Assembly (NCBI GenBank): GCA_031409715.1
Contig: JANNXU010000084.1
Span: 63,704-127,703 of the forward strand
Length of the DNA: 64,000 nucleotides
Source: Gemmatimonadaceae bacterium
GTDB lineage: Bacteria; Gemmatimonadota; Gemmatimonadetes; Gemmatimonadales; Gemmatimonadaceae
Direction: 5' to 3'
The notes beneath the pieces are model-generated. The model saw only the letters and a program-made list of their open reading frames with translations, had not been told where the DNA came from and did not search any database. Positions 1 through 64,000 of the stretch are shown here, one piece after another. The position numbers and the translations under genes were made by a program. Each line of letters begins with the position of its first letter. Position 1 is the stretch's first letter.

Positions 1-615
1 GGGATCGTCGGGCTGCGGTGGTTCGAGGTCACGGTCACCGGCTTCTCGAACCATGCCGGCGCGACGCCGATGGACCAGCGACAGGATGCGATGCTCGCCG
101 CTGCGAAGTTCACGGTCGCGGTGAACGACGCGATCCGCAGCGAACCGGGACGACAGGTGGCGACCGTCGGGCGCCTGAACGTCACGCCGAACACGACCAA
201 CGTCATCCCGGGGCAGGTGGTGCTGACGGTGGACCTGCGTGACCTGAACCCGGCGAAGATCGAGCACTTCACGCAGCGATTCGAGCAGCTCGGTCGCGAG
301 ATCGGCGCGGCCAGCCAGGTGACGTTCGCGTTCACGCGCCTCGTCGAAAGCAGCCCTGCCATCTCCGACGCCCGGCTCATGCTGGCGATCGAGGGCAGCG
401 CGACGGCACTCGGCCTCTCGCATCAGCGCATGCCGAGTGGCGCGGGTCACGACGCGCAGGAGGTGGCGCACATCGCGCCGATGGCGATGATCTTCGTCCC
501 GAGCGTGGGCGGGATCAGCCATTCGCCGAAAGAATTCTCGCGGGCGGCCGACATCACCAATGGCGCGAACGTGCTCATGAACGCCGTCATCGCGGCGGAC
601 GCCGCTCTTCGCTGA
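1..615 (+). CDS. M20-family amidohydrolase (allantoate amidohydrolase / N-carbamoyl-L-amino-acid hydrolase type), C-terminal part; the 5' end lies outside the window
   Basis: Frame 1 is open from nt 1 (GIVGLRWFEVTVTGFSNHAGATPMDQRQDA...) and continues into ORF 70..615. The HAG.TPM..R.DA and SGAGHDAQ motifs are typical of this family. GC3 bias is strong. Confidence 0.8.
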   Translation, partial: GIVGLRWFEVTVTGFSNHAGATPMDQRQDAMLAAAKFTVAVNDAIRSEPGRQVATVGRLNVTPNTTNVIPGQVVLTVDLRDLNPAKIEHFTQRFEQLGREIGAASQVTFAFTRLVESSPAISDARLMLAIEGSATALGLSHQRMPSGAGHDAQEVAHIAPMAMIFVPSVGGISHSPKEFSRAADITNGANVLMNAVIAADAALR

Positions 616-620
616 CGCAC

Positions 621-653
621 GACGCCCCGCCGGTGCATCACCGGCGGGGCGTC
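621..653. terminator. Perfect 15-bp stem / 3-nt loop hairpin between convergent genes (probable bidirectional terminator)
   Basis: GACGCCCCGCCGGTG-cat-CACCGGCGGGGCGTC. It lies 6 nt after the amidohydrolase stop (613-615) and 32 nt from the lon stop (685-687). There is no clear T-tract. Confidence 0.6.
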
Positions 654-684
654 GCGTATTCAGTCGGTCATCGGCACATCACCC

Positions 685-3255
685 TCACAGCGCCGCCAGC
701 TCCCGCTCGATCACCCGCTCCACGTCGCTCTGCGGCACGAGCGCCACCTTCAGCACCTCGTCCAGCGTCTGCACGGGGTGGAAGGTGAGCGTCTGGCGCA
801 CCTCGTCCGGCACGTCCTCGAGATCCGCCTCGTTCGCCTTCGGAATGATCACGTGCCGGATGCCGGCGCGATGCGCGCCAAGCACCTTTTCCTTGAGGCC
901 GCCGATCGGCAGCACGCGGCCGCGCAGCGTGATCTCACCGGTCATCGAGACATCACGGCGCACCGCGCGTCCGCTCATCTCGCTCACCAGCGCCGTGGCA
1001 ATCGCAATGCCGGCGCTGGGGCCATCCTTGGGGATCGCACCGGCGGGCACATGGATGTGCGCCTCCACCGCACCGAGACGGCTGGACGGAATGCCCAGTG
1101 CCGCGGCGTTGTTCATGGCGAACGTGAATGCCGCGCGTGCGCTTTCCTTCATCACATCACCGAGCTGTCCGGTGAGGATGAGCGACACGGGTCCGCTCAC
1201 GCCGAGCCCGTCGGTGATGGTCTCCACCTGCGCGTCGCCCACGGCGGTCCGCAGTGCCGGTCGCGTGCCGGGGCGCCGCACCGAGGCCTCCACGAACATG
1301 ATGTCGCCACCCATCGGCGTGTAGTACATGCCGTTCGCGATGCCGACGGCGTCAGTGTCGCTGATCTTCTCGGGGTGCACCCGCGGACGGCCGAGCAACT
1401 CGCGCACGGCAGCGCTGTCGAGCACCGTCGGCACGGCGGCCGCTTCCTCCCCACCCGAGGCGAGCTTGCGCGCGACCTTGCGCGCCACGGCACCGATCTG
1501 GCGCTCCAGTTGGCGCACACCGGCCTCACGCGTGTACTGGCTGACGACGGTCATGACCGCGTCAGGCGTGAGCGTGATGCCCGCGCTCTTGAGGCCACTC
1601 TCGTCGAACTGGCGCGGCACGAGGTACTGCGTGGCGATGCCGGCCTTCTCCTTCTCGGTGTACCCGCTGAACTCCACCACTTCCATGCGGTCCAGCAGCG
1701 GACCGGGAATGTTCTGGATGAAGTTCGACGTGGCGATGAAGAGCACCTCGCTGAGGTCGAACGGCACGCCGAGGTAGTGATCGGTGAAGCTGTTGTTCTG
1801 CGCGGGGTCGAGCACCTCGAGCAACGCACTCGCGGGATCGCCCTGGAAGCCGGTGCCGAGCTTGTCCACCTCGTCCAGCAGGAAGACGGGGTTGCGCGTG
1901 CCTGCGGCCTTCATGCCGTTGATGATGCGGCCCGGCATCGCACCGACATAGGTGCGGCGATGCCCGCGGATGTCGGCCTCGTCGCGCACGCCGCCAAGCG
2001 CGATGCGCACGTACTCGCGGCCGAGGGCGCGCGCGATCGACTTCGCGATCGACGTCTTGCCCACGCCGGGAGGGCCGTTGAACAGGAGGATGGGGCCGCG
2101 TGCCATCGCCCGCGCCTTCGCCTCCTTGTTGTCGGTGATGGGCTCGGCGTTCGCCGGCGCGGCCTCGTCGTCATTGACGACGCGCACCGCCGGCAGCTCG
2201 CCGGTCTGCTGCAGCTCGGCCTCGAGCTGCTTCGCGCGCAGCTGGCGCACGGCGAGGAACTCGATCACGCGATCCTTGACGTCATCGAGGCCGTAGTGGT
2301 CCTCGGCCAGCACCGCGATGGCGCGTGGCAGGTCGAGCTGGTCGTCGCTGCGCGTGTTCCACGGCAGCTCGGCAATGGACTCGAGGTAGGTGCGGATGAC
2401 CTGCGCCTCCATGCTCTCGCGGCCGGCGCGCTCGAGGCGGCCCAGCTCGCGGTTGACCTCCTTCTGCGCCTCCTTCGGCAGCTCCAGCGCGGCGAGCTTC
2501 TCGCGCAGGGCCTCGACTTCCTTGCTCGAGTCGTCGTCGCCCAGCTCCTTCTGGATCGTCTTCAACTGCTCGCGCAGGAACATCTCGCGCTGGCGGTCGC
2601 CGAGCTCCTCCTGCACCTGGTTCTTGATGTCCTCCTGTGCGGAGAGCATGCCGATCTGCCGCTGCACGTGAACCAGCACGCGGCGGATCCGCTCCTCGAC
2701 GCTGAGCGTCTCCAGCAGCGCCTGCTTCTGCGGCACGTCCACATCCAGATAGCCGGCGACGAGGTCGGCGAAGCGACCCGGCTCGGTCACACTGTCCAGC
2801 ACCTTGTGCACGACCTCCTCGGGGAGGCCGCGCTTTTCGCCCAGCTCCATGGCGCGCTCGCGGGTCTCGCGGTGCAGCGCCTCGAAGGCGGGGTCCTTCT
2901 CGTCGATGGGCTCCATGTCGGCGGTCTGGACCACGGCCGCCGAGAGGTAGCCTTCCGTCTTGATGAACTGGAGGGCGGTGGCGCGGGTCTCGCCCTGCAG
3001 CAGGAGCTGCACGCCGCCGAGGCCCCGCTGGATCTGCCCGATGCGGGCGATCACGCCGGTGGTGTAGAGGTTGTCGCCCGACGGCTCGTCGGAGTTGTCG
3101 CGCTGGGCGACGGCAAAGACGAGGCGGTCGCCCTTCAGCGCCGTCTCGATGGCCCGCAGCGTCCCGGGCCGACCGGCGGCGATGGGGGCGGTGAGGCCGG
3201 GAAAGATCACCTGCCCGCGGAGGGGCAGGACTGGCAGCGTCTGACGTTCGGCCAT
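685..3255 (-). CDS. lon: ATP-dependent Lon protease
   Basis: From ORF 685..3696. The start is placed at ATG 3253-3255 ([20 protein letters not shown], Lon N-domain) with AGGAG 9 nt upstream. Walker A is GPPGVGKTS and the protease site is PKDGPSAG. Length is 856 aa. Confidence 0.95.
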
Positions 3256-3581
3256 GTGGTGGCGCTCCTGCGATGGGCAACCGTGGCAAGGGTGTCCCGG
3301 ATACGATACGGACATGACCGACAGTGCGCTTCGTCCCGCGACCCCTGCCAGGGGTCCGGGTCGTGTGAGGTCGGTCACGTCACCTGCTTTCTCCTCTCGC
3401 AAGGCTCGGGCGCACCCCGCCGTGCCACTTCGGCACCCTCGCCCAAACTTTTCCAGCCTGACTGGCGTACGAGGTGCCACATGGTCAGCACGCTGCAGGA
3501 GATCGACCCCCGGGCCCGCAATCCGTTCCGCGTCATCCCGTCCTGTCCGGTGCGACCTCGCCTCCTCCGGGTGGTTCCGGG

Positions 3582-5621
3582 ATGCTATCCTACGTCGACC
3601 GTAATCCTCTCCCTTTTCGCCGGCCCCACGTGCCTGATCCGGTAGATGCCACCGCCGACAACGAGTTGTTGGCGCGAGTGGAGCGCGCCCTTGCACCGCA
3701 GTACGAGGTGGAAGGTGAGCTCGGGCGTGGCGGCATGGGCATCGTCTATCGCGCCCGCGACACGCGGCTGAAGCGCTCGGTGGCGGTGAAGCTGCTGCCG
3801 CCCGAGCTGGCGTACCGGACGGAGATCAAGTCCCGCTTCCTGCGCGAGGCGGAGATGGCTGCCCAGCTCTCGCATCCGAACATCGTGCCGATCTATTCGG
3901 TCGACGAGAAGGACGGGCTGGTGTACTTCATCATGGCGTGCGTGGACGGCGACAATCTCGGGAAGCAGATGGCCACGCGCGGCCCACTGCCGGTGGCGGA
4001 GGTGCGTCGCATCATGCGGGAGGTGGCGGGTGCGCTCGCCTTCGCCCATGCGCGCAAGTTCATCCATCGCGACATCAAGCCGGACAACATCCTGGTCGAC
4101 AAGGATGACGGCCGCGCCATCGTCACCGACTTCGGCATCGCGCGCGCCGTGCAGGATGGCGCCGAGACGCGGCTCACGGCGACCGGCATCGCGATCGGCA
4201 CACCGGCGTACATGAGCCCCGAGCAGTGCGCCGGCGAGCGCGAGATCGATGGCCGTGCCGACCTGTATGCGCTGGGCACGCTCGGCTACCAGATGCTGGC
4301 GGGGCGGCTGCCGTTCGAGGCGACCAGCACGCCGGCGCTGCTCGTGAAGCAGCTCTCGGAGAAGCCGCGGCCGATCGTTGAACGGCGCCCCGACACGCCC
4401 CCCGACCTCGCGGGCATCATCATGCGCCTGCTGGAGAAGGACCCGGCGGCGCGCTTCGGGACGGCGGACGAACTCGCGGCGGCGCTCGACGGGCGAATCT
4501 CGTCCGGCTACAAGGCCCCGCCGGCCAACCGCACGCCGACACCGCTGATGAGTCAGTCGCCGCAGCCGTCGTGGGTGTTCGACGGGTCGCGGTCGGCGGC
4601 GGGCGGTGCCGTGCCGTCCGCGCCATACGGTGCCGCAACCAGCGAGGAAGTCGCGCGCTGGTATGCGCCGCAGGTCGTGAAGTTCCGGAAGGGCCTCGCA
4701 CCGTTCCTCACCTTCGCCGGCGTGGCAGTGGCGCTGAAGATCGTGAATGTCGTCGACCTCACGGTGGTGCCGGCGTTCTGGTCGATCGGCATCGCGATGG
4801 GCTACGCGAAGCTCTGGCAGGCAGGTTTCGACTGGCGCGACGTCTTCAAGCAGCCGCGCCACGTGTTGCTGGCCGATGTCGTCTCGGAAAAGGCGGATGA
4901 CGTGCAGGCGCTGTGGGACCCGAACAAGCGCAACATCGTCCGCGAACGGCAGCGGCTTCGTGTCGAGTCGGGCTCGGACGGTTCGTTCTACTCGGCCACC
5001 GACCGGATGATGAGCGACGGCGCGCTGCCGCCCGGCGTCACGCCCGGGTCGCCAGCGGCCGAGCAGGCACGGTACGGTGCGTGGTACGACGCGGTGCGTG
5101 ACGGGATCGGCGACCGGGCCGAGATCCAGCGCATGTACGAGTCGCTGCCGAAGGGAGAGAAAGGCATCGCGAGCGGGATCGTCGCCAACGCTGACGAACT
5201 GCTCTCGGCGGTGAAGTCGGAGGCCGCACAACTGGCGGACCTCGACCGCAACCCGGTCCAGCTGCCGGATGTCGCGCGCATCGAGCAGGAGATCACGCTG
5301 CTGGAATCGCAGGCGAATCCGCTCGAGCAGCGCAGCGAGGAGCGGGTGCGCCGCCTGGTGCGGTTGCGCCGCGAGAGTCGGCAGGCGGCCACGGAATCCG
5401 ATCGCCGCCGACGGTCGACCGACCGGCTGGAGCGCGCGCGGGCGGCGCTGCGGTCGATCCGCTTCGAGCTGGTCAAGCTGCGCACCGGCGCGTCGGCCTC
5501 GGGATCGACGGTCCACGTGACGCAGCTGGCGGAACGCGCGCAGGAGCTGGCGCGTGACGTCGACGCCGTGCTCGCCGCGGTTGGCAGCACGGGGTCGCGC
5601 GCGCCACGGGGCACCCGCTGA
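3582..5621 (+). CDS. Ser/Thr protein kinase (Hanks type) with two TM helices and a long charged C-terminal tail
   Basis: Motifs: GRGGMGIVYRA glycine loop, HRDIKPDNILV, DFGIARA, GTPAYMSPEQ. These are followed by a Pro-rich linker, hydrophobic segments (LAPFLTFAGVAVALKIV, VVPAFWSIGIAMGYAKLW) and a ~300-aa Arg/Glu/Leu-rich tail. The start at ATG 3582 is an inference, since the upstream ORF part is Pro/Arg-rich. Confidence 0.85.
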   Translation: MLSYVDRNPLPFRRPHVPDPVDATADNELLARVERALAPQYEVEGELGRGGMGIVYRARDTRLKRSVAVKLLPPELAYRTEIKSRFLREAEMAAQLSHPNIVPIYSVDEKDGLVYFIMACVDGDNLGKQMATRGPLPVAEVRRIMREVAGALAFAHARKFIHRDIKPDNILVDKDDGRAIVTDFGIARAVQDGAETRLTATGIAIGTPAYMSPEQCAGEREIDGRADLYALGTLGYQMLAGRLPFEATSTPALLVKQLSEKPRPIVERRPDTPPDLAGIIMRLLEKDPAARFGTADELAAALDGRISSGYKAPPANRTPTPLMSQSPQPSWVFDGSRSAAGGAVPSAPYGAATSEEVARWYAPQVVKFRKGLAPFLTFAGVAVALKIVNVVDLTVVPAFWSIGIAMGYAKLWQAGFDWRDVFKQPRHVLLADVVSEKADDVQALWDPNKRNIVRERQRLRVESGSDGSFYSATDRMMSDGALPPGVTPGSPAAEQARYGAWYDAVRDGIGDRAEIQRMYESLPKGEKGIASGIVANADELLSAVKSEAAQLADLDRNPVQLPDVARIEQEITLLESQANPLEQRSEERVRRLVRLRRESRQAATESDRRRRSTDRLERARAALRSIRFELVKLRTGASASGSTVHVTQLAERAQELARDVDAVLAAVGSTGSRAPRGTR

Positions 5622-5640
5622 TCGCGGGGCGACGCGCCCC

Positions 5641-7815
5641 ATGACGACCCCTGCGCCGGTCAGCGGCGACGAACTGCGCCAACGCCTCGCCGCCGCGCTC
5701 GCGCCGGCGTACACGGTGGAGGCGGAGCTCGGACGCGGCGGGATGAGCGTGGTCTATCGCGCCCACGACGTTCGCCTGCGCCGCGATGTGGCGATCAAGG
5801 TGCTCCCCCCGGAACTGGCGTTCGTCGCGAACGTGCGTGAACGATTCATGCGCGAGGCGCAGACGGCGGCGCAGCTCGCGCATCCGCACATCGTGCCGAT
5901 CTACGGCGTCGAGGAGCGCGACCGGCTGTCGTGGATCGTGATGGCACTCATCGAGGGTGAGACACTCGGCCAGCGACTGTCGCGGGAGGGATGCATCGAT
6001 GGGCCGGAGACGGAGCGGATCCTCAGCGGCGTTGCCGCCGCGTTGGCGTACGCGCACGCGCACGGCGTGATCCACCGCGACATCAAGCCGGACAACATCC
6101 TCCTCGAGCGTGGCACGCGACGTGTGCTCGTGACGGACTTCGGTATCGCGCGCGCCGCCGAGGGCGATGGGCGGCTGACGCTAACCGGCGTGGCCGTCGG
6201 CACACCGACCTACATGAGCCCCGAGCAGGCGATCGGCGATGGAGAAGTGGATGGCCGCTCAGACCTCTACTCGCTGGCCGTGGTCGGCTACCAGATGCTG
6301 GCCGGGGCACCGCCCTTCACGGCCACCAGCACGCCGGCGCTGCTGCTGAAGCAGGTGAGTTCGCCCTTGCCGGCACTGTCCGAGCGGGCGCCGTCGGCGC
6401 CGGTGACGTTGGTGGCGGCGATCGAGCGGGCGCTGGCGAAGAAGCCGGCGGACCGGTTCGACTCGCTGGAGGCGTTCGCGAGCGCCATGCGCGATCCGCC
6501 GGCTGCCGCGCCGCGGTCGGCGCCGCAGGGGCTGCGCAACCCGCCGGTGATCGGTGTGCCGGCGATGCCGCGTCCGGTGCGCGACCTCGTGCAGGACCGC
6601 GCGCCGGCGCAGGTACCACCGCTGCGGCCATCGCTGCCCGTGCCACCCCGGCCGCCGGTCCCGCTGGCAGGCGCGAATTCGGTGCCGGCGTGGGTGTACG
6701 GGGCCAGCGCCGACGCGCCGAGCATCGCGATGCGCGCGGCGAGCTTCCGGCGGCGGGCGCGCCGCACCGTCGTGATCATCGGCGGCCTCGCGCTGATCAA
6801 CGCCGTCACCTCGGCGGGGGCGCCGTGGGTGATGTTTCCCGCCTTCGCGATGCTGGTCGGCCTTTCGGCACGCTGGCGGCCGCTTGGTGATGCCGGGTTG
6901 GGGTTCCTGAACGTCGTGCTCGACCGGGAAGCCGAGCGAGTGGCGGGCGTGGAGCCGTCGGTGCCGGCGGTGCTGTTCAGCAACAGTCTGGCCGGCCGGG
7001 CGCGGCGGTTCGTCCGCCGGATCAAGACGGCGGCCGTGGCGGCCGGCGTCGGAGTCGTCTCGCTCGTCATTGGCGCGACGCTGCACGCCGAGCCGCTGGG
7101 CGCGTTCGCGGCCCTGAGCGGGGTTGGCGCGTTCGTGTCCGTGATGGCCGCCATCCGCTCCGCGCGGCCACTGACGCGGCTCGGCTTCCGGTATCGCGAG
7201 CTGATGAACGGCACCTGGCGCGACGGCGAGGCCTCACGTGCGCCGGGCACGGCGTTCCGGCTGCGCGAGGAGGAGGTGTCGCAGCTCGCGCCACCGGATG
7301 TGGTGATGAGCGGCTATGGCGAACGCCTGCGTCTGGCAGTGGACGACCGGACGGCGATCCGCCAGCAGATGGTGCGCCTTGGCGGCGCGGCGGGCGCGCT
7401 GATGCCGGATGTGGTGCCGACGGTGGATGCGCTCGTGTCACGGATTGCCGAGATCGCGGCGTCGCTGCACCAGCTCGACCGGGACATGGGAGCCGCCGGC
7501 GATGGTTCGCTGGACGCCCGGATCCGCGAGTTGCGAGGGCAGGGCGTGCCCGACGACGACCGCATGCTGGCACTGTTGCTCCGGCAGCGGCAGTCACTGT
7601 CCGACCTGGAAGGCCGTCGCGGCATGCTGCGATCCAAGCTGGAAAGCGCCTCGGTGACTTTGCAGAACCTGCGACTGGATGTGCTTCGGCTGGGTTCGAT
7701 GGGTCTGGAGGCGCCAGCGCGCCGTGACGTCGGGCAGGCCACGGAGCAGGCGCGGGCGCTGTCGAAAGATCTGGCGTACCTGCTGGAAGGGGCGCGGGAA
7801 GCGGACCGGTACTGA
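5641..7815 (+). CDS. Ser/Thr protein kinase (Hanks type), paralog of the preceding gene, with about four TM segments and a coiled-coil-like tail
   Basis: Motifs: GRGGMSVVYRA, HRDIKPDNILL, DFGIARA, GTPTYMSPEQ. A Pro-rich linker and several hydrophobic helices follow, then an Arg/Leu/Asp-rich C-terminus. The start at ATG 5641 (MTTPAPVSGDELRQRL) lies 19 nt after the upstream stop. Confidence 0.85.
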   Translation: MTTPAPVSGDELRQRLAAALAPAYTVEAELGRGGMSVVYRAHDVRLRRDVAIKVLPPELAFVANVRERFMREAQTAAQLAHPHIVPIYGVEERDRLSWIVMALIEGETLGQRLSREGCIDGPETERILSGVAAALAYAHAHGVIHRDIKPDNILLERGTRRVLVTDFGIARAAEGDGRLTLTGVAVGTPTYMSPEQAIGDGEVDGRSDLYSLAVVGYQMLAGAPPFTATSTPALLLKQVSSPLPALSERAPSAPVTLVAAIERALAKKPADRFDSLEAFASAMRDPPAAAPRSAPQGLRNPPVIGVPAMPRPVRDLVQDRAPAQVPPLRPSLPVPPRPPVPLAGANSVPAWVYGASADAPSIAMRAASFRRRARRTVVIIGGLALINAVTSAGAPWVMFPAFAMLVGLSARWRPLGDAGLGFLNVVLDREAERVAGVEPSVPAVLFSNSLAGRARRFVRRIKTAAVAAGVGVVSLVIGATLHAEPLGAFAALSGVGAFVSVMAAIRSARPLTRLGFRYRELMNGTWRDGEASRAPGTAFRLREEEVSQLAPPDVVMSGYGERLRLAVDDRTAIRQQMVRLGGAAGALMPDVVPTVDALVSRIAEIAASLHQLDRDMGAAGDGSLDARIRELRGQGVPDDDRMLALLLRQRQSLSDLEGRRGMLRSKLESASVTLQNLRLDVLRLGSMGLEAPARRDVGQATEQARALSKDLAYLLEGAREADRY

Positions 7816-7869
7816 GTCCACACGGCCTTCCCCGGTCTCAGCGGCAACGGAACATCGCAGCAGCAACGA

Positions 7870-8009
7870 AACAGCAGAACGCCAAGGCGCCGAGGGACTG
7901 AGAGGCGCGAAGGAAGGACTTCTGGGCTAGTCGACCCGCATCGGGAGCGCTGTTCCCAAGGCTGTACGTCGCGTCTTTCGGTTCCTCGGCGCCTTGGCGT
8001 TCTGCTGTT
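7870..8009. repeat. Perfect 26-bp inverted repeat (A-type module pair) between convergent genes
   Basis: AACAGCAGAACGCCAAGGCGCCGAGG at 7870-7895 and its exact reverse complement at 7984-8009. Both are flanked outward by CAG/CAA (left) and GTT/GCT (right) runs. Confidence 0.9.
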
Positions 8010-8040
8010 CAGTTGTTGTTGTTGCTGCTGCTGATTCTGC

Positions 8041-8862
8041 CTATCGCTCGACGAGGGCGGTGATGATTTCGGCCAGTCGCTCGGGCGATTCCTCGGGGAG
8101 GAAGTGGCGGCCGGACTCCAGGACGTCGAGTGTGGAGCCGCGGATCGCCTGCTCGAGCCGGCGGGCGGCGGCGACGGAGATGAAGGGGTCGTGGGCGCCG
8201 TGGACGATGGCGGTGGGCGCCGGGACCGATCCAAGCCGTGCGCCGATCTCCATCGTGTCGGCGCTGTCGAGTGCCTCGAGGTGGGCGACGTGGAGGTCGC
8301 GGCCGGCAGGGGTGGCGAAATTGCGGATGTAGCGGTCGATGGAGCGGGAGGCCAGTTCGGCGTCGACGAAGCCGCGCGCGAGGTCGGTCTTGAGCACTCC
8401 AAGGAGCCATGTGGCGGGAAGGTGGCGCGTCAGTGGCAGTGTAGCGCGCGCCATTTTCACTTCTCTCGACGGCCACTCATCGAAGCAGACGCTGCTGACG
8501 AGGCAGAGATGCGAGACCCGGTGTGGCGCCCGCACGGCGACCGCCTGTGCGATGCCGCCACCGACGTCATGGCCGATGAGGCAGGCGCGGTTGATTCCGA
8601 GCAGATCCAGCAGCACGAGCAGGCGGTCGGCGTGCGCCCGGATGTCGAGCGTGAGCGCGCCCGGCGGGTCGCTCCGGCCATACCCCAGCAGATCCAGCAC
8701 AACGACACGCCGCCCGTCGGGGAGGAGCGGAACCAGTTCCTGCCACAGGTGCGACGAGGTGGGGAAGCCGTGGATGAGCACCAGCGGCTCGCCGCCGCCA
8801 CGGGTGCCGGCCGCGTAGTAGTACAGGCGCGCGCCGCCGACGTCGAGGAACTCGCCGCGCAC
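8041..8862 (-). CDS. Alpha/beta-fold hydrolase
   Basis: The core is LVLIHGFPTSSHLWQ...LDLLGYGRSD...LIGHDVGGGIA (nucleophile elbow G-H-D-V-G). The ORF runs to 9150, but its N-terminal part looks non-coding. The start is tentatively the in-frame GTG 8860-8862 and remains uncertain. Confidence 0.75.
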   Translation of the reverse strand: MRGEFLDVGGARLYYYAAGTRGGGEPLVLIHGFPTSSHLWQELVPLLPDGRRVVVLDLLGYGRSDPPGALTLDIRAHADRLLVLLDLLGINRACLIGHDVGGGIAQAVAVRAPHRVSHLCLVSSVCFDEWPSREVKMARATLPLTRHLPATWLLGVLKTDLARGFVDAELASRSIDRYIRNFATPAGRDLHVAHLEALDSADTMEIGARLGSVPAPTAIVHGAHDPFISVAAARRLEQAIRGSTLDVLESGRHFLPEESPERLAEIITALVER

Positions 8863-9173
8863 TACGACCGTGTCCGTGTTTCGGGGGAATGAATCCGTCA
8901 GTCTCCAGCAGGGACCGGGCAGTCCGGTCGTGGCTTCGGTTCGGGGATTTACACCCGTCGCCGTCGAAGGGTACGCCTGGTGATGCGAGGCGCAAATGGT
9001 TGCCGTCGGACCATCGGCGTGCCGGCGGAGGCTCCGGTCGACGACGCCTGGGCACGCCGTCAGAGGATTCGTGCCGGGGTGAGAATTTTCGAGCACACCC
9101 CATGCCACGGCGCCGCCTTCTGTAGTAGCTTGGAGGTTGTTGTGGCGCAACGTGTTCCGTCCGCACCCCTCCT

Positions 9174-10361
9174 GTGACCGACCTTCCTGAACTCGAGACC
9201 GGCCTCCCTGCCGCCGCGCTGACGCCTCCCCCGGCCGATGTGCCCGCAGCCCCGCCGCCGCCGCCGCCCAAGCCCGTGCTCCCGGATATGCCGACCTCGC
9301 CGGTGCGAGTGCCGGTTCGCTGGCTCATGCGTGAGGGGACCGGCGCGGTGCAGTACCGGGCGATGGTGGAACTGGGCAAGCTCATGCCGGCCGCCGATGC
9401 GCAGCGCGTGACCCTGACGCAGGAGTCGGCGATCCGCTGCGCGGTGACGCTGCATGCCGACGGGCACTGGAACCGTCGACTGTTCCCGCTGCCAGGGGCG
9501 GCGCCGCACACCGCCACCTTCTCCGCCTTCCGTCACCTGCTCGAGTGCGGCTGGGATCGCGAGTCACCGCCACTGGCGGTGGCCCGACGCTTCCTCTTCC
9601 GCCTGTTGTCGATGGACGAGGATCCGGCGAACCTGTTCGAACTGGCGGAGGAGGCCGGGACCAACAAGGAACTGGCCAAGCGGCTGCGCGCGCACGTGCG
9701 CGTGGAGGCCGCGGCGCTGCTGGCGCAGGCCGGATACGAGCGAGATCCGCGGGTGCGCGGCGCGGCCATCCGTGCGACACAGAAGGTGATGGACTACCTG
9801 CGTTCGCCGCTGGCGGCGAAGCCGTGGATCCGAGTCGGCAACAAGCAGGTGCTTGCGTCCGAGGCCGCTCCGCCAACGCTCGGGTTCCTGCGGATGGTGG
9901 CCTTCATGCCCGAGCTCCGCACGGAGTATCACATGGGCATGGAGCTGCTCGGCCGGCACCTGATGCAGACCGAGCCGCGTCAGGAGCCGGTGCAGCAGAT
10001 CGACGGCATGCTGGTCACGGTGCCGCACATGGTGCTCGGTGATCGCCTGCCGCACCGGAATGCGCTCGAGGCCGACGTTCCTGCCGCGCTGCACTGGCTG
10101 GAGATCATGGTGCGCATGGGCGTGTTCAAGCGGCACGAGCCGTGGATCAAGATGTTCGAGCGCTTCGTGGAGAGCGCCGACCGCTACGGCGTGTGGCATC
10201 CGATGAAGGGTGATGCGATGCCGGCGACGACGGCGCCCGACCTGATCGGATGGTTCCCGCTCGAGGATGTCTCGACCGAGGGTGAGCGGCGGTGGAGTGA
10301 CGTCACCCTGCGCGTGTCGCTGATCGCGAAGCTGATCGGGCGTGACCTGACGCTCGTCTGA
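9174..10361 (+). CDS. Hypothetical protein with a Pro-rich N-terminus
   Basis: A 395-aa ORF with strong GC3 bias and a GTG start. I recognised no family; the sequence is helix-rich with DGHW-like motifs. Confidence 0.6.
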   Translation: MTDLPELETGLPAAALTPPPADVPAAPPPPPPKPVLPDMPTSPVRVPVRWLMREGTGAVQYRAMVELGKLMPAADAQRVTLTQESAIRCAVTLHADGHWNRRLFPLPGAAPHTATFSAFRHLLECGWDRESPPLAVARRFLFRLLSMDEDPANLFELAEEAGTNKELAKRLRAHVRVEAAALLAQAGYERDPRVRGAAIRATQKVMDYLRSPLAAKPWIRVGNKQVLASEAAPPTLGFLRMVAFMPELRTEYHMGMELLGRHLMQTEPRQEPVQQIDGMLVTVPHMVLGDRLPHRNALEADVPAALHWLEIMVRMGVFKRHEPWIKMFERFVESADRYGVWHPMKGDAMPATTAPDLIGWFPLEDVSTEGERRWSDVTLRVSLIAKLIGRDLTLV

Positions 10362-10374
10362 GCCGGCGGCTCCG

Positions 10375-11283
10375 GTGGCTGTGGGTCGGCGCGCCGTGCC
10401 TCTGACGGCCCAGGCGATGTATCCAGCGAACGACCCGGACGCCTCGGCGTTTCGGGTCGTGCTGGCATCGGGGGAGCAGGTGCGCGTGGTGGCGACAGGC
10501 GACCCGGCGGCGCCGCCGGTGCTGCTGCTGCACGGCTGGGGGTGTTCGGCCTATGCGTGGCGGTATCTGGCCGGCCCGATTGCGGCGCAGGGATGGAGGA
10601 CGCTGGCGATCGACCTGCGCGGCCACGGCCTGTCCGACCGGCCGAACGACGCTGGCCTGTACACGCGGGATGCGATGGTCGCACACCTGCGCGAGACCAT
10701 GGACGGACTGGGGGTTGCGTCCGCACCCATCGTAGCCCATTCGATGGGTGGCGCGGTGGCGGTGGGACTGGCGCTCCAGGAGCCGTCCCGTGTCCGGCAA
10801 CTGGCGCTGTTCGGCGCGGTGGGCTTCGGCATCGTCGACCGCGCAGCCTGGTCGCAGCTGCTCCCCCCGTCGCTGACGGCGACGCTGCTGCCGAACCGCA
10901 TTCCGCGGTGGGCGGTGAAGTTCGCGCTGGCGCATTCGCGCGGGGAGCGCGGGCTGTCGGATGAGCGCGAGGTGGACGAGTACTGGGCGCCGACGCAGTG
11001 GCCCGAGTTCCTGAACGCGATGCGGCTGCTGCTGCACCACTTCACCTGGTCGCCATGGACGCCGACCGAGCTGGCGCTGCTGCACCAGCCGCTGATGCTG
11101 CTGTTCGGCGACCGCGATCCAGTGGTGCGGCCGCGGCCGGTGGTGCCGACACTGGCGCGGTGCCTGCCGACCGCGTCGCTGCATGTGGCGCAGGGGGCCG
11201 GGCATGTGGTCCCGGAGGAGCGGCCGGAATGGGCGCTGGAGCGGGTGCTGCCATTCCTTGGCCGTCCCGGCGATTCTCCCTGA
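10375..11283 (+). CDS. Alpha/beta-fold hydrolase
   Basis: Motifs: PPVLLLHGWGCSAYAWR, IDLRGHGLSDRP, AHSMGGAVAV (GxSxG). It lies 13 nt after the preceding gene. An alternative start is ATG 10417. Confidence 0.85.
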   Translation: MAVGRRAVPLTAQAMYPANDPDASAFRVVLASGEQVRVVATGDPAAPPVLLLHGWGCSAYAWRYLAGPIAAQGWRTLAIDLRGHGLSDRPNDAGLYTRDAMVAHLRETMDGLGVASAPIVAHSMGGAVAVGLALQEPSRVRQLALFGAVGFGIVDRAAWSQLLPPSLTATLLPNRIPRWAVKFALAHSRGERGLSDEREVDEYWAPTQWPEFLNAMRLLLHHFTWSPWTPTELALLHQPLMLLFGDRDPVVRPRPVVPTLARCLPTASLHVAQGAGHVVPEERPEWALERVLPFLGRPGDSP

Positions 11284-11622
11284 TGCAGTACCATGGGGGC
11301 ACCGGAACACCCCGGCACGGCATGGGAATGGCCGGGGCCGTATGCACATGTCGGCATCCGGAGTACGTTACGATCCGAACAGCCGCTCGCGCCTGAGTGG
11401 GATGTTCACCGGCGGCGCGCGTCCCTCTGACGCGGCAGTTCGCCGGCGTCCCACGCGACGCGCACTCCGTGCACCCGTGTTGGTCGCCTTGACGGTCCGC
11501 GACGCTTTCCGTCGCGGCTGTGGGCGGGCAGCGCGTCGGCACCGGACCCCGGGACCGCTGCAGACAGCTTCACAGGTCGGCGCAAGCCGAACAGGCGACC
11601 TGTAGGCAACACACCACACCGA

Positions 11623-12909
11623 GTGAATTCACGTTCCCGACGCCCACGCACTGGTGGTCGCCCGCGCCCCGCTGGCACAGGCCCGACCACCGTCAGTGAG
11701 GCGGAACACAACTTCGTCCCGGAGCCCATCGAGGCAACGCCTGAGGCGATTGCCGAGCAGGCGGCGGCGGACGAGGCGCGCATCACGTTTGCGCAGCTGG
11801 ACTTGGATGAACGGCTGCTCGCCTCGGTGATCGCGGCCGGCTACGAATATCCGACACCGATCCAGCGCGAGGCGATTCCGCTGGCGCTGCGCGGCTCCGA
11901 CATCATCGGCCTCGCGCAGACCGGCACCGGCAAGACGGCGGCATTCACGCTGCCGCTGATCAGCCGTCTGCTGGATGGACCGAAGCGCACGCGCGCCCTG
12001 GTGCTGACGCCGACGCGTGAACTGGCGTTGCAGGTGGAAGAGAGTGTGCGCAAGTACGCGAAGGGCACCGGCATCGAGGTGGCGCCGATCTTCGGCGGCG
12101 TGCCGTACGAGCCACAGGAGACCGCGCTGCGTCGCGGGGTGGACATCGTGGTCGCCACGCCGGGCCGCCTGCTGGACCATCTCGAGAAGCAGAACATGGT
12201 CCCCGACGATCTCGAGGTGCTGGTGCTGGACGAGGCGGACCGCATGCTCGACATGGGGTTCGCGCCGCAGATCAATCGCGTGGTGGAGCAGATCCCGAAG
12301 TACCGCCAGACGCTGCTCTTCAGTGCCACCATGCCGCCCGAGGTCGAGGCGCTGGCGCGCAAGTACCTGCGACGCCCGATCGTGGTGCAGGTGGGCCGCC
12401 GCTCGAGCGCGGCGGTGACGGTGGCGCATGCCGTCTATCCGGTGCCGGCGGAGAAGAAGGTGGACCTGCTGGTGCACCTGCTGCAGCAGCCGAAGATGGA
12501 CTCGGTGCTGGTGTTCACGCGCACGAAGCATGGCGCGGACAAGGTGGTGCGCAACCTCGAGAAGCACGACATCGCGTCGACGGCGATGCATGCCGACAAG
12601 ACGCAGCCGCAGCGCATCAAGGCACTCGAGGGCTTCCGTGACGGGAGCATTCGCGTGCTGGTGGCGACGGACATCGCGCAGCGCGGGCTGGACATCAACG
12701 GCATCTCGCACGTGATCAACTACGACGTGCCGCAGCAGGCGGAGGACTATGTCCACCGCATCGGCCGCACGGGCCGCGCGGCAGCGACGGGTGATGCGGT
12801 GACGTTCATGGCGCCGGACGAGATCGCGATGGTGCGGACGATCGAGCGGGTGATCGGGCAGCAGATCCCGCGGGTGTCGGTGCCGGGCTTCGACTTCGGG
12901 ACTGGTTGA
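11623..12909 (+). CDS. DEAD-box ATP-dependent RNA helicase (RhlE-like)
   Basis: Motifs: PTPIQ (Q motif), AQTGTGKT, PTRELA, VLDEADRM, SAT, HRIGRTGR. The start is GTG, and the N-terminal ~50 aa are low complexity, so the true start may be later. Confidence 0.9.
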   Translation: MNSRSRRPRTGGRPRPAGTGPTTVSEAEHNFVPEPIEATPEAIAEQAAADEARITFAQLDLDERLLASVIAAGYEYPTPIQREAIPLALRGSDIIGLAQTGTGKTAAFTLPLISRLLDGPKRTRALVLTPTRELALQVEESVRKYAKGTGIEVAPIFGGVPYEPQETALRRGVDIVVATPGRLLDHLEKQNMVPDDLEVLVLDEADRMLDMGFAPQINRVVEQIPKYRQTLLFSATMPPEVEALARKYLRRPIVVQVGRRSSAAVTVAHAVYPVPAEKKVDLLVHLLQQPKMDSVLVFTRTKHGADKVVRNLEKHDIASTAMHADKTQPQRIKALEGFRDGSIRVLVATDIAQRGLDINGISHVINYDVPQQAEDYVHRIGRTGRAAATGDAVTFMAPDEIAMVRTIERVIGQQIPRVSVPGFDFGTG

Positions 12910-12940
12910 TTTGTTTTGCTTCAGTGGCGACAGTAACTGC

Positions 12941-13375
12941 AACAGCAGAACGCAGAGTCGCCACGGGACAGAAAGGCGCAGAGGGTGTGCGGTGTCCGGT
13001 TGCGGTCTGACGGGGGCATGATTTGCGAAGGGCAGGTAACGCTGTAACGGCAACGGCAACGGCAACTGCTTGACGCCAAGGCGCAAAGGCACGGAGGTGC
13101 AACGCTGTCGGCCCGCGCGATGTTCGGTGGTGCGAGGGTGTTGTGTGCTCGAACGGCTGGAGGATCTGCGCTCGCGAGCGCAATTCCTCCAGCTTTTTTG
13201 CGGCGGGTGGCGTCAGTTCCATCGCGTCTCGTGTGACCGACCGCGTTGCGCCTTTGCGTCAAGCCGTTGACGATGCCAGACGCGCCGATCGACCGCTGCG
13301 ACCACGCGCGCTGTTCCCCCAGTACTTCTTTGCGCCGTTCGGTCCCTTTCAGTCCCTTTGCGTTGATGCTGTTCC
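12941..13375. repeat. Composite nested inverted repeat: A unit, (AACGGC)3, B unit, terminator, B', A'
   Basis: The A unit starts at 12941. Hexamers occupy 13046-13069 and the B unit starts at 13070. B' lies at 13243-13264 and A' at about 13310-13375. See findings for the sequences. Confidence 0.8.
13156..13199 (+). terminator. Rho-independent terminator of the helicase gene
   Basis: GCTGGAGGA-(tctGCGCTCGCGAGCGCaat)-TCCTCCAGC followed by TTTTTT. The inner GCGCTCGCGAGCGC is itself a perfect palindrome. Confidence 0.85.
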
Positions 13376-13392
13376 AGCCGATTGCTGCGAAG

Positions 13393-13812
13393 CTATGCGC
13401 GGCGGATGCGGCCGATGCGGGAGATGGCGAGGGCGGTCGAGGCGCTGCCGCGCGTGATGGTGATGGTGGCCGTCGCGGCGCCCCAGCCGATGCCGGTGGG
13501 ACCGAAGGCGATGGAGTCGCGGGTGGTGGTGATGCGCACGCCGTAGGTGTCGAGTCGCAGCGTCCGGATCGTGTCGGCGCCGGCGAACACGGTGAGCGTG
13601 TTGCCGCTGGTGTCGATCCGGACTGCCGTCCGCCGAGCCGCGGTGAGCGCCATCGTGCGTGCGTCGGCCAGCGTGCGCGCCGCGTCGACGGCGGCGAGGC
13701 GGACGGTGATCCGGTCGCGCATGCCGACCAGCGCCGGGAGCGCGACGCCGGCGAGGACGGCGGTGATGGTGAGGGCGATCAGGATTTCGGGCAGGGTGAA
13801 GCCGGTGCGCAT
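13393..13812 (-). CDS. Prepilin-type N-terminal cleavage/methylation domain protein (GspH/FimT-like pseudopilin)
   Basis: MRTGFTLPEILIALTITAVLAGVALP matches the class III signal (G/FTLxE). GGAG lies 7 nt upstream of the ATG. Length is 139 aa. Confidence 0.85.
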   Translation of the reverse strand: MRTGFTLPEILIALTITAVLAGVALPALVGMRDRITVRLAAVDAARTLADARTMALTAARRTAVRIDTSGNTLTVFAGADTIRTLRLDTYGVRITTTRDSIAFGPTGIGWGAATATITITRGSASTALAISRIGRIRRA

Positions 13813-13896
13813 CTGGCACTCCGTGGGCTGGGGGCAGCGTCATGCTGCACCTCCACCCTCCGGTGTGCACACCGGAATCGCGCCGGCATCATCACA

Positions 13897-14556
13897 TCAG
13901 TGCAGACCGAGCACTGCCGAGACCTCGTGCATCGATGCCACGACGTGCGTGGCGCCGGCGTGGCGCATCTCGTCGGCGTCCACCATCGCGGCGTGGCCGA
14001 TCACGCGCATTCCCCCTGCCAGCGCCGCCTCGATGCCGAGCAGCGAGTCCTCGATCACCACGCACCCGTCAGGCGGCATTTGCAGGCGCTCGGCTGCGAG
14101 GAGGAACACATCCGGGGCTGGCTTGCCATGCGCCACCTCCGTGGCACTGGTGATCCGCCCCTCGAGCCGCGGCAGCAGGCCGGTGATGCCGAGGGTGGTG
14201 CGCATCTTGGCATGTGATCCGCTGCTGGCCACGCCGTACGGTGTGCCGCTCCGGTCGAGGGCGTCGAGCAGTGCCTCGATACCGGCGACGGGGCGCAGGT
14301 CGCGGGCGAAGACCGTCATCGCGCGTTCGTCGAGATCGGCGAGGAAGCTCGCGGGGACGGGGTGGCCCAACTCCCGTTCCACGATGTCCATGCAGCTCGT
14401 CATCGACCGGCCCATGAACGTTCGCGTGGTCATGTCGGTCGTGTACGGCAGCCCGAGTGCGTTCAGCATGGCGGTGAACTCACGGTTCATCAGCGGCTCG
14501 CTGTCCACGAGGACGCCGTCACAGTCGAGGATGACGGCGCCGGCGCGGAGCGTCAT
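13897..14556 (-). CDS. HAD-superfamily hydrolase (subfamily IA, phosphatase-like)
   Basis: From MTLRAGAVILDCDGVLVDSE (DxDxV motif I), with later SSGS and GKPAPD..., EDS..G motifs. The ATG at 14554-14556 overlaps the upstream stop (ATGA). Confidence 0.85.
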   Translation of the reverse strand: MTLRAGAVILDCDGVLVDSEPLMNREFTAMLNALGLPYTTDMTTRTFMGRSMTSCMDIVERELGHPVPASFLADLDERAMTVFARDLRPVAGIEALLDALDRSGTPYGVASSGSHAKMRTTLGITGLLPRLEGRITSATEVAHGKPAPDVFLLAAERLQMPPDGCVVIEDSLLGIEAALAGGMRVIGHAAMVDADEMRHAGATHVVASMHEVSAVLGLH

Positions 14557-15887
14557 CGCAGCAGGCGGGCGCTCTGCAGCCCGTTCAGCAGCGCATCGAG
14601 CGCGAGGGCGCTGAGTGCCTTCACGCCGGTCGGCAGGGAGGCCTCGTCCACGTCGTACATCGGCGAGTGATTGGCAGGGACACCGAACGGGTCGCGATCG
14701 CGTGGCGTCACGCCGAGGAAGAAGAACAACCCCGGCACCTTCTCCACGAGGCGCGAGAAGTCCTCGGCCGGCATCGATGGCATGCTTTCCAGCACCTGCG
14801 TGTCGCCGAGCGTGTTGCGCAGCACCGACGTGGCGCGGCCGAACCAGCGCGGATCGTTGGCGGTGGTGGGGTAGCCCGTGTCGATCGTGACCGTGGCGGT
14901 CGCGCCGCCGGCCTTGGCATACTCCTCGGCGATGGTGCGGAGCTGGGCGCGGATCAGGTCGCGCGCCTTGTCGTTGAAGGTGCGGAAGGTGCCGAACATC
15001 ACCGCGCTGTCCGGGATGATGTTCTCGCGGACGCCTGCCTGGAATCCGCCGACGGTGAGGATCGCCGGCCCGGCGGTGAGGTCCACGTTGCGGCTGACGA
15101 TCGTCTGCAGTCCCGTGACGATCTGTGCACCGATCACGATCGGGTCGACGCTGCGCCACGGCTGCGCACCGTGCGCCTGGCGGCCATGCACGACGACGCG
15201 CCAGTTGTCGGAACTCGCCATCATGCCACCGCTGCGGGTGGAGACCGTGCCGGTGGGCCCTGGCCAGGTGTGCAGGCCGTAGACCGCCTCGACCTTCGGG
15301 TCGTCGAGTGCGCCGGCATCGATCATCGGCTGGGCGCCGCCCTTGCCGCCCGCCTCCTCGGCCGCCTGAAACAGGAATGTCACGGACCCTGGCAGCGTCG
15401 CCTTCATCCCCGACAGCACTTCAGCGACGCCCATCAGGATGGCCGTGTGGGCATCGTGCCCGCAGGCGTGCATGACACCAACCGTCTGACCGCGGTAGGC
15501 GGTGGTGACCCTGGATGCGAACGGGAGGCCCGTCTGCTCAGTGACCGGCAGGGCATCCATGTCGGCACGGAGGGCAACCGCCGGGCCGGGCCGTCCCCCG
15601 CGGAGGATCGCAACCACGCCATGCGTCCCGCCGACCTCGGTGCGGACCTCCAGGCCCAGCGATTTCAGGTGGGCCGCCACGACGGCGGCCGTGCGCGTCT
15701 CCTCATAGCTGAGCTCGGGATGCTCGTGGAGATCGCGGCGCCAACTCACCACCTTGGGCGCGACCCGGGCGATGCGGGCGTCGAGATCCCGGAGCGTGGC
15801 GGCCGGGAGCGGCGGCGTGAGTGGGGCCTGCGCGGCCTGCAGGGCGGCGGAGACCAGGGTGAGCACGGAGAGGGGAAGGAGGCGCAT
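14553..15887 (-). CDS. M20D-family amidohydrolase (aminoacylase / hippurate-hydrolase type), secreted
   Basis: The signal peptide is MRLLPLSVLTLVSAALQAAQA. Motifs include HEHPELSYEE and MHACGHDAHTAILMG. It is translationally coupled to the downstream HAD gene. Confidence 0.9.
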   Translation of the reverse strand: MRLLPLSVLTLVSAALQAAQAPLTPPLPAATLRDLDARIARVAPKVVSWRRDLHEHPELSYEETRTAAVVAAHLKSLGLEVRTEVGGTHGVVAILRGGRPGPAVALRADMDALPVTEQTGLPFASRVTTAYRGQTVGVMHACGHDAHTAILMGVAEVLSGMKATLPGSVTFLFQAAEEAGGKGGAQPMIDAGALDDPKVEAVYGLHTWPGPTGTVSTRSGGMMASSDNWRVVVHGRQAHGAQPWRSVDPIVIGAQIVTGLQTIVSRNVDLTAGPAILTVGGFQAGVRENIIPDSAVMFGTFRTFNDKARDLIRAQLRTIAEEYAKAGGATATVTIDTGYPTTANDPRWFGRATSVLRNTLGDTQVLESMPSMPAEDFSRLVEKVPGLFFFLGVTPRDRDPFGVPANHSPMYDVDEASLPTGVKALSALALDALLNGLQSARLLR

Positions 15888-15894
15888 GCAGGGA

Positions 15895-15900
15895 ATTCTA
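15895..15900 (-). promoter_or_regulatory. Putative -10 box TAGAAT, 7 nt upstream of the ATG (leaderless candidate)
   Basis: The minus strand reads CTAGAAT-tccctgc-ATG. There is no Shine-Dalgarno sequence. Confidence 0.45.
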
Positions 15901-15970
15901 GCGTGGACCGTGGGAACAAGGCCCGGGCCGGTTACTTTGCTTGGCTGACCTACACTCCAACGCCTCCGTC

Positions 15971-17050
15971 ATGCGCATTGCCCTTTCCACCGGTGGTGGC
16001 GACGCCCCGGGCCTAAACGCCGTCATTCGCGCCGCCGTACTGTCCGCACTGGACCGCGGCTGGGAAGTCCTCGGCATCAAGCGCGGGTATTACGGCCTGC
16101 TCGGCGAGGACGACGTCGTCCCCATGACGCGGGACATGGTGGCTGGCATCGCGCACCTCGGCGGTACGATCCTTCGTACCACCAATCGCGGCAACCCGTT
16201 CTCCTATCCCGTGGCGAACGGGGACGGGACGTTTCGCGAAGTCGATCGCTCGGACGAAGTCGTGGCCAACGCGCGTGCGCTCGGCATCGATGCCATCATC
16301 ACCATCGGTGGTGACGGTTCGCTGTCGATCGCGCAGCGGCTGGTGGAGAAGGGGATGCAGATGGTCGCCGTGCCCAAGACCATCGACAACGACGTCAGTG
16401 GCACGATCACCACGTTCGGCTTCGACACGGCGGTGACGACGGCGATCGAGGCCATCGACAAGCTCCACACGACGGCCGAGAGCCATGATCGGGTGATGGT
16501 GCTGGAGGTGATGGGGCGTGACGCCGGCTTCATCGCGCTGCACGCCGGCGTGGCCGCCAGCGCCGATGTCGTGCTGATCCCGGAGATCGCGTTCGACGTG
16601 GAGAAGGTCGTGAGCAAGATCCGCTCGCGTGACCTGAACGGTCGTCGCTTCTCGATCGTGGTGGTGGCGGAAGGGGCGGTGCCGATTGGGGGCGAGGAGT
16701 CGATTCTGGGTCCGTCGATGCCGGGTCAGGCGAAGCGTGTGGGCGGGCTGGCCGGTCCGCTGGCGCGCACGCTGCAGGAGAAGACCGGCAAGGAGGCGCG
16801 CTCGTTGGTGCTCGGTCACCTCCAGCGCGGCGGCCAGCCGACGGGCTACGATCGTCTGCTGGCGACGCGATTCGGTGGCGAAGCGGTCCGCGCGGTGGCG
16901 GAGGGGAAGTGGGGCCACATGGTGGCGCTGCAGTCGCCGAACATCGTGACGATCCCGATCGTGGAGGCGCTGCGCGAGGTGAAGCGCGTGGACCCGAAGC
17001 ACGACATCGTGCTGACCGCTCGCGCGACGGGGATCTCCTTCGGCGACTGA
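15971..17050 (+). CDS. pfkA: ATP-dependent 6-phosphofructokinase
   Basis: Motifs: MRIALSTGGGDAPGLNAVIRA, ITIGGDGS, PKTIDNDV, MGRDAGFIAL. The start is moved to ATG 15971, in frame with ORF 15941. Confidence 0.92.
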   Translation: MRIALSTGGGDAPGLNAVIRAAVLSALDRGWEVLGIKRGYYGLLGEDDVVPMTRDMVAGIAHLGGTILRTTNRGNPFSYPVANGDGTFREVDRSDEVVANARALGIDAIITIGGDGSLSIAQRLVEKGMQMVAVPKTIDNDVSGTITTFGFDTAVTTAIEAIDKLHTTAESHDRVMVLEVMGRDAGFIALHAGVAASADVVLIPEIAFDVEKVVSKIRSRDLNGRRFSIVVVAEGAVPIGGEESILGPSMPGQAKRVGGLAGPLARTLQEKTGKEARSLVLGHLQRGGQPTGYDRLLATRFGGEAVRAVAEGKWGHMVALQSPNIVTIPIVEALREVKRVDPKHDIVLTARATGISFGD

Positions 17051-17136
17051 GGGAACCCTCGAGCCCTGACGTTCAGGTGAGGACAGGTGTCCACTGAACA
17101 GGACGAAGGGCTCGTGTCGGCAGCAGCGGATGAAAT

Positions 17137-17176
17137 GCGCTAACTGATTGCTGTTGAATCAGTTAGCGCTTTGTGT
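17137..17176 (+). terminator. Rho-independent terminator after pfkA
   Basis: GCGCTAACTGATT-gctgttg-AATCAGTTAGCGC (13-bp perfect stem) followed by TTTGTGT. Confidence 0.8.
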
Positions 17177-17266
17177 CGGTCTGGCACCGGCCCTGCCTAC
17201 TTGGGCGTATGCGCAGTGCGAGCGGACGAGGGCGCAGATGGACCATGCAGCAAGGAGACGGTGCCT

Positions 17267-17926
17267 GTGACGTGGGTGCGGCAGTGGGGCGTGGCAATCG
17301 GGTGGACGATCGGCAGTGCCGCAGCGGGCGCGGCGCAGTTGCCGACGGCAGAGCCGGACGTGCCCGCGGCGTACCTCCCGCCGTCAGGGATGTGCCGGGT
17401 CTGGCTGCGCGGGGTGCCGCCGGTGCAGCAGCCGGCGCCGACTGATTGTCCTTCCGCGCTCCGGGGCAAGCCCGTGGGGGCGACGGTGATTTACGGACCA
17501 CCGTCCCAGCAGCGTGCGATCGGGGCGAGCGCGTGGTCCCGTCCGTCGCTGCGGTCGGTGCGCGAGGATGAGCGCGCCGGCACGCCGGTCCGCAGCGGAA
17601 GCGACGAGGTGCGGTCGGACGGCTGCGCCGGCAGCCGGGAGCTGCATTGCGATGACACCGCCACACCGCTGCCCGCGATGCGCAGCGCCGTCCTCTGGAT
17701 CGAGGGGCAGCGCCCGATCGACCTGCAGCGGTGGTTCGCCGGCCAGACGGTGTCGGCGCGATTCGCGATGCCGATGCGCGGTGGAACGCCCGAGCGTGTG
17801 CAATGGTTCGACGGTGATGGCCGGCTCGTGCAGGTGTGGACCGACCGTGACGGTGATGGTCGTGCCGACCGGGTCGAGATCTTCGGCCGCGACGGCGTTC
17901 GACTGCGCGTGATCGGGCAGCAGTGA
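17267..17926 (+). CDS. Hypothetical secreted protein
   Basis: The GTG start has AAGGAG 9 nt upstream. The N-terminus VTWVRQWGVAIGWTIGSAAAGAAQ resembles a signal peptide. The C-terminus carries a DRDGDGRADRVE (DxDxDG-like) motif. GC3 is high. Confidence 0.5.
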   Translation: MTWVRQWGVAIGWTIGSAAAGAAQLPTAEPDVPAAYLPPSGMCRVWLRGVPPVQQPAPTDCPSALRGKPVGATVIYGPPSQQRAIGASAWSRPSLRSVREDERAGTPVRSGSDEVRSDGCAGSRELHCDDTATPLPAMRSAVLWIEGQRPIDLQRWFAGQTVSARFAMPMRGGTPERVQWFDGDGRLVQVWTDRDGDGRADRVEIFGRDGVRLRVIGQQ

Positions 17927-17983
17927 GGTGTGCCTGACGCAGCGGATGGCGGCGTGACACCGCCTGGCACCACATCTGTTGCG

Positions 17984-18013
17984 TTGACAGCGGATACCGT
18001 GCCGTGATAAGTA
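17984..18013 (+). promoter_or_regulatory. Sigma70-like promoter candidate upstream of the ATP-grasp gene
   Basis: TTGACA (17984-17989), then 17-18 nt, then ATAAGT/TAAGTA (18007-18013) with a TG two nt upstream. Confidence 0.45.
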
Positions 18014-18154
18014 TCGAGGACAATCGAACGCCGTGGTCATTTGCCGCCTCTTGCCGCCACGTAAAACACCGAGCTAAAACGCGAATGCCCGGCGGCTTTC
18101 CTGCGCCGGGCTTTGTCGTGTCCGGACGGCATTCCCGTGAGAGAGGTACAGTTC

Positions 18155-19132
18155 ATGTCCCGCAAGCCGATCGCCGTTTACCACGAGCATCCCGACTGGT
18201 TCCGCCCGTTGTTCGCTGAACTCGAGCGACGAGGAATCGCGTACGAGCGGCTGGATGCGGCCGCGCACCTGTTCGATCCGGCGGAGACCAGCGCACCGTG
18301 GTCGCTGGTGTTCAACCGCGCCAGTCCGTCGGCGTACCTCCGCAACCATGCGCAGACCACCTTCCACACGCTGCACTGGCTGCGGCATCTGGAGGGGATC
18401 GGCGTGCCGGTCGTGAACGGTGCGCAGGCCTACGCCTACGAGTTGTCGAAGGCGACGCAGCTCGACCTGCTGCGCGAACTCGGGCTGCCGTTTCCGAAGG
18501 CGCGCGTGATCAATCATCCGTCACGCGCGGTCGAGGCGACAAACGGTTTCCGCTTTCCCGTGCTGGTGAAGGCCAACATCGGTGGCAGCGGCGCGGGGAT
18601 CGTGCGCTACGAGACGGTGGAGGCACTGGCCGACGCGGTGGCGGACGGCACCGTCGACCTGGGCGTCGACAACACGGCGTTGGTGCAGGAGTCGGCGCCG
18701 CTGCGTGACGGGCACATCACGCGTGTCGAGACGCTGGGCGGGAACTACCTGTATGCGATCAACGTGTATCCGCCGCAGGACAGCTTCGACCTCTGTCCGG
18801 CCGATGCGTGCCAGACGACTTCGGGCGCGCAGCTCGTGCGCGGCGCATGCGCCATCGATGCGCCGACGTCGGGGATGCGCGTCGAGGCGGCGCATCCGCC
18901 GGCGCACATCATCCAGCAGGTGGAGCAGATCTCTCGCGCGGCGAACATCGACGTGGGCGGGATCGAGTACCTCGTGGACGACCGCGACGGGCAGCACTAT
19001 TTCTACGACATCAATGCGCTCAGCAACTTCGTGGCGGATGCGCCGAACGTGATCGGGTTCGATCCATTCGTGACGCTGGTGGACTACCTCGAGGCGCGGG
19101 TGGCTGGGGCGCCATCACTGGTGACGACGTGA
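18155..19132 (+). CDS. ATP-grasp domain protein (RimK / glutathione-synthetase-like fold)
   Basis: MSRKPIAVYHEHPDWF...; FPVLVKANIGGSGAGI; a GAGAGG Shine-Dalgarno sequence lies 8 nt upstream of ATG 18155. Confidence 0.75.
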   Translation: MSRKPIAVYHEHPDWFRPLFAELERRGIAYERLDAAAHLFDPAETSAPWSLVFNRASPSAYLRNHAQTTFHTLHWLRHLEGIGVPVVNGAQAYAYELSKATQLDLLRELGLPFPKARVINHPSRAVEATNGFRFPVLVKANIGGSGAGIVRYETVEALADAVADGTVDLGVDNTALVQESAPLRDGHITRVETLGGNYLYAINVYPPQDSFDLCPADACQTTSGAQLVRGACAIDAPTSGMRVEAAHPPAHIIQQVEQISRAANIDVGGIEYLVDDRDGQHYFYDINALSNFVADAPNVIGFDPFVTLVDYLEARVAGAPSLVTT

Positions 19133-19300
19133 GGCCCGGTGACTGGAGTCCCGGGTTCGGCGGGTGGCTGGGCACCGTGTCGGGCGTTGTCTCGGGCTCC
19201 GTGTGGGGCGACGGGACGGCAGCGGCGGCGATTGCGCGCTGAGCGTCACGAGCCGGGTGCGGTGCGCTGACGGGCTGCACCCGGACGCAGGTGACGGCGA

Positions 19301-19306
19301 TAGAAT
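19301..19306 (+). promoter_or_regulatory. Putative -10 box TAGAAT, 5 nt upstream of ATG 19312 (leaderless candidate)
   Basis: The sequence reads GATAGAAT-ggggc-ATG. Confidence 0.45.
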
Positions 19307-19311
19307 GGGGC

Positions 19312-20610
19312 ATGACATCCACGGTCGTGCCCAGCACCGCGAACCGCCTCCGCTCGATCGTCGGCGGGTCGGTCGGCAACCTCGTCGAGTGGTACGACTG
19401 GTACGCCTACTCGGCGTTCTCGCTCTACTTCGCGAAATCGTTCTTCCCGCCGGCCGACCAGACCGTGCAGCTGCTGAACGCGGCGGCGGTGTTCGCGGTG
19501 GGCTTCCTGATGCGGCCACTCGGCGGGTGGCTGATGGGTCGCTACGCCGACCGGCACGGGCGGCGCACGGCGCTGACGGCGTCGGTGCTGCTGATGTGCG
19601 CCGGGTCGCTGCTGATCGCGGTCACGCCGACGTACGCGCGCATCGGCATGGCGGCGCCGGCGCTGCTGGTGATCGCGCGCATGCTGCAGGGTGTGAGTGT
19701 GGGCGGCGAATACGGCGCGAGCGCGACGTACCTGAGCGAGATGGCGGGGCACGAGCATCGCGGGTTCTGGTCCAGCTTCCAGTACGTGACGCTGATCATG
19801 GGGCAGCTGCTGGCGCTGGGTGTGCTGCTGGTGCTGCAGCGCACGATGAGCACGGCGTCGCTGGAGATGTGGGGGTGGCGCATCCCGTTCGTGATCGGCG
19901 CGGCCTGTGCGCTGGTGGCGGTGACGCTGCGGCGCGGCATGGAAGAGACGACCGCCTTCACGCGCACCGTGCAGCCCGGCACCACGCGCGGGTCAGCACT
20001 GGCGGGACTGCTGGCGCACCCACGGTCGGTGGCAACGGTGTTCGGGCTGACCGCCGGCGGGACGGTGGCGTTCTACACGTTCACGACGTACGCCCAGAAG
20101 TTCCTGGTGAACACGGCAGGATTCACCAAGTCGGATGCCACGCTCGTCTCGGCGGCGTCACTGGCGATCTTCATGTGCGTGCAGCCGCTGGTGGGGACGA
20201 TTTCCGATCGCATCGGTCGGCGCCCCGTGCTGATGACGTTCGGTGTGGTGGGCACGCTTGGCACGCTGCCGCTGCTGACGGCATTGTCGAAGGCGGCGAC
20301 ATTCGGGAGTGCGCTGCTGCTGCTGACGCTCGCGCTGCTGGCGGTGAGCGGCTACACGGCGATCAACGCGGTGGTGAAGGCGGAGCTGTTCCCCGCGCAC
20401 GTGCGGGCACTGGGTGTGGCGTTTCCGTATGCGATCGCGGTGTCCGTGTTCGGCGGCACGGCGGAGTATCTGGCGCTCTGGTTCAAGAACATGGGCCACG
20501 AGCAGTGGTTCTACTGGTACGTGACGGCGTGCATTGCAGTGAGTCTGGTGGTGTATGCGACGATGCCGGAGACGCGGCACAGTGCGGCAATGCGCGAGGG
20601 TGAGGGGTGA
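19312..20610 (+). CDS. MFS transporter, metabolite:H+ symporter family (KgtP/ProP-like)
   Basis: Motifs: VGNLVEWYDWYAYSAF and the RPLGGWLMGRYADRHGRR loop (MFS motif A). About 12 hydrophobic segments are present. The start is moved from GTG 19291 to ATG 19312. Confidence 0.88.
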   Translation: MTSTVVPSTANRLRSIVGGSVGNLVEWYDWYAYSAFSLYFAKSFFPPADQTVQLLNAAAVFAVGFLMRPLGGWLMGRYADRHGRRTALTASVLLMCAGSLLIAVTPTYARIGMAAPALLVIARMLQGVSVGGEYGASATYLSEMAGHEHRGFWSSFQYVTLIMGQLLALGVLLVLQRTMSTASLEMWGWRIPFVIGAACALVAVTLRRGMEETTAFTRTVQPGTTRGSALAGLLAHPRSVATVFGLTAGGTVAFYTFTTYAQKFLVNTAGFTKSDATLVSAASLAIFMCVQPLVGTISDRIGRRPVLMTFGVVGTLGTLPLLTALSKAATFGSALLLLTLALLAVSGYTAINAVVKAELFPAHVRALGVAFPYAIAVSVFGGTAEYLALWFKNMGHEQWFYWYVTACIAVSLVVYATMPETRHSAAMREGEG

Positions 20611-20646
20611 GTGCGGGGTGCCATCACCCGTGTGGGTGACGGCGTG

Positions 20647-21519
20647 ATGCGTCGGGTCGCTTACCGTTATCTGGTGCGAACTCGACGGACGTCGATGGGC
20701 GGAGCACTGCACGTTGCTGCGTGCGCGCTGGTGCTCGGTTGCGGGCCGTCGGCGTCACGTAGCACGCTGCCACCGGCACCGACGCTCGGCCAGTGGGTCT
20801 GGACGCGCGCCGACGCAGCGCGCTTCGTCGAGAGTGCGGCGGCGCGGCGGGGCCTGCTGGCAGGCGTATTCGTCGGCGCGGTGCGCTGTGACACCGCATC
20901 TGGCACGGTGGTCGCCACGGCCGGACTGCCGCCCGATGTCGTGCCGGTGGCGACGCCGGTGGCAGTGATCCGCTTCGAGGATGGACTCGATCAGTGCCGC
21001 GGCGTGTCCGATCGCTCGGCGGCGTTCGAGGCGGCGGTGGACAGTGCTGTGGGCGTGCTGCGCCGGCGCGGCGGGAACGTGGCCTACGGTGCGGTGCAGC
21101 TCGACTTCGATGCGCCGCAGCGCGCGTTGCGGGCGTGGGCGACGACGGTGCGGCGGCTGCGGACGGGGGCGCTGCGCGGCGACAGCGTCTGGGTGACGTC
21201 GCTGGTGGCGCACCTGCGTGAGCCGGAATACGGCGCGCTGTTCGGCGGCGTCGTGAGCGGTCACGTGCTGCAGGTGTTCGACACCGGTGAACCGGCAACG
21301 GAGCCGCGGGTGGCCGAGGCGGTGCGGCTGGTGCGGCGCGCGGGGGTACCGTTCCAGATCGGTGTTGGCGCGTTCGAGCGCGAGACGCGGCGTGGGCGGA
21401 CCGAGCATCGCGCCTGGTTCGACGCGATCCCGCGGTTCGCGGAGGTGGAAGGGTATGCAGGCGTCTGGGTTTTTCCCGCCGGGCACCGGTGGGTGACATT
21501 GTTTCCGGAGCGGATGTGA
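20647..21519 (+). CDS. Hypothetical lipoprotein
   Basis: The lipobox-like sequence is AACALVLGCGPS. The ORF opens at GTG 20611, directly after the MFS stop, so the start (20611, 20647 or later) is uncertain. Confidence 0.55.
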   Translation: MRRVAYRYLVRTRRTSMGGALHVAACALVLGCGPSASRSTLPPAPTLGQWVWTRADAARFVESAAARRGLLAGVFVGAVRCDTASGTVVATAGLPPDVVPVATPVAVIRFEDGLDQCRGVSDRSAAFEAAVDSAVGVLRRRGGNVAYGAVQLDFDAPQRALRAWATTVRRLRTGALRGDSVWVTSLVAHLREPEYGALFGGVVSGHVLQVFDTGEPATEPRVAEAVRLVRRAGVPFQIGVGAFERETRRGRTEHRAWFDAIPRFAEVEGYAGVWVFPAGHRWVTLFPERM

Positions 21520-23489
21520 TGCGACGTGGCTGGCTGGTGCCGACGGCGATGATGACGGTGGCGACGGTGGCGTTCCCGTGTGGCGGGTCGAACAGCTACG
21601 ACGTGGATGGCCCGCTGGCGTCGTCGGTGACGTATGCCGAACGGGCGCTCTATCCGGTGATCGACATGCTGGACAACGTCACGCGGGACGAGATTCGCTT
21701 TCTGCCCGGGCTGATGCGAGCGGACTCCGTGCGTTTCGCAGCGCTGATCGGGCGGCCTCCGCTGGTCGTGTCGTGGTGGGACACGACGACGAAGGTGCGC
21801 GTGGCCGAGCCGTCGGCGAGGTCGCTGGAGGCGGCGTGGGCCCGTGGTGACGTGGACGCCGCCACCGGTGCAGCGCGCACACTCGTGGCGGCGATCATGG
21901 GGATGCCGTTCGCGCCCGACTCGGCACGCGACGCCGCGTTGCGGCTGGCGGTGGAGACGATCGAGCTGGCGCCGGCGGTGGCGGCGCAGCCCGTCGCGTC
22001 GCGCAAGGCGGCATTCACGCGACTGGCGCAGCCGGCGCGGATGACACCGTTCGACTCACTCCCGGCACTGCTGGCGCGTGACCCACAGTCACCGCGGCGG
22101 GCATCGCTCGAGTACGCGGCGCTGCGCGGTGCCGTGCGCACGGGGATTCCGGACGACACGCGTGAGGAGATCGCGAAGCAGGTGCCGGCGGCGCGGTGGG
22201 ATTCGCTGCAGGGGGCGCATCGTGGGTGGCTGTCACGGTATCCGCAGCATCCGTACGCGACGCTGGTGGCGCTGCAGCGCATGCGGCTGTTCTATCTCGC
22301 ATCGCAGAACGACAGCGCGTGGGTTGCAGCGGTCGCGCTCTACGCCACGCATCCCGTGCGTGCGGCCAGCGAGATGCGGTACATGTTGCAGACGGCTGCG
22401 CTGCCGTCGGCGTCGTTCCTGACCGAAACGCGGGTGCCACTGGAGGTGCGCGCGTCGCTGGTGGGCAACATGCGACCGTCCAGCGCGGCATGGTCTGCGC
22501 TGGGCGTGGCGGCCATGTGGAGTCGGCGTGATCCGCTGAGTGACAACCTGCAGGAGCGCCTGCTCGCGGCGATTGCGTCTGATTCATCGGCGGTCGTCGT
22601 GCTGCCGGCGACGTTCCCCGCGTGGCAGCCCACGCGATCACCGCTCTGGCGATACCTCTGGGCGGCGAGCCTGCTGCGCGCCGGACGGGCGAACGACGCG
22701 CTGCCGTTCACGACGATCCCGGTCACGCTGGCGCAGGATTCACTGCTCCACGAGGAGGCGGTGAATCTCACCGCGCGCATTCACCTCGCGCGCGCCGACT
22801 ATGTCGCGGCGGCCGCGACGCGCGGTCTCGACGGGTGGACTCGGCGCTACATCGTTCGCGTGCTCACGCCGGACAGTATCGTGCCGCAGCTGGCGGCGGT
22901 GACTGATGCCGCAGTCTCGCACGAGGCGCGGCTGCTGCTCGCGGTTCGTGCGGCGCAGGCAGGCCAGTGGAGTGCTGCGGCGTCGCAGGTGCGACCGTTC
23001 GATGCGCCGCGCGCGGCACTCTACACGCGGATCGGCACGCTGGCGCGTGACACGGTGTCGAACGCCGGACTGCTGCGATATGCGGGTGCGCTGGCCGCAG
23101 CCGGTGGCCGACTGTTCAACGAATCGTCGCGCTATTTCTACCGCGGGCTGATGAATCGTGACTATGCGCTGAACCCGCAGTACGACGCCGACGGACGTAC
23201 ACGGTGGGACCTGCCCTGGTCTCGGGAGCATGAGCGGACGCGGATGTTCCGGGCGCTGCGCGAAGGTTCGGAGCGGATGCTGGCGCTGACGGCATTCGCA
23301 TCGTACTTCGACCGACCCGGTGTGACGGCCGCGCAACGTGCGGCGGCGGTGCGGCTGGCCGACAGGACGTATCGGCAGCTGCTGGATACCGACCCGTCGC
23401 GGAACGATTCGGGGTTCTGGGTAGACTCGCTCCCGTCGAGCGCTGAAGGGCGTGCGATCCGGCGCGCGGGGCGCCGGCCGGGTGCGTGA
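21519..23489 (+). CDS. Hypothetical protein (about 656 aa, helix-rich), probable lipoprotein
   Basis: MRRGWLVPTAMMTVATVAFPCGGS. ATG 21519 overlaps the upstream TGA by 1 nt. GC3 is high and no family was recognised. Confidence 0.6.
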   Translation: MRRGWLVPTAMMTVATVAFPCGGSNSYDVDGPLASSVTYAERALYPVIDMLDNVTRDEIRFLPGLMRADSVRFAALIGRPPLVVSWWDTTTKVRVAEPSARSLEAAWARGDVDAATGAARTLVAAIMGMPFAPDSARDAALRLAVETIELAPAVAAQPVASRKAAFTRLAQPARMTPFDSLPALLARDPQSPRRASLEYAALRGAVRTGIPDDTREEIAKQVPAARWDSLQGAHRGWLSRYPQHPYATLVALQRMRLFYLASQNDSAWVAAVALYATHPVRAASEMRYMLQTAALPSASFLTETRVPLEVRASLVGNMRPSSAAWSALGVAAMWSRRDPLSDNLQERLLAAIASDSSAVVVLPATFPAWQPTRSPLWRYLWAASLLRAGRANDALPFTTIPVTLAQDSLLHEEAVNLTARIHLARADYVAAAATRGLDGWTRRYIVRVLTPDSIVPQLAAVTDAAVSHEARLLLAVRAAQAGQWSAAASQVRPFDAPRAALYTRIGTLARDTVSNAGLLRYAGALAAAGGRLFNESSRYFYRGLMNRDYALNPQYDADGRTRWDLPWSREHERTRMFRALREGSERMLALTAFASYFDRPGVTAAQRAAAVRLADRTYRQLLDTDPSRNDSGFWVDSLPSSAEGRAIRRAGRRPGA

Positions 23490-23590
23490 AAATGGTGACG
23501 CTGGCGTGGATTCCAGGCGGTAGACTGGTGGCGTGCGGTGCACCGTGGCGGCATGCACCCCGCTTCTTCGCCCTCAGCCGAGCCTAGCAT

Positions 23591-24154
23591 ATGGCCATGC
23601 GATCCCCCACGCGCTCCGATTGGACCGTCGCGGAGCTGCAGCAGTTGCCCGACGACGGCAACCGCTACGAGATCATCGACGGGGTGCTGTACATGACCCC
23701 GGCGCCTCGTGCGGTGCATCAGCTGGTCGCTGGCGAACTCTTCGTGCTGCTGAAGCTCTACGGCAAGGCGGCCGGGCAGATGGTGTTTTTCGCTCCCGCG
23801 GACGTCACGTTTTCGGATCGGACACTGGTGCAGCCCGACGTGTTCGCGTTTCCGGCGCCGGCAAGTATCACCTCGTTCAGCTACACCGACATCACGCATC
23901 TCGATCTCGCAATCGAAGTCCTGTCGCCAGAGACGGCGCGCGTGGACCGCTTCATCAAGCGACGCCTGTACCAGCGGCAGGGCGTGACCGAATACTGGAT
24001 CGTGGATGCGGACACGCGATCGGTGGAGCGGTGGCGTCCCGACTCGGTCGAGGGCGAACGGATCACCGGGGCGCTCTCATGGCAGCCGCGGCCGGAGCAT
24101 GCGGCGCTGATGATCGAGCTGTCGACGCTGTTCCGGGACGCACTGGGCGAGTAA
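23591..24154 (+). CDS. Uma2-family (DUF820) PD-(D/E)XK endonuclease
   Basis: Hallmarks: W.V.E....PDDGNRYEIIDGVLYMTPAP, VQPDV, AIEVLSPET, K...Y...GV.EYWIVD. The second ATG (23597) may be the real start. Confidence 0.85.
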   Translation: MAMRSPTRSDWTVAELQQLPDDGNRYEIIDGVLYMTPAPRAVHQLVAGELFVLLKLYGKAAGQMVFFAPADVTFSDRTLVQPDVFAFPAPASITSFSYTDITHLDLAIEVLSPETARVDRFIKRRLYQRQGVTEYWIVDADTRSVERWRPDSVEGERITGALSWQPRPEHAALMIELSTLFRDALGE

Positions 24155-24197
24155 TGCGGACCCGGTGGCTCACCGGGGCAGCCGTCGCGGCGCGGGG

Positions 24198-24203
24198 TAG
24201 ATT
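24198..24203 (+). promoter_or_regulatory. Putative -10 box TAGATT, 5 nt upstream of ATG 24209 (leaderless candidate)
   Basis: The sequence reads GGGTAGATT-ccggc-ATG. Confidence 0.45.
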
Positions 24204-24208
24204 CCGGC

Positions 24209-26866
24209 ATGCGTGACATCCGCGACCGATACCTCCCGCCCGACCCGGATGCCTTCCGGGAGGCGCGACCCGCCCGTGGGCGCGTCATCATCATCGCCCC
24301 CACCCGGGCCGCCTGCGAGACGATCGAGCTCGCCTTCACGCTGAACCTCCAGACGTACCTGGAGACGCACCACGGCACACGCCTCCGCGAACTGGCGGCC
24401 AGCGGGAAGGGCTTCGGGATCGTCGCCGGCACGGGCACGGGCAAGACGCTGGCGGTGCGCCCGATCGCGGAAACGATCCTCGGCGAAGCGCTGCGCGTCG
24501 GCGTGATCAACCGCGAGCGCGAGGCCACGCCGGAGACGCCACAGTGGAACGTGATCATCGTGACCACCGGCATCGCGCGGCGCTGGTTTCAGGACGGTGA
24601 CATCGACGAGCACGACACGGTGGTCGTGGACGAGATCCACCAGACCTCGGCCGAACTCGAACTGTGCCTGGCACTCGGCAAGCGGGCGCGCTGCCGCTTC
24701 ATCTGGCTGTCGGCCACCGTCGATCCGTCGTTCTACTCGCAGTATCTCGACAGCGGCGACGTGCTGGAGGTATACAGCTTCGACGAGGCGAAGAAGGCGA
24801 CGGTGGAGGTGCTGACGCGCAGTCCAGCCGACTTCCTCGACGACAAGTTCCTGAAGAAGGTGATCGCGGAGCGCCGCGGCGTGGCGATGTTCCTGCCGAC
24901 GCGCGCCGGCACGGAGGATGCTGCGCGGCACGTGCAGGAGAGCTACCCGAAGATCCACGCGCAGCACTACCACGGCGGTGAGCCGATCCGCGTGATCCGG
25001 CAGTATCTGGACGAGGGCGGTGTGCCCAAGCCGTTCTTCCTGTCGATGACGGCAGCCGGTCAGAGCGCGATCACGGTGCAGGGGCTGGACACGGTGATCA
25101 TCGACGACACGCGATTCACCAACATGGTCGACAAGGGTCGCAACGTGCTCACGCGCGTGCACCTGGGTGCGAACGAACTGCTGCAGATGGCGGGTCGCGT
25201 GCATGGACGCGTGGCGGGCGGACGGGTGTTCATCCTGTCCGATCGCCGCATCCCGTTCGAGCAGCTGCGGCCCGAGTTGCCCGAGTTCCAGCTGGCCGGC
25301 GACAGCGAGCGGGTGGCGATCACCTGCGCGGCGATCGGTGTGCGCGCCGACGATCTCGAGCTGCCGGTGCCGCTGGACAGGGTCGCCTACCGCCGCGCGG
25401 TGGCGCTGCTCGAGACGCGCAACCTCGTCGCCAACGGTCGCCTGACGGACTACGGCCGCGCTGTCGAGAAGATGCCGGTGGAGCGGCCGTGGGCCGAGCT
25501 GCTGGTGAACAGCGACGACGACCTGGTGCCCTACGTGGCGGTGATGAGCGGCGTGGAAAGCCTGCACAGGATGACGCGCGAGGATCGCAACCTGGACAGC
25601 ATGCTGATCCCGGGCAGCGACCATCTGACGGCGTACAACGTGTATGCCGAGGCGTTCACGAAGTACGGGTACGTGGGCACCGTGTATGGATTACCGCGCC
25701 AGCTCTTCCACGACGAGATCGCGGAGTGGGCGGAGGTGAAGGGCGTGCTGGTGAAGTCGCTGGAGGATGCGGCGCTGGCGATGGCGAGCGTCTATCGCTC
25801 GTTGAATGCGCCGTTGCCGACCGCGTTGCCGAGGGCAACCGAGGCGACGCGGGCGCGCTTCAGTGAGCTGCTGGCGCAGGTGATGCCGTTCGACCTCGTG
25901 ATCGACGAGGAGACGGCCTGGGGTGAGAGTGCGCGCGTGGGGAAGACGAGCGTCTGCGGGAGCTGGGGCGCGGTGGCGGGCACCCTGCGCTTCTTCGCCG
26001 ACCGGATGGGTATCCCGCGCGCGTCGATCGAGGGGACGCAGATCGCGCCGGCGCTGCTGCGGACGTTCGCGCACTACGGCGAGAGCACGCTGGCGTACGA
26101 CCCGCACAAGCGGCAGGGGCAGCTCGTGCGCACGCGGCGTGTGACGTACGGCGGCTTCGAGCTGGAACGCGAGACGGAGGTGCTTGGCGACTTCACGCCC
26201 GACGTGGCATCGCAGGCGCGCGACGTGCTGGCCGACGCGTTCGCGACGGAGCAGGTGCGCCATCCGGCCCTGGAGCGCAATCGTCCGATGGTTGCGGAGG
26301 CGCGTGAGGTATGGCGGCGCAGCGGCGGTGTGACTCGACGCGTGTCACAGGCCGATGTGGCGGCGTGGTATCGCGCGCGCATCGACGGTGTGGAGTCGGT
26401 GAATGACCTGAAGCACCTGCCGCTTCGGATGACGTGGGACGACTGGGTGTCACCGGAGGAACGAGCGCGCTATGAGGCGTTGCCGCACATGGTGAGCGTG
26501 CGGGATCGCCAGGTGCCGGTGGAATACGACGTGGAGGAGCGCGACGACGGCTCGCTGTTCGGCGTGGCGAAGCTGCGGCTGCCGGAGAAGCTGGCGCGCA
26601 CGCTGGTGACGGAGGAACTGCCGCCGTTCGACCGTCCGTACCGCTTCGTCGTGCTGCGTGGTCAGCGTGGCTCGGCGCGGGGTCGTACGCTGGACGAGTT
26701 GCAGGAGGCGCTGGATGCGCCGTGGATGCCGGACGAACTGGCGACGCTCGGTGACTCGTATGGCGCGCGGAAGGGTGGTCGTGAGCGAGCGCGCGAGGAG
26801 TACCAGCGGGGGAAGGAGCGACGGTCGGTCATTCCGCCCAGGAAGCGGGGCCGGAAGGGGCGTTAG
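24209..26866 (+). CDS. DEAH/RHA-type (HrpA/HrpB-like) helicase with an uncharacterised ~450-aa C-terminal region
   Basis: Motifs: AGTGTGKT (Walker A), VVVDEIHQ (motif II), LSATVD (III), QMAGRVHGR (VI-like). Length is 885 aa. Confidence 0.85.
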   Translation: MRDIRDRYLPPDPDAFREARPARGRVIIIAPTRAACETIELAFTLNLQTYLETHHGTRLRELAASGKGFGIVAGTGTGKTLAVRPIAETILGEALRVGVINREREATPETPQWNVIIVTTGIARRWFQDGDIDEHDTVVVDEIHQTSAELELCLALGKRARCRFIWLSATVDPSFYSQYLDSGDVLEVYSFDEAKKATVEVLTRSPADFLDDKFLKKVIAERRGVAMFLPTRAGTEDAARHVQESYPKIHAQHYHGGEPIRVIRQYLDEGGVPKPFFLSMTAAGQSAITVQGLDTVIIDDTRFTNMVDKGRNVLTRVHLGANELLQMAGRVHGRVAGGRVFILSDRRIPFEQLRPELPEFQLAGDSERVAITCAAIGVRADDLELPVPLDRVAYRRAVALLETRNLVANGRLTDYGRAVEKMPVERPWAELLVNSDDDLVPYVAVMSGVESLHRMTREDRNLDSMLIPGSDHLTAYNVYAEAFTKYGYVGTVYGLPRQLFHDEIAEWAEVKGVLVKSLEDAALAMASVYRSLNAPLPTALPRATEATRARFSELLAQVMPFDLVIDEETAWGESARVGKTSVCGSWGAVAGTLRFFADRMGIPRASIEGTQIAPALLRTFAHYGESTLAYDPHKRQGQLVRTRRVTYGGFELERETEVLGDFTPDVASQARDVLADAFATEQVRHPALERNRPMVAEAREVWRRSGGVTRRVSQADVAAWYRARIDGVESVNDLKHLPLRMTWDDWVSPEERARYEALPHMVSVRDRQVPVEYDVEERDDGSLFGVAKLRLPEKLARTLVTEELPPFDRPYRFVVLRGQRGSARGRTLDELQEALDAPWMPDELATLGDSYGARKGGRERAREEYQRGKERRSVIPPRKRGRKGR

Positions 26867-26965
26867 TCGGTGTGGCTCGACGGTCTCCACGAGCAACACG
26901 TTTCGTCGGTGTGGCTCGACGATCGTCGACAGCAGGACGCTTTGTCGGTGTGGCTCGACGATCGT

Positions 26966-26982
<17 letters not shown>
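26866..26982. repeat. 39-bp tandem repeat x3 starting at the helicase stop codon
   Basis: GTCGGTGTGGCTCGACG(G/A)TC... begins at 26866, 26905 and 26944. The tail of the third unit merges into the A-type module. Confidence 0.9.
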
Positions 26983-27180
<198 letters not shown>

Positions 27181-27226
27181 AATCCGTGTGCTTCGTGGGC
27201 GGTGATTGCCCGGAGACGGCGTTGGA

Positions 27227-27240
27227 GGACCGTTCGGTCC
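27227..27240. promoter_or_regulatory. 14-bp palindrome GGACCGTTCGGTCC (distal copy of the putative TetR operator)
   Basis: The palindrome is perfect and is followed by TAGTGA. It has the same half-sites as the copy at 27352. Confidence 0.5.
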
Positions 27241-27351
27241 TAGTGAAATGCTGAAAAGTTCGTGGTCGAAAGGTCGTCCTGGTTGCTGCTTGCCGCGTAA
27301 GTCATTCTCTTGCAATGACTTGCGCGGCTTTTCCGTTCGGGGTTGCGTATT

Positions 27352-27371
27352 GGACCGAGCGGTCCTAGTTT
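27352..27371 (+). promoter_or_regulatory. Palindrome GGACCGAGCGGTCC abutting the putative -10 box TAGTTT of tetR
   Basis: GGACCGAGCGGTCC (27352-27365) is followed by TAGTTT (27366-27371), 7 nt, then GTG 27379. Confidence 0.55.
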
Positions 27372-27378
27372 CACCCTC

Positions 27379-27996
27379 GTGAATACCCGACGCTCTCAGA
27401 TCCTCGATGTGGCAGCCGTGCTGATTGGGCGGCAGGGGTATTCCGCGACGTCCGTCGATGATGTCATTCGGGAATCGCGGCTGAGTGGCAAGAGTCACTT
27501 CTACCACTACTTCCGGAGCAAGGAAGAGCTCGGGTTCGAGGTGCTGGACCGGCAGTTCGAGCGATTCGCGGAGCGAGGTCTGGCGATCCTGCGGGAGCCG
27601 ATGATCGACCCGCTGGAGCGTCTCTACCTCTTCATCGATTCGCTGGTGGCGGCGCATGCCGAGCGCGGGTGTCACGGCGGATCGCCGTTCGGGACGCTGG
27701 CGGCGGAGATGGCTGATGCGCACGAAGGGTTCAGGCTGAGGATCGCGCAGGTGTTCGTGCGATGGTCCGGTCAGATCCAGTCGCTGCTCTGGGAGGCGCG
27801 GCCGCAGTTGCAGGATGACGTGGACGCGGTTCGGCTGTCGCGCTTCATCATCGCGGCGCTGGAAGGGGGGCTGATGATGTCGCGCGTGAAGCGGGACATC
27901 ACGGTGATGGAAGGGATCGCGCTGGACCTGAAGCGATTCATTTCGACGCACCTGCGCGACCCCGGTGCGGGGCTGCATCCGCCGGCGGGAGTTTGA
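27379..27996 (+). CDS. TetR/AcrR-family transcriptional regulator
   Basis: The N-terminal HTH is RRSQILDVAAVLIGRQGYSATSVDDVIRESRLSGKSHFYHYFRSKEEL. The start is moved to GTG 27379, in frame with TTG 27343. Confidence 0.85.
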   Translation: MNTRRSQILDVAAVLIGRQGYSATSVDDVIRESRLSGKSHFYHYFRSKEELGFEVLDRQFERFAERGLAILREPMIDPLERLYLFIDSLVAAHAERGCHGGSPFGTLAAEMADAHEGFRLRIAQVFVRWSGQIQSLLWEARPQLQDDVDAVRLSRFIIAALEGGLMMSRVKRDITVMEGIALDLKRFISTHLRDPGAGLHPPAGV

Positions 27997-28080
27997 CGAA
28001 TGCATGACGCCGGGCAGGGCCGGTTTGGTAGGGCACATCGGGCACGGGCAGGCCACACGACAGGACCTCGGGAGCAGACC

Positions 28081-28704
28081 ATGTCGGCAACGCAGCAGCA
28101 GGAACGGACGAGAACGAAGGGCAACGCAGTCTCGCGCAGCGAGGCGCCGCTCGAAGGCCGTGCGCGGTTCGAGGCCGAGGCGTTGGTGCATCTTGATGCG
28201 ATGTACAGCTTTGCTCTGAAGCTGTCGCGTTCACGGGACGACGCTGAGGATCTCGTGTCCGACACGATCCTTCGTGCCTTCGAGCGCTGGGAGCAGTACC
28301 GACTCGGCACCAACATCCGGGCGTGGCTGTTCACGATCCTCTACCACGTCTTCGTGAGTCGCAAGCGTCGGATCGACGCGCGCGAGGTGCAGGCCACGGA
28401 CGAGACGGATGGCTGGGGCGCATTCGAGCCGGTGGGCGAGGCGAACCCCGAGGCGCGCTTCTACGAAACGTTCCTCGACGCGGAGATCACGACGGCGATC
28501 GACAACCTGCCTGACGAGTATCGTGCGGCGGTGGTGTTGTCGGACATCCACGAACTGCGGTATGCCGAGATCGCACACATCCTCGGGGTGCCCGAGGGGA
28601 CGGTGAAGAGCCGCCTGTTCCGCGGGCGTCGCATCCTGCAGAAGAAGCTGGTGGGGTATGCGATGGACATGGGGTACATCAAGTCCGTTCCCGAAGCGGC
28701 CTGA
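28081..28704 (+). CDS. ECF (sigma-70 family group IV) RNA polymerase sigma factor
   Basis: Region 2 is DAEDLVSDTILRAFERWEQY...WLFTILYHVF. Region 4 is YRAAVVLSDIHELRYAEIAHILGVPEGTVKSRLFRGR. GGGAG lies upstream of ATG 28081. Confidence 0.88.
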   Translation: MSATQQQERTRTKGNAVSRSEAPLEGRARFEAEALVHLDAMYSFALKLSRSRDDAEDLVSDTILRAFERWEQYRLGTNIRAWLFTILYHVFVSRKRRIDAREVQATDETDGWGAFEPVGEANPEARFYETFLDAEITTAIDNLPDEYRAAVVLSDIHELRYAEIAHILGVPEGTVKSRLFRGRRILQKKLVGYAMDMGYIKSVPEAA

Positions 28705-29102
28705 CCCTTGTTCCCGATTCCGTCCTCCGTGTCGCTCCGGCATCGTGAACTCTGTGCACACGGAGGATCGGAGGAACGGAGTCAGGGAGGCGTCGCGATG
28801 TCTGCTGTCTGGTCTCAGCGATCATCCCGAAGCGACCCTCGGTTTCAGGTGCTGTGTGGGCTCAGTGATCATCCCGGAGTGATCATCAGTCTCAGGTGTA
28901 AGCGAAAAATATTCGCCCCCGGAGAGTCATTCCCCCGCATCTCGCGCTCGGCTGCCTGGACCGGCGCAGAGCCCTCGCCACCTCCGCTGCTCCCATCCTC
29001 CGCGTGAAAAGAGTTGACGTTGCCTGTCAACCGCACAAGCATCGAGCCCCTGCACCTCACTGAGAGGGCAGGGGCTCGTTACTGATCAGAGGCACGGGCG
29101 AG

Positions 29103-29777
29103 TCAGGACACCGTGATCGGCCGGAAAGCCTGCGTGATCGGCGCCGCGCGCATCGGCTCGCGTGCGCGATGGCGGGCGGCCTTGGCGCGGTTGCCGCAGG
29201 TGGCCATGTCGCACCAGCGTCGGCGGCCGTTCTTGGTGCTGTCGAGGAAGACGCGGCGGCAGCGGGGGTCGCCGCAGCATCGAACGCGACCGAGTTCACC
29301 GGCGATGAGCGAGTCGGCGGCGTCGTCGACGATCGGCATCATGAGCGCCGCGAATGCGTCGCCGCCGGCGACGAAGTTGCGCGTGTAGACGCCGTCGCTC
29401 GCGAGCTCGAGGCGGCGCGTGCCGGCGCTTCGGCCGAGGACGCGGTTGATCTCGGCCACCGCTTCGGTGCGGGCGTCACTGGAGACGGCTCCGTGTTCCG
29501 CCAGCGCCCGCAGTGCGCTGCGGACGCGCCGGGCATCGAGGAGGGAGGCGGTGGCGCCGGCCGGTTGCTGTTCCGCACGCCGCAGGATGGCGAGTCGGCG
29601 GTCGTGGTCGATCACCCCGACGGCGGCGAGCCACTCGAGCATGGTGCCGAAGTCGCGCATGGCGTCGCGGCGGACGCCGAGTTCGATGTCGTCGGTGTTG
29701 ACGAAATCGAGCCAGAGGCGATCGCCAACGAAGACGAACGTGCGGCGATCAGCTGGAGCGACGACGAGAGCGGACAC
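29103..29777 (-). CDS. CGNR zinc-finger domain protein (ABATE + zf-CGNR)
   Basis: The C-terminus is RCCGDPRCRRVFLDSTKNGRRRWCDMATCGNRAKAARHR. GTG 29775-29777 has GAGAAGG 5 nt upstream. Confidence 0.85.
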   Translation of the reverse strand: MSALVVAPADRRTFVFVGDRLWLDFVNTDDIELGVRRDAMRDFGTMLEWLAAVGVIDHDRRLAILRRAEQQPAGATASLLDARRVRSALRALAEHGAVSSDARTEAVAEINRVLGRSAGTRRLELASDGVYTRNFVAGGDAFAALMMPIVDDAADSLIAGELGRVRCCGDPRCRRVFLDSTKNGRRRWCDMATCGNRAKAARHRAREPMRAAPITQAFRPITVS

Positions 29778-29867
29778 GGGGACCTTCTCTTGAGAGGATG
29801 ATTCGACGTTACCCCCGAATTGCGTTGACGCAAGCAAACGCGCTCGGCGCTGCGCTACCTTCGCGGC

Positions 29868-30440
29868 ATGACGGAACCTGTGCTGCTGCCCGGCGTGCAG
29901 CGTGTCGTGGTCGGATCGACGAACCCGGTGAAGGTCGCGGCGGTCCGCGCGACGGTGACCCGCTGCGCCAGGCACGTGGTGGTGCATGGGGTTGCGGTAC
30001 CATCCGGCGTGCCCGACCAGCCATGGGGCGACGCGGAGACCGTGGCGGGCGCACGGCAGCGCGCGCTGGCGGCGCTCGGGGCCGATCCGAGTGCCGATCT
30101 CGCGGTTGGTCTGGAAGGGGGCGTGGTGCGCGAGTCCGACGGCGGCGTACGGACCTGCGCCTGGGCGGTGGTGGTGGACCGCGCCGGCGTGGTGGGGATC
30201 GGCGGCTCGATGGCGCTGACGTTGCCGCCAGGCGTCGTGGCGCTCCTCGATGGCGGCATGGAGCTGGGCCATGCCATGGATGCCGTCGCGCGCACGACCG
30301 GAACCAAGCATGCCGGCGGGGCGGTGGGCCTGCTCACCGCCGGGCTGGTGCCGCTGCAGCGCATGTACGAGACGCTGACGGCCTATGCCCTGTCGCGCTT
30401 TCTGCAGCATGGGTTGTGGGAGGAGCACGCGTCAGGCTGA
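29868..30440 (+). CDS. yjjX: Inosine/xanthosine triphosphatase (YjjX / DUF84 family NTPase)
   Basis: Motifs: VVVGSTNPVKVAAV, GVPDQPWG, GLEGGV, with family-typical length (190 aa). TACCTT lies 6 nt upstream of the ATG. Confidence 0.75.
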   Translation: MTEPVLLPGVQRVVVGSTNPVKVAAVRATVTRCARHVVVHGVAVPSGVPDQPWGDAETVAGARQRALAALGADPSADLAVGLEGGVVRESDGGVRTCAWAVVVDRAGVVGIGGSMALTLPPGVVALLDGGMELGHAMDAVARTTGTKHAGGAVGLLTAGLVPLQRMYETLTAYALSRFLQHGLWEEHASG

Positions 30441-30530
30441 CGGGCGACCGCGTGCACTGGGCGGCGGCGCGCCATTTCCCCGTGTGGAGCTGCCCGCCGG
30501 TGGAGGCCCGACGCGCGCCGGGCCGCACTC

Positions 30531-30697
30531 GTGGACTGGAAACGAAGTTCGGGAAAGCAGTCGCCGGTCGGAGCATCCCGGCTGGCTGCGTTGAACATCC
30601 TCGCAATACCGCGGGTATTGCTGTGGTTTTCGCCTTCCCATCCGGGCGCCCCACCCGGCTTGATGCTCTCCGAACTTCATTTCCAATCCACTAGATT
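30531..30697 (+). promoter_or_regulatory. ispH upstream element: 22-bp inverted repeat (2 mismatches) ending in CAC-TAGATT
   Basis: GTGGACTGGAAACGAAGTTCGG starts at 30531, and CCGAACTTCATTTCCAATCCAC lies at 30670-30691. TAGATT (30692-30697) is 6 nt from ATG 30704. The right half is 27/33 identical to the pyp upstream region. Confidence 0.55.
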
Positions 30698-30703
30698 ACG
30701 AGG

Positions 30704-31924
30704 ATGTCAGTCACCGACGAAGAGACGTACTACCGGAAGGGGTTCGGCCTCAAGGCCGACGTACAGGACACCCTCGCCGACGATTACACCGGCCGCCTGG
30801 TGGACGTGTTGCGGGCCAGCGAGTACACGGTCACCTCTGGGGACGTGACGGTGCGCCTCGCCAAGGAGTTCGGCTTCTGCTACGGCGTGGAGCGGGCCGT
30901 CGAGTACGCCTACCAGACGCGCCGGAAGTTTCCGGACCGCCGCGTCTTTCTGGCTGGCGAGATCATCCACAACCCGCACGTGAATCACAAGCTGCGGGAG
31001 ATGGACATCACCTTCCTGCAGTCGAAGGGGACCGGGTTCGACTACGACCTCGTCCAGCCGGACGACGTGGTGATCCTGCCGGCATTCGGCGTGACGATTC
31101 AGGACTTCGAGACGCTGCGCGCACTGGGCTGCATCATGGTGGACACCACCTGCGGCTCGGTGCTGAACGTCTGGAAGCGGGTCGAGAAGTACGCGCGTGA
31201 CGGCTTCACGTCGCTGATCCATGGCAAGCACTATCACGAGGAGACGCGCGCGACCGCCAGCCAGGTGCAGAAGTATCCCGAGGGGCGCTATCTGGTGGTG
31301 CGCGACATGTCGGAGGCGCGGCTCGTCTGCGACTTCATCGAGGGCCGGTGGGACCGGGCGAGTTTCCTCGAGAAGTTCGCGGCTGACCGCGCCTCGCCCG
31401 GTTTCGACCCCGACCTGCACCTGCGACGGATCGGTGTGGCCAACCAGACGACGATGCTGGCGCGTGAGTCGCTGGCGATCGGCGAAGAGGTGGGGCAGGC
31501 GATGGCGCGAGCGCACGGCGCTGCGGCTCGCGAGGCGAACTTCCGCACCTTCGACACCATCTGCTCCGCCACGCAGGACCGTCAGGATGCCGTGGAGGAG
31601 CTGCTGCAGGAGCCGCTGGACGTGATGCTGGTGGTGGGCGGGTACAACTCGAGCAACACGATCTCGCTGGCGGCGATCTGCGCCGACAAGGTGACCACCT
31701 ACCACGTGGAGGATGCCGAGGGCATCGATCCGGTGGCGGGTGTGGTGCGGTACCGGCCCATCGGGCTGCACGTGGAGGAGGCGACGCGCACCGGCTGGAT
31801 GCCGGCGACGGGGCCGGTTCGGGTCGGAATCACGGCGGGCGCGAGCACGCCGAACAACAAGATCGGCGAGGCTGTGGCGCGCATCTTCCAGACGCGGGGC
31901 ATCGACCCGGCGCAGATCGGGTGA
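30704..31924 (+). CDS. ispH: 4-hydroxy-3-methylbut-2-enyl diphosphate reductase (long form)
   Basis: FGFCYGVERAVEYAY, GEIIHNPHV and later conserved Cys/His regions are typical of IspH/LytB. Length is 406 aa. Confidence 0.9.
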   Translation: MSVTDEETYYRKGFGLKADVQDTLADDYTGRLVDVLRASEYTVTSGDVTVRLAKEFGFCYGVERAVEYAYQTRRKFPDRRVFLAGEIIHNPHVNHKLREMDITFLQSKGTGFDYDLVQPDDVVILPAFGVTIQDFETLRALGCIMVDTTCGSVLNVWKRVEKYARDGFTSLIHGKHYHEETRATASQVQKYPEGRYLVVRDMSEARLVCDFIEGRWDRASFLEKFAADRASPGFDPDLHLRRIGVANQTTMLARESLAIGEEVGQAMARAHGAAAREANFRTFDTICSATQDRQDAVEELLQEPLDVMLVVGGYNSSNTISLAAICADKVTTYHVEDAEGIDPVAGVVRYRPIGLHVEEATRTGWMPATGPVRVGITAGASTPNNKIGEAVARIFQTRGIDPAQIG

Positions 31925-32691
31925 GCGGCTACGGCCAGCGCGCCTATGCGCGGTACATCGCGCTTGGCGACGGGTTGTCGGCCGACCTGACACCGGCGCT
32001 CGACCTGAAGGTGACGGACGTGAGCGTGGCGCTCGAGCGCGACGCGCGCAGTGGTGAGGTGCCGCCGGTGGGTGCCGCGTCGCTGTTCTACAGCAACGAC
32101 GACGAGCGCTGGCCCGAGTTCACCGGGCACGATGTGCAGTCCATCACCGGGTGCAGCGAGATCGTGCGCCTGGCGACCGACGGGGCGAGCCTGGGCGACA
32201 TCTTCGACGACCAGGTGATGGCGCTCGAGGGAGACGCGTCGCCGACGCTGATCACGCTGACGGCAGGCGCGATCGACCTGCTCAGCGCCGTGGCCACGAA
32301 GCCGGCGCCGGCGCGGCGGGATGCGATCGTCCGCGACGCGGTGCGCGGCATCATGGCGCTCGCAACACTGCTGCACGAGCGGTTCGATGATCTGACGCTG
32401 ATGCTGACGACGCTTCCCGACCCCACGGACGGGATCGGCGTCTTTCCTGACGAGCGCGACGGCAAGGCGGTGCCGCCGGCAGCGCTGCTGCACTTCAACA
32501 CGCTGCTGCGCGAGCAGGGCCGCGCGCTGCCCGGAACGCTGGTGGCGGAAGCCCACGCGGCATTTCAGGGGCACGGGTTGACGGCACCCGAAGCCGAGCG
32601 ATGGTTCTGGCGCCGGAATCCTCACGAGCCGAGCGCACTCGGCGCGTCGGGGTTGCGGACGTGCTGGCTGGAGACGTTGCAGGCGGAGTGA
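31921..32691 (+). CDS. SGNH/GDSL-like hydrolase family protein
   Basis: IALGDGLSAD resembles block I. The GTG start overlaps the ispH stop (GTGA). Family assignment is moderate. Confidence 0.65.
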   Translation: MSGYGQRAYARYIALGDGLSADLTPALDLKVTDVSVALERDARSGEVPPVGAASLFYSNDDERWPEFTGHDVQSITGCSEIVRLATDGASLGDIFDDQVMALEGDASPTLITLTAGAIDLLSAVATKPAPARRDAIVRDAVRGIMALATLLHERFDDLTLMLTTLPDPTDGIGVFPDERDGKAVPPAALLHFNTLLREQGRALPGTLVAEAHAAFQGHGLTAPEAERWFWRRNPHEPSALGASGLRTCWLETLQAE

Positions 32692-32912
32692 ACGCTCGAC
32701 GGCGGCGGCGGTTCCCGCGACGTCGTGCGAGGTTCGCAGCGCACCGAACGCCGGCGCACCCCGCAGTGTCCGGACCGGAAAACTGGTACGCGCACGTCAC
32801 TGGCGATTGACGGTCCCACGTTTAGCGTAACGGTCGCAGGGTTGCTCACCGGTGAGCAATGTCCAGCACCGCGGACAGCGGCGGTGCGCCAGTCACGCAG
32901 CAGGAGCAAAGG

Positions 32913-34466
32913 ATGTCGGCGACACTCGAGCAGGACGGCATTGCGACCGTCCCCAGCGCAGCAACGCGGATGCGGATGACGATCCCGATTCGTTCGCGGT
33001 ACGAGAACTGGATCAATGGCGAGTATTCGCCCCCTGCCACTGGAAAGTATTTCTCCAATCCGTCGCCGATCACCGGCCAGCATCTCTGCGACGTGGCACG
33101 CGGCACCGCGCCCGACGTCGAGCGGGCGCTGGACGCTGCACACGCCGCATTCAAGAGCTGGGGCAAGACGTCGCCGACCGAGCGTGCCAACATCCTGAAC
33201 AAGATCGCCGACCGCGTCGAGGCCAACCTCGAGGCACTGGCGATGATCGAAACGATCGACAACGGCAAGCCCATTCGCGAGTCGATGGCGGCGGACATGC
33301 CGCTGGTGATCGATCACTTCCGCTATTTCGCGGGCTGCATCCGGGCGCAGGAAGGCAGCCTCTCGCAGCTCGATGACGACACGGTGGCCTATCACTTCCA
33401 CGAGCCGCTGGGCGTCGTGGGCCAGATCATCCCGTGGAACTTCCCGCTGCTGATGGCGACGTGGAAGCTGGCCCCGGCGCTGGCGGCCGGGAACTGCGTG
33501 GTGATGAAGCCGGCCGAGCAGACGCCGGTGAGCATCATGGCGTTCATGGAGCTGATCGCCGACCTGCTGCCGCCGGGTGTGGTGAACATCGTGCAGGGCT
33601 TCGGCATCGAGGCCGGCAAGCCGCTGGCGAGCAGCAACCGCATCGCCAAGATCGCCTTCACCGGCGAGACGACGACGGGTCGTCTGATCATGCAGTACGC
33701 GTCGGAGAACCTGATCCCGGTGACGCTGGAGCTGGGCGGCAAGAGCCCGAACATCTTCTTCGCCGACATCATGGACGCGGACGACGACATGTTCGACAAG
33801 GCGCTCGAGGGCTTCGGCATGTTCGCCCTGAATTCGGGTGAGGTGTGCACCTGCCCGTCGCGCGCGCTGGTGCAGGAGTCGATCTACGACGCGTTCATGG
33901 AGCGGGCGACGGCGCGTGTGGCATCGTTCACGCTCGGCCATCCGCTCGACGCGGGCACGATGGTGGGAGCGCAGGCGTCGAACGACCAGCTGGAGAAGAT
34001 CCTCAGCTACTTCGACATCGGCCGCGCCGAGGGCGCGAACGTGCGCCTCGGCGGCGAGCGCCACCTGCAGGACGGCGAACTGGCCGGGGGCTACTACGTG
34101 AAGCCGACGATCTTCGAAGGCACGAACGCGATGCGCGTGTTCCAGGAGGAGATCTTCGGCCCGGTGGTCTCGGTGACGAAGTTCACGGACGAGGACGACG
34201 CGCTGCGCATCGCGAACGACACGCTGTACGGCCTCGGTGCCGGCATCTGGACGCGCAACATCAATCGCGCGTACCGCTTCGGCCGTCACATTCAGGCCGG
34301 CCGCGTGTGGACGAACTGCTACCACGCCTATCCGGCGCACGCCGCGTTCGGTGGCTACAAGCAGAGTGGCATCGGGCGTGAGAACCACCTGCAGATGCTC
34401 AACCACTACCAGCAGACGAAGAACATGCTGGTGAGCTACAGCCCGAAGGCGCTCGGGTTCTTCTGA
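32913..34466 (+). CDS. NAD-dependent aldehyde dehydrogenase (acetaldehyde dehydrogenase II type)
   Basis: Motifs: [28 protein letters not shown], and GEVCTCPSR carrying the catalytic Cys. AGGAGCAAAGG lies upstream of ATG 32913, in frame with ORF 32859. Confidence 0.92.
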
Positions 34467-34474
34467 CCCCGGAT

Positions 34475-34795
34475 CGGTGCTGAACAGCTTCAACAGCTTC
34501 AAGTCTTTGACAGCTGAACAAAGACAACGCCAAGGGAACTGAGAGGAAACGGAAAGGACGCAGAGAACGGCTTTTTGAATGGAACTGCCTGGGTGTCGTG
34601 CGGTGTGCAGCGTGCACCGGGAATGACCTGCTGTTCCAGATACAGTGCCGTTCTCTGCGTTCTTTCGGTTCACTTTGCGCCTTTGCGTTCTTCCTTAGCT
34701 GTAAGGTTCTGCTTTAGCTGTAAGGTTCTGCTTTTGCTGTAGCGTTCTGCTCTTGCTGTAGCGTCTTGGCTGTTGTCGATCTGGACTGATATCGG
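34475..34795. repeat. Module-family inverted repeat with low-complexity flanks, splitting the aldH and DUF779 genes
   Basis: The arms lie at 34526-34571 and 34647-34689. The perfect core is GCAGAGAACGGC (34560-34571) with GCCGTTCTCTGC (34647-34658). The right flank holds about 19-bp tandem units (TAGCTGTAAGGTTCTGCTT x2 plus variants). Confidence 0.85.
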
Positions 34796-34813
34796 GCGAA
34801 CTTTCGTGAGGGT

Positions 34814-35218
34814 GTGATGGCCGAGCGGGTGGATTGCACGCCGGACGCGGCGGCGATGATCGACCGGTTGGTGGCGCAGCACGGTGTGCTGCTGTTCCAC
34901 CAGTCGGGTGGGTGTTGTGATGGCAGCTCGCCGATGTGCTATCAGCGCGGCGAGTTCAGGGTGGGCTCGCGCGACGTGCTGCTGGGCATCATCCACGGCG
35001 ACACGCCGGTGTACATCGGTGCGGCGCAGTTCGAGTACTGGCAGCACACGCGGCTGACGATCGATGTGGTGCCGGGGCGCGGCGCGGGCTTCTCGCTGGA
35101 GGCGCCCGAGGGCGTGCGGTTCCTGACGCGTTCGCGGCTGTTCACCGATGCGGAGGCGATCGAGATGGTGATCGCCGGACCGCCGCTGCGGGGGCCGGAG
35201 GCGGCGGGACTGGCATAG
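34814..35218 (+). CDS. DUF779 domain protein (usual partner of acetaldehyde dehydrogenase II)
   Basis: The HQSGGCCDGSSPMCY motif is present, and GAGGG lies upstream of the GTG-ATG at 34814/34817. Confidence 0.85.
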   Translation: MMAERVDCTPDAAAMIDRLVAQHGVLLFHQSGGCCDGSSPMCYQRGEFRVGSRDVLLGIIHGDTPVYIGAAQFEYWQHTRLTIDVVPGRGAGFSLEAPEGVRFLTRSRLFTDAEAIEMVIAGPPLRGPEAAGLA

Positions 35219-35340
35219 CGAACGGAGCCACGGTGTGATGGATGGCGGGGCCGGTGGCGGTTAGGCTTGTGGGCTGTGCATGCCACTCCTTCATCTTCAA
35301 CGCCGTGACCGCAGACTTGTCCTCGCCGTTTTCCGTCTCC

Positions 35341-36396
35341 GTGCGCCGATGCGCGGCGCTCGTCCTCCTCGCGCTCGTGACCGCACCCACCGTCACGGCG
35401 CAGCAGCACGTCGCAACCCGGCGGAAGCCTGCCCGCGTGTCGGCCCGTCCTGCGGCGTCCTCTCGCGTTCGCCAGGACACGACACCGAAGCGCCCGGTAC
35501 GCCCGCCGGTCGTGCGTGGTCGCCGCTCGTCCGACAGCAGCGCGATCGCCTCGCTCGACCGCGATTCGGTGGGTGACACGCGCTGGCCGGTGCGCACCGC
35601 ACCCTATGCCGCCGGGGCGCTGTTGCCGGGACATCGCATCGTGGCGTTCTATGGCAATCCGCTCTCACGGCGGATGGGCATTCTCGGCGAGCTGGACCCC
35701 GAGGACATGCTGAAGCGGCTGGATCGCGAGGTGGCGGCGTGGCGCGCTGCCGACCCGTCCACGCCGGTGATGCCGGCGCTGCACCTGATCGCGACCGTGG
35801 CACAGGGCTCGGCTGGCTCGGACGGCAAGTGGCGCGCGCGCATGGGTGACTCGCTGGTCACGCGCGTGATCCGCTGGGCCGAGACGCGCAACGCGATCGT
35901 GTTCCTCGACATCCAGGTGGCGAAGAGCACCATTCAGGCCGAGCTGCCACCGTTGATGAAGTGGCTGGAGCGGCCGAACGTGCACCTCGGCATCGACGCC
36001 GAGTTCTCGATGAAGGATGGCTCCAATCCGGGGCGTCGCGTGGGCACGTACGATGCGCGCGACATCAACTGGGTGCAGGCACAGATGTCGGAGCTGATCC
36101 GGCGCAAGAACCTCCCGCCGAAGATCCTCGTGGTGCACCGCTACACACGCCCGATGATCACGAACTACCGCAACATCGCCTTCGATCCGCATGTGCAGAT
36201 CGTGATGCACATGGACGGATGGGGCACGCCGCCGATCAAGATCTCGAGCTTCCGGTCGTACATCCAGGCCGAGCCGGTGCAGTTCGCGGGCTTCAAGCTG
36301 TTCTACCGCAACGACATCCGCGCCGGATCGCAGATGATGGTGCCGGGTGAGGTGCTGCGGCTCTGGCCGAAGCCGCTGTACATCCAGTACCAGTAG
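35341..36396 (+). CDS. Hypothetical secreted protein
   Basis: ORF 35242..36396. GTG 35341 gives a signal-like N-terminus (VRRCAALVLLALVTAPTVTAQQ). GC3 is high, no family was recognised, and the start is uncertain. Confidence 0.6.
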   Translation: MRRCAALVLLALVTAPTVTAQQHVATRRKPARVSARPAASSRVRQDTTPKRPVRPPVVRGRRSSDSSAIASLDRDSVGDTRWPVRTAPYAAGALLPGHRIVAFYGNPLSRRMGILGELDPEDMLKRLDREVAAWRAADPSTPVMPALHLIATVAQGSAGSDGKWRARMGDSLVTRVIRWAETRNAIVFLDIQVAKSTIQAELPPLMKWLERPNVHLGIDAEFSMKDGSNPGRRVGTYDARDINWVQAQMSELIRRKNLPPKILVVHRYTRPMITNYRNIAFDPHVQIVMHMDGWGTPPIKISSFRSYIQAEPVQFAGFKLFYRNDIRAGSQMMVPGEVLRLWPKPLYIQYQ

Positions 36397-36412
36397 TCGC
36401 ACCGACGGACCA

Positions 36413-36465
36413 GGCACGACGAAGGCCGGCGATCATGCGCTGATCACCGGCCTTCGTGTCGTGCC
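36413..36465. terminator. Long hairpin between convergent genes (probable bidirectional terminator)
   Basis: GGCACGACGAAGGCCGG ... CCGGCCTTCGTGTCGTGCC forms a 17-19-bp stem with a 2-nt bulge. The loop contains GATCA/TGATC. Confidence 0.6.
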
Positions 36466-36490
36466 ACTGCTGTCGTGCCACCGCGTGTGA

Positions 36491-39400
36491 TCAGGGCACC
36501 AGCGATGCCGCCGTCGTCATGCGGGACAGTGCCTCGAGCCGCCTGACGATCCTCGCCAGCTCGGCCTTGAGCGTGACCAGGCGCTGGGCCGCGTCACGCG
36601 GCACGCGCTGGTCGGCACCGAGCGTCATCGTGTAGAGATACTCCAGCTGGGCGACCAGCTTTGGCGACTGGTAGCGTCCCTCGGCCGTTTCCAGTGCGCG
36701 CACGATGTCTTCGGCCTCGCGGGTCATGGGTGTGCCACGCGCCTGCACCTGTGTACGCACGTCGCGGGCACGCGCGGCCACGCTGCGGGCCTCGGCCAGT
36801 GCGGTGCGTACGGCGAGCTCATGGCGCTCCTGCGCGACGAGCATCTCGTCGGTGAGTCCGTCGGCCTTCACGCGCGGATCGGCCTGCACCAGCAGCGCCT
36901 GCGTGAGCGTGTCACCGTCGACGATGAGGCGCACCGTGTAGCGGCCCGGTGCGACCATCGGCCCTCGGCCGCCGGGTGACGCCGCGTGCATCAGGTCCCA
37001 GGTGAAGCGGTTGGCACCGACGGAGTCCGTCAGCGCCGTGGCCACGGCCGTGCCGCGTCGCGGAGCAGGCATGGCCTGCTCGGTGGTGGTGCGCGCACCG
37101 ACGCCGGCGGTGGTGAAACTGCGGATCACGGCGCCGGTGGCCGAACGAATCTCCAGCACCGGCGCGGTGGTCGGCTTGCTGCCCAGCCAGTAATTGATGA
37201 TCGCACCAGCAGCCGGGTACTCCGGTGTGCCGGGGCCGGCGGGCGATGCGCTGTGCCGCCAGCGGATGGCGGGACGTGGCGCCTGCAGCGCCGCCTTCTT
37301 CGCGGCCATCGCGTCAGTGTATTGCAGCAGCGGTGACACGTCATCGAGGATCCAGAAGGCGCGTCCCATCGTCGAGAGCACGAGGTCGCGGCGATGCACC
37401 TTGATGTCGGTGATGGGCACGACAGGCAGGTTGCGCTGCATGGGCTGCCATGAGGCGCCATCGTTCAGGCTCACGTACAGGCCGAACTCCGTGCCGAGAT
37501 AGAGCAGGCCCTGTCGCTCGGGATCCTCGCGCACTACGCGGGTCGGCGTGTCATCGGGCACACCGTTGGTGCCGGTGGTGAGGCGCGTCCAGGTGCGGCC
37601 GTAGTCGGTGGTGCGATAGGCGTACGGCTTGAAATCGCCGAGCATGTAGCGGTAGACGGCGACGTAGGCCGTGCCCTTGCGATGATGCGAGATGTCGATG
37701 CCCTGCACCCGGCCGCCCGGCGGGAGGTCGGGTGGCGTGACCTTGGTCCAGCTCTGGCCGTTGTTGCGCGAGACGTGCACCGGCCCGTCGTTCGAACCCG
37801 TCCAGATCACACCCGGCTCGATCGGCGACTCCTTGATCGCGTAGAGCGTGGAGTAATACTCCTCGCCAGTGACGTCGCGGGTGATCGGACCGCCGCTGAC
37901 GACCTGCGTCTCCGGCGTGTTGGCGGTGAGGTCGGGGGAGATGCGCTCCCACGTCGTGCCGTCGTCACGCGAGCGATGCAGGAACTGCGAGGCCATGTAG
38001 ATCGTGCCTCGCGTGTTCGGCGAGACGTCCAGCGGCGAGACACGCTGGAAGCGATAGATCAGGTCCTTCGGGTCGTTGCCATACAGCGACTGCGCGCCGA
38101 TCCACGAGTTCTGCTCCTGACCCGTGCGCAGCGACATGCGCGAGAACTGTCCCTTGCAGGCACCGTAGACGACATCGCTGTTCCACGGGCTGGGCACGAT
38201 CGGACCCGTCTCGCAGCCGGGGCCCTGCTGCCAGTGCTGGATGGGCTGATCGGGAAGGGTGGCGAAGATCGGCAGTGACGGCACGATCACCGTCGTGTTG
38301 TCCTGCTGTGCGGCGTAGAGGCGGTACGGATAGTGGTTGTCCACGAAGACCTGGTACAGCTCCGAGGTGCCCTGGTTGTACTGCGTGCTCCAGGTGCGTC
38401 CACCGTCGAGCGTCACGTTCGCACCGCCGTCGTTGGACTGGACCATGATGTCCGGATCAGTGGGGTTGATCCAGATGTCGTGGTTGTCGCCGTGCGGCGT
38501 GACCATCGGCGTGAAGGTCTTGCCGCCGTCGGTGCTGCGGAACGAGGTCTCGTTCTGCACGAAGACATTGTCGGCGTTGCTCGGATCGGCGTCGATGTTG
38601 GTGTAGTAGAACGGGCGCAGCACGAGCGCGTTCATGCTCGACGTCTGGGTCCAGGTGTTGCCGCCGTCATCGGAGCGGTAGACGCCCTGCTTGGGCACCT
38701 CGGCCTCGAACAGCGCATAGACGCGGTTCGGTGCCGCGGCCGAGACGGCGAGGTTGGACTTGCCGATGATGCCGGTCGGCAGTCCGCCACCGAGCTTGGT
38801 CCAGGTGGTGCCGCCGTCGGTGGAGCGGTAGACGCCGCCGTCATCTCGGCTGCCGGAGATGATCGCCCACGGGCGCCGCACGCCGCGCCAGGCGGCGGCA
38901 TACAGCGTGTTGGGGTCGCCGGGCTTGGCGGTGATGTCGGTGATGCCGGTGGAGTCGTTGACGAACAGCACCTTCTCCCACGACTGGCCACCGTTGGTGG
39001 TGCGATAGACGCCGCGATCCGGCGAGTTCACGAAGGCCGAGCCCTGCGCGGCGACGAACGCCACCTCAGGGTTGGTGGGGTGAATGACGATCGCGCCGAT
39101 CTGGCCGACGTCGCGCAATCCGACAAAGCGCCAGCTGCGGCCGGCGTTGTCCGAGCGGTAGACGCCGCGGCCGGTGATGACGTTGGAGCGGATGCCATCG
39201 GAGCCCGTACCGACCCAGACGATGTCGGGATTGGAGGGGGCGACGCGAATGGAGCCGATGGAACCGGTGGAGAAGAATCCGTCGGAGACGTTGTTCCACG
39301 ACGCGCCGGCATCGGTGGTCTTCCAGACGCCACCGCCGCTGGCGCCCATCCAGAACTCGCGCTTGCGCTGCGGGACGCCGGTGACGGTGGTGACGCGTCC

Positions 39401-39547
39401 GCCGCGGAAGGGGCCGACGGTGCGGAACCGGAGGGCCTGCGTGGCGCGCGGGTCGATGCCGCCAGGCAACGACTGCGCGACGAGTGGCAGGACGAGCGTG
39501 CTGCCGAGGAAGGCAGTGCGCAGCGAGCGGCGAATGGCAGGGTGCAT
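36491..39547 (-). CDS. Secreted BNR/Asp-box repeat protein (sortilin/VPS10-like beta-propeller)
   Basis: The N-terminus is MHPAIRRSLRTAFLGSTLVLPLVAQS. There are at least 10 S/T-x-D-x-G-x-T/S-W boxes (TTDAGASW, SDNAGRSW, TTNGGQSW, STDGGTTW, SDDGGNTW, LDGGRTW, SRDDGTTW, TTDYGRTW and others). Confidence 0.85.
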   Translation of the reverse strand: MHPAIRRSLRTAFLGSTLVLPLVAQSLPGGIDPRATQALRFRTVGPFRGGRVTTVTGVPQRKREFWMGASGGGVWKTTDAGASWNNVSDGFFSTGSIGSIRVAPSNPDIVWVGTGSDGIRSNVITGRGVYRSDNAGRSWRFVGLRDVGQIGAIVIHPTNPEVAFVAAQGSAFVNSPDRGVYRTTNGGQSWEKVLFVNDSTGITDITAKPGDPNTLYAAAWRGVRRPWAIISGSRDDGGVYRSTDGGTTWTKLGGGLPTGIIGKSNLAVSAAAPNRVYALFEAEVPKQGVYRSDDGGNTWTQTSSMNALVLRPFYYTNIDADPSNADNVFVQNETSFRSTDGGKTFTPMVTPHGDNHDIWINPTDPDIMVQSNDGGANVTLDGGRTWSTQYNQGTSELYQVFVDNHYPYRLYAAQQDNTTVIVPSLPIFATLPDQPIQHWQQGPGCETGPIVPSPWNSDVVYGACKGQFSRMSLRTGQEQNSWIGAQSLYGNDPKDLIYRFQRVSPLDVSPNTRGTIYMASQFLHRSRDDGTTWERISPDLTANTPETQVVSGGPITRDVTGEEYYSTLYAIKESPIEPGVIWTGSNDGPVHVSRNNGQSWTKVTPPDLPPGGRVQGIDISHHRKGTAYVAVYRYMLGDFKPYAYRTTDYGRTWTRLTTGTNGVPDDTPTRVVREDPERQGLLYLGTEFGLYVSLNDGASWQPMQRNLPVVPITDIKVHRRDLVLSTMGRAFWILDDVSPLLQYTDAMAAKKAALQAPRPAIRWRHSASPAGPGTPEYPAAGAIINYWLGSKPTTAPVLEIRSATGAVIRSFTTAGVGARTTTEQAMPAPRRGTAVATALTDSVGANRFTWDLMHAASPGGRGPMVAPGRYTVRLIVDGDTLTQALLVQADPRVKADGLTDEMLVAQERHELAVRTALAEARSVAARARDVRTQVQARGTPMTREAEDIVRALETAEGRYQSPKLVAQLEYLYTMTLGADQRVPRDAAQRLVTLKAELARIVRRLEALSRMTTAASLVP

Positions 39548-39638
39548 GGCAGCGGGCGCTGGGGGAAAGGAGAGACTCCCCATTTTACGCGCTGTGCAGT
39601 CGGAGCGCTCTCCCTGCACCGGCCGTTGCGGGGTGGAG

Positions 39639-41024
39639 CTAGAGCTGTCCGGTGGATCCCCAGCGCTGCAGGCGCGCCTGGTATGCCGGATCGTCGTACC
39701 GCTCGAGGCGGAACGCCGGCGCGTATGGAGGAAGCGTGTCGCCCGTGACCGCCGCCGCCACCAGCTCGGCACCGGCGGGGGCGGCCATCAGCCCGTAGCC
39801 GGAGAGGGCGGCGTGCACATACGCCCCCGCCACCGGCAGCGCCCCGATCAGCGGGCGGTTCTCGGCCGTCTTGGTGTAGTAGCCGCCGTCCACATACATC
39901 GGCGGGAGTCGGTCCAGATACCGGGCCAGGCCGGGCGCGAGGCGCACCATGCCGCGCATCACGACCTCGGGGTAGAAGGGATCATCGGGCAGCGGCAACT
40001 CGGCGGTCTGATAGCGATGCGTGCTGTGATAGTCCCAAAGCATCAGCACCGTCTGGTTGTTGCGATAGCCCTCGGGACGGAGATGAATGCCGGCGGGCAT
40101 GGGCAGGGTGAGCCAGCGCGTGGCGTCATCGGCGGCGAGGTCGGCGCGTTCGTCGTCGTTCCACTCGAGCTGCTGCGCATCGTCGAGGATGACGAGGCCG
40201 GTGTTGCGGTCGATGACGCCGAGTGTGTCCTCGAACGCGACCTTGAGGTGCATCTCGGAGAAGAGCGGGAGGTCCACGCCGGTGAGCTGCGCGACCTCAC
40301 GGGCGAAGGGACCGGCGCAATTGACGAACGCGCGCGTCTGCAGCGTGACATCGGTGCCGTCGGTGCACGCGACGTGTACCGCGCTGACGTGTCCTGCCTC
40401 GCAGGTGACGGACTCCACGCGACCGCTCAGCAGCGTGGCACCCGCGGCGCGCGCCTCGTCCAGCAGGTACATGCCGAGCTGCTGCCCGCTCATCCAGCCG
40501 CAGCGGCGCGCGTGCAGCACCGCGACGACGGCGGGGTCGAGGAATGGGAAGTGCGCGCGGATCGCGTCGCGATCGAGAAAGAGGTCGGCGCCGGTGGGAT
40601 GATCGCGCCAGCCGGTGTGGGCGCTGGGCTGGTAGGCAGCGGCGTCGGCGAGGCTGCGATAGGTGCGCAGATCGCCGGCGCCTTGTGCCGATGCGAGCGC
40701 CGCGTCGCGCATGAACTGCGCCGCCTTGTCGGCATCGGTGGTGGCGTAGACGTAGCCGCGTCGATTGAGCAGGAAGCGGTCACCGCTGGCATCGGCCCAC
40801 TGCTCCAGCAGGTCGATGCTGCGGTTCATGAATTGCACCATCGCATCGTCGGGACCGGGCCACCAGTTGCGATAGGCCTCGGTGGACTTGTCGCTGGTGA
40901 GCGTGAGCGGCGAGCGCTCGTCGACGATCGTGATGTGCCGCACGCCGCGGAGGGCGAGGGCATGTGCGGTGGCGATGCCGGCGATGCCGGCGCCGCAGAT
41001 GACGACGTCGCTGGTGCGTGACAT
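39639..41024 (-). CDS. FAD-dependent oxidoreductase (DAO family)
   Basis: MSRTSDVVICGAGIAGIATAHAL carries the GxGxxG motif. The start is moved to ATG 41022-41024. Length is 461 aa. Confidence 0.85.
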   Translation of the reverse strand: MSRTSDVVICGAGIAGIATAHALALRGVRHITIVDERSPLTLTSDKSTEAYRNWWPGPDDAMVQFMNRSIDLLEQWADASGDRFLLNRRGYVYATTDADKAAQFMRDAALASAQGAGDLRTYRSLADAAAYQPSAHTGWRDHPTGADLFLDRDAIRAHFPFLDPAVVAVLHARRCGWMSGQQLGMYLLDEARAAGATLLSGRVESVTCEAGHVSAVHVACTDGTDVTLQTRAFVNCAGPFAREVAQLTGVDLPLFSEMHLKVAFEDTLGVIDRNTGLVILDDAQQLEWNDDERADLAADDATRWLTLPMPAGIHLRPEGYRNNQTVLMLWDYHSTHRYQTAELPLPDDPFYPEVVMRGMVRLAPGLARYLDRLPPMYVDGGYYTKTAENRPLIGALPVAGAYVHAALSGYGLMAAPAGAELVAAAVTGDTLPPYAPAFRLERYDDPAYQARLQRWGSTGQL

Positions 41025-41031
41025 GGGGCGA

Positions 41032-41037
41032 AGGATA
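41032..41037 (-). promoter_or_regulatory. Putative -10 box TATCCT, 7 nt upstream of the ATG (leaderless candidate)
   Basis: The minus strand reads CACTATCCT-tcgcccc-ATG. Confidence 0.35.
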
Positions 41038-41159
41038 GTGACCCCGGGCAGGCATGGCGGCGGAATGTTGAGGCGTGCGTGATTCTGGTGATGGTCGGAG
41101 CGGGTGGTGGTATCGTCGGTGGTGTCCACTTGCCCCTGCCACCGCACCGCTGCCAGACC

Positions 41160-41774
41160 ATGACCATGCCTGCCCTCGAAACGCGCCGCTGGTCGGCCGA
41201 CGACGTTCGTGCGCTGCCTGACACACCGGGACAGCGGTTCGAATGTGTGGATGGGGCGCTGCTCGTGACGCCGTCGCCCACACGGTCGCACCAGTGGATG
41301 ATAGCCGACCTGCTGCGGATGCTCGAGGCCTATGCACGTGCCGAGGGCGTCGGCACGGCGCTGATGGCACCGAGTGATGTCGAGCTGGATGCGCACACGC
41401 TCGTGCAGCCGGACCTGTACGTCCTTCCGCTGGTCGATGGGCGGCGCCCGTATGATGATGCGGAGGTCGGCGTGCCGCTGCTGTTCATCGAGGTGCTGTC
41501 GCCCAGCACGTCGCGCTTCGATCGTGTCGTGAAGCGGCAGCGCTACCAGCGTCAGGGCATCGAGTACTGGATCGTGGACCTCGACGCGCGGCTGGTGGAA
41601 CGCTGGCTGCCGACGGCCACGAGTCCGGAGATCATCTCCGGCACGATCACCTGGCAGCCCGTCGGTGCCGGCACGATGCTGTCGCTCGACGTGGCGCCGC
41701 TGTTCAATGAGGCGATGGGTGTGCCGCCGGACATGACACGGTCACTGCTGCCGCGTCGGAAGCCGACGGCCTGA
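41160..41774 (+). CDS. Uma2-family (DUF820) PD-(D/E)XK endonuclease, second copy
   Basis: Hallmarks: W.ADDV..LPDTPGQRFECVDGALLVTPSP, VQPDL, FIEVLSPST, KRQRYQRQGIEYWIVD. The start is at ATG 41160. Confidence 0.85.
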   Translation: MTMPALETRRWSADDVRALPDTPGQRFECVDGALLVTPSPTRSHQWMIADLLRMLEAYARAEGVGTALMAPSDVELDAHTLVQPDLYVLPLVDGRRPYDDAEVGVPLLFIEVLSPSTSRFDRVVKRQRYQRQGIEYWIVDLDARLVERWLPTATSPEIISGTITWQPVGAGTMLSLDVAPLFNEAMGVPPDMTRSLLPRRKPTA

Positions 41775-41971
41775 TCGCGGACGGCAAGGCTGTGGCTGCC
41801 GCGTGCATCACACTGTCCGGCAGCAGCACCACCACCGTGGTGCCCGATCGACGAGGGCGAGTGACGCGGCAGCGGCGGATCAGCGCCACCGCATCGCCCC
41901 GCGTTGGCAGGCGGGCGCACGTCAGGCACATTGTGCAGCGCTTGCCCTGATGACCCTCCCGCCGCCCCACC

Positions 41972-44491
41972 ATGCGATTCCTCCCGTTCGCGCTCCTGCT
42001 CACGCTCGCACCGGCACTGGGCGCCCAGCAGCGTCCGGCCACCCCGCCGGCGCCCGGCACCACGCCCCCCGCTGCCGCCCCCGCCGCCACCCCTGATGCG
42101 GCGGCGGCAGCGCGGCGTGGTCCACGCCCGTACGCCCAGGTCATCACCGGTCGCGCCGTCACCCGCGCCGGCATGATCACCGTGCACAAGGTGGACGAGA
42201 AGTGGTTCTTCGAGGTGCCGGACTCGATCCTCGGCCGCGACCAGTTGCTCGTTTCGCGCATCGCCGGGGTGCCGGCCGGCTTCGACGGCTTCATCTCGGC
42301 CGGCAGCAGCCTGAACGAGCGGCTGGTCCGCCTCGAGCGCGTGGGTGACCGGGTGGTGCTGCGCGCCCTGAGCGCGAGCGCGTACGCCGACGATTCACTC
42401 GCGATTGCGATCTCGGTCCGCGTGAACAACGTGGGCGCCGTGCTGGGGGCGTTCCCGATCCAGGCGTTCGGCCGCGACAGCGCGTCGTACGTGCTGGACG
42501 TGACGGACTTCTTCTCGGGCGACACGCCGGCGCTCTCGGGGCTCGACGCCGCTCAGCGTCGCACGTATCAGGTGCGGCGCCTCGATCCCGCGCGCTCGTC
42601 GCTGGACAACATCAAGAGCTTCCCGATGAACGTCGAGGTGTCGCACACGCAGACCTTCGATGCGGGCGCGCCACCGTCGGATGCCGATGCGGCGACCATC
42701 ACGCTGGCCATGCGCCAGTCGCTGGTGCTGCTGCCCAAGGTGCCGATGCGGCCGCGCATCGCCGATGATCGCGTCGGCTTCTTCTCGGTGAATCGCATCA
42801 ACTACGGCCTCGACGAGCAGAAGGCGGCGACCGAGACGTTCATCCGCCGCTGGCGGCTCGAGCCAAAGGACCCCGCGGCCTATGCACGCGGTGAACTGGT
42901 GGAGCCGATCAAGCCGATCGTGTATTACCTCGATCCCGCGACGCCCGCCAAGTGGCGGCCGTACGTTCGTGCCGGCGTGAATGCGTGGGCGAAGGTGTTC
43001 GAGCGCGCCGGCCTCCGGAACGCGGTGCAGGCCAAGGACGCCCCTGCCAAGGCGCAGGACCCCGACTGGGATCCCGAGGACATCCGCTACTCGGTGGTGC
43101 GCTGGACCGCCTCCACCGTGCGCAACGCCGTGGGACCGAGCACGTCGGATCCGCGCACCGGCGAGATCATCGAAAGCGACATCACCTGGTACCACAACCA
43201 CATGCGGTCGTACCGCAACCGGCTGATGATCGAGACGGGCGCCGCGAATCCGGCGGTGCGCACGCTCGACATCCCGGAAGAGGTGATGGGTGAGACGATG
43301 ACCCAGGTGATCACCCACGAGGTGGGACACGCACTCGGCCTGCCGCACAACATGATCGCGTCGGCGTCGTTCCCGACCGACTCGCTGCGGTCACGGAGCT
43401 TCACGTCGAAGTACGGCGTGTCGGGGACGATCATGGACTATGCGCGACAGAACTACGTGGCGCAGCCGGGCGACGGGCTGGCGCCGAAGGACTTCATCCG
43501 CCGCCTTGGCCCGTTCGATGATTTCGTGATCGAGTGGGGCTACCGTGTGCTGCCCACGGCCGCCACACCAGCCGCGGAGCGCCCCATGCTCGAGCGCATG
43601 CTGCGCAGCTCGACGGGGATGTTCGCGTATCGCTACCTGCCGCAGCAGCTCGTGGGCATCGATCCGCGGGCGCAGACCGAGGACCTCGGCGACGATCCGG
43701 TGAAGGCCACTACGTATGCGCTGACCAACTTGAAGACGGTGGTGCCGCAGATCGTGCGGTGGACGTCACGCCCCGGCGAAGACTACGGCGACCTGGCCGA
43801 AATCCACGGCGAGGTGCTGGGGATGTGGTCCACGTACATGGGCCACGTGACGAATGTCGTCGGGGGTATGCGCATCGACCAGAAGGTGTCGGATCAGGCG
43901 GGCCCGGTGTGGCAGGTGCTGCCGGTGGCCCGTCAGCGCGCCGCGCTGCGGTTCCTGACGGCGCAGGCGTTCGACACGCCGGAATGGCTGGTGCCGGCCG
44001 ACGTGATCAACCGCATCGGGCCAGCGGCGACTGGCGCCGGCGCACTCGCCGCGCGGCAGGCGGCGGTGCTGACGGCGCTCACGCAGCCCGCGCGGCTGGA
44101 TCGCATGGCGCAGGGCACGGCGTTGGAGCCGGGCGTGGGCTACGACGTGGCCGGCTATCTCGGTGAACTCACCAGCGCCGTGGTCGGCACGAGCGCGCCG
44201 GACGCCAATCGCCGCCTGCTGCATCGAGTGTACCTCGAACGGATGCAGGCGCTGATCGACCCGCCGGCACCACCGGCCGCGGCACCGGGGCAGGGCGGCG
44301 GTGGCGGCGGCTTCGGCGCGCCGCAGGTGAACGTGCGCCGCACCGACATCTCGGCATCGGCACGGGCGCAGGTGCGTGCGCTGGCGAGTGCGGCGCGCGT
44401 GAAGGCCGTGACGGCACCGGCCGGTGTACAGAAGGCGCACTGGCAGGACCTCGCCGACCGGGCGCAGGCGATCCTGGATCCGCGCCGGTAG
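41972..44491 (+). CDS. Secreted zinc-dependent metalloprotease (large HEXXH protease, DUF5117/DUF4953-like architecture)
   Basis: The signal peptide is MRFLPFALLLTLAPALGAQQ and the zincin motif is ITHEVGHALGLPHN. Length is 839 aa. The domain-family naming is from memory. Confidence 0.85.
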   Translation: MRFLPFALLLTLAPALGAQQRPATPPAPGTTPPAAAPAATPDAAAAARRGPRPYAQVITGRAVTRAGMITVHKVDEKWFFEVPDSILGRDQLLVSRIAGVPAGFDGFISAGSSLNERLVRLERVGDRVVLRALSASAYADDSLAIAISVRVNNVGAVLGAFPIQAFGRDSASYVLDVTDFFSGDTPALSGLDAAQRRTYQVRRLDPARSSLDNIKSFPMNVEVSHTQTFDAGAPPSDADAATITLAMRQSLVLLPKVPMRPRIADDRVGFFSVNRINYGLDEQKAATETFIRRWRLEPKDPAAYARGELVEPIKPIVYYLDPATPAKWRPYVRAGVNAWAKVFERAGLRNAVQAKDAPAKAQDPDWDPEDIRYSVVRWTASTVRNAVGPSTSDPRTGEIIESDITWYHNHMRSYRNRLMIETGAANPAVRTLDIPEEVMGETMTQVITHEVGHALGLPHNMIASASFPTDSLRSRSFTSKYGVSGTIMDYARQNYVAQPGDGLAPKDFIRRLGPFDDFVIEWGYRVLPTAATPAAERPMLERMLRSSTGMFAYRYLPQQLVGIDPRAQTEDLGDDPVKATTYALTNLKTVVPQIVRWTSRPGEDYGDLAEIHGEVLGMWSTYMGHVTNVVGGMRIDQKVSDQAGPVWQVLPVARQRAALRFLTAQAFDTPEWLVPADVINRIGPAATGAGALAARQAAVLTALTQPARLDRMAQGTALEPGVGYDVAGYLGELTSAVVGTSAPDANRRLLHRVYLERMQALIDPPAPPAAAPGQGGGGGGFGAPQVNVRRTDISASARAQVRALASAARVKAVTAPAGVQKAHWQDLADRAQAILDPRR

Positions 44492-44569
44492 GTCGTCAGC
44501 GGTTGGCACGGGGGCCGTGATGGCGCATCGGTCGGGTCGGATCCGCGCCGGTAGGTCGTCAGCGGTTGG
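44476..44569. repeat. 31-bp perfect direct repeat (63-bp period) duplicating the last codons and stop of the protease gene
   Basis: GGATCCGCGCCGGTAGGTCGTCAGCGGTTGG occurs at 44476-44506 and again at 44539-44569. Confidence 0.95.
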
Positions 44570-44607
44570 TGCGAGGGGTGAGCGTCGCGCGCATTAGGCG
44601 CGGGCGC

Positions 44608-46374
44608 TCACCCCTTCGTGCGTGCCCGTCGCGAGGCGCGCGCGGGGGTGATGGCCAGCAGCCCTCGTTCCACCAGCACCGGCGGCGCCCGCCAGCGGCC
44701 CGCGCGCTCCCACGCGGCGGCCAGTGCGAGCAGGTCGCCATCGGCCCAGGGGCGTGCCGAGAACTCCAGTCCGAACGGCAGGCCGCTGCCGTAGGTGCCG
44801 GCGGGCACCACGACGGCCGGCACGCCGATCATGTTCACCCAGCTCGTGTTGGAGTGCGGACCACCGCTCAGCTGGCCGTCCTGCGGCATGCTTTCGTCCG
44901 GCGGCGGCATCTGGATCGCCGGATAGACCAGTCCATCGAGCTTGAGACGATCGAGCGTCGCGACGTACTCTGCCAGCATCGCGCGGCGCGGGTCGTGATA
45001 CAGGCGTTCGGCCTGTGGATCGGTGGCCAAGGCGCGCTGATCGAGTCGTACGCCGGCGATGTTGCGGAAGCCGTCCTCGGTGCCGATCGACGACGTGAAC
45101 AGCGGACCGCCCACTACCGTCTGATACTCGACGGCACTGTGATAGCTGGCGGGACCGAAGCGACCGAGAAACTGGTCCGTGCCATCGCGCATGTAGGCGT
45201 ACGTCGAGACGCGACTGGCGAGGCGAGCGAAGCCCACCGGCAGGATGTCGTCGGTGATCACGACTTCCGCGCCCGCCGCGCGCAGTGCCGCGACGGCCTT
45301 CAGGAACATCGCGCGGGTGTCGTCGTGCAGCGGAATGTTGGCGACGGTGCGCGCCCGCTCGAACGCCGCGGCGCTGGCCGTGGACGGAATGCCGTGGAAG
45401 GGCACACCGTCGCCGTTCAACACGAACGCCGGCACGCCGAAGCGCTTGCCCTCGAGCGAGGCGGACGTGAGTGACGCATCGTATGACGTGCGGCGCGCAG
45501 TGGCTGGCGCCTGCAGCGTGACCGGGTCGAGCGAGTCGGCGCCCGCCATCACCGCCAGTGCGATCGCGGCGTCACCGGCGGTGCGTGCGATGGGGCCGGT
45601 GTTGTCGAGCAGCCAGTCGAGCGGTGCGATGCCGGCGATCGAGACCAGCCCGCGCGTCGGGAAGACGCCGACCAGCGCGCTGGTGGCGGCTGGCATGCGG
45701 ATGGAGTTGCCCGTGTCGGTGCCATTGCCGAGCACCGCCATGTTGGCGGCGATGGCCGTGACCACGCCGCCGGAGGATCCGCCGGGCGAGAATCGCACGT
45801 CGTACGCGTTACCGGTGCGCCCGAACGAGGTGCTGCGGTTGGTGTCGCTGTTGGCGAGATCCGGCATGTTCGCGATACCGACGATGATCGCGCCGGCGGC
45901 ACGCAGCCGCGCCACGACGGTGGCGTCGTGCGGCGCCACGAGCTCGTGTCCTGCCCGCGTGAAGCCACTCCAGCCGGCGGTGGTGATCTCACCGGCGATG
46001 CTGGTGTTGGCCTTGATCACGATCGGCACGCCCCACAGCGGGCCGTGCGGCGCGCCAGCCGGTGCGGCATCCTGCCGTGCCGCCTCGGCGAGGGCCTCGT
46101 CACGCAGCACCGTCTCGATGGCCCCGTAGATGCCGTTGTAGCGATCGATGCGGGCGAGGTGCCACTGCACGACCTGTGTCACGGTGTACGTCTTCGCGGC
46201 GTAGAGGTCGCGGAGATGTGGCACCGTGACGTCGAGCAGGTCGCGGTCGATGGCGGGGATCGCGGCTGGGGCGTCGGTGCTGGTCGCTGTGGCGGAGGCG
46301 CCGGGTGACGGCTGGCAGCTGGCGGAGAGGCTGATCGCCGCGATCAGCGCGGCACGGGTGAGGCGCATGGTCAT
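44608..46374 (-). CDS. Amidase (amidase-signature family), secreted/lipoprotein
   Basis: The N-terminus is MTMRLTRAALIAAISLSASC. The signature GGSSGG sits in the context SPGGSSGGVVTAIA. Confidence 0.88.
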   Translation of the reverse strand: MTMRLTRAALIAAISLSASCQPSPGASATATSTDAPAAIPAIDRDLLDVTVPHLRDLYAAKTYTVTQVVQWHLARIDRYNGIYGAIETVLRDEALAEAARQDAAPAGAPHGPLWGVPIVIKANTSIAGEITTAGWSGFTRAGHELVAPHDATVVARLRAAGAIIVGIANMPDLANSDTNRSTSFGRTGNAYDVRFSPGGSSGGVVTAIAANMAVLGNGTDTGNSIRMPAATSALVGVFPTRGLVSIAGIAPLDWLLDNTGPIARTAGDAAIALAVMAGADSLDPVTLQAPATARRTSYDASLTSASLEGKRFGVPAFVLNGDGVPFHGIPSTASAAAFERARTVANIPLHDDTRAMFLKAVAALRAAGAEVVITDDILPVGFARLASRVSTYAYMRDGTDQFLGRFGPASYHSAVEYQTVVGGPLFTSSIGTEDGFRNIAGVRLDQRALATDPQAERLYHDPRRAMLAEYVATLDRLKLDGLVYPAIQMPPPDESMPQDGQLSGGPHSNTSWVNMIGVPAVVVPAGTYGSGLPFGLEFSARPWADGDLLALAAAWERAGRWRAPPVLVERGLLAITPARASRRARTKG

Positions 46375-46442
46375 GGCGCGAAACGTATAATGCCGCGTGA
46401 TCGGCGCGACCCGGCCGACTGCGGTGCGGGCGCCGACCCGAC

Positions 46443-47447
46443 CTAGAACACCGCGTGCTCCCCCCGCTCCGCTCCGTCGCCGGTACGCGCCAGCCTGGCG
46501 TAGTAGTCGAACAACGTCTCGGCCCCCGTTTCCGGCGTGGCCTCCGCATCGTATCGGCCGCGCTGTGGATCCCACACGAGCATCGACTCCGTCGCATAGT
46601 ACCGACCGATGCGCGCCAGCTCCGCCTTGTCCGCGAGCGGTGGGATGACGCGGCCGAGCGTGCCGAGTACGGCGATGATCACATCGAGCATCGCCACCGG
46701 CACCTGCGTGAACCTCGGCGGACGGTCGAGCAGCGCGAAGAGTCGGTCACCCTGCTGGCGCGGCGTGATGGCGGGGCCCGGGCCGCCGATGTTCAGGATG
46801 CGGTTCTGCCGTGCGGGATCGTCGAGGCAGTCGGCGAGGTAGGCGCCCAGATCATCATCGCTGATCGGCTTGCAGGCCGTCAGCGACCCGTCACCGAAGA
46901 GCAGGAACGGCTTGCCGCTGCGCACCCGGTCGATCTGTCCCGACAGCGACTTGAAGAACGCAGTCGCCCGCACGATGGAGTACGTCACGCCCGATGCGAT
47001 CAGCGCCTGCTCGAACGCGAGCTTGGCGTGCTGAAACGCCAGCTTGGGCTTCTGCACGCAGATCGCGGACAGCAGCACCATCTGCGTCACGCCGTGCTGC
47101 TGGGCCACCTGCAGGGCGTGCAGGTGCGCCTGATGGTCCACGGCCCACGCATCCTTGGGCGCGCCGGTGCGTGATGCCATGCAGGAGACGAGTGCGTCGA
47201 AGTGCTCGCCCCGGAAAACGTCGCGGGCGAGTGAGGCGGGATCCCCGACGTCACCGGTGCGGATGGTGGCGCCGGGGATCGTGATGGCGTCGGCGGCGCG
47301 GTCGCGCGTGGTGCGGACGACGCACACCACCGCATGCCCACGCTGCACCAGCGCGCGCACCGTGGCGCGCCCGATCGTGCCGGTGGCGCCGAGCATGATG
47401 ATGCGCCGCGGGGAGGATGATCGGATGGCGGAGTGTGGCGTCGTCAC
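46443..47447 (-). CDS. NAD(P)H-binding reductase of the BciA/DVR (divinyl chlorophyllide 8-vinyl reductase) family
   Basis: Motifs span the whole length: GATGTIGR, LLSAICVQKP, AKL.FE, SIVR.TAFFKSLSGQ, GDGSLTACKPIS, IGGPG, IGRYYATESML. They are collinear with plant/bacterial DVR as I recall it. Confidence 0.75.
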   Translation of the reverse strand: MTTPHSAIRSSSPRRIIMLGATGTIGRATVRALVQRGHAVVCVVRTTRDRAADAITIPGATIRTGDVGDPASLARDVFRGEHFDALVSCMASRTGAPKDAWAVDHQAHLHALQVAQQHGVTQMVLLSAICVQKPKLAFQHAKLAFEQALIASGVTYSIVRATAFFKSLSGQIDRVRSGKPFLLFGDGSLTACKPISDDDLGAYLADCLDDPARQNRILNIGGPGPAITPRQQGDRLFALLDRPPRFTQVPVAMLDVIIAVLGTLGRVIPPLADKAELARIGRYYATESMLVWDPQRGRYDAEATPETGAETLFDYYARLARTGDGAERGEHAVF

Positions 47448-47457
47448 GGTGCGGTCG

Positions 47458-47477
47458 GGTCAGGTCAGGTCAGGTCA
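47458..47477. repeat. Pentanucleotide microsatellite (GGTCA)4
   Basis: It lies 10 nt upstream (on the minus strand) of the GTG start of the BciA-like gene. Confidence 0.9.
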
Positions 47478-47540
47478 GGTGGTGCGTGCCTGCGCGCGCC
47501 GCGTACCTGCATGTCCGCGTGCAGTGTGCGTGGCGGTGGC

Positions 47541-48422
47541 TCACGCACGCGGGGCGGGGTGGTCGAGCGCGGCCTCGAGGGCATCGGCGAACGCGGATGG
47601 TGCGTCGGGGTGCATGCGCAGGTAGAGCGACGGCTCGATCAGCTCCACCTCCATCACCGCCAGCGATCCGTCGTCGAGGCGGATCAGGTCCACGCGGACC
47701 TGCAGCGGCACCGGGGCGATGGCGGCCAGCACCCGTTCTGCCACGCGACGCAGGTCCGGTGACGCCGGAATCGCGATGATCTCGCCGCCATGTTCTTCCT
47801 GCACGCGGAAGTCGCCGGGCTTCGGCACTTTCTGGATGGCGTGGCTGAGCCGGCCGCCGAAGTAGAAGATCGAGTACTCGCCTTCGGTGATCACCGAGCG
47901 CAGGAACGGCTGCGCGAACCAGTCGCGATCGGCGAAGGTGTCGGTGAGCTGCTGCAGCATCACATCGCCGAGTGGAGCGCGCAGGCGGAAGGTGTCCGTC
48001 GCGCCGCCGCTGATGTTTGGCTTGATGACGATCTCCGTCTCCTGCAGCGTCGCGAAGAGCGCGGCGAAGACCGCCGGCGTCCCACCCCTGCCCCACACCG
48101 ACGGGACCACCGGCACGCCGCGCTGTTCGAGGATGCGGAGGTACCGCTTGTCGAGGTTCCACTCGACGACGCTGACGGGGTTCTCGAGCCGTGTGCCGCT
48201 GGCCTCGATCTGCCGCAGCGTGGCGAGGAATTCCGTGGCGCGATCGTGGTAATCCCAGGTGGTGCGGATCACGACCAGGTCGAACCGGCTCCAGTCGGTG
48301 GGCACCGACCAGGGCAGCTCCACTGCGTCCCAGCCACGGCGCGTGAGCTCGGTGATGGCGAGGGCGTCGTCGATCACGAAGTCGCCCACCGCCTCGAGTG
48401 TGAGGAATGCCACGCTTGGCAT
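47541..48422 (-). CDS. ATP-grasp domain protein (RimK / glutathione-synthetase-like)
   Basis: MPSVAFLTLEAVGDFVIDD...IRTTWDYH...NLDKRYL...IVIKPNISGGA...EVELIEPSL. The start is at ATG 48420-48422. Confidence 0.75.
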   Translation of the reverse strand: MPSVAFLTLEAVGDFVIDDALAITELTRRGWDAVELPWSVPTDWSRFDLVVIRTTWDYHDRATEFLATLRQIEASGTRLENPVSVVEWNLDKRYLRILEQRGVPVVPSVWGRGGTPAVFAALFATLQETEIVIKPNISGGATDTFRLRAPLGDVMLQQLTDTFADRDWFAQPFLRSVITEGEYSIFYFGGRLSHAIQKVPKPGDFRVQEEHGGEIIAIPASPDLRRVAERVLAAIAPVPLQVRVDLIRLDDGSLAVMEVELIEPSLYLRMHPDAPSAFADALEAALDHPAPRA

Positions 48423-48436
48423 CAGTGTGTTCGCCA

Positions 48437-48520
48437 CTCGGTGCGCGGCTCGGTCTGCGGCTCGATCTGCCCCGCCGTCTGCCACTCCGTCTGCAGCTCA
48501 GTCTGCGACTCGGATCGGAA
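48437..48520. repeat. 12-nt tandem repeat x7 (CTCGGTCTGCGG-like; GCAGAC core on the minus strand)
   Basis: Units start at 48437, 48449, 48461, 48473, 48485, 48497 and 48509. The array lies directly upstream of the ATP-grasp start. Confidence 0.85.
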
Positions 48521-48573
48521 TCTGGCTTCTAACTCCGTTCGCGCGTGCATACGCGCTGCATTCGAAGGAACGA

Positions 48574-49149
48574 TCATCCCTCGGTGCGTCGCAGGTCGCG
48601 CAGCTTCGCCTCGGCCGTGGCGAGGTCGATGCCCGGTGCCACCTCGGCGTCGCTCATGCCGAGGATCTCCAGCGCCCGCGCGACGACCGGTGCGCCGCCT
48701 GGAGCGCGCTGCCCGAACTCGATCTCGGCACGGCGGCACATGCGCTCTTCGTCGGCGATGTTCGTGGTGCGGCGGTTGACGCGCATGGCGGTGACGCGGG
48801 CGTGCACGCCCTCGTGCAGCACCGTCGCGGCGACCTGCGCCAGCGTGAAGGTCGGGTTCACGATGAAGGTCGTGTCGATCACCATCAGGCGCGTCTCGTG
48901 GAAGAAGACGCCGCGGTTGGGCCAGCGCTTGATCCAGATGGCGGCGACGTCGGTGCGCAGGCGGCGCAGGTTGCGCGGCATGTGCGTGCCGATCAGGCCG
49001 AGTGCCTCGGTGAAGCGGCTGACGAGCTGTGCGTCGTCGATGTCCTCGCGCTCGTTCAGCAGCCAGACCGGCACGCCGTGGATGACGTGCTTGGCGGAGC
49101 GGTTCGCGTCGTAGCGCTCGCGGAGCGGCTGGAGGAGGTCGCGGAGCAT
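48574..49149 (-). CDS. Hypothetical protein with an HEGVH (HEXXH) motif
   Basis: A 191-aa ORF with high GC3. It lies 19 nt downstream of the preceding gene. No family was recognised. Confidence 0.55.
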   Translation of the reverse strand: MLRDLLQPLRERYDANRSAKHVIHGVPVWLLNEREDIDDAQLVSRFTEALGLIGTHMPRNLRRLRTDVAAIWIKRWPNRGVFFHETRLMVIDTTFIVNPTFTLAQVAATVLHEGVHARVTAMRVNRRTTNIADEERMCRRAEIEFGQRAPGGAPVVARALEILGMSDAEVAPGIDLATAEAKLRDLRRTEG

Positions 49150-49168
49150 CAGGGAAAGAAAGCGCCGA

Positions 49169-49645
49169 TCACGGGGCGGGCCAGCCGGTGTCGAGGAGGA
49201 TCTTCCAGGTGCCGTCGTCCTGCTTGCGCCAGAGGGTCATGTAGCGGCCGCGGGAGAGTGTGTCGGTGCGGGCGCTGCGCCGGACCACGGCCGAGCGTCC
49301 GACGGTGACACCGGTGCGGCGGTCGGCGTAGGCGACGGCGTCGGTGGGCTCCCAGGTGAGGAGCCTGGTGGCGTCGGCGAAGAGCGACTTGTCGTTGCCG
49401 GCCACCGGGTCGATGCCGCGCAGCAGGATCAGTCCGCCGTTGCCGGGCTTGGCGATGTCGGGGGCGAAGCGGGCCACCCAGGCGGCGAGGCCGCTGTCGG
49501 CGACGGCGCGGGCGTAGGCCCGGTCGGCGGCGAAGAGTTCGTCCTGCAGGCCGGTGTCGTTGCCTGGCGTGCGGGTCGGCAGCGCCACCGGGGGGCGGCA
49601 GGCGGCGAGGGCGAGGGTGGTGGCCAGCAGGAGACGGAGGCGCAT
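49169..49645 (-). CDS. DUF4440 / SnoaL-like (NTF2 fold) lipoprotein
   Basis: The N-terminus is MRLRLLLATTLALAACRPP. The C-terminal motif is YMTLWRKQDDGTWKILLDTG. The start is at ATG 49643-49645. Confidence 0.65.
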   Translation of the reverse strand: MRLRLLLATTLALAACRPPVALPTRTPGNDTGLQDELFAADRAYARAVADSGLAAWVARFAPDIAKPGNGGLILLRGIDPVAGNDKSLFADATRLLTWEPTDAVAYADRRTGVTVGRSAVVRRSARTDTLSRGRYMTLWRKQDDGTWKILLDTGWPAP

Positions 49646-49720
49646 GGTGACTCGCGGGAGAGGGCGATGCTGGAACGTACCCGCAGGATGGACCCGCGTG
49701 CCGGCCGCAACCCTCAGCAT

Positions 49721-49838
49721 CAAGGGGTCAGAGTCCTTGTGGCGCGGGAGCATCAAGGGGTCAGAGTCCTTGTTGCTCCGACCCAGCAAGGGGTCAGAGT
49801 CCTTGTTGTGCGGGAGCCTCAAGGACTCTGACCCCTTG
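49721..49838. repeat. Four copies of a 19-20-bp motif at exactly 33-bp spacing, the last one inverted
   Basis: CAAGGGGTCAGAGTCCTTGT occurs at 49721, 49754 and 49787. The inverted CAAGGACTCTGACCCCTTG is at 49820. Copies 3 and 4 form a 20-bp perfect stem. Confidence 0.95.
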
Positions 49839-49892
49839 CTCGGGTGTCTGGCCACATGAAACAATCGCGCGTGGCTGTGCCCCCACGTTCCC

Positions 49893-52800
49893 TCAATGAA
49901 AGTCATGACTCCGCGCATGCTCCGCCCCCAGCTGTGCATCCAGCGGCACGAACAGCCGCCCCTTCACCGTCACCACGTTCGACTCCACCTGCAGCGTGCC
50001 CCGCACCAGCAGCAGCGGTGACGTGCTGATCTTCAGCGCATCACGCTCGAATCGCTGCGGCGTGACGACGACGTTCACAATGCCGGTCTCGTCCTCCAGC
50101 GAGAGGAAGACGAAGCCCTTCGCAGTGCCGGGCCGCTGCCGGCAGATCACCAGGCCGGCCACCGCCACCTGCTCGGTGTCGCGGCCGTTCCGCTGGAGGT
50201 CGCGCGCGGTGCGGATGCCGTTCGGCTGCAGCAGCGGCCGCAGATGTCGCATGGGATGCCCGTTCAGCGACAGCCCCGTCACGCGATAGTCCGCCTCGGT
50301 CAGCTCGGCCATCGACATGTGCGGTAGCGCGGCGTCGGGCAGTATTACCGATGGGGCAAGCGGCCCCGCGTCGCCACGCACGGCGGCCAGCACCTCCCAC
50401 AGCGCGCGGCGCCGGCGCGTGGCCAGCGGCTCCTGCGCGAACATCCCGTCGAACGCCCCCGACTCCGCCAGCAGTCGCAGTGCACGCCGATCGAGCCGCG
50501 TGCGCCGCACCACGTCACTCACGTCGCTGAACGGCCCCTCGGTGAGCGCCGCCTCGAGCTTGCCACGCGCCGCCGCGCCCAGCCCGCGCACACTGCGTAC
50601 GCCAAGCCGCACCGCCGGTGCGCTGGACTGCGGCCGGCGCAGCTCGAGCGTCGCGTCCCACGCCGAACGGGTGAGGTCCACGGAGCGCACCTCCACGCCG
50701 TGTCGCACACCGTCCTCGATCAGCGTGCCCGGCGCGTAGAACCCCATCGGCTGCGCATTCAGCATCGCCGCCAGGAACTCGGCATGGTAGTAATGCCGCA
50801 GCCACGCCGACGCGTAGACCAGCAGCGCGAAACTGGCGGCGTGGCTCTCGGGAAAGCCGTAGTCGGCGAAGGCGTTGATCTGCGCGAAGATGCGGTTGGC
50901 GATGTCGTCGTCGATGCCGTTGGCGCGCATCCCGGCGAGCATCTTCTGGCGCAGCGCCTCCATCTTCTCGTGGCTGCGCTTGTGTCCCATCGCGCGGCGC
51001 AGTGCATCGGCCTCGCCGGCGGTGAAGCCGGCACAGGCGATCGCGACCTGCATGCCCTGCTCCTGGAAGAGCGGCACACCGAGTGTGCGCTTGAGGATCG
51101 GCTCCAGTGACGGGTGCGGGTAGATCACCTCCTCGGTGCCGGCCCGGCGGCGCAGGTAGGGGTGCACCATCGCGCCCTGAATCGGCCCGGGGCGGATGAG
51201 TGCGACCTCGACGACGAGGTCGTAGAAGCAGCGCGGCTTGAGGCGCGGCAGCGTGTTCATCTGCGCTCGACTCTCCACCTGAAACACGCCGATGGTATCG
51301 GCCGCACAGAGGTCGTCGTAGACCGCCTGGTCGCTGGTATCGAGCAGCGCGAGATCGATGCTCACGCCGCGCGTCTGCCGCACGTATACGAGGCAGTCCT
51401 GCAGCACGGTGAGAATGCCGAGTCCGAGCAGGTCGATCTTCACCAGGCCGGCGGCATCGAGATCGTCGCGTTCCCACTGGATGACGGTGCGCCCCGGCAT
51501 GGAGGCGGGCTCGATGGGCACGACGGTGGAGAGGGGCTCGCGCGTGAGCACGAAGCCGCCGACATGGATGGAGCGATGACGCGGCAGTTGGTGCAGACCG
51601 TCGACGATGTCGGCGAGGGCACGCACACGCGGATCGGCGGGATCGAGGCCGGCGCGCTGCAGCAGGTCGGTGGGGAGTGTGCGCTCCTGCTTCGCGCCGA
51701 AGCCGGTGGTGGGCGCGGTGGCGGATGGTGGCGTCATCACCGGCGTGCCCGGTGTGGAGGCGTCCATCGCGCCGCGTTCGACGGCGGTGGTGCGGCGGGT
51801 GCGCGCCTTGGGGATGGCGGCGAGGCGCTCATCACGTTCGAACCGCTTGCGCAGTTCGGGGCGTCCGCCGGTGCCGTCGCCATGCATGCCGTCGAACCCA
51901 TCCACGTCGGCGGAGGCGGTGCGGATGGACGGGCGGTGCACGGTGAGCGGCACTGGTGCATCATCGGTGCCGTTGGTGTTGGCGGTGGTGTTGGTGTTGG
52001 TGTTGGCGGTGGTGTTGGTGTTGGCGGTGGTGTTGGTGTTGGCGGTGGCGTCGGCGGTTGCGGTCGCGCTGGCGAGGGCGCGCTTGGCCATGTCGCGCCG
52101 GATGTGCGGGCGATCGGTGTCGGGGACGTCGGCGCGGTGCACGGGGCCGGTGCCGTTCACGGTGTTCGGCGTGGCATCGACGAATGCCACGCGACGAAGA
52201 TCATCGGCGGTGCCGTTGCCGATGCCGGCGCGCAGTGCGGCGGCGGTGCTGCGCGCGCTGAAGCGGTCGCTGACGGCGGCCAGCGCATCGCCCTGCTCCA
52301 CCGAAAATCCGAGCACGCGTGCCGCGTCTCGCACCGCGCTGCGACCGCGGTAGGTGATCTGCTCGCAGACCATCGCGGCGTGCTCGCGGCCGTAGCGTTC
52401 GTACACGTACTGCAGCACGCGCTCGCGATCGCGGTGGGCGAAGTCGATGTCGATGTCAGGCGGTTCGCGGCGGTCCTCGCTGAGGAATCGCTCGAAGAGC
52501 AGTTCCATGCGGATGGGATCGACGGCGGTGATGCCGAGGCAGTAGCAGACGGCGGAGTTGGCGGCGGAGCCGCGACCCTGGCAGAGGATGCCCTCGCGCC
52601 GCGAGAAGCGGACGATGTCCCACACGATCAGGAAGTAGCCGGCCATGTCGAGGCGGCGAATGACGGCCAGTTCGTGCGCCAGCTGCCGCGCCTGTGCGGG
52701 GGTGCGGGTGGAGCCCCAGCGTTCCGTGGCGCCGGTCTCGACGAGCTGCGCGAGATAGTCGTCCTCGCTCACGCCGGGCGGCAGCGGAAATCGCGGCAGC

Positions 52801-53621
52801 GACGGCTTGATCTGCCCGATGCGGAACTGGCAGCGTTCGGCGATGGCGCGGGTGGCCCGCAGGCCCGCCTCGTGTCCCAGCCAGCGCTTGTGATGCAGGG
52901 CGGTGGACTTGAGGTACCACTCGCCGTTGGGCCGCAGGCGCGTGCCCATCGCGTCGAGCGGGCGGCCGTGGCGCAGGGCGGTGAGGGCGTCGTGGGTGGT
53001 GCGACCCTGCCGCGTGGCGTAGTGCACGTCGTTCGTGACGACCCACGGCACGCCGATGCGCCGCGCCAGCGGGATGAGCTGCCGCACCAGCGCATGCTCT
53101 TCGGGGAGGCGGTGATCCCAGACCTCGATCGCGAACGATTCGGCGAAGAGATCGCGCATCACGCCGGCCACGCGCGCGGCCTCGGTGGCGTTGCCGGCGG
53201 CGAGCGCCTGCGGGATCGCGCCACGCGGGCAGCCGCTGAGCGCGAACAGCCCACCGGCATGCTGCGCGAGCAGCGCGAACGACACCGACGGTGCCCCACG
53301 CTCGGCGGCGTCCATGCGGGCGCGCGTGAGCAGCGTGCCGAGGTTGCCGTAGCCCGTGCGCGACATGGCGAGCAGCGTGAGGTGCTGCAGGGCGCCATCG
53401 GATTGCACCGTGAGTTCGGCGCCGATGATGCCCGCGATGCCGGCGGTGTCGCAGGCCTGCGCGAAGCGCACGGCGCCACCGAGTTCATCGTGGTCGGTGA
53501 GTGCGAGGGCGGGCTGTCCGGCGATGAGTGCACGGGCGACGAGTTCTTCCGGTGCCGACGCGCCATCGAGCAGCGAGAAGGCGCTGTGGCAGTGCAGCTC
53601 GACGTAATCGGCGGCGGTCAC
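49893..53621 (-). CDS. dnaE2: Error-prone DNA polymerase III alpha subunit DnaE2 (ImuC)
   Basis: The PHP N-terminus is YVELHCHSAFSLLDGAS, and similarity to polymerase III alpha runs through the protein. The start is GTG. At 1242 aa it is longer than usual because of a low-complexity insert. Confidence 0.93.
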   Translation of the reverse strand: MTAADYVELHCHSAFSLLDGASAPEELVARALIAGQPALALTDHDELGGAVRFAQACDTAGIAGIIGAELTVQSDGALQHLTLLAMSRTGYGNLGTLLTRARMDAAERGAPSVSFALLAQHAGGLFALSGCPRGAIPQALAAGNATEAARVAGVMRDLFAESFAIEVWDHRLPEEHALVRQLIPLARRIGVPWVVTNDVHYATRQGRTTHDALTALRHGRPLDAMGTRLRPNGEWYLKSTALHHKRWLGHEAGLRATRAIAERCQFRIGQIKPSLPRFPLPPGVSEDDYLAQLVETGATERWGSTRTPAQARQLAHELAVIRRLDMAGYFLIVWDIVRFSRREGILCQGRGSAANSAVCYCLGITAVDPIRMELLFERFLSEDRREPPDIDIDFAHRDRERVLQYVYERYGREHAAMVCEQITYRGRSAVRDAARVLGFSVEQGDALAAVSDRFSARSTAAALRAGIGNGTADDLRRVAFVDATPNTVNGTGPVHRADVPDTDRPHIRRDMAKRALASATATADATANTNTTANTNTTANTNTNTTANTNGTDDAPVPLTVHRPSIRTASADVDGFDGMHGDGTGGRPELRKRFERDERLAAIPKARTRRTTAVERGAMDASTPGTPVMTPPSATAPTTGFGAKQERTLPTDLLQRAGLDPADPRVRALADIVDGLHQLPRHRSIHVGGFVLTREPLSTVVPIEPASMPGRTVIQWERDDLDAAGLVKIDLLGLGILTVLQDCLVYVRQTRGVSIDLALLDTSDQAVYDDLCAADTIGVFQVESRAQMNTLPRLKPRCFYDLVVEVALIRPGPIQGAMVHPYLRRRAGTEEVIYPHPSLEPILKRTLGVPLFQEQGMQVAIACAGFTAGEADALRRAMGHKRSHEKMEALRQKMLAGMRANGIDDDIANRIFAQINAFADYGFPESHAASFALLVYASAWLRHYYHAEFLAAMLNAQPMGFYAPGTLIEDGVRHGVEVRSVDLTRSAWDATLELRRPQSSAPAVRLGVRSVRGLGAAARGKLEAALTEGPFSDVSDVVRRTRLDRRALRLLAESGAFDGMFAQEPLATRRRRALWEVLAAVRGDAGPLAPSVILPDAALPHMSMAELTEADYRVTGLSLNGHPMRHLRPLLQPNGIRTARDLQRNGRDTEQVAVAGLVICRQRPGTAKGFVFLSLEDETGIVNVVVTPQRFERDALKISTSPLLLVRGTLQVESNVVTVKGRLFVPLDAQLGAEHARSHDFH
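51972..52048. repeat. In-frame 18-nt tandem repeat inside dnaE2 (coding strand ACCGCCAACACCAACACC; TANTNT peptide repeats)
   Basis: The plus strand reads GTTGGTGTTGGCGGTGGT... and the encoded peptide is ATANTNTTANTNTTANTNTNTTANTNG. Confidence 0.9.
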
Positions 53622-53644
53622 GCGACACCGCCAGCGCGAGTGGA

Positions 53645-53718
53645 GTGGACATGAAGTTGGGGCAGCACAAAGCCGGCTGGCGACTGCACCCCGAACTTCG
53701 TTTCCACGTCACTAGATT
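53645..53718 (+). promoter_or_regulatory. pyp upstream element: imperfect inverted repeat ending in CAC-TAGATT, homologous to the ispH element
   Basis: GTGGACATGAAGTTGGGG lies at 53645-53662 and CCCCGAACTTCGTTTCCAC at 53689-53707. TAGATT (53713-53718) is 7 nt from ATG 53726. Confidence 0.55.
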
Positions 53719-53725
53719 GCGCGGC

Positions 53726-54166
53726 ATGGAGACCCCGGACACCCCACGCACGGACCTGCAGCGACTGACTCCGGCGTCGCACGAGGCGCTGAAGGCCGAG
53801 ATCCTCTCGACGGCCGACACGATGTCGGGCGAGGAGCTGGACACGCTGCCGTACGGCATGATCCAGCTGGACGCGACGGGGCGCATCCTCAAGTACAACG
53901 CCGTCGAGAGTCGCCTCGCGCAGCTGCCGCAGGAGACGACGATCGGCAAGAAATTCTTCAGCGAAATCGCACCGTGCACGAAGGTCCAGCAGTTCTACGG
54001 GCAGTTCAAGGACGGGGTGCTGCGCGAGTCGCTGGACACGACCTTCTCCTTCCACTTCGCGTTCAAGCAGAACCCGCGTGACGTGACGGTGCGGCTGTTC
54101 TACAGCAAGCGGACGCGGAGTGTGTGGGTGATGATCTCGGACCGGGAAGGGAACCCGATCGGGTAG
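53726..54166 (+). CDS. pyp: Photoactive yellow protein homolog (PAS-fold blue-light photoreceptor)
   Basis: It aligns with H. halophila PYP recalled from memory: GMIQLDATGRILKYNAVE versus GAIQLDGDGNILQYNAAE, and IGKKFFSEIAPCT versus IGKNFFKDVAPCT. Tyr42, Glu46 and Cys69 equivalents are present. Length is 146 aa. Confidence 0.88.
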   Translation: METPDTPRTDLQRLTPASHEALKAEILSTADTMSGEELDTLPYGMIQLDATGRILKYNAVESRLAQLPQETTIGKKFFSEIAPCTKVQQFYGQFKDGVLRESLDTTFSFHFAFKQNPRDVTVRLFYSKRTRSVWVMISDREGNPIG

Positions 54167-54208
54167 CTCGGCGTGGCGTGACTGCTGCTGCTCCGACAGC
54201 AACTGCCA

Positions 54209-54586
54209 CTGCAACGGCAACGGCGGAAACGCAAAACTGGACAGCCGCAAAACGGCACTGTTGCAAAACGGCAACGGCAACGGCCACCGCGATTTTATCG
54301 CAGAACGGCACAGCCGCAGAACGGCACAACCGCAGAACGGCAACAGCCACCGAACAGCAAGGGCTTTGCGAACTGCAGTTGCCGTTGCAGTTCCTCCAGC
54401 ATTTTCGATGCATCGTGTTTCGCAGACACTGAATGCCCGCACGAATGCCGTGCCGTTCTGCGGTTGTGCCGTTCTGCGATAAAATCGCTGTGGCCGTTGC
54501 TGTTGCTGTCGCCGTTGCCGTTTTGCAACAATGCCGTTTTGCGGTTGTGCAGTTTTGCGTTTCCGCCGTTGCAGTTGCAGTTGCAG
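54209..54586. repeat. Large imperfect palindrome (arms of about 133 bp, centre of about 110 bp)
   Basis: The left arm is 54209-54341 and the right arm 54452-54586, about 90 percent complementary by eye. Arms contain GCAGAACGGCACARCC repeats, (AACGGC)n and (GCAGTT)n. The degenerate symmetry extends to both gene ends. Confidence 0.9.
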
Positions 54587-54637
54587 TTGCAGTCGCAGTT
54601 GCAGTCGCCGTCGCTGTTGCCGTGACCGTTGCCCGGG

Positions 54638-56413
54638 TCAGTCATACCAGCCCTGCAGGTGCCAGGTGTCGGACTCGTGGTAGACGAGCAGGGTGCCGAC
54701 TTCGCGGGTGTGGAGGTGCCAGTAGTCGCGGGCGAAGGGGGTGCGCCACCAGGCGCCGGTGAGGCGTTCGGGGCCGGTGGTGTCGAGGATGGTGAAGGTG
54801 TGTGACTGCCAGACGCCGGCGAGGGGGCGGTAGTCGCCGTCGCAGGTGATGCGGACCGGCTGCGGCGGGGTCAGCAGGCGGAGGGCGGCGGGGGTGGCGG
54901 TGCGGTCGCCGGCGAAGAGGGGGAGCCATTCGCCGAGGTGGGTGGTGAGGGCGTGATCGTCGCTGCGGGGGGCGACGGCGTTCTGCGCGACGGTGCGGGC
55001 GGCGGCGACGGCGGCATCGTCGCCGTCCACCAGCTCCGCCCAGGCGCCGCACCGTTCGGCGCGGTGATCGTCGCGCAGCACCGGGCGCATGACGCAGTCG
55101 GGGCCGAGGGTGCTGCGGAGGCGCTCGAGGGCGGCGAGGGCGGCGCCCGGGTCGCGCCAGCCGGCGTCGAGCAGGTCGCCCTGCTCGCCGGTGGCGGGGA
55201 GGGTATTGGTGAGCGTGACCGTGACGCCGCAGATCGGCGCGACCAGGGGCCAGTCGGCGAGGAGGGCGCGGCAGCGTTCGAAGAGCGGGGCGACGCGGGC
55301 GAGGGGATGCGCCGGCCGCACCTCGCGGGTGACGGTGTCGTGCGGGGCACCGTCGCGCGGGGCGGGGCGCAGCGCCGGCCGTGAGACCGGGCGCCCGTCG
55401 GCGGCGCCGGTGTCGGCCCGCTCCGGCCCTGCGTCCAGGCCCGCATCCTCCCGCGGCACACCATCCAGGTGCAGGGTGATGGAGACCGCGGCGGCCGCCA
55501 GCCCGTCCCGCACCAGATCGCGGACGAGGGTCTCCAGCGCCGCGCGCACCAGAAAGAGCGCTGGCTCCATGGTGTCACTGGCCCCGCCCAGCTCCGCCGT
55601 GACACTGCGCTGCGCCTCGAGGCGGGCGAGGACGGGGCGGCGCGGGTCCTCGCCATGGGCCAGCCGCCAGGCACCGAGGCCCGTCTCACCCCAGCGCCGC
55701 TCGATGTCCGCCACCGGCAGCGCCGCGAAGCCGCCCACCGTGCGGATCCCCAGTGCCTCGAGCGCGGCCACCAGCTCCTCGTCCAGCGGCAGGAACCCCA
55801 GCGGGAGCGGGGCAAGGAAGGCGGCATCGCCCGTGGAGGGGATGCAGACCGCCCGCTCGCAGTCCGCCGGGAGGGCATGCCAGGTGGCGGCACGGGCGGC
55901 GGCGCAGGAGTCGGCGACGGCCACGCGGGCCAGCGGATGCCAGCGCTGGGCGAGCCCCAGCAGGGTGCGGGCGAGGCGCCGCTCCCCCCCGATGGCGTCG
56001 AACCCCGTGGCGCCCACCCACCAGGTCCCGTTGACCGCCCCGGCCGGGGAGACGTGCGGGCTGGCCTGGATCAGCGCCGCCGTGGCGCGGGTGAGGGCCC
56101 CCGCGATCGCGATCTCGTCCCACGGCAGCACCTCCAGCCGGCTGCAGCGGGCCTTTGCCTCGGGAACGGTCATCCCCGCCCGCACCCGGGCCTTCCCCGC
56201 AGCAGCCGTTACCGCCCGAAGCCGAGTGCCGTCGGCAAGGGCGAGGAGCCGCTCATCCCAGTGCTTCCCCGGGTCGGCCGCAGGTGGTGCGCTGGCCGGC
56301 TCGCTGGTCTCCAGCCCCAGCCCGAGCTGCCGCGGCCCCTGGCTGGCGCGCCAGACGGCACCAACCGGGAACCGCGGGATCCGGACACAGGCAACGCGCC
56401 AGAGAGCAGACAT
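54638..56413 (-). CDS. imuB: ImuB, Y-family-polymerase-like component of the imuB-dnaE2 mutagenesis cassette
   Basis: The N-terminus is MSALWRVACVRIPRFPVGAV with ...RAGMTVPEAKARC...VADSCAAARAA.... It has Y-family palm-like organisation and lies next to dnaE2. The start is at ATG 56411-56413. Confidence 0.85.
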   Translation of the reverse strand: MSALWRVACVRIPRFPVGAVWRASQGPRQLGLGLETSEPASAPPAADPGKHWDERLLALADGTRLRAVTAAAGKARVRAGMTVPEAKARCSRLEVLPWDEIAIAGALTRATAALIQASPHVSPAGAVNGTWWVGATGFDAIGGERRLARTLLGLAQRWHPLARVAVADSCAAARAATWHALPADCERAVCIPSTGDAAFLAPLPLGFLPLDEELVAALEALGIRTVGGFAALPVADIERRWGETGLGAWRLAHGEDPRRPVLARLEAQRSVTAELGGASDTMEPALFLVRAALETLVRDLVRDGLAAAAVSITLHLDGVPREDAGLDAGPERADTGAADGRPVSRPALRPAPRDGAPHDTVTREVRPAHPLARVAPLFERCRALLADWPLVAPICGVTVTLTNTLPATGEQGDLLDAGWRDPGAALAALERLRSTLGPDCVMRPVLRDDHRAERCGAWAELVDGDDAAVAAARTVAQNAVAPRSDDHALTTHLGEWLPLFAGDRTATPAALRLLTPPQPVRITCDGDYRPLAGVWQSHTFTILDTTGPERLTGAWWRTPFARDYWHLHTREVGTLLVYHESDTWHLQGWYD

Positions 56414-56670
56414 GGGACAGGTGGCACGCGATGGCGTGGAAGCGTGAAATCGATGACAGGGGAGGGTGGGAGAGGGAGCATACCGAAGAAACACCGAAGC
56501 GCAAGGAAGGCGACAGTGCTGGCGCGACCGCCCTCGCAGACGGTGACGGGCAAAGCCGCCACACACGAAAATGTGACCTTCTCAATTGTTGCGCTCGCTC
56601 GGCAGGTCGTGCGAAAAATCGCGGGACGAAGGCATCAATGGCTGTGTTCGCTTTATGGGCCAGGAAAGGC

Positions 56671-56693
56671 AAATCGTTGCCATGAAACGATTT
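56671..56693. promoter_or_regulatory. Palindrome AAATCGTT-N7-AACGATTT in the imuB / PEP-CTERM divergent spacer
   Basis: It has perfect 8-bp arms and is AT-rich compared with its surroundings. Confidence 0.4.
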
Positions 56694-56780
56694 AAGCATG
56701 CCAGGCGATGGGGGCGCAGAATTGCAATGGATGAGCCCGTAAGCAATTCGCCGCATCCTTCCCCCCCTCGGGAGTTCCAC

Positions 56781-57476
56781 ATGGTCCGCTCAATCATCCG
56801 CACCGCCGCCGCCATCACCATCGCCTTCGTCGCCGCCGTACCGGCGCAGGCGCAGTACTCCTTCGTGCCGACCAGCGCCGGCATCGGCGGTTCCAGCGTG
56901 CTTGGCTGGGCGCAGCTTGGCAGCACCTACACCGCAGTCGCCAACACCACGTCCGGCCTGACCATCACGAACACCGCCACCACCGCGACGATCTCCCATA
57001 CGGTCAATACCAGCTTCGAGCGTCGCGATCAGGGCAACGGCTGGGGCGGCAACTTTGCGCCGAACAGCGCACTGCTGTGGAATCGCGGCGACAACGGACC
57101 GCTCACGATCATGTTCTCCGGCGCCGTCGGGGCAGCCGGTTCCGCCTACCAGAAAGACGCGTACGGCGCGTTCACCGGCACGATCGAGGCGCTCGATGCC
57201 GGCCAGAACGTGCTCGCGACATTCACGTTCTCGGGCAACTCGAACGGAAATAGTGACGGCAGTGCCGTGTTCGCCGGCATCGCCAGCACGCTCAACAACA
57301 TCTGGGGCGTTCGCTTCACCGGCACCAGCGGCAGCGCGCCCAACAACTTCGCCATCAGCAACGTCTCGATGAACCTGAACGCCCAGGTCGTCCCGGAACC
57401 GTCCACCTACGCCCTGCTCGGCACGGGCCTGCTGGCACTCGGCGGCGTCGCCCGTCGCCGCCGCATCACGGCCTGA
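56781..57476 (+). CDS. PEP-CTERM sorting-domain secreted protein
   Basis: The signal peptide is MVRSIIRTAAAITIAFVAAVPAQA and the C-terminus is VPEPSTYALLGTGLLALGGVARRRR. GGGAG lies upstream of the ATG. Confidence 0.88.
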   Translation: MVRSIIRTAAAITIAFVAAVPAQAQYSFVPTSAGIGGSSVLGWAQLGSTYTAVANTTSGLTITNTATTATISHTVNTSFERRDQGNGWGGNFAPNSALLWNRGDNGPLTIMFSGAVGAAGSAYQKDAYGAFTGTIEALDAGQNVLATFTFSGNSNGNSDGSAVFAGIASTLNNIWGVRFTGTSGSAPNNFAISNVSMNLNAQVVPEPSTYALLGTGLLALGGVARRRRITA

Positions 57477-57484
57477 CCTGACCT

Positions 57485-57513
57485 GCCGACCGGCGCATGG
57501 TGCGCCGGTCGGC
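57485..57513 (+). terminator. 13-bp-stem hairpin after the PEP-CTERM gene
   Basis: GCCGACCGGCGCA-tgg-TGCGCCGGTCGGC lies 9 nt after the stop. There is no T-tract. Confidence 0.55.
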
Positions 57514-57659
57514 GCGAGCGGAGAGGGAACGACGACGTGCCCGGTGGTCGGCCTGTGGCCAGCCCCGGGCACGATGCGTTGGGAGACTCCAAATGGCACG
57601 GTCCGGTGTTTCAATTCCGTCCCGTACGTCGCCACCACGATCCTCCTCACTTCGCCTTC

Positions 57660-59633
57660 ATGTCACGGCACTCCGCACTGCTGCTGCTCAGCGTCCTCAC
57701 CGCCCCGCTGCTGGCGGCCCAGAGCCGGCCCGCCCCGCGGCCGGTCACCGACACCTCGATCTTCGCGCCGCTCGTGCTGCCGACGCCGAGCGAGTTCCGC
57801 AGCGGCAGTGGAGCGCCCGGGGCGCGGTACTGGCAGAATCGCGCCGACTACACGATCCTCACCACGCTCGACACCGCCGCCACGACGGTGAAGAGCGAGA
57901 TGACGCTGCGCTACACCAACAACTCACCCGACACGCTGTATTTCGTCTGGCTGCAGACGGAGCAGAACGCCTTCAAGGCGAAGTCGCTGAACAGCTTCAT
58001 CTTTCCCGAGGACTCGCGCTTCGGCGCCCGCGGCTTCGAGGGGGGCTACACCTTCTCGCGCGTGGAGCAGCGCCTGGGCACCGCGACCGCACCGCGCCGC
58101 GTGAAGCTCGCCACACGCGTCAACGAAACGGTGACGAAAGTGGACCTGGCCGAGCCGCTGGCGCCAGGGAAGACGGCGGTGATCGAGATCGCGTACCAGT
58201 TCCAGGTGCCGGAACATGGCGCCGACCGCATGGGCCGCGAGGGTTCACTCTACGAGATCGCGCAATGGTACCCGCGCGTGGCGGTGTACGACGACGTGCG
58301 CGGCTGGAACATCGAGCCCTATCTGGGTCAGGGCGAGTTCTACCTCGACTTCGGTGACTACAATCTCGAGATCACCGTGCCCGCTGGCTACATCGTGGCC
58401 GCCACGGGGTCGCTCGAGAACCCGCGTGACGTGCTGACGGCCACGCAGCTGACGCGCCTGGCCACTGCAGCGCGCAGCGACACCGTGATCCGCCTCATCA
58501 CCGCCGCCGAGCTGGCGTCAGGTGCGGCGCGTCCGCGCAAGACGGGGATGATGACGTGGAAGTTCGCGGCGAGGAACGTGCGTGACGCGGTCTGGGCCGC
58601 GTCGCCCGAGTTCCAGTGGGATGCGTCGAGCTGGAAGGGGATCTACGCCTTCGCGTACTACCGTCCGAGTGCGGCCGCCAACTGGAAGGATGCGGCGGAT
58701 CAGTCGCGGATGTCGATCCAGGAATACTCCGAGCGCTGGTTCCAGTATCCGTGGCCGCACATCTCGGCCATCGAGGGGCCGATCAGCGGCATGGAGTACC
58801 CGATGATCGCGATGGAGAACCGCAGCGACGACGTGTACGACCTGTACAACGTGGTGACGCACGAGATCGGCCACATGTGGTTCCCGATGATCGTGGCCAG
58901 CAACGAGCGCGCCTACATGTGGCAGGACGAGGGCTTCAACACCTTCATCAACACCTTCTCCGAGGCGCGCCGCTATCCGCAGCGGGGTGATCAGATGGCA
59001 CGTGCCGAGGAGGAGCGCGGCACGGTGGAGCAGGTGATGCGTGCCGGCGTCGAAGGGCCGATTGCCGTGGGTCCGGATCGCATCGACCCGCGCCTGCTGG
59101 GCGTGTCGGCGTACGTGAAGCCGAGCGTCGGCCTGCAGCTGCTGCGGCAGGAGATCCTCGGCCCGGAGGCATTCGACGATGCATTCCGGACGTACATCCG
59201 TCGCTGGGCCTACAAGCATCCGACACCCGCCGATTTCTTCCGGACGATGGAGGATGTGGGCGGCCGCCGCCTGGACTGGTTCTGGCGCGGGTGGTTCCTC
59301 GAGAACGCGCGGTACGACCAGGCGGTGGACACGGTGGTGACACGCCAGGAGGGCGCCGCGCAGCAGGTGATCGTCGGCTACGGCAATCGCGAACGGGGCG
59401 TGCTGCCGATCCGGGCGCTCTTCACCTTCAGCGATGGCAGCACCGAGGCGTATCACTATCCGGCCGAGGTGTGGAGCACGAACAGCGTGCGCTACCTGCG
59501 GCGGTACACGTTCACGGGGAAGACGCTGGTGAAGGTGGAGCTCGATCCGGAGAACCGTCTCCCCGACATCACGCAGGCGAACAACACCTGGACGGCGCCT
59601 GCCACTGAGAAGGCGCGGCAGGTCGTGCCCTGA
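57660..59633 (+). CDS. M1-family zinc metallopeptidase (aminopeptidase N-like), secreted
   Basis: The signal peptide is MSRHSALLLLSVLTAPLLAAQS. The motif VVTHEIGHMWFP...WQDEGFNTF matches HEXXH-X18-E. Confidence 0.9.
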   Translation: MSRHSALLLLSVLTAPLLAAQSRPAPRPVTDTSIFAPLVLPTPSEFRSGSGAPGARYWQNRADYTILTTLDTAATTVKSEMTLRYTNNSPDTLYFVWLQTEQNAFKAKSLNSFIFPEDSRFGARGFEGGYTFSRVEQRLGTATAPRRVKLATRVNETVTKVDLAEPLAPGKTAVIEIAYQFQVPEHGADRMGREGSLYEIAQWYPRVAVYDDVRGWNIEPYLGQGEFYLDFGDYNLEITVPAGYIVAATGSLENPRDVLTATQLTRLATAARSDTVIRLITAAELASGAARPRKTGMMTWKFAARNVRDAVWAASPEFQWDASSWKGIYAFAYYRPSAAANWKDAADQSRMSIQEYSERWFQYPWPHISAIEGPISGMEYPMIAMENRSDDVYDLYNVVTHEIGHMWFPMIVASNERAYMWQDEGFNTFINTFSEARRYPQRGDQMARAEEERGTVEQVMRAGVEGPIAVGPDRIDPRLLGVSAYVKPSVGLQLLRQEILGPEAFDDAFRTYIRRWAYKHPTPADFFRTMEDVGGRRLDWFWRGWFLENARYDQAVDTVVTRQEGAAQQVIVGYGNRERGVLPIRALFTFSDGSTEAYHYPAEVWSTNSVRYLRRYTFTGKTLVKVELDPENRLPDITQANNTWTAPATEKARQVVP

Positions 59634-59842
59634 GCACGACATCTGTGTCGAGGTGGGCATCGCCACCTCCGTTCCTCCATGCCACCGTGTGAACAGCGTT
59701 GACGATGCCCCGCTGACGCAGACGTCGAGGTGCGTCACCCGTCGAGGCGATGCCTGCTGGCGGAGCCTGCCCGTAGCCTTCCTGAGCGGAATGCGAAACA
59801 GTGCGGGAGTGCGGTCCCACGGACGAACAGGAGGGAGGAGGA

Positions 59843-60160
59843 ATGACGATGACGCGAGTACTGGCTGGGATGGCGATTGTCTACTGCCTGAGCGGCTGTC
59901 AGAAGAACTACATCAACATGCACAACGGTGCGCCGCAGCATGAGGTGCGTGTGGTGCACAATTGCGACAATGGCGTCGCTAAAGTCTACTTCATCGCGAG
60001 TATGCGATGCGGAGCCACATCACCGGAACGTCCCACAGCGTCATGCGTGGCTACCCGTTGCGCATCAAGCTCGCCGCGGGTAATCACCGCATGGTCGTCG
60101 ATGATGGATCCCGGATCTACTCGCGCGACTTTCGTGTGGCAGGGCCGCTGGAGCTCGTGA
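59843..60160 (+). CDS. Small lipoprotein gene, possibly frameshifted (see finding)
   Basis: GGAGGAGGA lies upstream of ATG 59843. MTMTRVLAGMAIVYCLSGC carries a lipobox. GC3 drops in this frame after about 60000, while another frame (60007-60183) gains it. Confidence 0.45.
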   Translation: MTMTRVLAGMAIVYCLSGCQKNYINMHNGAPQHEVRVVHNCDNGVAKVYFIASMRCGATSPERPTASCVATRCASSSPRVITAWSSMMDPGSTRATFVWQGRWSS

Positions 60161-60255
60161 GTAACTGTCAGACGTCCCGGTGAGGTTCGGGCGCGCGGGC
60201 GGCGAGATGTCGGCGCTGACGTTGTTCGCGATGTGCTGAACGGCCCGTCACACCC

Positions 60256-61809
60256 TCAGCGTGGCACGGCGGGTTGGGGAACCGTCACATCCAGCGCTGC
60301 CGTCTCGATCACACCGCTCATGCGGCGCACCTGCACGAATACGCGATAGGTCCCAGCGGACGGGAACGCGACCGGGAAGCTCACTGCGCCGGTCGCGGCC
60401 ACCGCCGGCGCTGCCATCGCACCGTGCATCGCATGCATCCCCTCAGGCATGCCCGCCATCGGTTGCGCCTCGCCATGCATGGCCGTGTCACCCGCCTCGC
60501 GTCGCACGAGACGTTCCTGTGCGGCCATCGAGCCGGTCCCCATCGGGTGCAGGTGCATGAACACGCGGCCATCGGTGCGCAGCAGCATCGCGTGACCGGC
60601 CATGCCGAGCCACGGTGCCAGCGGCATCGGTGAGCCGTCGGCATTGGTGAGGCGCGCCGTGATCACGACGTCGCGGCCCACGGTCGCCGCGCGGTCGAGT
60701 ACGATCGCGAACGTCGCCCTGTCGCCGAGTGTGGCCGGTGCGTCGTTCACCGTGGGTGGCTGCAGTGACCACGCATCATCGCCGTCGGGATTCGGAGCCG
60801 CGTCGCCCGCAGTCACGGTGACGGTGTCCACGATGGTGCGCGTCGCGCCGCTCTCGTGCACCACATCGGCAAACAGCCAGTACGTGCCAGCATGCACGGC
60901 GGGGAGTGGCGTCGTGAACGTGCGTTCACCCGTCCGGACGGGATGCAGGTGTGCGACCGCGTCCGTGCCGCCTGCCTCGACGAGAAAGAGGTGCATCAGC
61001 TTGCCGTGGTCGGGCATCAGCGGCGTCGACATCCCGCCGCGCAGTCGTTCACCGGGCTTCGCGAAACGCCACGCGCTGTCGGTCACGGTCAGCGTGAGCG
61101 TGCGCTGCGCACCGCTGCTCACGACGCCTTCCGCGCGCACGGGTCGCAGCAGCGAGCTGCGGAAGCCCGCTTCCACGGAACTCCACCACTTCCAGCCTCC
61201 GGTCACCAGCGTGGCGGTGATCACGAACGCGATGGCCGCCGCGAAGCGTGCGCGCCGATGGCGGGGCCGGTCAGGCGTGACACCCGCCGGCAGCGTGGCC
61301 TCGCGCGCGGCGGCGCCGATCACCGACGCCAGCCCGAAGACGAGGAACGCGCCCAGCGCGGCCAGCACCCAGCCCAGCCAGTTGGGCATGCCGAGTGTGG
61401 CCGTGGCGGCGCTGGTGTACGGCACGATGAAGGTGCCGCTGCCGGCGGGTCCGCTGGCCGCGATGTGCAAGGCGTACGAGCCGCTGCTCATGATCCAGAT
61501 CTGCGTCTGGAAGGTGCCCGGCTCGCCCGGGACTGCGACGGCGGATTCAGGCGCGGGCGCACCCTTCGTGCCGTACCGCCAGAGCGCGGGTTGCAGCGTG
61601 ACCGCGGTCGGCAGCGCGCCAGGCGTGGTGGTGCGGATCACGACATCCACCAGCCCAGGGATCACCGCCGGCGGGCGCACCAGCACCCGCAGGCCGTACG
61701 GGCCGGCGGAGCCGTCCTGCACGACCATCGTGCTGCCGACGTGTGCGCTGCCGGTGAGCCAGACGGCGGTCAGCAGCAGCAGCGACGTGACACGCCGGCG
61801 CATGCTCAT
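60256..61809 (-). CDS. Hypothetical exported/membrane protein with a Met/His-rich C-terminal motif
   Basis: The N-terminus is MSMRRRVTSLLLLTAVWLTGSAHV, with two central TM helices. The C-terminal motif is MHGEAQPMAGMPEGMHAMHGAM. An ATGA overlap links it to the upstream gene. Confidence 0.6.
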   Translation of the reverse strand: MSMRRRVTSLLLLTAVWLTGSAHVGSTMVVQDGSAGPYGLRVLVRPPAVIPGLVDVVIRTTTPGALPTAVTLQPALWRYGTKGAPAPESAVAVPGEPGTFQTQIWIMSSGSYALHIAASGPAGSGTFIVPYTSAATATLGMPNWLGWVLAALGAFLVFGLASVIGAAAREATLPAGVTPDRPRHRRARFAAAIAFVITATLVTGGWKWWSSVEAGFRSSLLRPVRAEGVVSSGAQRTLTLTVTDSAWRFAKPGERLRGGMSTPLMPDHGKLMHLFLVEAGGTDAVAHLHPVRTGERTFTTPLPAVHAGTYWLFADVVHESGATRTIVDTVTVTAGDAAPNPDGDDAWSLQPPTVNDAPATLGDRATFAIVLDRAATVGRDVVITARLTNADGSPMPLAPWLGMAGHAMLLRTDGRVFMHLHPMGTGSMAAQERLVRREAGDTAMHGEAQPMAGMPEGMHAMHGAMAAPAVAATGAVSFPVAFPSAGTYRVFVQVRRMSGVIETAALDVTVPQPAVPR

Positions 61810-62987
61810 CGCTTCACCTCGCGCAGCCATCCACCCCACGCCAGACCGATGCGCGACGAGACGACGGCCGCCAGCACGCCCCACGTCATCGCTTTCGCGA
61901 CCGCCACCATCGCACCACCCTCGTCCACCCAGAACGTCCGTGGTCCGGTGAGGAATTCGGCGGGTACACTGTACGGCGCGAAGCCGCCGCCGAAGAAGGG
62001 ATGGCGGCCGATCTCCGTCGCGAGCAGTGCGCCGAACGGCCACTGGACGGCGAGGAGCGCCAGCACGAACGTCAGGCCGAGCACGACGGCGGTGAGCCAG
62101 GCGTTGCGATGCGCCATGCGGCGCAGCACCAGATCGATCGCTACGGCCGGGACGAGCAGCAGCAGCGGGAAATTCATCGGCACCATGTGCGTGACCTCAT
62201 GCCCGATCGGGCCGAGCCTGGGCGTCGCCGCGAACAGCGGGAAGATCCAGAGCTGGACGGCCATGATGCACATGTAGAACGCCGCGGTGGCCGTGGCCGG
62301 CCAGCGCAGCCGCGAGGCCCGCGACGCCGCCACGAGGAAGAGCGGATACACGCCGCCAGCGACGATGTAGAAGAGCGAGTTGTGCATGATCTCCACGTCG
62401 CTGTACTCCGTCACGGCGATCGCAGCGAGCGTCAGCAGCACGCCACTCGCAAACGCCACGACGGTCGCACGCGCCGTGGTGTCGCCCTCGGCGTTCTGCG
62501 AACTGACGGCCATCGTCTGCGCACCGACGAGGATGCCGAGCAGACCGCAGAGCAGCACCACGTGCGGTGGGCTGAGGATCTGCACGTCCAGGCCGTAGGC
62601 GTTGTGCCACCAGTCGTCGAAGGGCGCCGAGGTGAGCATCGCCAGCGCGCCCCAGATGCAGATCCAGCCACCGATGGGGCCGGTGAAGAACTTCCACAGG
62701 CGCACGCCGTCCGTCGCGTGCGTCTCCTTCCGCCAGAACGAGTTGGCGAGGACGCGTGCGCCGCACGACAGTCCGGCGAGCGTGCCACCGAAGTAGATGG
62801 CCATGTGCGCCGGCGTCCAGAACGTGTCGCGGCCGATGGTCATGTGCCACGAGATGTCCCAGATCAGCCCGACCAGGATGCTGGTGGCGCCGAGGACGAC
62901 GGCGGTGAGGTGGAGCGGAATCTCGCGGGCCGGCGCGGCGGTGCGGCTGGGCGCAGAGGTGCCGGGGGAGAGGATCGAGGTAGCCAT
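61806..62987 (-). CDS. Hypothetical polytopic membrane protein
   Basis: A 393-aa protein with about 9-10 hydrophobic segments and conserved-looking His/Trp (WDISWHMTIGRDTFWTPAH, DDWWHN). The start is at ATG 62985-62987. Confidence 0.6.
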   Translation of the reverse strand: MATSILSPGTSAPSRTAAPAREIPLHLTAVVLGATSILVGLIWDISWHMTIGRDTFWTPAHMAIYFGGTLAGLSCGARVLANSFWRKETHATDGVRLWKFFTGPIGGWICIWGALAMLTSAPFDDWWHNAYGLDVQILSPPHVVLLCGLLGILVGAQTMAVSSQNAEGDTTARATVVAFASGVLLTLAAIAVTEYSDVEIMHNSLFYIVAGGVYPLFLVAASRASRLRWPATATAAFYMCIMAVQLWIFPLFAATPRLGPIGHEVTHMVPMNFPLLLLVPAVAIDLVLRRMAHRNAWLTAVVLGLTFVLALLAVQWPFGALLATEIGRHPFFGGGFAPYSVPAEFLTGPRTFWVDEGGAMVAVAKAMTWGVLAAVVSSRIGLAWGGWLREVKR

Positions 62988-63309
62988 GGGCGTCCGGACC
63001 GGGGGCGGGTGCGTGCGATCCTGTAACTTACGCTCGCCCAACACATTGGTGACACGCCGGCGTGGACCGCAGAAGGCGAGTACGTTCTGGCACGCCGGCG
63101 GGCGACGATCGAGCCCGGTGCGCCGGGGCGTCGGGCACCGAGTGACTGCCGCGGCCGTTACATCTCGTCGTCCTTTGTACACCTTCTCGTTCCGTGGACC
63201 CCGTGCGGCAAGATTTTCGGTCGGATTGCTCTGGTATGCTGACGCCGATTCATGCAGTGAGTCGCCGCCCGATCGGTCACGCGCTGGTGGCGCCCGGCGT
63301 GGTGCGCCC

Positions 63310-63981
63310 ATGATCTCGGGCCTCTTCGCTTTCATCGGCATCGGCTTCCTGATCGGCTTCCGGCACGCCTTCGAGCCCGATCACCTCGCGGCGGTGAGCA
63401 TGCTGGCGACGCGAGAACGCGGCTGGCTGACCTCGGCCCGGCTTGGGCTGGCCTGGGGTGCCGGTCACACCGGCAGCGTCGCGATCGTCGCCCTGCTGAT
63501 CATCGTGCTCGGCATCCGCGTGCCGGAGTCGATGTTCGCGATGTTCGAACTGCTGGTCGCGGCGATGCTCATCATCCTCGGCGTCAGCACGCTCGTCACC
63601 GAGGCGCGCCGCCACCGCCGGGTGCTCGGCGACGCCCATGCGCACGCCCATCACGACCATGTGGCACACGCGCATCCGGAGCGGATCCGCAACGTCCGCG
63701 GTGCGTTCGGCTTCGGTATTGCACACGGGCTGGCGGGCAGCGGTGCCGTGATCGTGCTGCTGGTCGCTGCGGCCACCTCGGTGCGGGAGCAGTTCACCTA
63801 CCTGCTGGCCTTCGGTCTCGGTACGGTGGGTGGGATGTGCGTCGTGTCGCTGGTGGTGAGCGGAATGGCCGGGTTGGCGGTCTCGCGCAGCAAGCACTGG
63901 GCGATGAGCATTCGTGTGCTTGCCGCGACGACCAGCATGGTGGTCGGGATGATGCTCGGCTGGTCAGTGCTGACGTCGTGA
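63310..63981 (+). CDS. NicO-family (RcnA/UreH-like) nickel/cobalt transporter
   Basis: The signature is HAFEPDHLAA and the His-rich loop is HAHAHHDHVAHAH, with six hydrophobic segments. The start is moved to ATG 63310. Confidence 0.82.
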   Translation: MISGLFAFIGIGFLIGFRHAFEPDHLAAVSMLATRERGWLTSARLGLAWGAGHTGSVAIVALLIIVLGIRVPESMFAMFELLVAAMLIILGVSTLVTEARRHRRVLGDAHAHAHHDHVAHAHPERIRNVRGAFGFGIAHGLAGSGAVIVLLVAAATSVREQFTYLLAFGLGTVGGMCVVSLVVSGMAGLAVSRSKHWAMSIRVLAATTSMVVGMMLGWSVLTS

Positions 63982-64000
63982 TTGCTGCTGTGGTCTGTGG

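Follow-up and report, generated by a model that had tools for sequence, protein, structure and literature searches.

A photoactive yellow protein-type gene as the conserved head-to-head partner of the error-prone polymerase gene dnaE2 in Gemmatimonadota

Almost throughout the related Gemmatimonadota of soil and fresh water, a gene encoding a protein of the photoactive yellow protein (PYP) subfamily is the fixed head-to-head partner of dnaE2, the gene for the error-prone DnaE2/ImuC polymerase. In the window analysed here (the whole stretch of DNA, 64,000 nucleotides long), imuB and dnaE2 flank this pyp gene, which is encoded on the other strand. We favour, with somewhat better than even confidence, the reading that the locus represents a variant, specific to this lineage, of the damage-inducible mutagenesis cassette imuA-imuB-dnaE2, in which the PYP gene is the fixed partner of dnaE2, dnaE2 would be transcribed by read-through from imuB and a light sensor would provide an input. 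The conserved placement suggests that light sensing and damage-induced mutagenesis are linked in a way not yet described; in line with the earlier note on this DNA, which had thought such a coupling of light receptor and error-prone polymerase undescribed, no paper was found in the literature that connects PYP with the SOS response, dnaE2 or imuB.

The gene order dnaE2 (49893-53621, minus strand), pyp (53726-54166, plus strand), a palindrome of about 420 bp and imuB (54638-56413, minus strand) was confirmed by an ORF check, which agreed with the coordinates and strands given in the earlier note; the gap between imuB and dnaE2, put there at about 1 kb, measured 1016 bp and holds the opposite-strand pyp. 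The dnaE2 product (1242 aa, GTG start aligned with the ATG or GTG of 10 relatives) scored 1274.6 bits against NF004225 'error-prone DNA polymerase', above the cutoff of 939, and comprises PHP, Pol3-alpha, finger, HHH and OB domains, with a low-complexity insert of about 195 aa at about residues 453-648. The imuB product (591 aa, ATG at 56413) is a divergent Y-family homolog with an IMS_C match and weak but specific Pol IV matches, and is predicted to be catalytically inactive, the loss of catalytic residues being judged by eye. Its orthologs (72-81% identical) occupy the same position in relatives and share the start codon and an MPSLWRVA N-terminus; in more distant relatives, imuB is located between imuA and dnaE2. 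Upstream of imuB, a non-coding region (56414-56780) is followed by a PEP-CTERM ORF (56781-57476, plus strand), and tblastn with two Gemmatimonadota ImuA proteins as queries detected no imuA in the 64-kb window, in accordance with the remark that no imuA-like ORF is visible upstream of imuB. By comparison, about 27 more distant loci have imuA in front of imuB, and at one locus (L014) imuA lies at a distance of 6 kb under an operator of its own; the ImuA encoded upstream of imuB in relatives is a RecA-fold protein with a weak NF033429 match. The reported absence from the window of genes for TAL and 4-coumarate ligase (Pfam on 34 predicted ORFs and motif scans) and of lexA (the same searches and tblastn with E. 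coli LexA) was also reproduced.

The pyp gene encodes a single-domain protein of 146 aa that matched TIGR02373 (photoactive yellow protein) with an E-value of 1.3e-30 and 106 bits, which is below the equivalog cutoff of 143.05 bits. All sequence matches in the PDB were PYP, Ppr-PYP or PYP-derived FAST (33 distinct sequences, E 1.6e-23 to 3.4e-16, 113 residues aligned without gaps), and the top 40 Foldseek matches of a low-confidence model (pLDDT 60) were all PYP, other PAS domains being about 1000-fold weaker. Relatives of the protein are annotated as 'PAS domain-containing protein' by NCBI and as 'photoactive yellow protein' by JGI. Among 92 sequences of the subfamily, Cys69, Glu46 and the APCT motif around Cys69 were kept in all, and Tyr42 in 80 (87%), the remaining 12 having Phe; at five positions in the pocket the subfamily departs systematically from canonical PYP (T50A, R52L, D97A, Y98F and M100Q). 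The gene is under purifying selection, with a dN/dS of 0.05-0.15, similar to that of DnaE2 and lower than that of ImuB. A search of 80 loci found no TAL or coumarate ligase gene within 10 kb of pyp; adjoining TAL and pCL genes are absent for many accepted PYPs as well. From the retention of the chromophore cysteine and of its hydrogen-bond partners Glu46 and Tyr42, we infer that the pyp product is a coumarate-type blue-light sensor that would bind its chromophore.

The linkage of pyp to dnaE2 was assessed in loci selected solely by the pyp subfamily. This subfamily is encoded by 455 genomes, the best 80 loci of which, all from Gemmatimonadota, were examined; 78 of these extended 400 nt or more upstream of pyp. 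In 72 of the 78, dnaE2 is directly divergent from pyp, within 450 nt in 69 of them and also adjacent in L050, L070 and L076, the spacer across loci ranging from about 12 to about 500 bp. Where the cassette is split, pyp remains with dnaE2 and not with imuB. Copies of pyp located elsewhere than at dnaE2 were found in L030, L035, L059 and L066, and in L012 a 4.4-kb insertion parts the two genes. The physical coupling noticed previously is conserved beyond a chance insertion, and absence of pyp from this position in all relatives, which the earlier note had considered, is clearly not the case. In a sister PYP subfamily from Acidobacteriota, the three contexts (3 of 3) lacked dnaE2 and were mutually unrelated. 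When 80 loci were instead selected by DnaE2, pyp was found beside 11, the closest relatives of the window dnaE2, while 69 were without pyp and the two kinds were interleaved in the DnaE2 tree; with so many related dnaE2 loci lacking pyp, the cassette does not require it.

The only damage-type control site of the locus precedes imuB. Behind a C-rich 5' leader (56414-56476, minus strand) of variable sequence among relatives, the promoter/operator block (56477-56520, minus strand) comprises, in minus-strand order, CACTGTCGCCTTCC, a -35 element TTGCGC (56499-56504), an operator and a -10 element TATGCT (56477-56482). The operator TTCGGTGTTTCTTCGGT (56482-56498) fills the 16-nt spacer between -35 and -10 and is a 17-bp direct repeat, TTCGGT-N5-TTCGGT. 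This block is nearly invariant in 11 aligned sequences, with variable flanks. Across 1.1 Mb, the strict motif had 87 matches in one orientation and 0 in the opposite one, about 1 being expected, and in relatives it is found upstream of imuA, imuB, dnaE2 and a radical-SAM gene of the PA0069/Rv2578c type, and also at canonical imuA-imuB-dnaE2 loci free of pyp. The motif is probably a DNA-damage operator, to which a repressor would bind; no LexA-like gene turned up in the sequence analysed.

According to the earlier note, dnaE2 must have a promoter of its own in the 104-bp spacer that separates it from the divergent pyp (53622-53725), a claim that was not supported. The spacer of 10 close relatives is about 30 bp long, and alignment with these showed that about 75 of the 104 bp are an insertion private to the window genome (anchor distances of 240 nt in the window and 156-171 nt in most close relatives), the ancestral spacer being only about 30 bp long. 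Several relatives carry a ribosome-binding site (GAGG or GGAGG) before dnaE2 inside this short spacer, which places the 5' end of the dnaE2 mRNA in or beyond pyp. Moreover, in the window clade the damage-type operator occurs only upstream of imuB, and in five relatives an operator aimed at dnaE2 lies past the pyp stop codon. Of the 'ispH-like inverted repeat' described in the spacer, one copy of a 17-mer was recovered, which occurs as an inverted pair at ispH; there is no inverted repeat in the spacer itself. This copy belongs to a promoter-like element (53691-53718, plus strand) made up of a -35-region block, CCGAACTTCGTTTCCA (53691-53706), and a -10-like TAGATT (53713-53718), and the same two blocks with the same spacing precede ispH (30670-30703), these being the only two such sites in the 64 kb. 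Because the element faces pyp, with an ATG spacing as at ispH, it is taken as the pyp promoter and not as one for dnaE2. The -10 (CTATATT/CTAGATT) is conserved in relatives, 7 nt before the pyp ATG, and this distance implies a leaderless or near-leaderless pyp mRNA.

Three architectures were distinguished by the operator positions: 29 loci with contiguous imuB-pyp-dnaE2 and no operator at dnaE2 (class A), 31 mostly split loci whose operator adjoins the dnaE2 ATG (class B) and five loci in which the operator follows the pyp stop codon at 11-24 nt and is aimed at dnaE2 (class C). In the window clade, dnaE2 has no TTCGGT-N5-TTCGGT site, and in the window genome the direct repeat within the imuB promoter (56477-56504) is the sole damage-type control site. 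No terminator-like sites were detected in 53400-56900, and in several lineages the gap between the stop codons of pyp and imuB is as small as 2-20 nt, leaving no room for terminators. Since dnaE2 is without an operator or recognisable promoter, it is, as judged from the operator positions, most likely read through from the imuB promoter, antisense to pyp; a minus-strand promoter inside the pyp coding region is a possible alternative source. Read-through would have to cross the large imperfect palindrome (54185-54604) that separates the converging 3' ends of pyp and imuB; this palindrome is built of 6-, 8- and 16-nt units, has arms of 106 nt at 88% (inner arms 60 nt at 93%) and folds as RNA with -321.5 kcal/mol (z = -20.4). 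Palindromes of similar kind but other sequence occupy the same place in L001, L004, L006, L008, L009, L010 and L013, and none is present in L007, L011, L014 and L015 (pyp-imuB gaps of 16-88 nt). In the window subclade, the hairpin of about 420 nt could block or process the read-through transcript.

Under the favoured reading, a transcript from the imuB promoter would run across the palindrome and antisense to pyp into dnaE2, and pyp would be transcribed in the opposite direction from its own TAGATT promoter, using the two-block element shared with ispH in the window genome. The two transcription units would collide over about 0.9 kb, so that pyp should be depressed when damage induces imuB-dnaE2, and dnaE2 should be damped by transcription of pyp. 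The PYP, in turn, would pass light information to the DnaE2 mutasome or its expression, whereby light may affect translesion synthesis. As pyp and dnaE2 are divergent without overlap in class B, antisense interference cannot explain the linkage everywhere.

An alternative that we regard as possible but doubtful is that dnaE2 does have its own promoter in the spacer and forms a classical divergent pair with pyp, in which the common regulatory region would place both genes under a single factor, possibly a light-dependent one. Only the head-to-head layout is shared by all three architecture classes, the class B operator sits in the spacer next to dnaE2, the near-palindromic TATATT box of the window clade could in principle serve both directions, and the big palindrome may insulate dnaE2 from imuB transcription. 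However, the short spacer of the window-clade relatives is operator-free, the additional 75 bp of the window are private and contain an element facing pyp, a sigma-70-like promoter was detected on neither strand, the SD-like sequence before dnaE2 implies a leader exceeding the spacer, and the class C operator lies beyond pyp. In a further alternative, neutral hitch-hiking, pyp arrived once beside dnaE2 and was retained only through the overlap of its promoter and its coding sequence with control sequences of dnaE2, the linkage having no meaning for damage tolerance. It would fit the spacing of about 30 bp, which makes separation without damage unlikely, the few pyp copies elsewhere, and the common, interleaved dnaE2 loci at which the cassette works without pyp. 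We consider it quite improbable, as the linkage outlived the splitting of the cassette, moves of the operator to either side of pyp and spacers of very different length, the insertion in L012 shows that separation can occur yet is rare, and the closest PYP subfamily of another phylum has no fixed neighbour.

It is also unlikely, if a little less so, that the pyp product is a PYP-derived PAS protein that is no photoreceptor, its ligand lost or changed, and that, independently of light, it serves as a small accessory or adaptor subunit of the ImuB-DnaE2 mutasome or senses another small molecule. The score under the TIGR02373 cutoff, the systematic replacement of five pocket residues (including R52L and M100Q) and the lack of TAL/pCL genes near pyp in the 80 loci and in the window would agree with this, as would the absence of imuA beside imuB in the window clade and of an output domain in the PYP-type protein, which must therefore act via protein contacts. 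On the other hand, loss of function should relax Cys69, Glu46, Tyr42 (otherwise Phe) and the APCT motif, whose conservation across the phylum is complete or, for Tyr42, 87%; missing TAL/pCL neighbours are, as noted, no peculiarity of this subfamily; and pyp is equally present in loci having imuA, and is thus not an ImuA substitute.

Several known systems resemble parts of this locus. In excludons, described in Listeria, a long transcript is at once the mRNA of one gene and an antisense RNA to its opposite-strand neighbour, and the damage-controlled transcript proposed here would likewise cross the whole of pyp antisense on its way to dnaE2 in class A and class C loci. Unlike in an excludon, the gene pyp is nested inside an operon and not placed between divergent operons, and class B lacks the overlap. 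Compared with the PYP of Halorhodospira halophila (TIGR02373), the window protein is also stand-alone and single-domain, is 37-39% identical over 113 gap-free residues and keeps Cys69 in APCT, Glu46, Tyr42, Asn43, Phe62, Phe96 and Trp119, but has about 20 additional N-terminal residues. From known PYPs in general, its subfamily differs by the five pocket replacements with a score under the equivalog cutoff, by the lack of TAL or pCL neighbours and by its fixed genomic partner dnaE2, which we did not find reported for any PYP. The operator resembles the alphaproteobacterial and acidobacterial LexA box GTTC-N7-GTTC (the alphaproteobacterial motif as quoted in PMC8565304) in being a direct repeat with an 11-bp period that overlaps SOS mutagenesis promoters, but its half-site is TTCGG(T) and not GTTC, and TTCGGT-N5-TTCGGT is not among the LexA motifs listed there. 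A further one is the LexA-regulated imuABC (imuA-imuB-dnaE2) cassette, described as 'contiguous or split' (PMC3919608), with which the locus shares a DnaE2 above the NCBIfam cutoff, an apparently inactive Y-family ImuB, a conserved operator overlapping the promoter, in relatives a RecA-fold ImuA upstream of imuB, and split forms in which dnaE2 bears its own operator. In contrast to that cassette, the window has no imuA, the operator lies outside the known LexA boxes, and imuB and dnaE2 enclose an oppositely oriented photoreceptor-type gene, which in split cassettes stands beside dnaE2.

A scan with one genome per species identified 455 genomes that encode this subfamily of photoactive yellow protein (PYP), and the best 80 loci were examined. 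All 80 belonged to Gemmatimonadota (Gemmatimonadales and a few labelled Longimicrobiales, one probably mis-binned), and those closest to the window, itself from a member of the Gemmatimonadaceae, all came from Gemmatimonadota MAGs. In 78 of these loci the sequence 5' of pyp extended for 400 nt or more; 69 of the 78 carried the N-terminus of dnaE2 on the opposite strand no more than 450 nt from pyp, and motif anchors placed the two genes next to each other in L050, L070 and L076 as well, giving pyp–dnaE2 adjacency in 72 of 78 loci. L012 was an exception, with a xanthine-dehydrogenase-like operon inserted between pyp and dnaE2, and five loci (L030, L035, L059, L066 and L079) had pyp in other contexts. 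In split cassettes, 3–8 kb of unrelated genes part pyp from imuB, and pyp remains with dnaE2; the chromophore-synthesis enzymes TAL and pCL were expected in this stretch, which in L060 held a phosphodiesterase and a P-type ATPase instead. When 80 metagenome loci were picked by the DnaE2 N-terminus alone, pyp was present in 11, all of them closest relatives, and the others were canonical contiguous imuA-imuB-dnaE2 cassettes. Loci with and without pyp were interleaved in a rough neighbour-joining tree of DnaE2, which was too poorly resolved to separate one gain and several losses from several gains. Given the 72/78 adjacency and the 69 pyp-free loci among the 80 picked by DnaE2, pyp is an accessory gene that is almost always tied to dnaE2 where it is present. 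The nearest other PYP subfamily, approximately 50% identical and found in Acidobacteriota, occurred in three unrelated contexts, none with dnaE2. The physical joining of pyp to an error-prone polymerase, proposed in the earlier note, is thus shared by relatives; its conservation across Gemmatimonadota is solid, and the insertion is not accidental.

Re-derivation of the ORFs reproduced the coordinates and strands of that note for dnaE2 (49893–53621, minus strand), pyp (53726–54166, plus strand) and imuB (54638–56413, minus strand), in a region (47–60 kb) with a GC content of ~0.60–0.79. dnaE2 matched NF004225 'error-prone DNA polymerase' with 1274.6 bits (cutoff 939), and its product contained PHP, Pol III-alpha, finger, HHH and OB domains. 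Between the palm/polymerase core and the finger domain lies a low-complexity insert of ~195 aa (about 51680–52260, minus strand; aa ~453–648), which is rich in Ala, Thr, Asn and Pro and consists of TANTNT... repeats; GC- and AT-skew were strongly anomalous at this insert. The divergent Y-family homolog ImuB gave weak Pol IV matches and nothing else in the PDB, and no match to annotated plasmids (tblastn). The imuB–dnaE2 gap of 1016 bp contains pyp and a large palindrome (54185–54604), and imuB is preceded at its 5' side by non-coding DNA and then a PEP-CTERM gene on the plus strand. As the earlier note had stated, no imuA-like gene was found 5' of imuB, nor was one present in the whole 64 kb. 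Its statement that the window lacks TAL, coumarate ligase and lexA was likewise borne out by a Pfam scan, in which none of the 34 predicted ORFs was an aromatic ammonia-lyase, an AMP-dependent ligase or an S24/LexA protein; E. coli LexA had no tblastn match in the window or in the best 80 pyp loci of the 455 genomes, and a broad S24 regex scan returned spurious frames only.

The 146-aa product of pyp matched TIGR02373 (photoactive yellow protein) with an E-value of 1.3e-30 and 106 bits, under the equivalog cutoff of 143 bits. Compared with all PDB sequences it hit PYP entries only (33 distinct, E down to 1.6e-23), in a gap-free alignment of 113 residues. Cys69, Glu46, Ala67, Pro68, Thr70, Phe62 and Phe75 were invariant across 92 sequences of the subfamily, Trp119 was present in 91, and position 42 was occupied by Tyr (80 sequences) or Phe (12 sequences); subfamily-wide replacements were Thr50→Ala, Arg52→Leu, Asp97→Ala, Tyr98→Phe and Met100→Gln. 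An AlphaFold2 model built with 20 sequences was poor (pLDDT 60) and therefore served as a weak check only, its 40 best PDB matches all being PYP. The dN/dS of pyp against 14 close relatives was 0.05–0.15, similar to that of DnaE2 (0.02–0.14) and lower than that of ImuB (0.10–0.22). Judged by its sequence, the product is functional and PYP-like, and chromophore binding is plausible; TAL or coumarate-ligase genes were found within 10 kb of pyp in none of the best 80 loci. The protein-library representative with the highest score (P0121, 1174 aa) contained four PYP-like stretches, a multi-PYP architecture. The dS of pyp (53726–54163 against L001–L015) was 0.41–0.60, mostly below that of the flanking dnaE2 and imuB in the same genome pairs (0.49–1.03), possibly a sign that the DNA or RNA of pyp is under additional constraint, such as one imposed by the antisense transcript.

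In the pyp/dnaE2 spacers we spotted a 17-bp direct repeat, TTCGGT-N5-TTCGGT, on the dnaE2/imuB strand, a candidate operator of the DNA-damage type. Strict matches numbered 87 in 1.1 Mb (~1 expected), all in one orientation and 0 in the other, and the consensus of 167 instances was TTCGGt-nTtTn-TTCGGtA. The repeat was located 5' of imuA, imuB, dnaE2 and a radical-SAM gene of the PA0069/Rv2578c family, and in pyp-free cassettes it was also found upstream of imuA. PA0069 and imuA-imuB-dnaE2 are members of the Pseudomonas LexA regulon. In the form TTCGGT-N5-TTCGG[TG], the repeat was seen in the window (56482–56498) and in loci L001–L160. The copy in the window (56482–56498, minus strand) lies inside an almost invariant block 5' of imuB, which reads CACTGTCGCCTTCC-TTGCGC-TTCGGTGTTTCTTCGGT-ATGCT on the minus strand; here the repeat takes up the 16 nt between the -35-like and -10-like hexamers of the imuB promoter region, and the -10 is followed by a variable C-rich leader of ~65 nt and then by the conserved imuB start. 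No family was found for a 90-aa ORF after the repeat (56209–56481). In L014, an imuA-like gene (18456–19511) with its own operator (19493–19509) was found ~6 kb from imuB; imuA has probably been moved rather than lost in the window's clade, and the window may simply stop short of it.

The position of this candidate operator distinguished three architectures. In class A (29 loci including the window), with contiguous (imuA-)imuB, opposite-strand pyp and dnaE2, it was found only upstream of imuA/imuB, which implies read-through from imuB, antisense to pyp. In class B (31 loci, mostly split cassettes) it lies in the pyp/dnaE2 spacer, beside the ATG of dnaE2. In class C (5 loci, split cassettes with a short spacer) it is placed 11–24 nt beyond the pyp stop codon and aimed at dnaE2, so that the dnaE2 transcript would be antisense to all of pyp. 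The earlier note had held that dnaE2 needs its own promoter inside the spacer. The large palindrome of the window's subclade could interfere with read-through and in this respect speaks for such a promoter, which we nevertheless regard as the less favoured reading, since the ancestral spacer in the window's clade measures ~30 bp, class A loci have no operator at dnaE2 and the class C operators lie beyond pyp. Moreover, the stop codons of pyp and imuB are just 2–20 nt apart in several lineages, and in several relatives GAGG/GGAGG is found 6–9 nt ahead of the dnaE2 start, so that the dnaE2 mRNA would have to start in or beyond pyp. A promoter and terminator scan of 53400–56900 returned nothing, using E. 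coli consensus sequences that may not suit the promoters of this organism. Together, the class A and C layouts, the narrow gaps, the short ancestral spacer, GAGG/GGAGG and the absence of a terminator-like site from that scan lead us to prefer read-through from the imuB promoter as the probable route of dnaE2 transcription.

The palindrome between the 3' ends of pyp and imuB is predicted to form one giant RNA hairpin (-321.5 kcal/mol, z = -20.4). Seven close relatives carry palindromes of the same short units and of other sequences at the same place, and four other close relatives have none there. It is a fast-evolving structured element that could act as a barrier, serve as a processing site or stabilise the 3' end of an mRNA. 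A smaller palindrome (13055–13277; 32-nt arms, 159 nt apart) uses the same repeat vocabulary as the large one, GCAACGGCAAC... and ACGCCAAGG, and runs of GCAACGGCAACGGC-like hexamers were seen at 27110–27129 (27.1 kb). These elements may represent a dispersed family of intergenic palindromes. The final GTGA of a 274-aa ORF antisense to pyp (53618–54442, minus strand) overlaps the start codon of dnaE2, much like the ATGA overlap in L057; the ORF had no Pfam family and was rejected as a gene because it shares the codon register of pyp, as expected from GC3 bias, and is probably a GC3 shadow ORF.

A -10-like box, CTATATT in close relatives and CTAGATT here (53712–53718), precedes the pyp ATG by exactly 7 nt, and this spacing suggests a leaderless or near-leaderless pyp mRNA. 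The spacer of the window is ~75 bp longer than that of relatives, and the insertion supplies the block CCGAACTTCGTTTCCA (53691–53706). A two-block promoter-like element, CCGAACTTC[A/G]TTTCCA-N3-CACTAGATT, with the ATG 6–7 nt on, was found at just two sites in the 64 kb, before pyp (53691–53725, plus strand) and at equal ATG spacing before ispH/lytB (30670–30703, plus strand; gene 30704–31924, confirmed as LytB). The 'ispH-like' spacer element, which had been related to dnaE2, thus faces pyp and, having the same blocks and the same ATG spacing as at ispH, is by all appearances a promoter-type element serving pyp and not dnaE2. This suggests a common regulator of pyp and ispH in this genome. A third copy of the 17-mer that this spacer element shares with the ispH site (30537–30553, minus strand) faces a CGNR zinc-finger/ABATE regulator gene (29103–30428, minus strand), suggesting co-regulation of all three genes. 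The insertion was rejected as a dispersed repeat, the sole shared part being the 17-mer, with the ispH locus only. A TetR-family regulator gene and, directly behind it, an ECF-type sigma factor gene (27343–28704, plus strand) lie approximately 2 kb from the promoter element of ispH.

The synteny is solid; that light feeds into mutagenesis, and that antisense transcription couples the genes, is inferred. We tentatively, and with some doubt, propose that PYP is a blue-light photoreceptor gating the ImuB-DnaE2 translesion machinery in Gemmatimonadota, and hence a light input to induced mutagenesis. PYP might contact DnaE2, ImuB or the operator-binding repressor directly, or pyp and the imuB-dnaE2 transcript might interfere with each other as mutual antisense; error-prone bypass would then be tuned to the presence of light and hence to error-free repair by photolyase or to UV risk. 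If true, PYP would gain a defined cellular function, this would be the first photoreceptor-controlled mutasome, and light would be an environmental input to SOS mutagenesis. PYP is among the best-studied photoreceptors biophysically, and to our knowledge the cellular role of a stand-alone PYP is known in very few organisms. A whole subfamily with an error-prone polymerase as its single constant partner in the genome makes this role a testable question, in cultured Gemmatimonas and Roseisolibacter too, since G. phototrophica (L036) and a Roseisolibacter isolate (L052) share the arrangement. Operators before or after the nested gene, moreover, provide a natural architecture series for antisense nesting inside an operon.

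A full-text literature search found no link of PYP to dnaE2, imuB, SOS or Gemmatimonadota (the 2012 PYP family survey by Meyer et al. may mention a Gemmatimonas context), in line with the earlier note, which was aware of no account of such coupling, and no description of a Gemmatimonadota SOS system was found in the literature. LexA-controlled imuA-imuB-dnaE2 cassettes, whether contiguous or split, are familiar from earlier work (PMC3919608); no description of one with a nested photoreceptor gene is known. The analysis adds TTCGGT-N5-TTCGG[TG] as a candidate DNA-damage operator of Gemmatimonadota, which has the 11-bp direct-repeat layout in common with the alphaproteobacterial LexA box, GTTC-N7-GTTC (PMC8565304), but differs from it in the half-site.

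Follow-up and report, generated by a model that had tools for sequence, protein, structure and literature searches.

Matching sequences upstream of pyp and ispH in a Gemmatimonadaceae genome are very probably the ends of a small mobile element inserted at CTAG

The window, the whole 64,000-nt stretch of Gemmatimonadaceae DNA analyzed here, contains two copies of a short repeat lying 23 kb apart. One is upstream of ispH, and the other sits in the intergenic region from which dnaE2 and pyp diverge. The features at the two loci are as follows.

30528..30694, minus strand: full-length copy of the element upstream of ispH, 167 nt including the terminal CTCG and CTAG
30528..30552: gene-distal terminal inverted repeat of the ispH copy, CTCGTGGACTGGAAACGAAGTTCGG, starting with a degenerate CTAG (CTCG)
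30603..30621: central hairpin, the tip of the fold-back, GCAATACC-GCG-GGTATTGC, kept in all full-length copies
30668-30700: ispH upstream match segment, reading CTCCGAACTTCATTTCCAATCCACTAGATTACG
30670..30694: gene-proximal terminal inverted repeat of the ispH copy, CCGAACTTCATTTCCAATCCACTAG, ending with a perfect CTAG
30692..30697, plus strand: TAGATT, −10-like hexamer, ispH's own, 6 nt before the ATG and overlapping the element's CTAG
30704..31924, plus strand: ispH, 406 aa, LYTB family, start backed by homologues
49893..53621, minus strand: dnaE2, error-prone DNA polymerase III alpha
53637..53715, plus strand: copy of the element, internally deleted, 79 nt including the terminal CGAG and CTAG
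53689-53721: pyp upstream match segment, reading CCCCGAACTTCGTTTCCACGTCACTAGATTGCG
53713..53718, plus strand: TAGATT, −10-like hexamer, pyp's own, 7 nt before the ATG
53726..54166, plus strand: pyp, photoactive yellow protein, 146 aa

The genes had been identified in an earlier note on this DNA as PYP, IspH, and DnaE2 with an ImuB-like neighbor, and these identities are correct. The top solved-structure matches of the PYP are all photoactive yellow proteins (E = 1.6e-23), the window protein keeps the residues that align with Tyr42, Glu46, and Cys69, and the JGI name of the homologues is "photoactive yellow protein." The IspH homologues are mostly 405 to 406 aa long at 100% coverage, and all carry PF02401. 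The dnaE2 orthologues carry the Pfam domains PHP and DNA_pol3_alpha, and the N terminus of DnaE2 (…DYVELHCHSAFSLLDGAS) aligns with those of relatives; 15 nt separate its GTG start from the distal CGAG of the element.

The sequence upstream of pyp had been reported to match that upstream of ispH at 27 of 33 positions, ending 4 nt before the pyp ATG (53726) and 3 nt before the ispH ATG (30704), with inverted copies of the arm starting at 53645 (pyp) and 30531 (ispH). Each of these observations was confirmed down to the coordinates, and the proposed homology of the two upstream regions was borne out. The match between the arms exceeds chance. When the core 16-mer CCGAACTTCRTTTCCA was searched for with up to three mismatches, five matches were found in the window compared to 0.34 expected, none of 100 shuffles reached five, and four of the five matches were the four arms. 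A repeat finder delimited the arms at 25 nt (88% complementary) for ispH and 29 nt (76%) for pyp. The sequence CCGGCTGGC, said to lie between the arms in both cases, is indeed present at both loci, but its two positions are not homologous, the ispH copy being internally opposite; it looks alike at the two loci because the element is an imperfect palindrome. A search of the window with a profile of the full-length copies agreed with the earlier statement that it holds no third copy.

The element is dispersed among several Gemmatimonadaceae genomes. A scan of 185,579 reference genomes, one per species, with the arm pattern CCGAACTTCRTTTCCANNNCAC gave 13 matches, compared to about 9 expected by chance by our estimate, and 7 of the 13 were in Gemmatimonadota MAGs. 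Five of these seven are complete elements of ∼165 nt with the motif at the right-hand end, found on four contigs of the Gemmatimonadaceae MAG VAR_34_metabat_498 and once in the Gemmatimonadaceae MAG VAR_78. The Gemmatimonadaceae MAG OTE_88 has a lone arm, and the seventh match, on a Longimicrobiales chromosome, seems to be a chance match within a gene. Profile scores for the full copies ranged from E = 1e-50 to 1e-53; the ispH copy was recovered by nhmmer with the profile of six full copies at 30531-30694 (E = 3e-50), and it aligns with the five MAG copies at 87% mean column identity. A first metagenome scan, with a subterminal block and an arm separated by a variable gap, gave no matches. A second, with the arm pattern, gave 16 loci, of which one (L019) was the sole family member and the rest were chance matches. 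The L019 copy is a short derivative of ∼80 nt and belongs to the other sequence subtype than the pyp copy. No match to the element was found in the plasmid and phage collections, and only about nine copies are known in total. The family is apparently undescribed until now: the literature search turned up no account of one in Gemmatimonadetes and no report joining Gemmatimonadetes with MITEs, Gemmatimonas with leaderless genes, or MITEs with leaderless genes.

The full-length element is 163 to 167 nt long, the deleted forms are 79 to 80 nt, and both are non-coding. The left arm reads CTAGTGGAnTGGAAATGAAGTTSGG and the right arm reads CCGAACTTCGTTTCCAnnCCACTAG, forming terminal inverted repeats of ∼25 nt, with GTGGAnTGGAAATGAAGTT… at the ends. 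The conserved interior includes a hairpin, GCAATACC-NNN-GGTATTGC, followed by GAGGATTTCCAACG, and the whole element is an imperfect palindrome around this central hairpin. What had been taken for a 116-nt "spacer" at ispH is the element's interior in reverse orientation. The pyp version had been described as a shortened form of the ispH version, and this was upheld: nhmmer matched the pyp copy to both ends of the profile, and alignment with the ends of the full copy at L007 gave 71 of 78 identical positions and a single 87-nt gap, both edges of which are GCCGG. The pyp copy is thus an internal-deletion derivative. The two window elements face their genes with opposite ends.

The genes next to the other copies are unrelated to pyp and ispH. 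At L007, the element spans the whole stop-to-start gap between a thiolase gene and a hexapeptide transferase gene on the same strand, which probably form one operon; its CTAG serves as the thiolase stop codon, and its opposite end overlaps with the following gene's GTG. At L002, the CTAG end lies 23 to 53 nt before a diacylglycerol-kinase ORF. At L019, the short form, one end of which has TAGAAT, is flanked by divergent genes for a LOG-family protein and a phosphodiesterase.

Orthologous sites without the element are found at both loci. At pyp, all relatives share the arrangement dnaE2(−)/pyp(+)/imuB-like(−), and 6 distinct contigs, from four relative lineages, have no element before pyp. For example, in L036 (PYP identity of 88%), the whole dnaE2-pyp gap is 29 nt, CAT-gcgcgggccacccggCTAGATTtcccggc-ATG; the site reads ggCTAGATTtcccggcATG, with CTAGATT 7 nt before the ATG and no element. 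The window reads CAC-gcgacaccgccagcgCGAG-[element]-CTAGATTgcgcggc-ATG, with the element exactly at the CTAG and a left flank equal in length to that of L036, 15 nt plus a CTAG-like tetramer. L036 thus has a precise empty pyp site with one CTAG. Two further lineages, L042 and L043-47 (PYP identities of 92% and 89%, respectively), are without the element and have TATGTT 7 nt before the ATG, and L037-41 (82 to 85%), also without it, have TAGATT followed by a 35-nt leader.

At ispH, the gene order is kept as well: TetR, ECF sigma factor, sometimes an ABATE/zf-CGNR gene, NTPase_I-T, ispH, and GDSL lipase. The element is absent in three syntenic lineages. The gap between the NTPase gene and ispH is 9 nt in L030-34 (IspH identity of 91%; gggCTAGATTtccaccATG before the ATG), 9 nt in L049-52 (91%; gagTAGATTcacgacATG), and 39 nt in L035 (89%; ggaTAGATTgcggcATG), compared to 263 nt in the window, where the element and then CTAGATTacgaggATG precede the ATG. 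TAGATT is present 5 to 6 nt before the ispH ATG in all three of these element-free lineages (L031, L050, and L035). L048 (IspH identity of 91%) is also without the element, in a different upstream context that is uninformative on the target site. The window locus is not a clean empty site plus an element, as the relatives lack ∼87 nt that in the window separate the element from the NTPase stop. The left flank at ispH, CCGGGCCGCACTCG, resembles the pre-target sequence of L031, CCGGGCCGGGCTAG; the NTPase stops align elsewhere, and the resemblance may be due to chance in G+C-rich sequence.

A profile search of all 23 orthologous loci (L030-L052) found no copy. Since every relative fetched at the two loci is without the element, the ispH and pyp insertions are recent and specific to the lineage of the window. 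The best protein identities in the collections were 91 to 92%. Most element-free relatives have TAGATT 5 to 7 nt before the ATG, and TAGATT is therefore native to each gene and not repeat sequence; it is a −10-like box for an mRNA that is probably leaderless. The final 7 to 9 bases of the 27/33 match (TAGATTRCG) are likewise upstream sequence of the genes themselves and no part of the repeat.

These observations bear on the proposal, made when only the window was known, that the inverted repeat serves as the operator of a dimeric transcription factor coregulating pyp and ispH, for instance in a light response that ties the photoreceptor to carotenoid precursor supply. The arms do lie at about −12 to −80 from both start codons, the same arm sequence stands beside the −10-like box of both genes, and exaptation of MITE ends is known, an IHF site in a Correia element regulating mtrCDE (PMC10969869). 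However, the motif search beyond the window found the same arms flanking unrelated genes in other genomes (thiolase/hexapeptide transferase, diacylglycerol kinase, and LOG-family/phosphodiesterase), and the arms are absent at every pyp ortholog fetched and at every syntenic ispH ortholog. The arm spacing also differs about four-fold between the two genes (26 nt versus ∼116 nt), the two elements are oppositely oriented, and no candidate regulator was identified. Copies at unrelated genes and a lack of conservation at orthologs were the two observations that the earlier note had itself named as speaking against its proposal, and both were made. An operator is thus very unlikely, and coregulation of the photoreceptor with the MEP-pathway gene is unsupported. 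The 27/33 match is a false regulon signal from two independent insertions of one mobile repeat. This removes a false lead, there being no evidence for a light regulon that joins pyp to the MEP pathway.

The position of the pyp copy, 15 nt upstream of the dnaE2 start, raises another regulatory reading, that the arm is a LexA-type SOS operator (GAAC-N4-GTTC-like; motif CCGAACTTCGTTTCC) tied to the dnaE2 and imuB-like mutagenesis genes. The arm contains GAACTTCGTTTC, which is one base from GAAC-N4-GTTC. This reading is barely credible and a LexA box was rejected: in the window (56479-56516) and three relatives, the conserved block ahead of the imuB-like gene, CTGTCGCCTTCCTTG…TTCGGTGTTTGTTCGGTAAC, is unlike the arm; relatives keep dnaE2 beside pyp without the element; and none of the other copies lies at an SOS gene.

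The best explanation, which we regard as very probable, is that pyp and ispH share the end of a small non-autonomous mobile element, which in each case adjoins the gene's own promoter box. The element has the features of a MITE: it is small and non-coding, has terminal inverted repeats, occurs as dispersed copies at unrelated loci, and shows filled versus empty orthologous sites, with both window sites empty in all relatives fetched. Its mobility is argued from this presence and absence and from its multiple copies. In the history that we propose, ispH would have been hit by a full-length copy in one orientation, independently of pyp. The latter would have been hit in the opposite orientation, and an 87-nt deletion between two GCCGG repeats would have followed or occurred concurrently. 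In both genes, TAGATT and the start codon are intact, and the terminal repeat has replaced everything upstream of the box. The retained box plus the terminal repeat therefore give the match at 27 of 33 bases, and both matches stop 3 to 4 nt before the ATG.

Why the element lies so close to start codons may be explained by the rarity of its apparent target. The lineage has a G+C content of 69%, and the window has only 9 CTAG sites compared to 184 expected from base composition, an under-representation of ∼20-fold. Five of the nine begin a TAGnnT 0 to 7 nt before a real ORF start, including those of ispH and pyp, two are stop codons, and two have no call. Most surviving CTAG sites would thus begin a cTAGnnT 5 to 7 nt before leaderless starts or be TAG stops, and an element that targets CTAG would therefore tend to insert only a short distance ahead of a start codon, within a few bases of it. 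The copies at L007, L019, and L002 fit this placement pattern.

In leaderless transcripts of Actinobacteria and Deinococcus, the −10 box lies ∼7 nt before the start codon. In the loci of the relatives, a TAnnnT starting at −15 to −11 was found at 14 of 43 called starts compared to 0.27 expected (P = 1e-20), a placement that looks like the signature of leaderless transcripts; some of these starts also have a canonical TTGACA or TTGACC ∼17 nt upstream. The earlier suggestion that pyp and ispH are leaderless and that the element is upstream DNA therefore holds up as probable. More broadly, this is sequence-level evidence that leaderless-type promoters, with TAnnnT 5 to 7 nt before the start codon, are common in Gemmatimonadaceae. 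A sigma-70 consensus scan of both regions found no promoter of the TTGACA-17-TATAAT type; the arms match TTGACA at only two of six bases at the −35 position, and no −35 consensus was seen on inspection of the empty sites. The element thus neither clearly supplies a −35 nor takes one away. Because a −35 consensus is missing from arms and empty sites alike, the promoter function of pyp and ispH probably persists, and the retained −10 box alone may still drive the promoters. Any common effect on expression would be a by-product of insertion and not a designed regulon.

In all eight copies of the element, one end carries a perfect CTAG that doubles as the start of a −10 box or as a stop codon, and the opposite end carries a CTAG with one to two mismatches (CTCG, CGAG, CTGG, and others). 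The ends read C-TA-[GTGG…CCAC]-TA-G; the filled pyp site reads C-GA-GTGG…TCAC-TA-G and the empty site CTAG, which is palindromic, such that a duplication is indistinguishable from the outermost inverted repeat. IS5-type elements make a 4-bp duplication, CTAG. The insertion would have been mediated by a transposase with duplication of the target, either in an IS630-like manner (at the TA within CTAG, with TA duplicated) or in an IS5-like manner (4-bp duplication); an IS630-type TA insertion would fit the ends, and a 4-bp CTAG duplication would fit them equally. The CTAG duplicate that has no function may then have decayed under genome-wide avoidance of CTAG, or the target may not have been duplicated. 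A search for an autonomous parent or transposase with matching ends found no long element in the window or the fetched loci.

Each full copy folds as a single long hairpin. The ispH copy reaches −80.4 kcal/mol (z = −4.7), and the hairpin of the pyp copy reaches −42.7 kcal/mol (z = −3.2). The consensus structure of the six-copy alignment has 66 pairs with 92.9% of cells paired, and its helix 1 has 30 pairs with 92% of cells paired. The fold-back is maintained by compensatory changes, which affect 11 of the 66 pairs, six of them in the interior helix and outside the terminal repeats; the six full copies represent two subtypes, and these changes stem from few independent covariation events. As controls, sliding the partners by 1 to 3 columns left 0 to 2 compensatory pairs, and none of 500 shuffles reached the observed values. 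One strand folds better by 7 to 25 kcal/mol in every full copy, which for the ispH copy is the minus strand of the window; the consensus fold of this strand is −91.3 kcal/mol with 66 pairs compared to −59.4 kcal/mol with 58 pairs for the complement. Read-through from the neighbors, where its direction is clear (window ispH, L007, and L002), would yield the weaker strand and thus would not account for the asymmetry. On this weaker strand (the plus strand for the ispH copy), the central hairpin and the TGTGGTTTTC that follows it weakly resemble a terminator. A census of G·T versus A·C mismatches between the left half and the reverse-complemented right half was symmetric (29 versus 33), but because the interior aligned poorly, this count was set aside and the separate folds of each strand were used instead.

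The interior covariation and the strand bias exceed what recognition of the ends by a transposase needs, and they hint at a function of the single-stranded nucleic acid. It is unlikely, though worth stating, that the element is a fold-back module in which strand-specific pairing (as RNA or single-stranded DNA) is selected and which homes to the CTAG of leaderless −10 boxes. If true, the element would act as a cassette that carries an insulator, a terminator, or a promoter context from place to place, and unrelated leaderless genes, such as those for a photoreceptor and an essential isoprenoid enzyme, would come under a common influence. Somewhat more doubtful again is the reading that it is mainly a structured RNA (a multicopy sRNA gene or a cis hairpin) or a strand-specific single-stranded DNA, with mobility secondary, the pairing being selected and the element acting on its neighbors by terminating or insulating transcription, by serving as a substrate of RNase III, or in antisense. 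The compensatory pairs, the consistently better strand, and the terminator-like hairpin would all suit such a role, as would the L007 element, which would be transcribed, lying within a probable operon. However, the strand that read-through would produce is the weaker one at window ispH, L007, and L002; the number of independent covariation events is small; leaderless pyp and ispH mRNAs would not contain the element; and deletion derivatives that have lost the whole interior persist (pyp and L019). Rfam gave no match to the window at the gathering score and none to the element at E values up to 1. A structured RNA would also be compatible with the MITE explanation, adding to it rather than replacing it. 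A more specific version, an RNA leader for pyp or ispH, is unlikely, as the −10-like box sits between the element and the ATG.

The mobile-element explanation suggests a possible general rule, that CTAG-avoiding, high-G+C genomes with leaderless genes funnel CTAG- or TA-targeting elements to within a few bases of start codons, the few CTAG sites left in such genomes being concentrated in −10 boxes and stop codons. In motif searches, the similar "promoters" that such funneled insertions can produce may then pass for regulons.

Several known systems resemble this element. IS630/Tc1-mariner elements and their MITEs insert at TA with duplication of the TA, and IS630-family elements prefer 5′-CTAG-3′ (PMC2170065, citing Tenzen and Ohtsubo, 1991). 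The ends of the present element are compatible with this, but the window and the fetched loci yielded no IS630-type transposase gene with such ends, and membership in the IS630/Tc1-mariner group may be taken as a lead. The Correia elements (CREE) of Neisseria are alike in being small (∼105 to 155 bp), non-coding, and multicopy, with ∼26-bp terminal inverted repeats, insertion at TA, and both full-length and internally deleted size classes. They also typically sit immediately upstream of genes and affect promoters, the CREE end and its flank forming or modifying a promoter, and they form hairpins when transcribed (PMC2649163, PMC10969869). In contrast to Correia elements, with which it shares no sequence similarity and which belong to another phylum, the present element lies beside a −10 box that is demonstrably native to the gene and older than the insertion, not one that the element supplies, and the whole element, not the ends alone, is palindromic with covariation. 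The ERIC/IRU elements of enterobacteria are ∼127-bp intergenic imperfect palindromes that fold over their whole length, are often transcribed, vary in copy number by lineage, and have indel size variants (PMC10969869, PMC2229807). Mobility and activity as RNA go together in both the Correia and the ERIC elements (PMC2649163, PMC10969869). ERIC elements likewise differ in having no sequence similarity to the Gemmatimonadaceae element, and targeting of −10 boxes has not been reported for them, whereas the striking feature here is the association with CTAG and start codons. The element is therefore a new family of a known kind, that of the Correia/ERIC-like MITEs.

In the window, the photoactive-yellow-protein gene, pyp, lies between the imuB-like gene and dnaE2 and is encoded on the strand opposite to both, and this imuB-like/pyp/dnaE2 order was conserved in all of the relatives' pyp loci fetched (L036-L047).

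Features of the dnaE2/pyp/imuB-like region (window 49893-56566)
49893-53621, minus strand, dnaE2
51971-52074 and 54299-54629, tandem arrays (repeat units of 6 to 24 nt)
53726-54166, plus strand, pyp
54638 to about 56413, minus strand, imuB-like gene
56479-56516, minus strand, conserved block CTGTCGCCTTCCTTGCGCTTCGGTGTTTCTTCGGTATG upstream of the imuB-like gene

One tandem array, (GTTGGT)n, is held within the dnaE2 coding sequence, where it encodes a low-complexity TNTNTTANTN insert, and the other arrays are found in the spacer between pyp and the imuB-like gene. This spacer is 472 nt long in the window compared to 35 to 290 nt in the relatives. The CTGTCGCCTTCCTTGCGCTTCGGTGTTTCTTCGGTATG block is common to the window and three of the relatives (L036, L037, and L038). 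It could serve as a promoter or operator, possibly as this clade's SOS box. Since the block falls inside the 642-aa longest-ORF call of the imuB-like gene, the gene probably starts downstream of that call's start, near MSALWRV.

The sequence just before pyp varied among the loci. In L037-L041 (PYP identity, 82 to 85%), a 35-nt leader with a GAACGGG…CCCGTTC hairpin comes after TAGATT, whereas in the window and L036 the arrangement is of the leaderless type. Thus, within the family, pyp seems to have switched between leader and no leader. Leaderless-type promoter architecture appears, from the sequence patterns, to be common across this Gemmatimonadaceae clade: about one-third of the called starts in five relatives' loci (L031, L035, L036, L037, and L038) have TAnnnT 5 to 8 nt before the start codon, some of them also with TTGACA or TTGACC ∼17 nt upstream, and the same architecture was noted at window positions 15898, 23584, and 27365. 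A literature search found no paper on leaderless-type promoters of this clade.

The tetramer CTAG was ∼20-fold underrepresented in the whole window (9 observed versus 184 expected), and the other palindromic tetramers with this base composition were far less scarce (GATC, 509; CATG, 267; GTAC, 166). Upstream of a TetR-family gene, the palindrome GACCGnnCGGTC precedes each of two CTAG sites (27228-27243 and 27353-27368), the second being followed by TAGTTT, 7 nt, and GTG. These look like a pair of TetR operators overlapping leaderless-type −10 boxes.

Repeats were also seen at other loci. In another Gemmatimonadaceae MAG (L004, 2873-2894), a single arm of the fold-back element, CCGAACTTCATTTCCACTCCAC, has no partner within 220 nt and is probably what is left of a copy that decayed or was deleted. 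In one relative (L048), the NTPase gene is absent upstream of ispH, and direct repeats of gaccatggggtcagacaccatggtgga occur there at about 1380-1500; these may belong to another kind of repeat or reflect rearrangement at the same hotspot.

The SOS-mutagenesis cassette (imuB, dnaE2) is contiguous as a rule. The placement of a blue-light receptor gene antisense to the presumed imuB-dnaE2 transcript is unusual, and it could couple light with damage tolerance.
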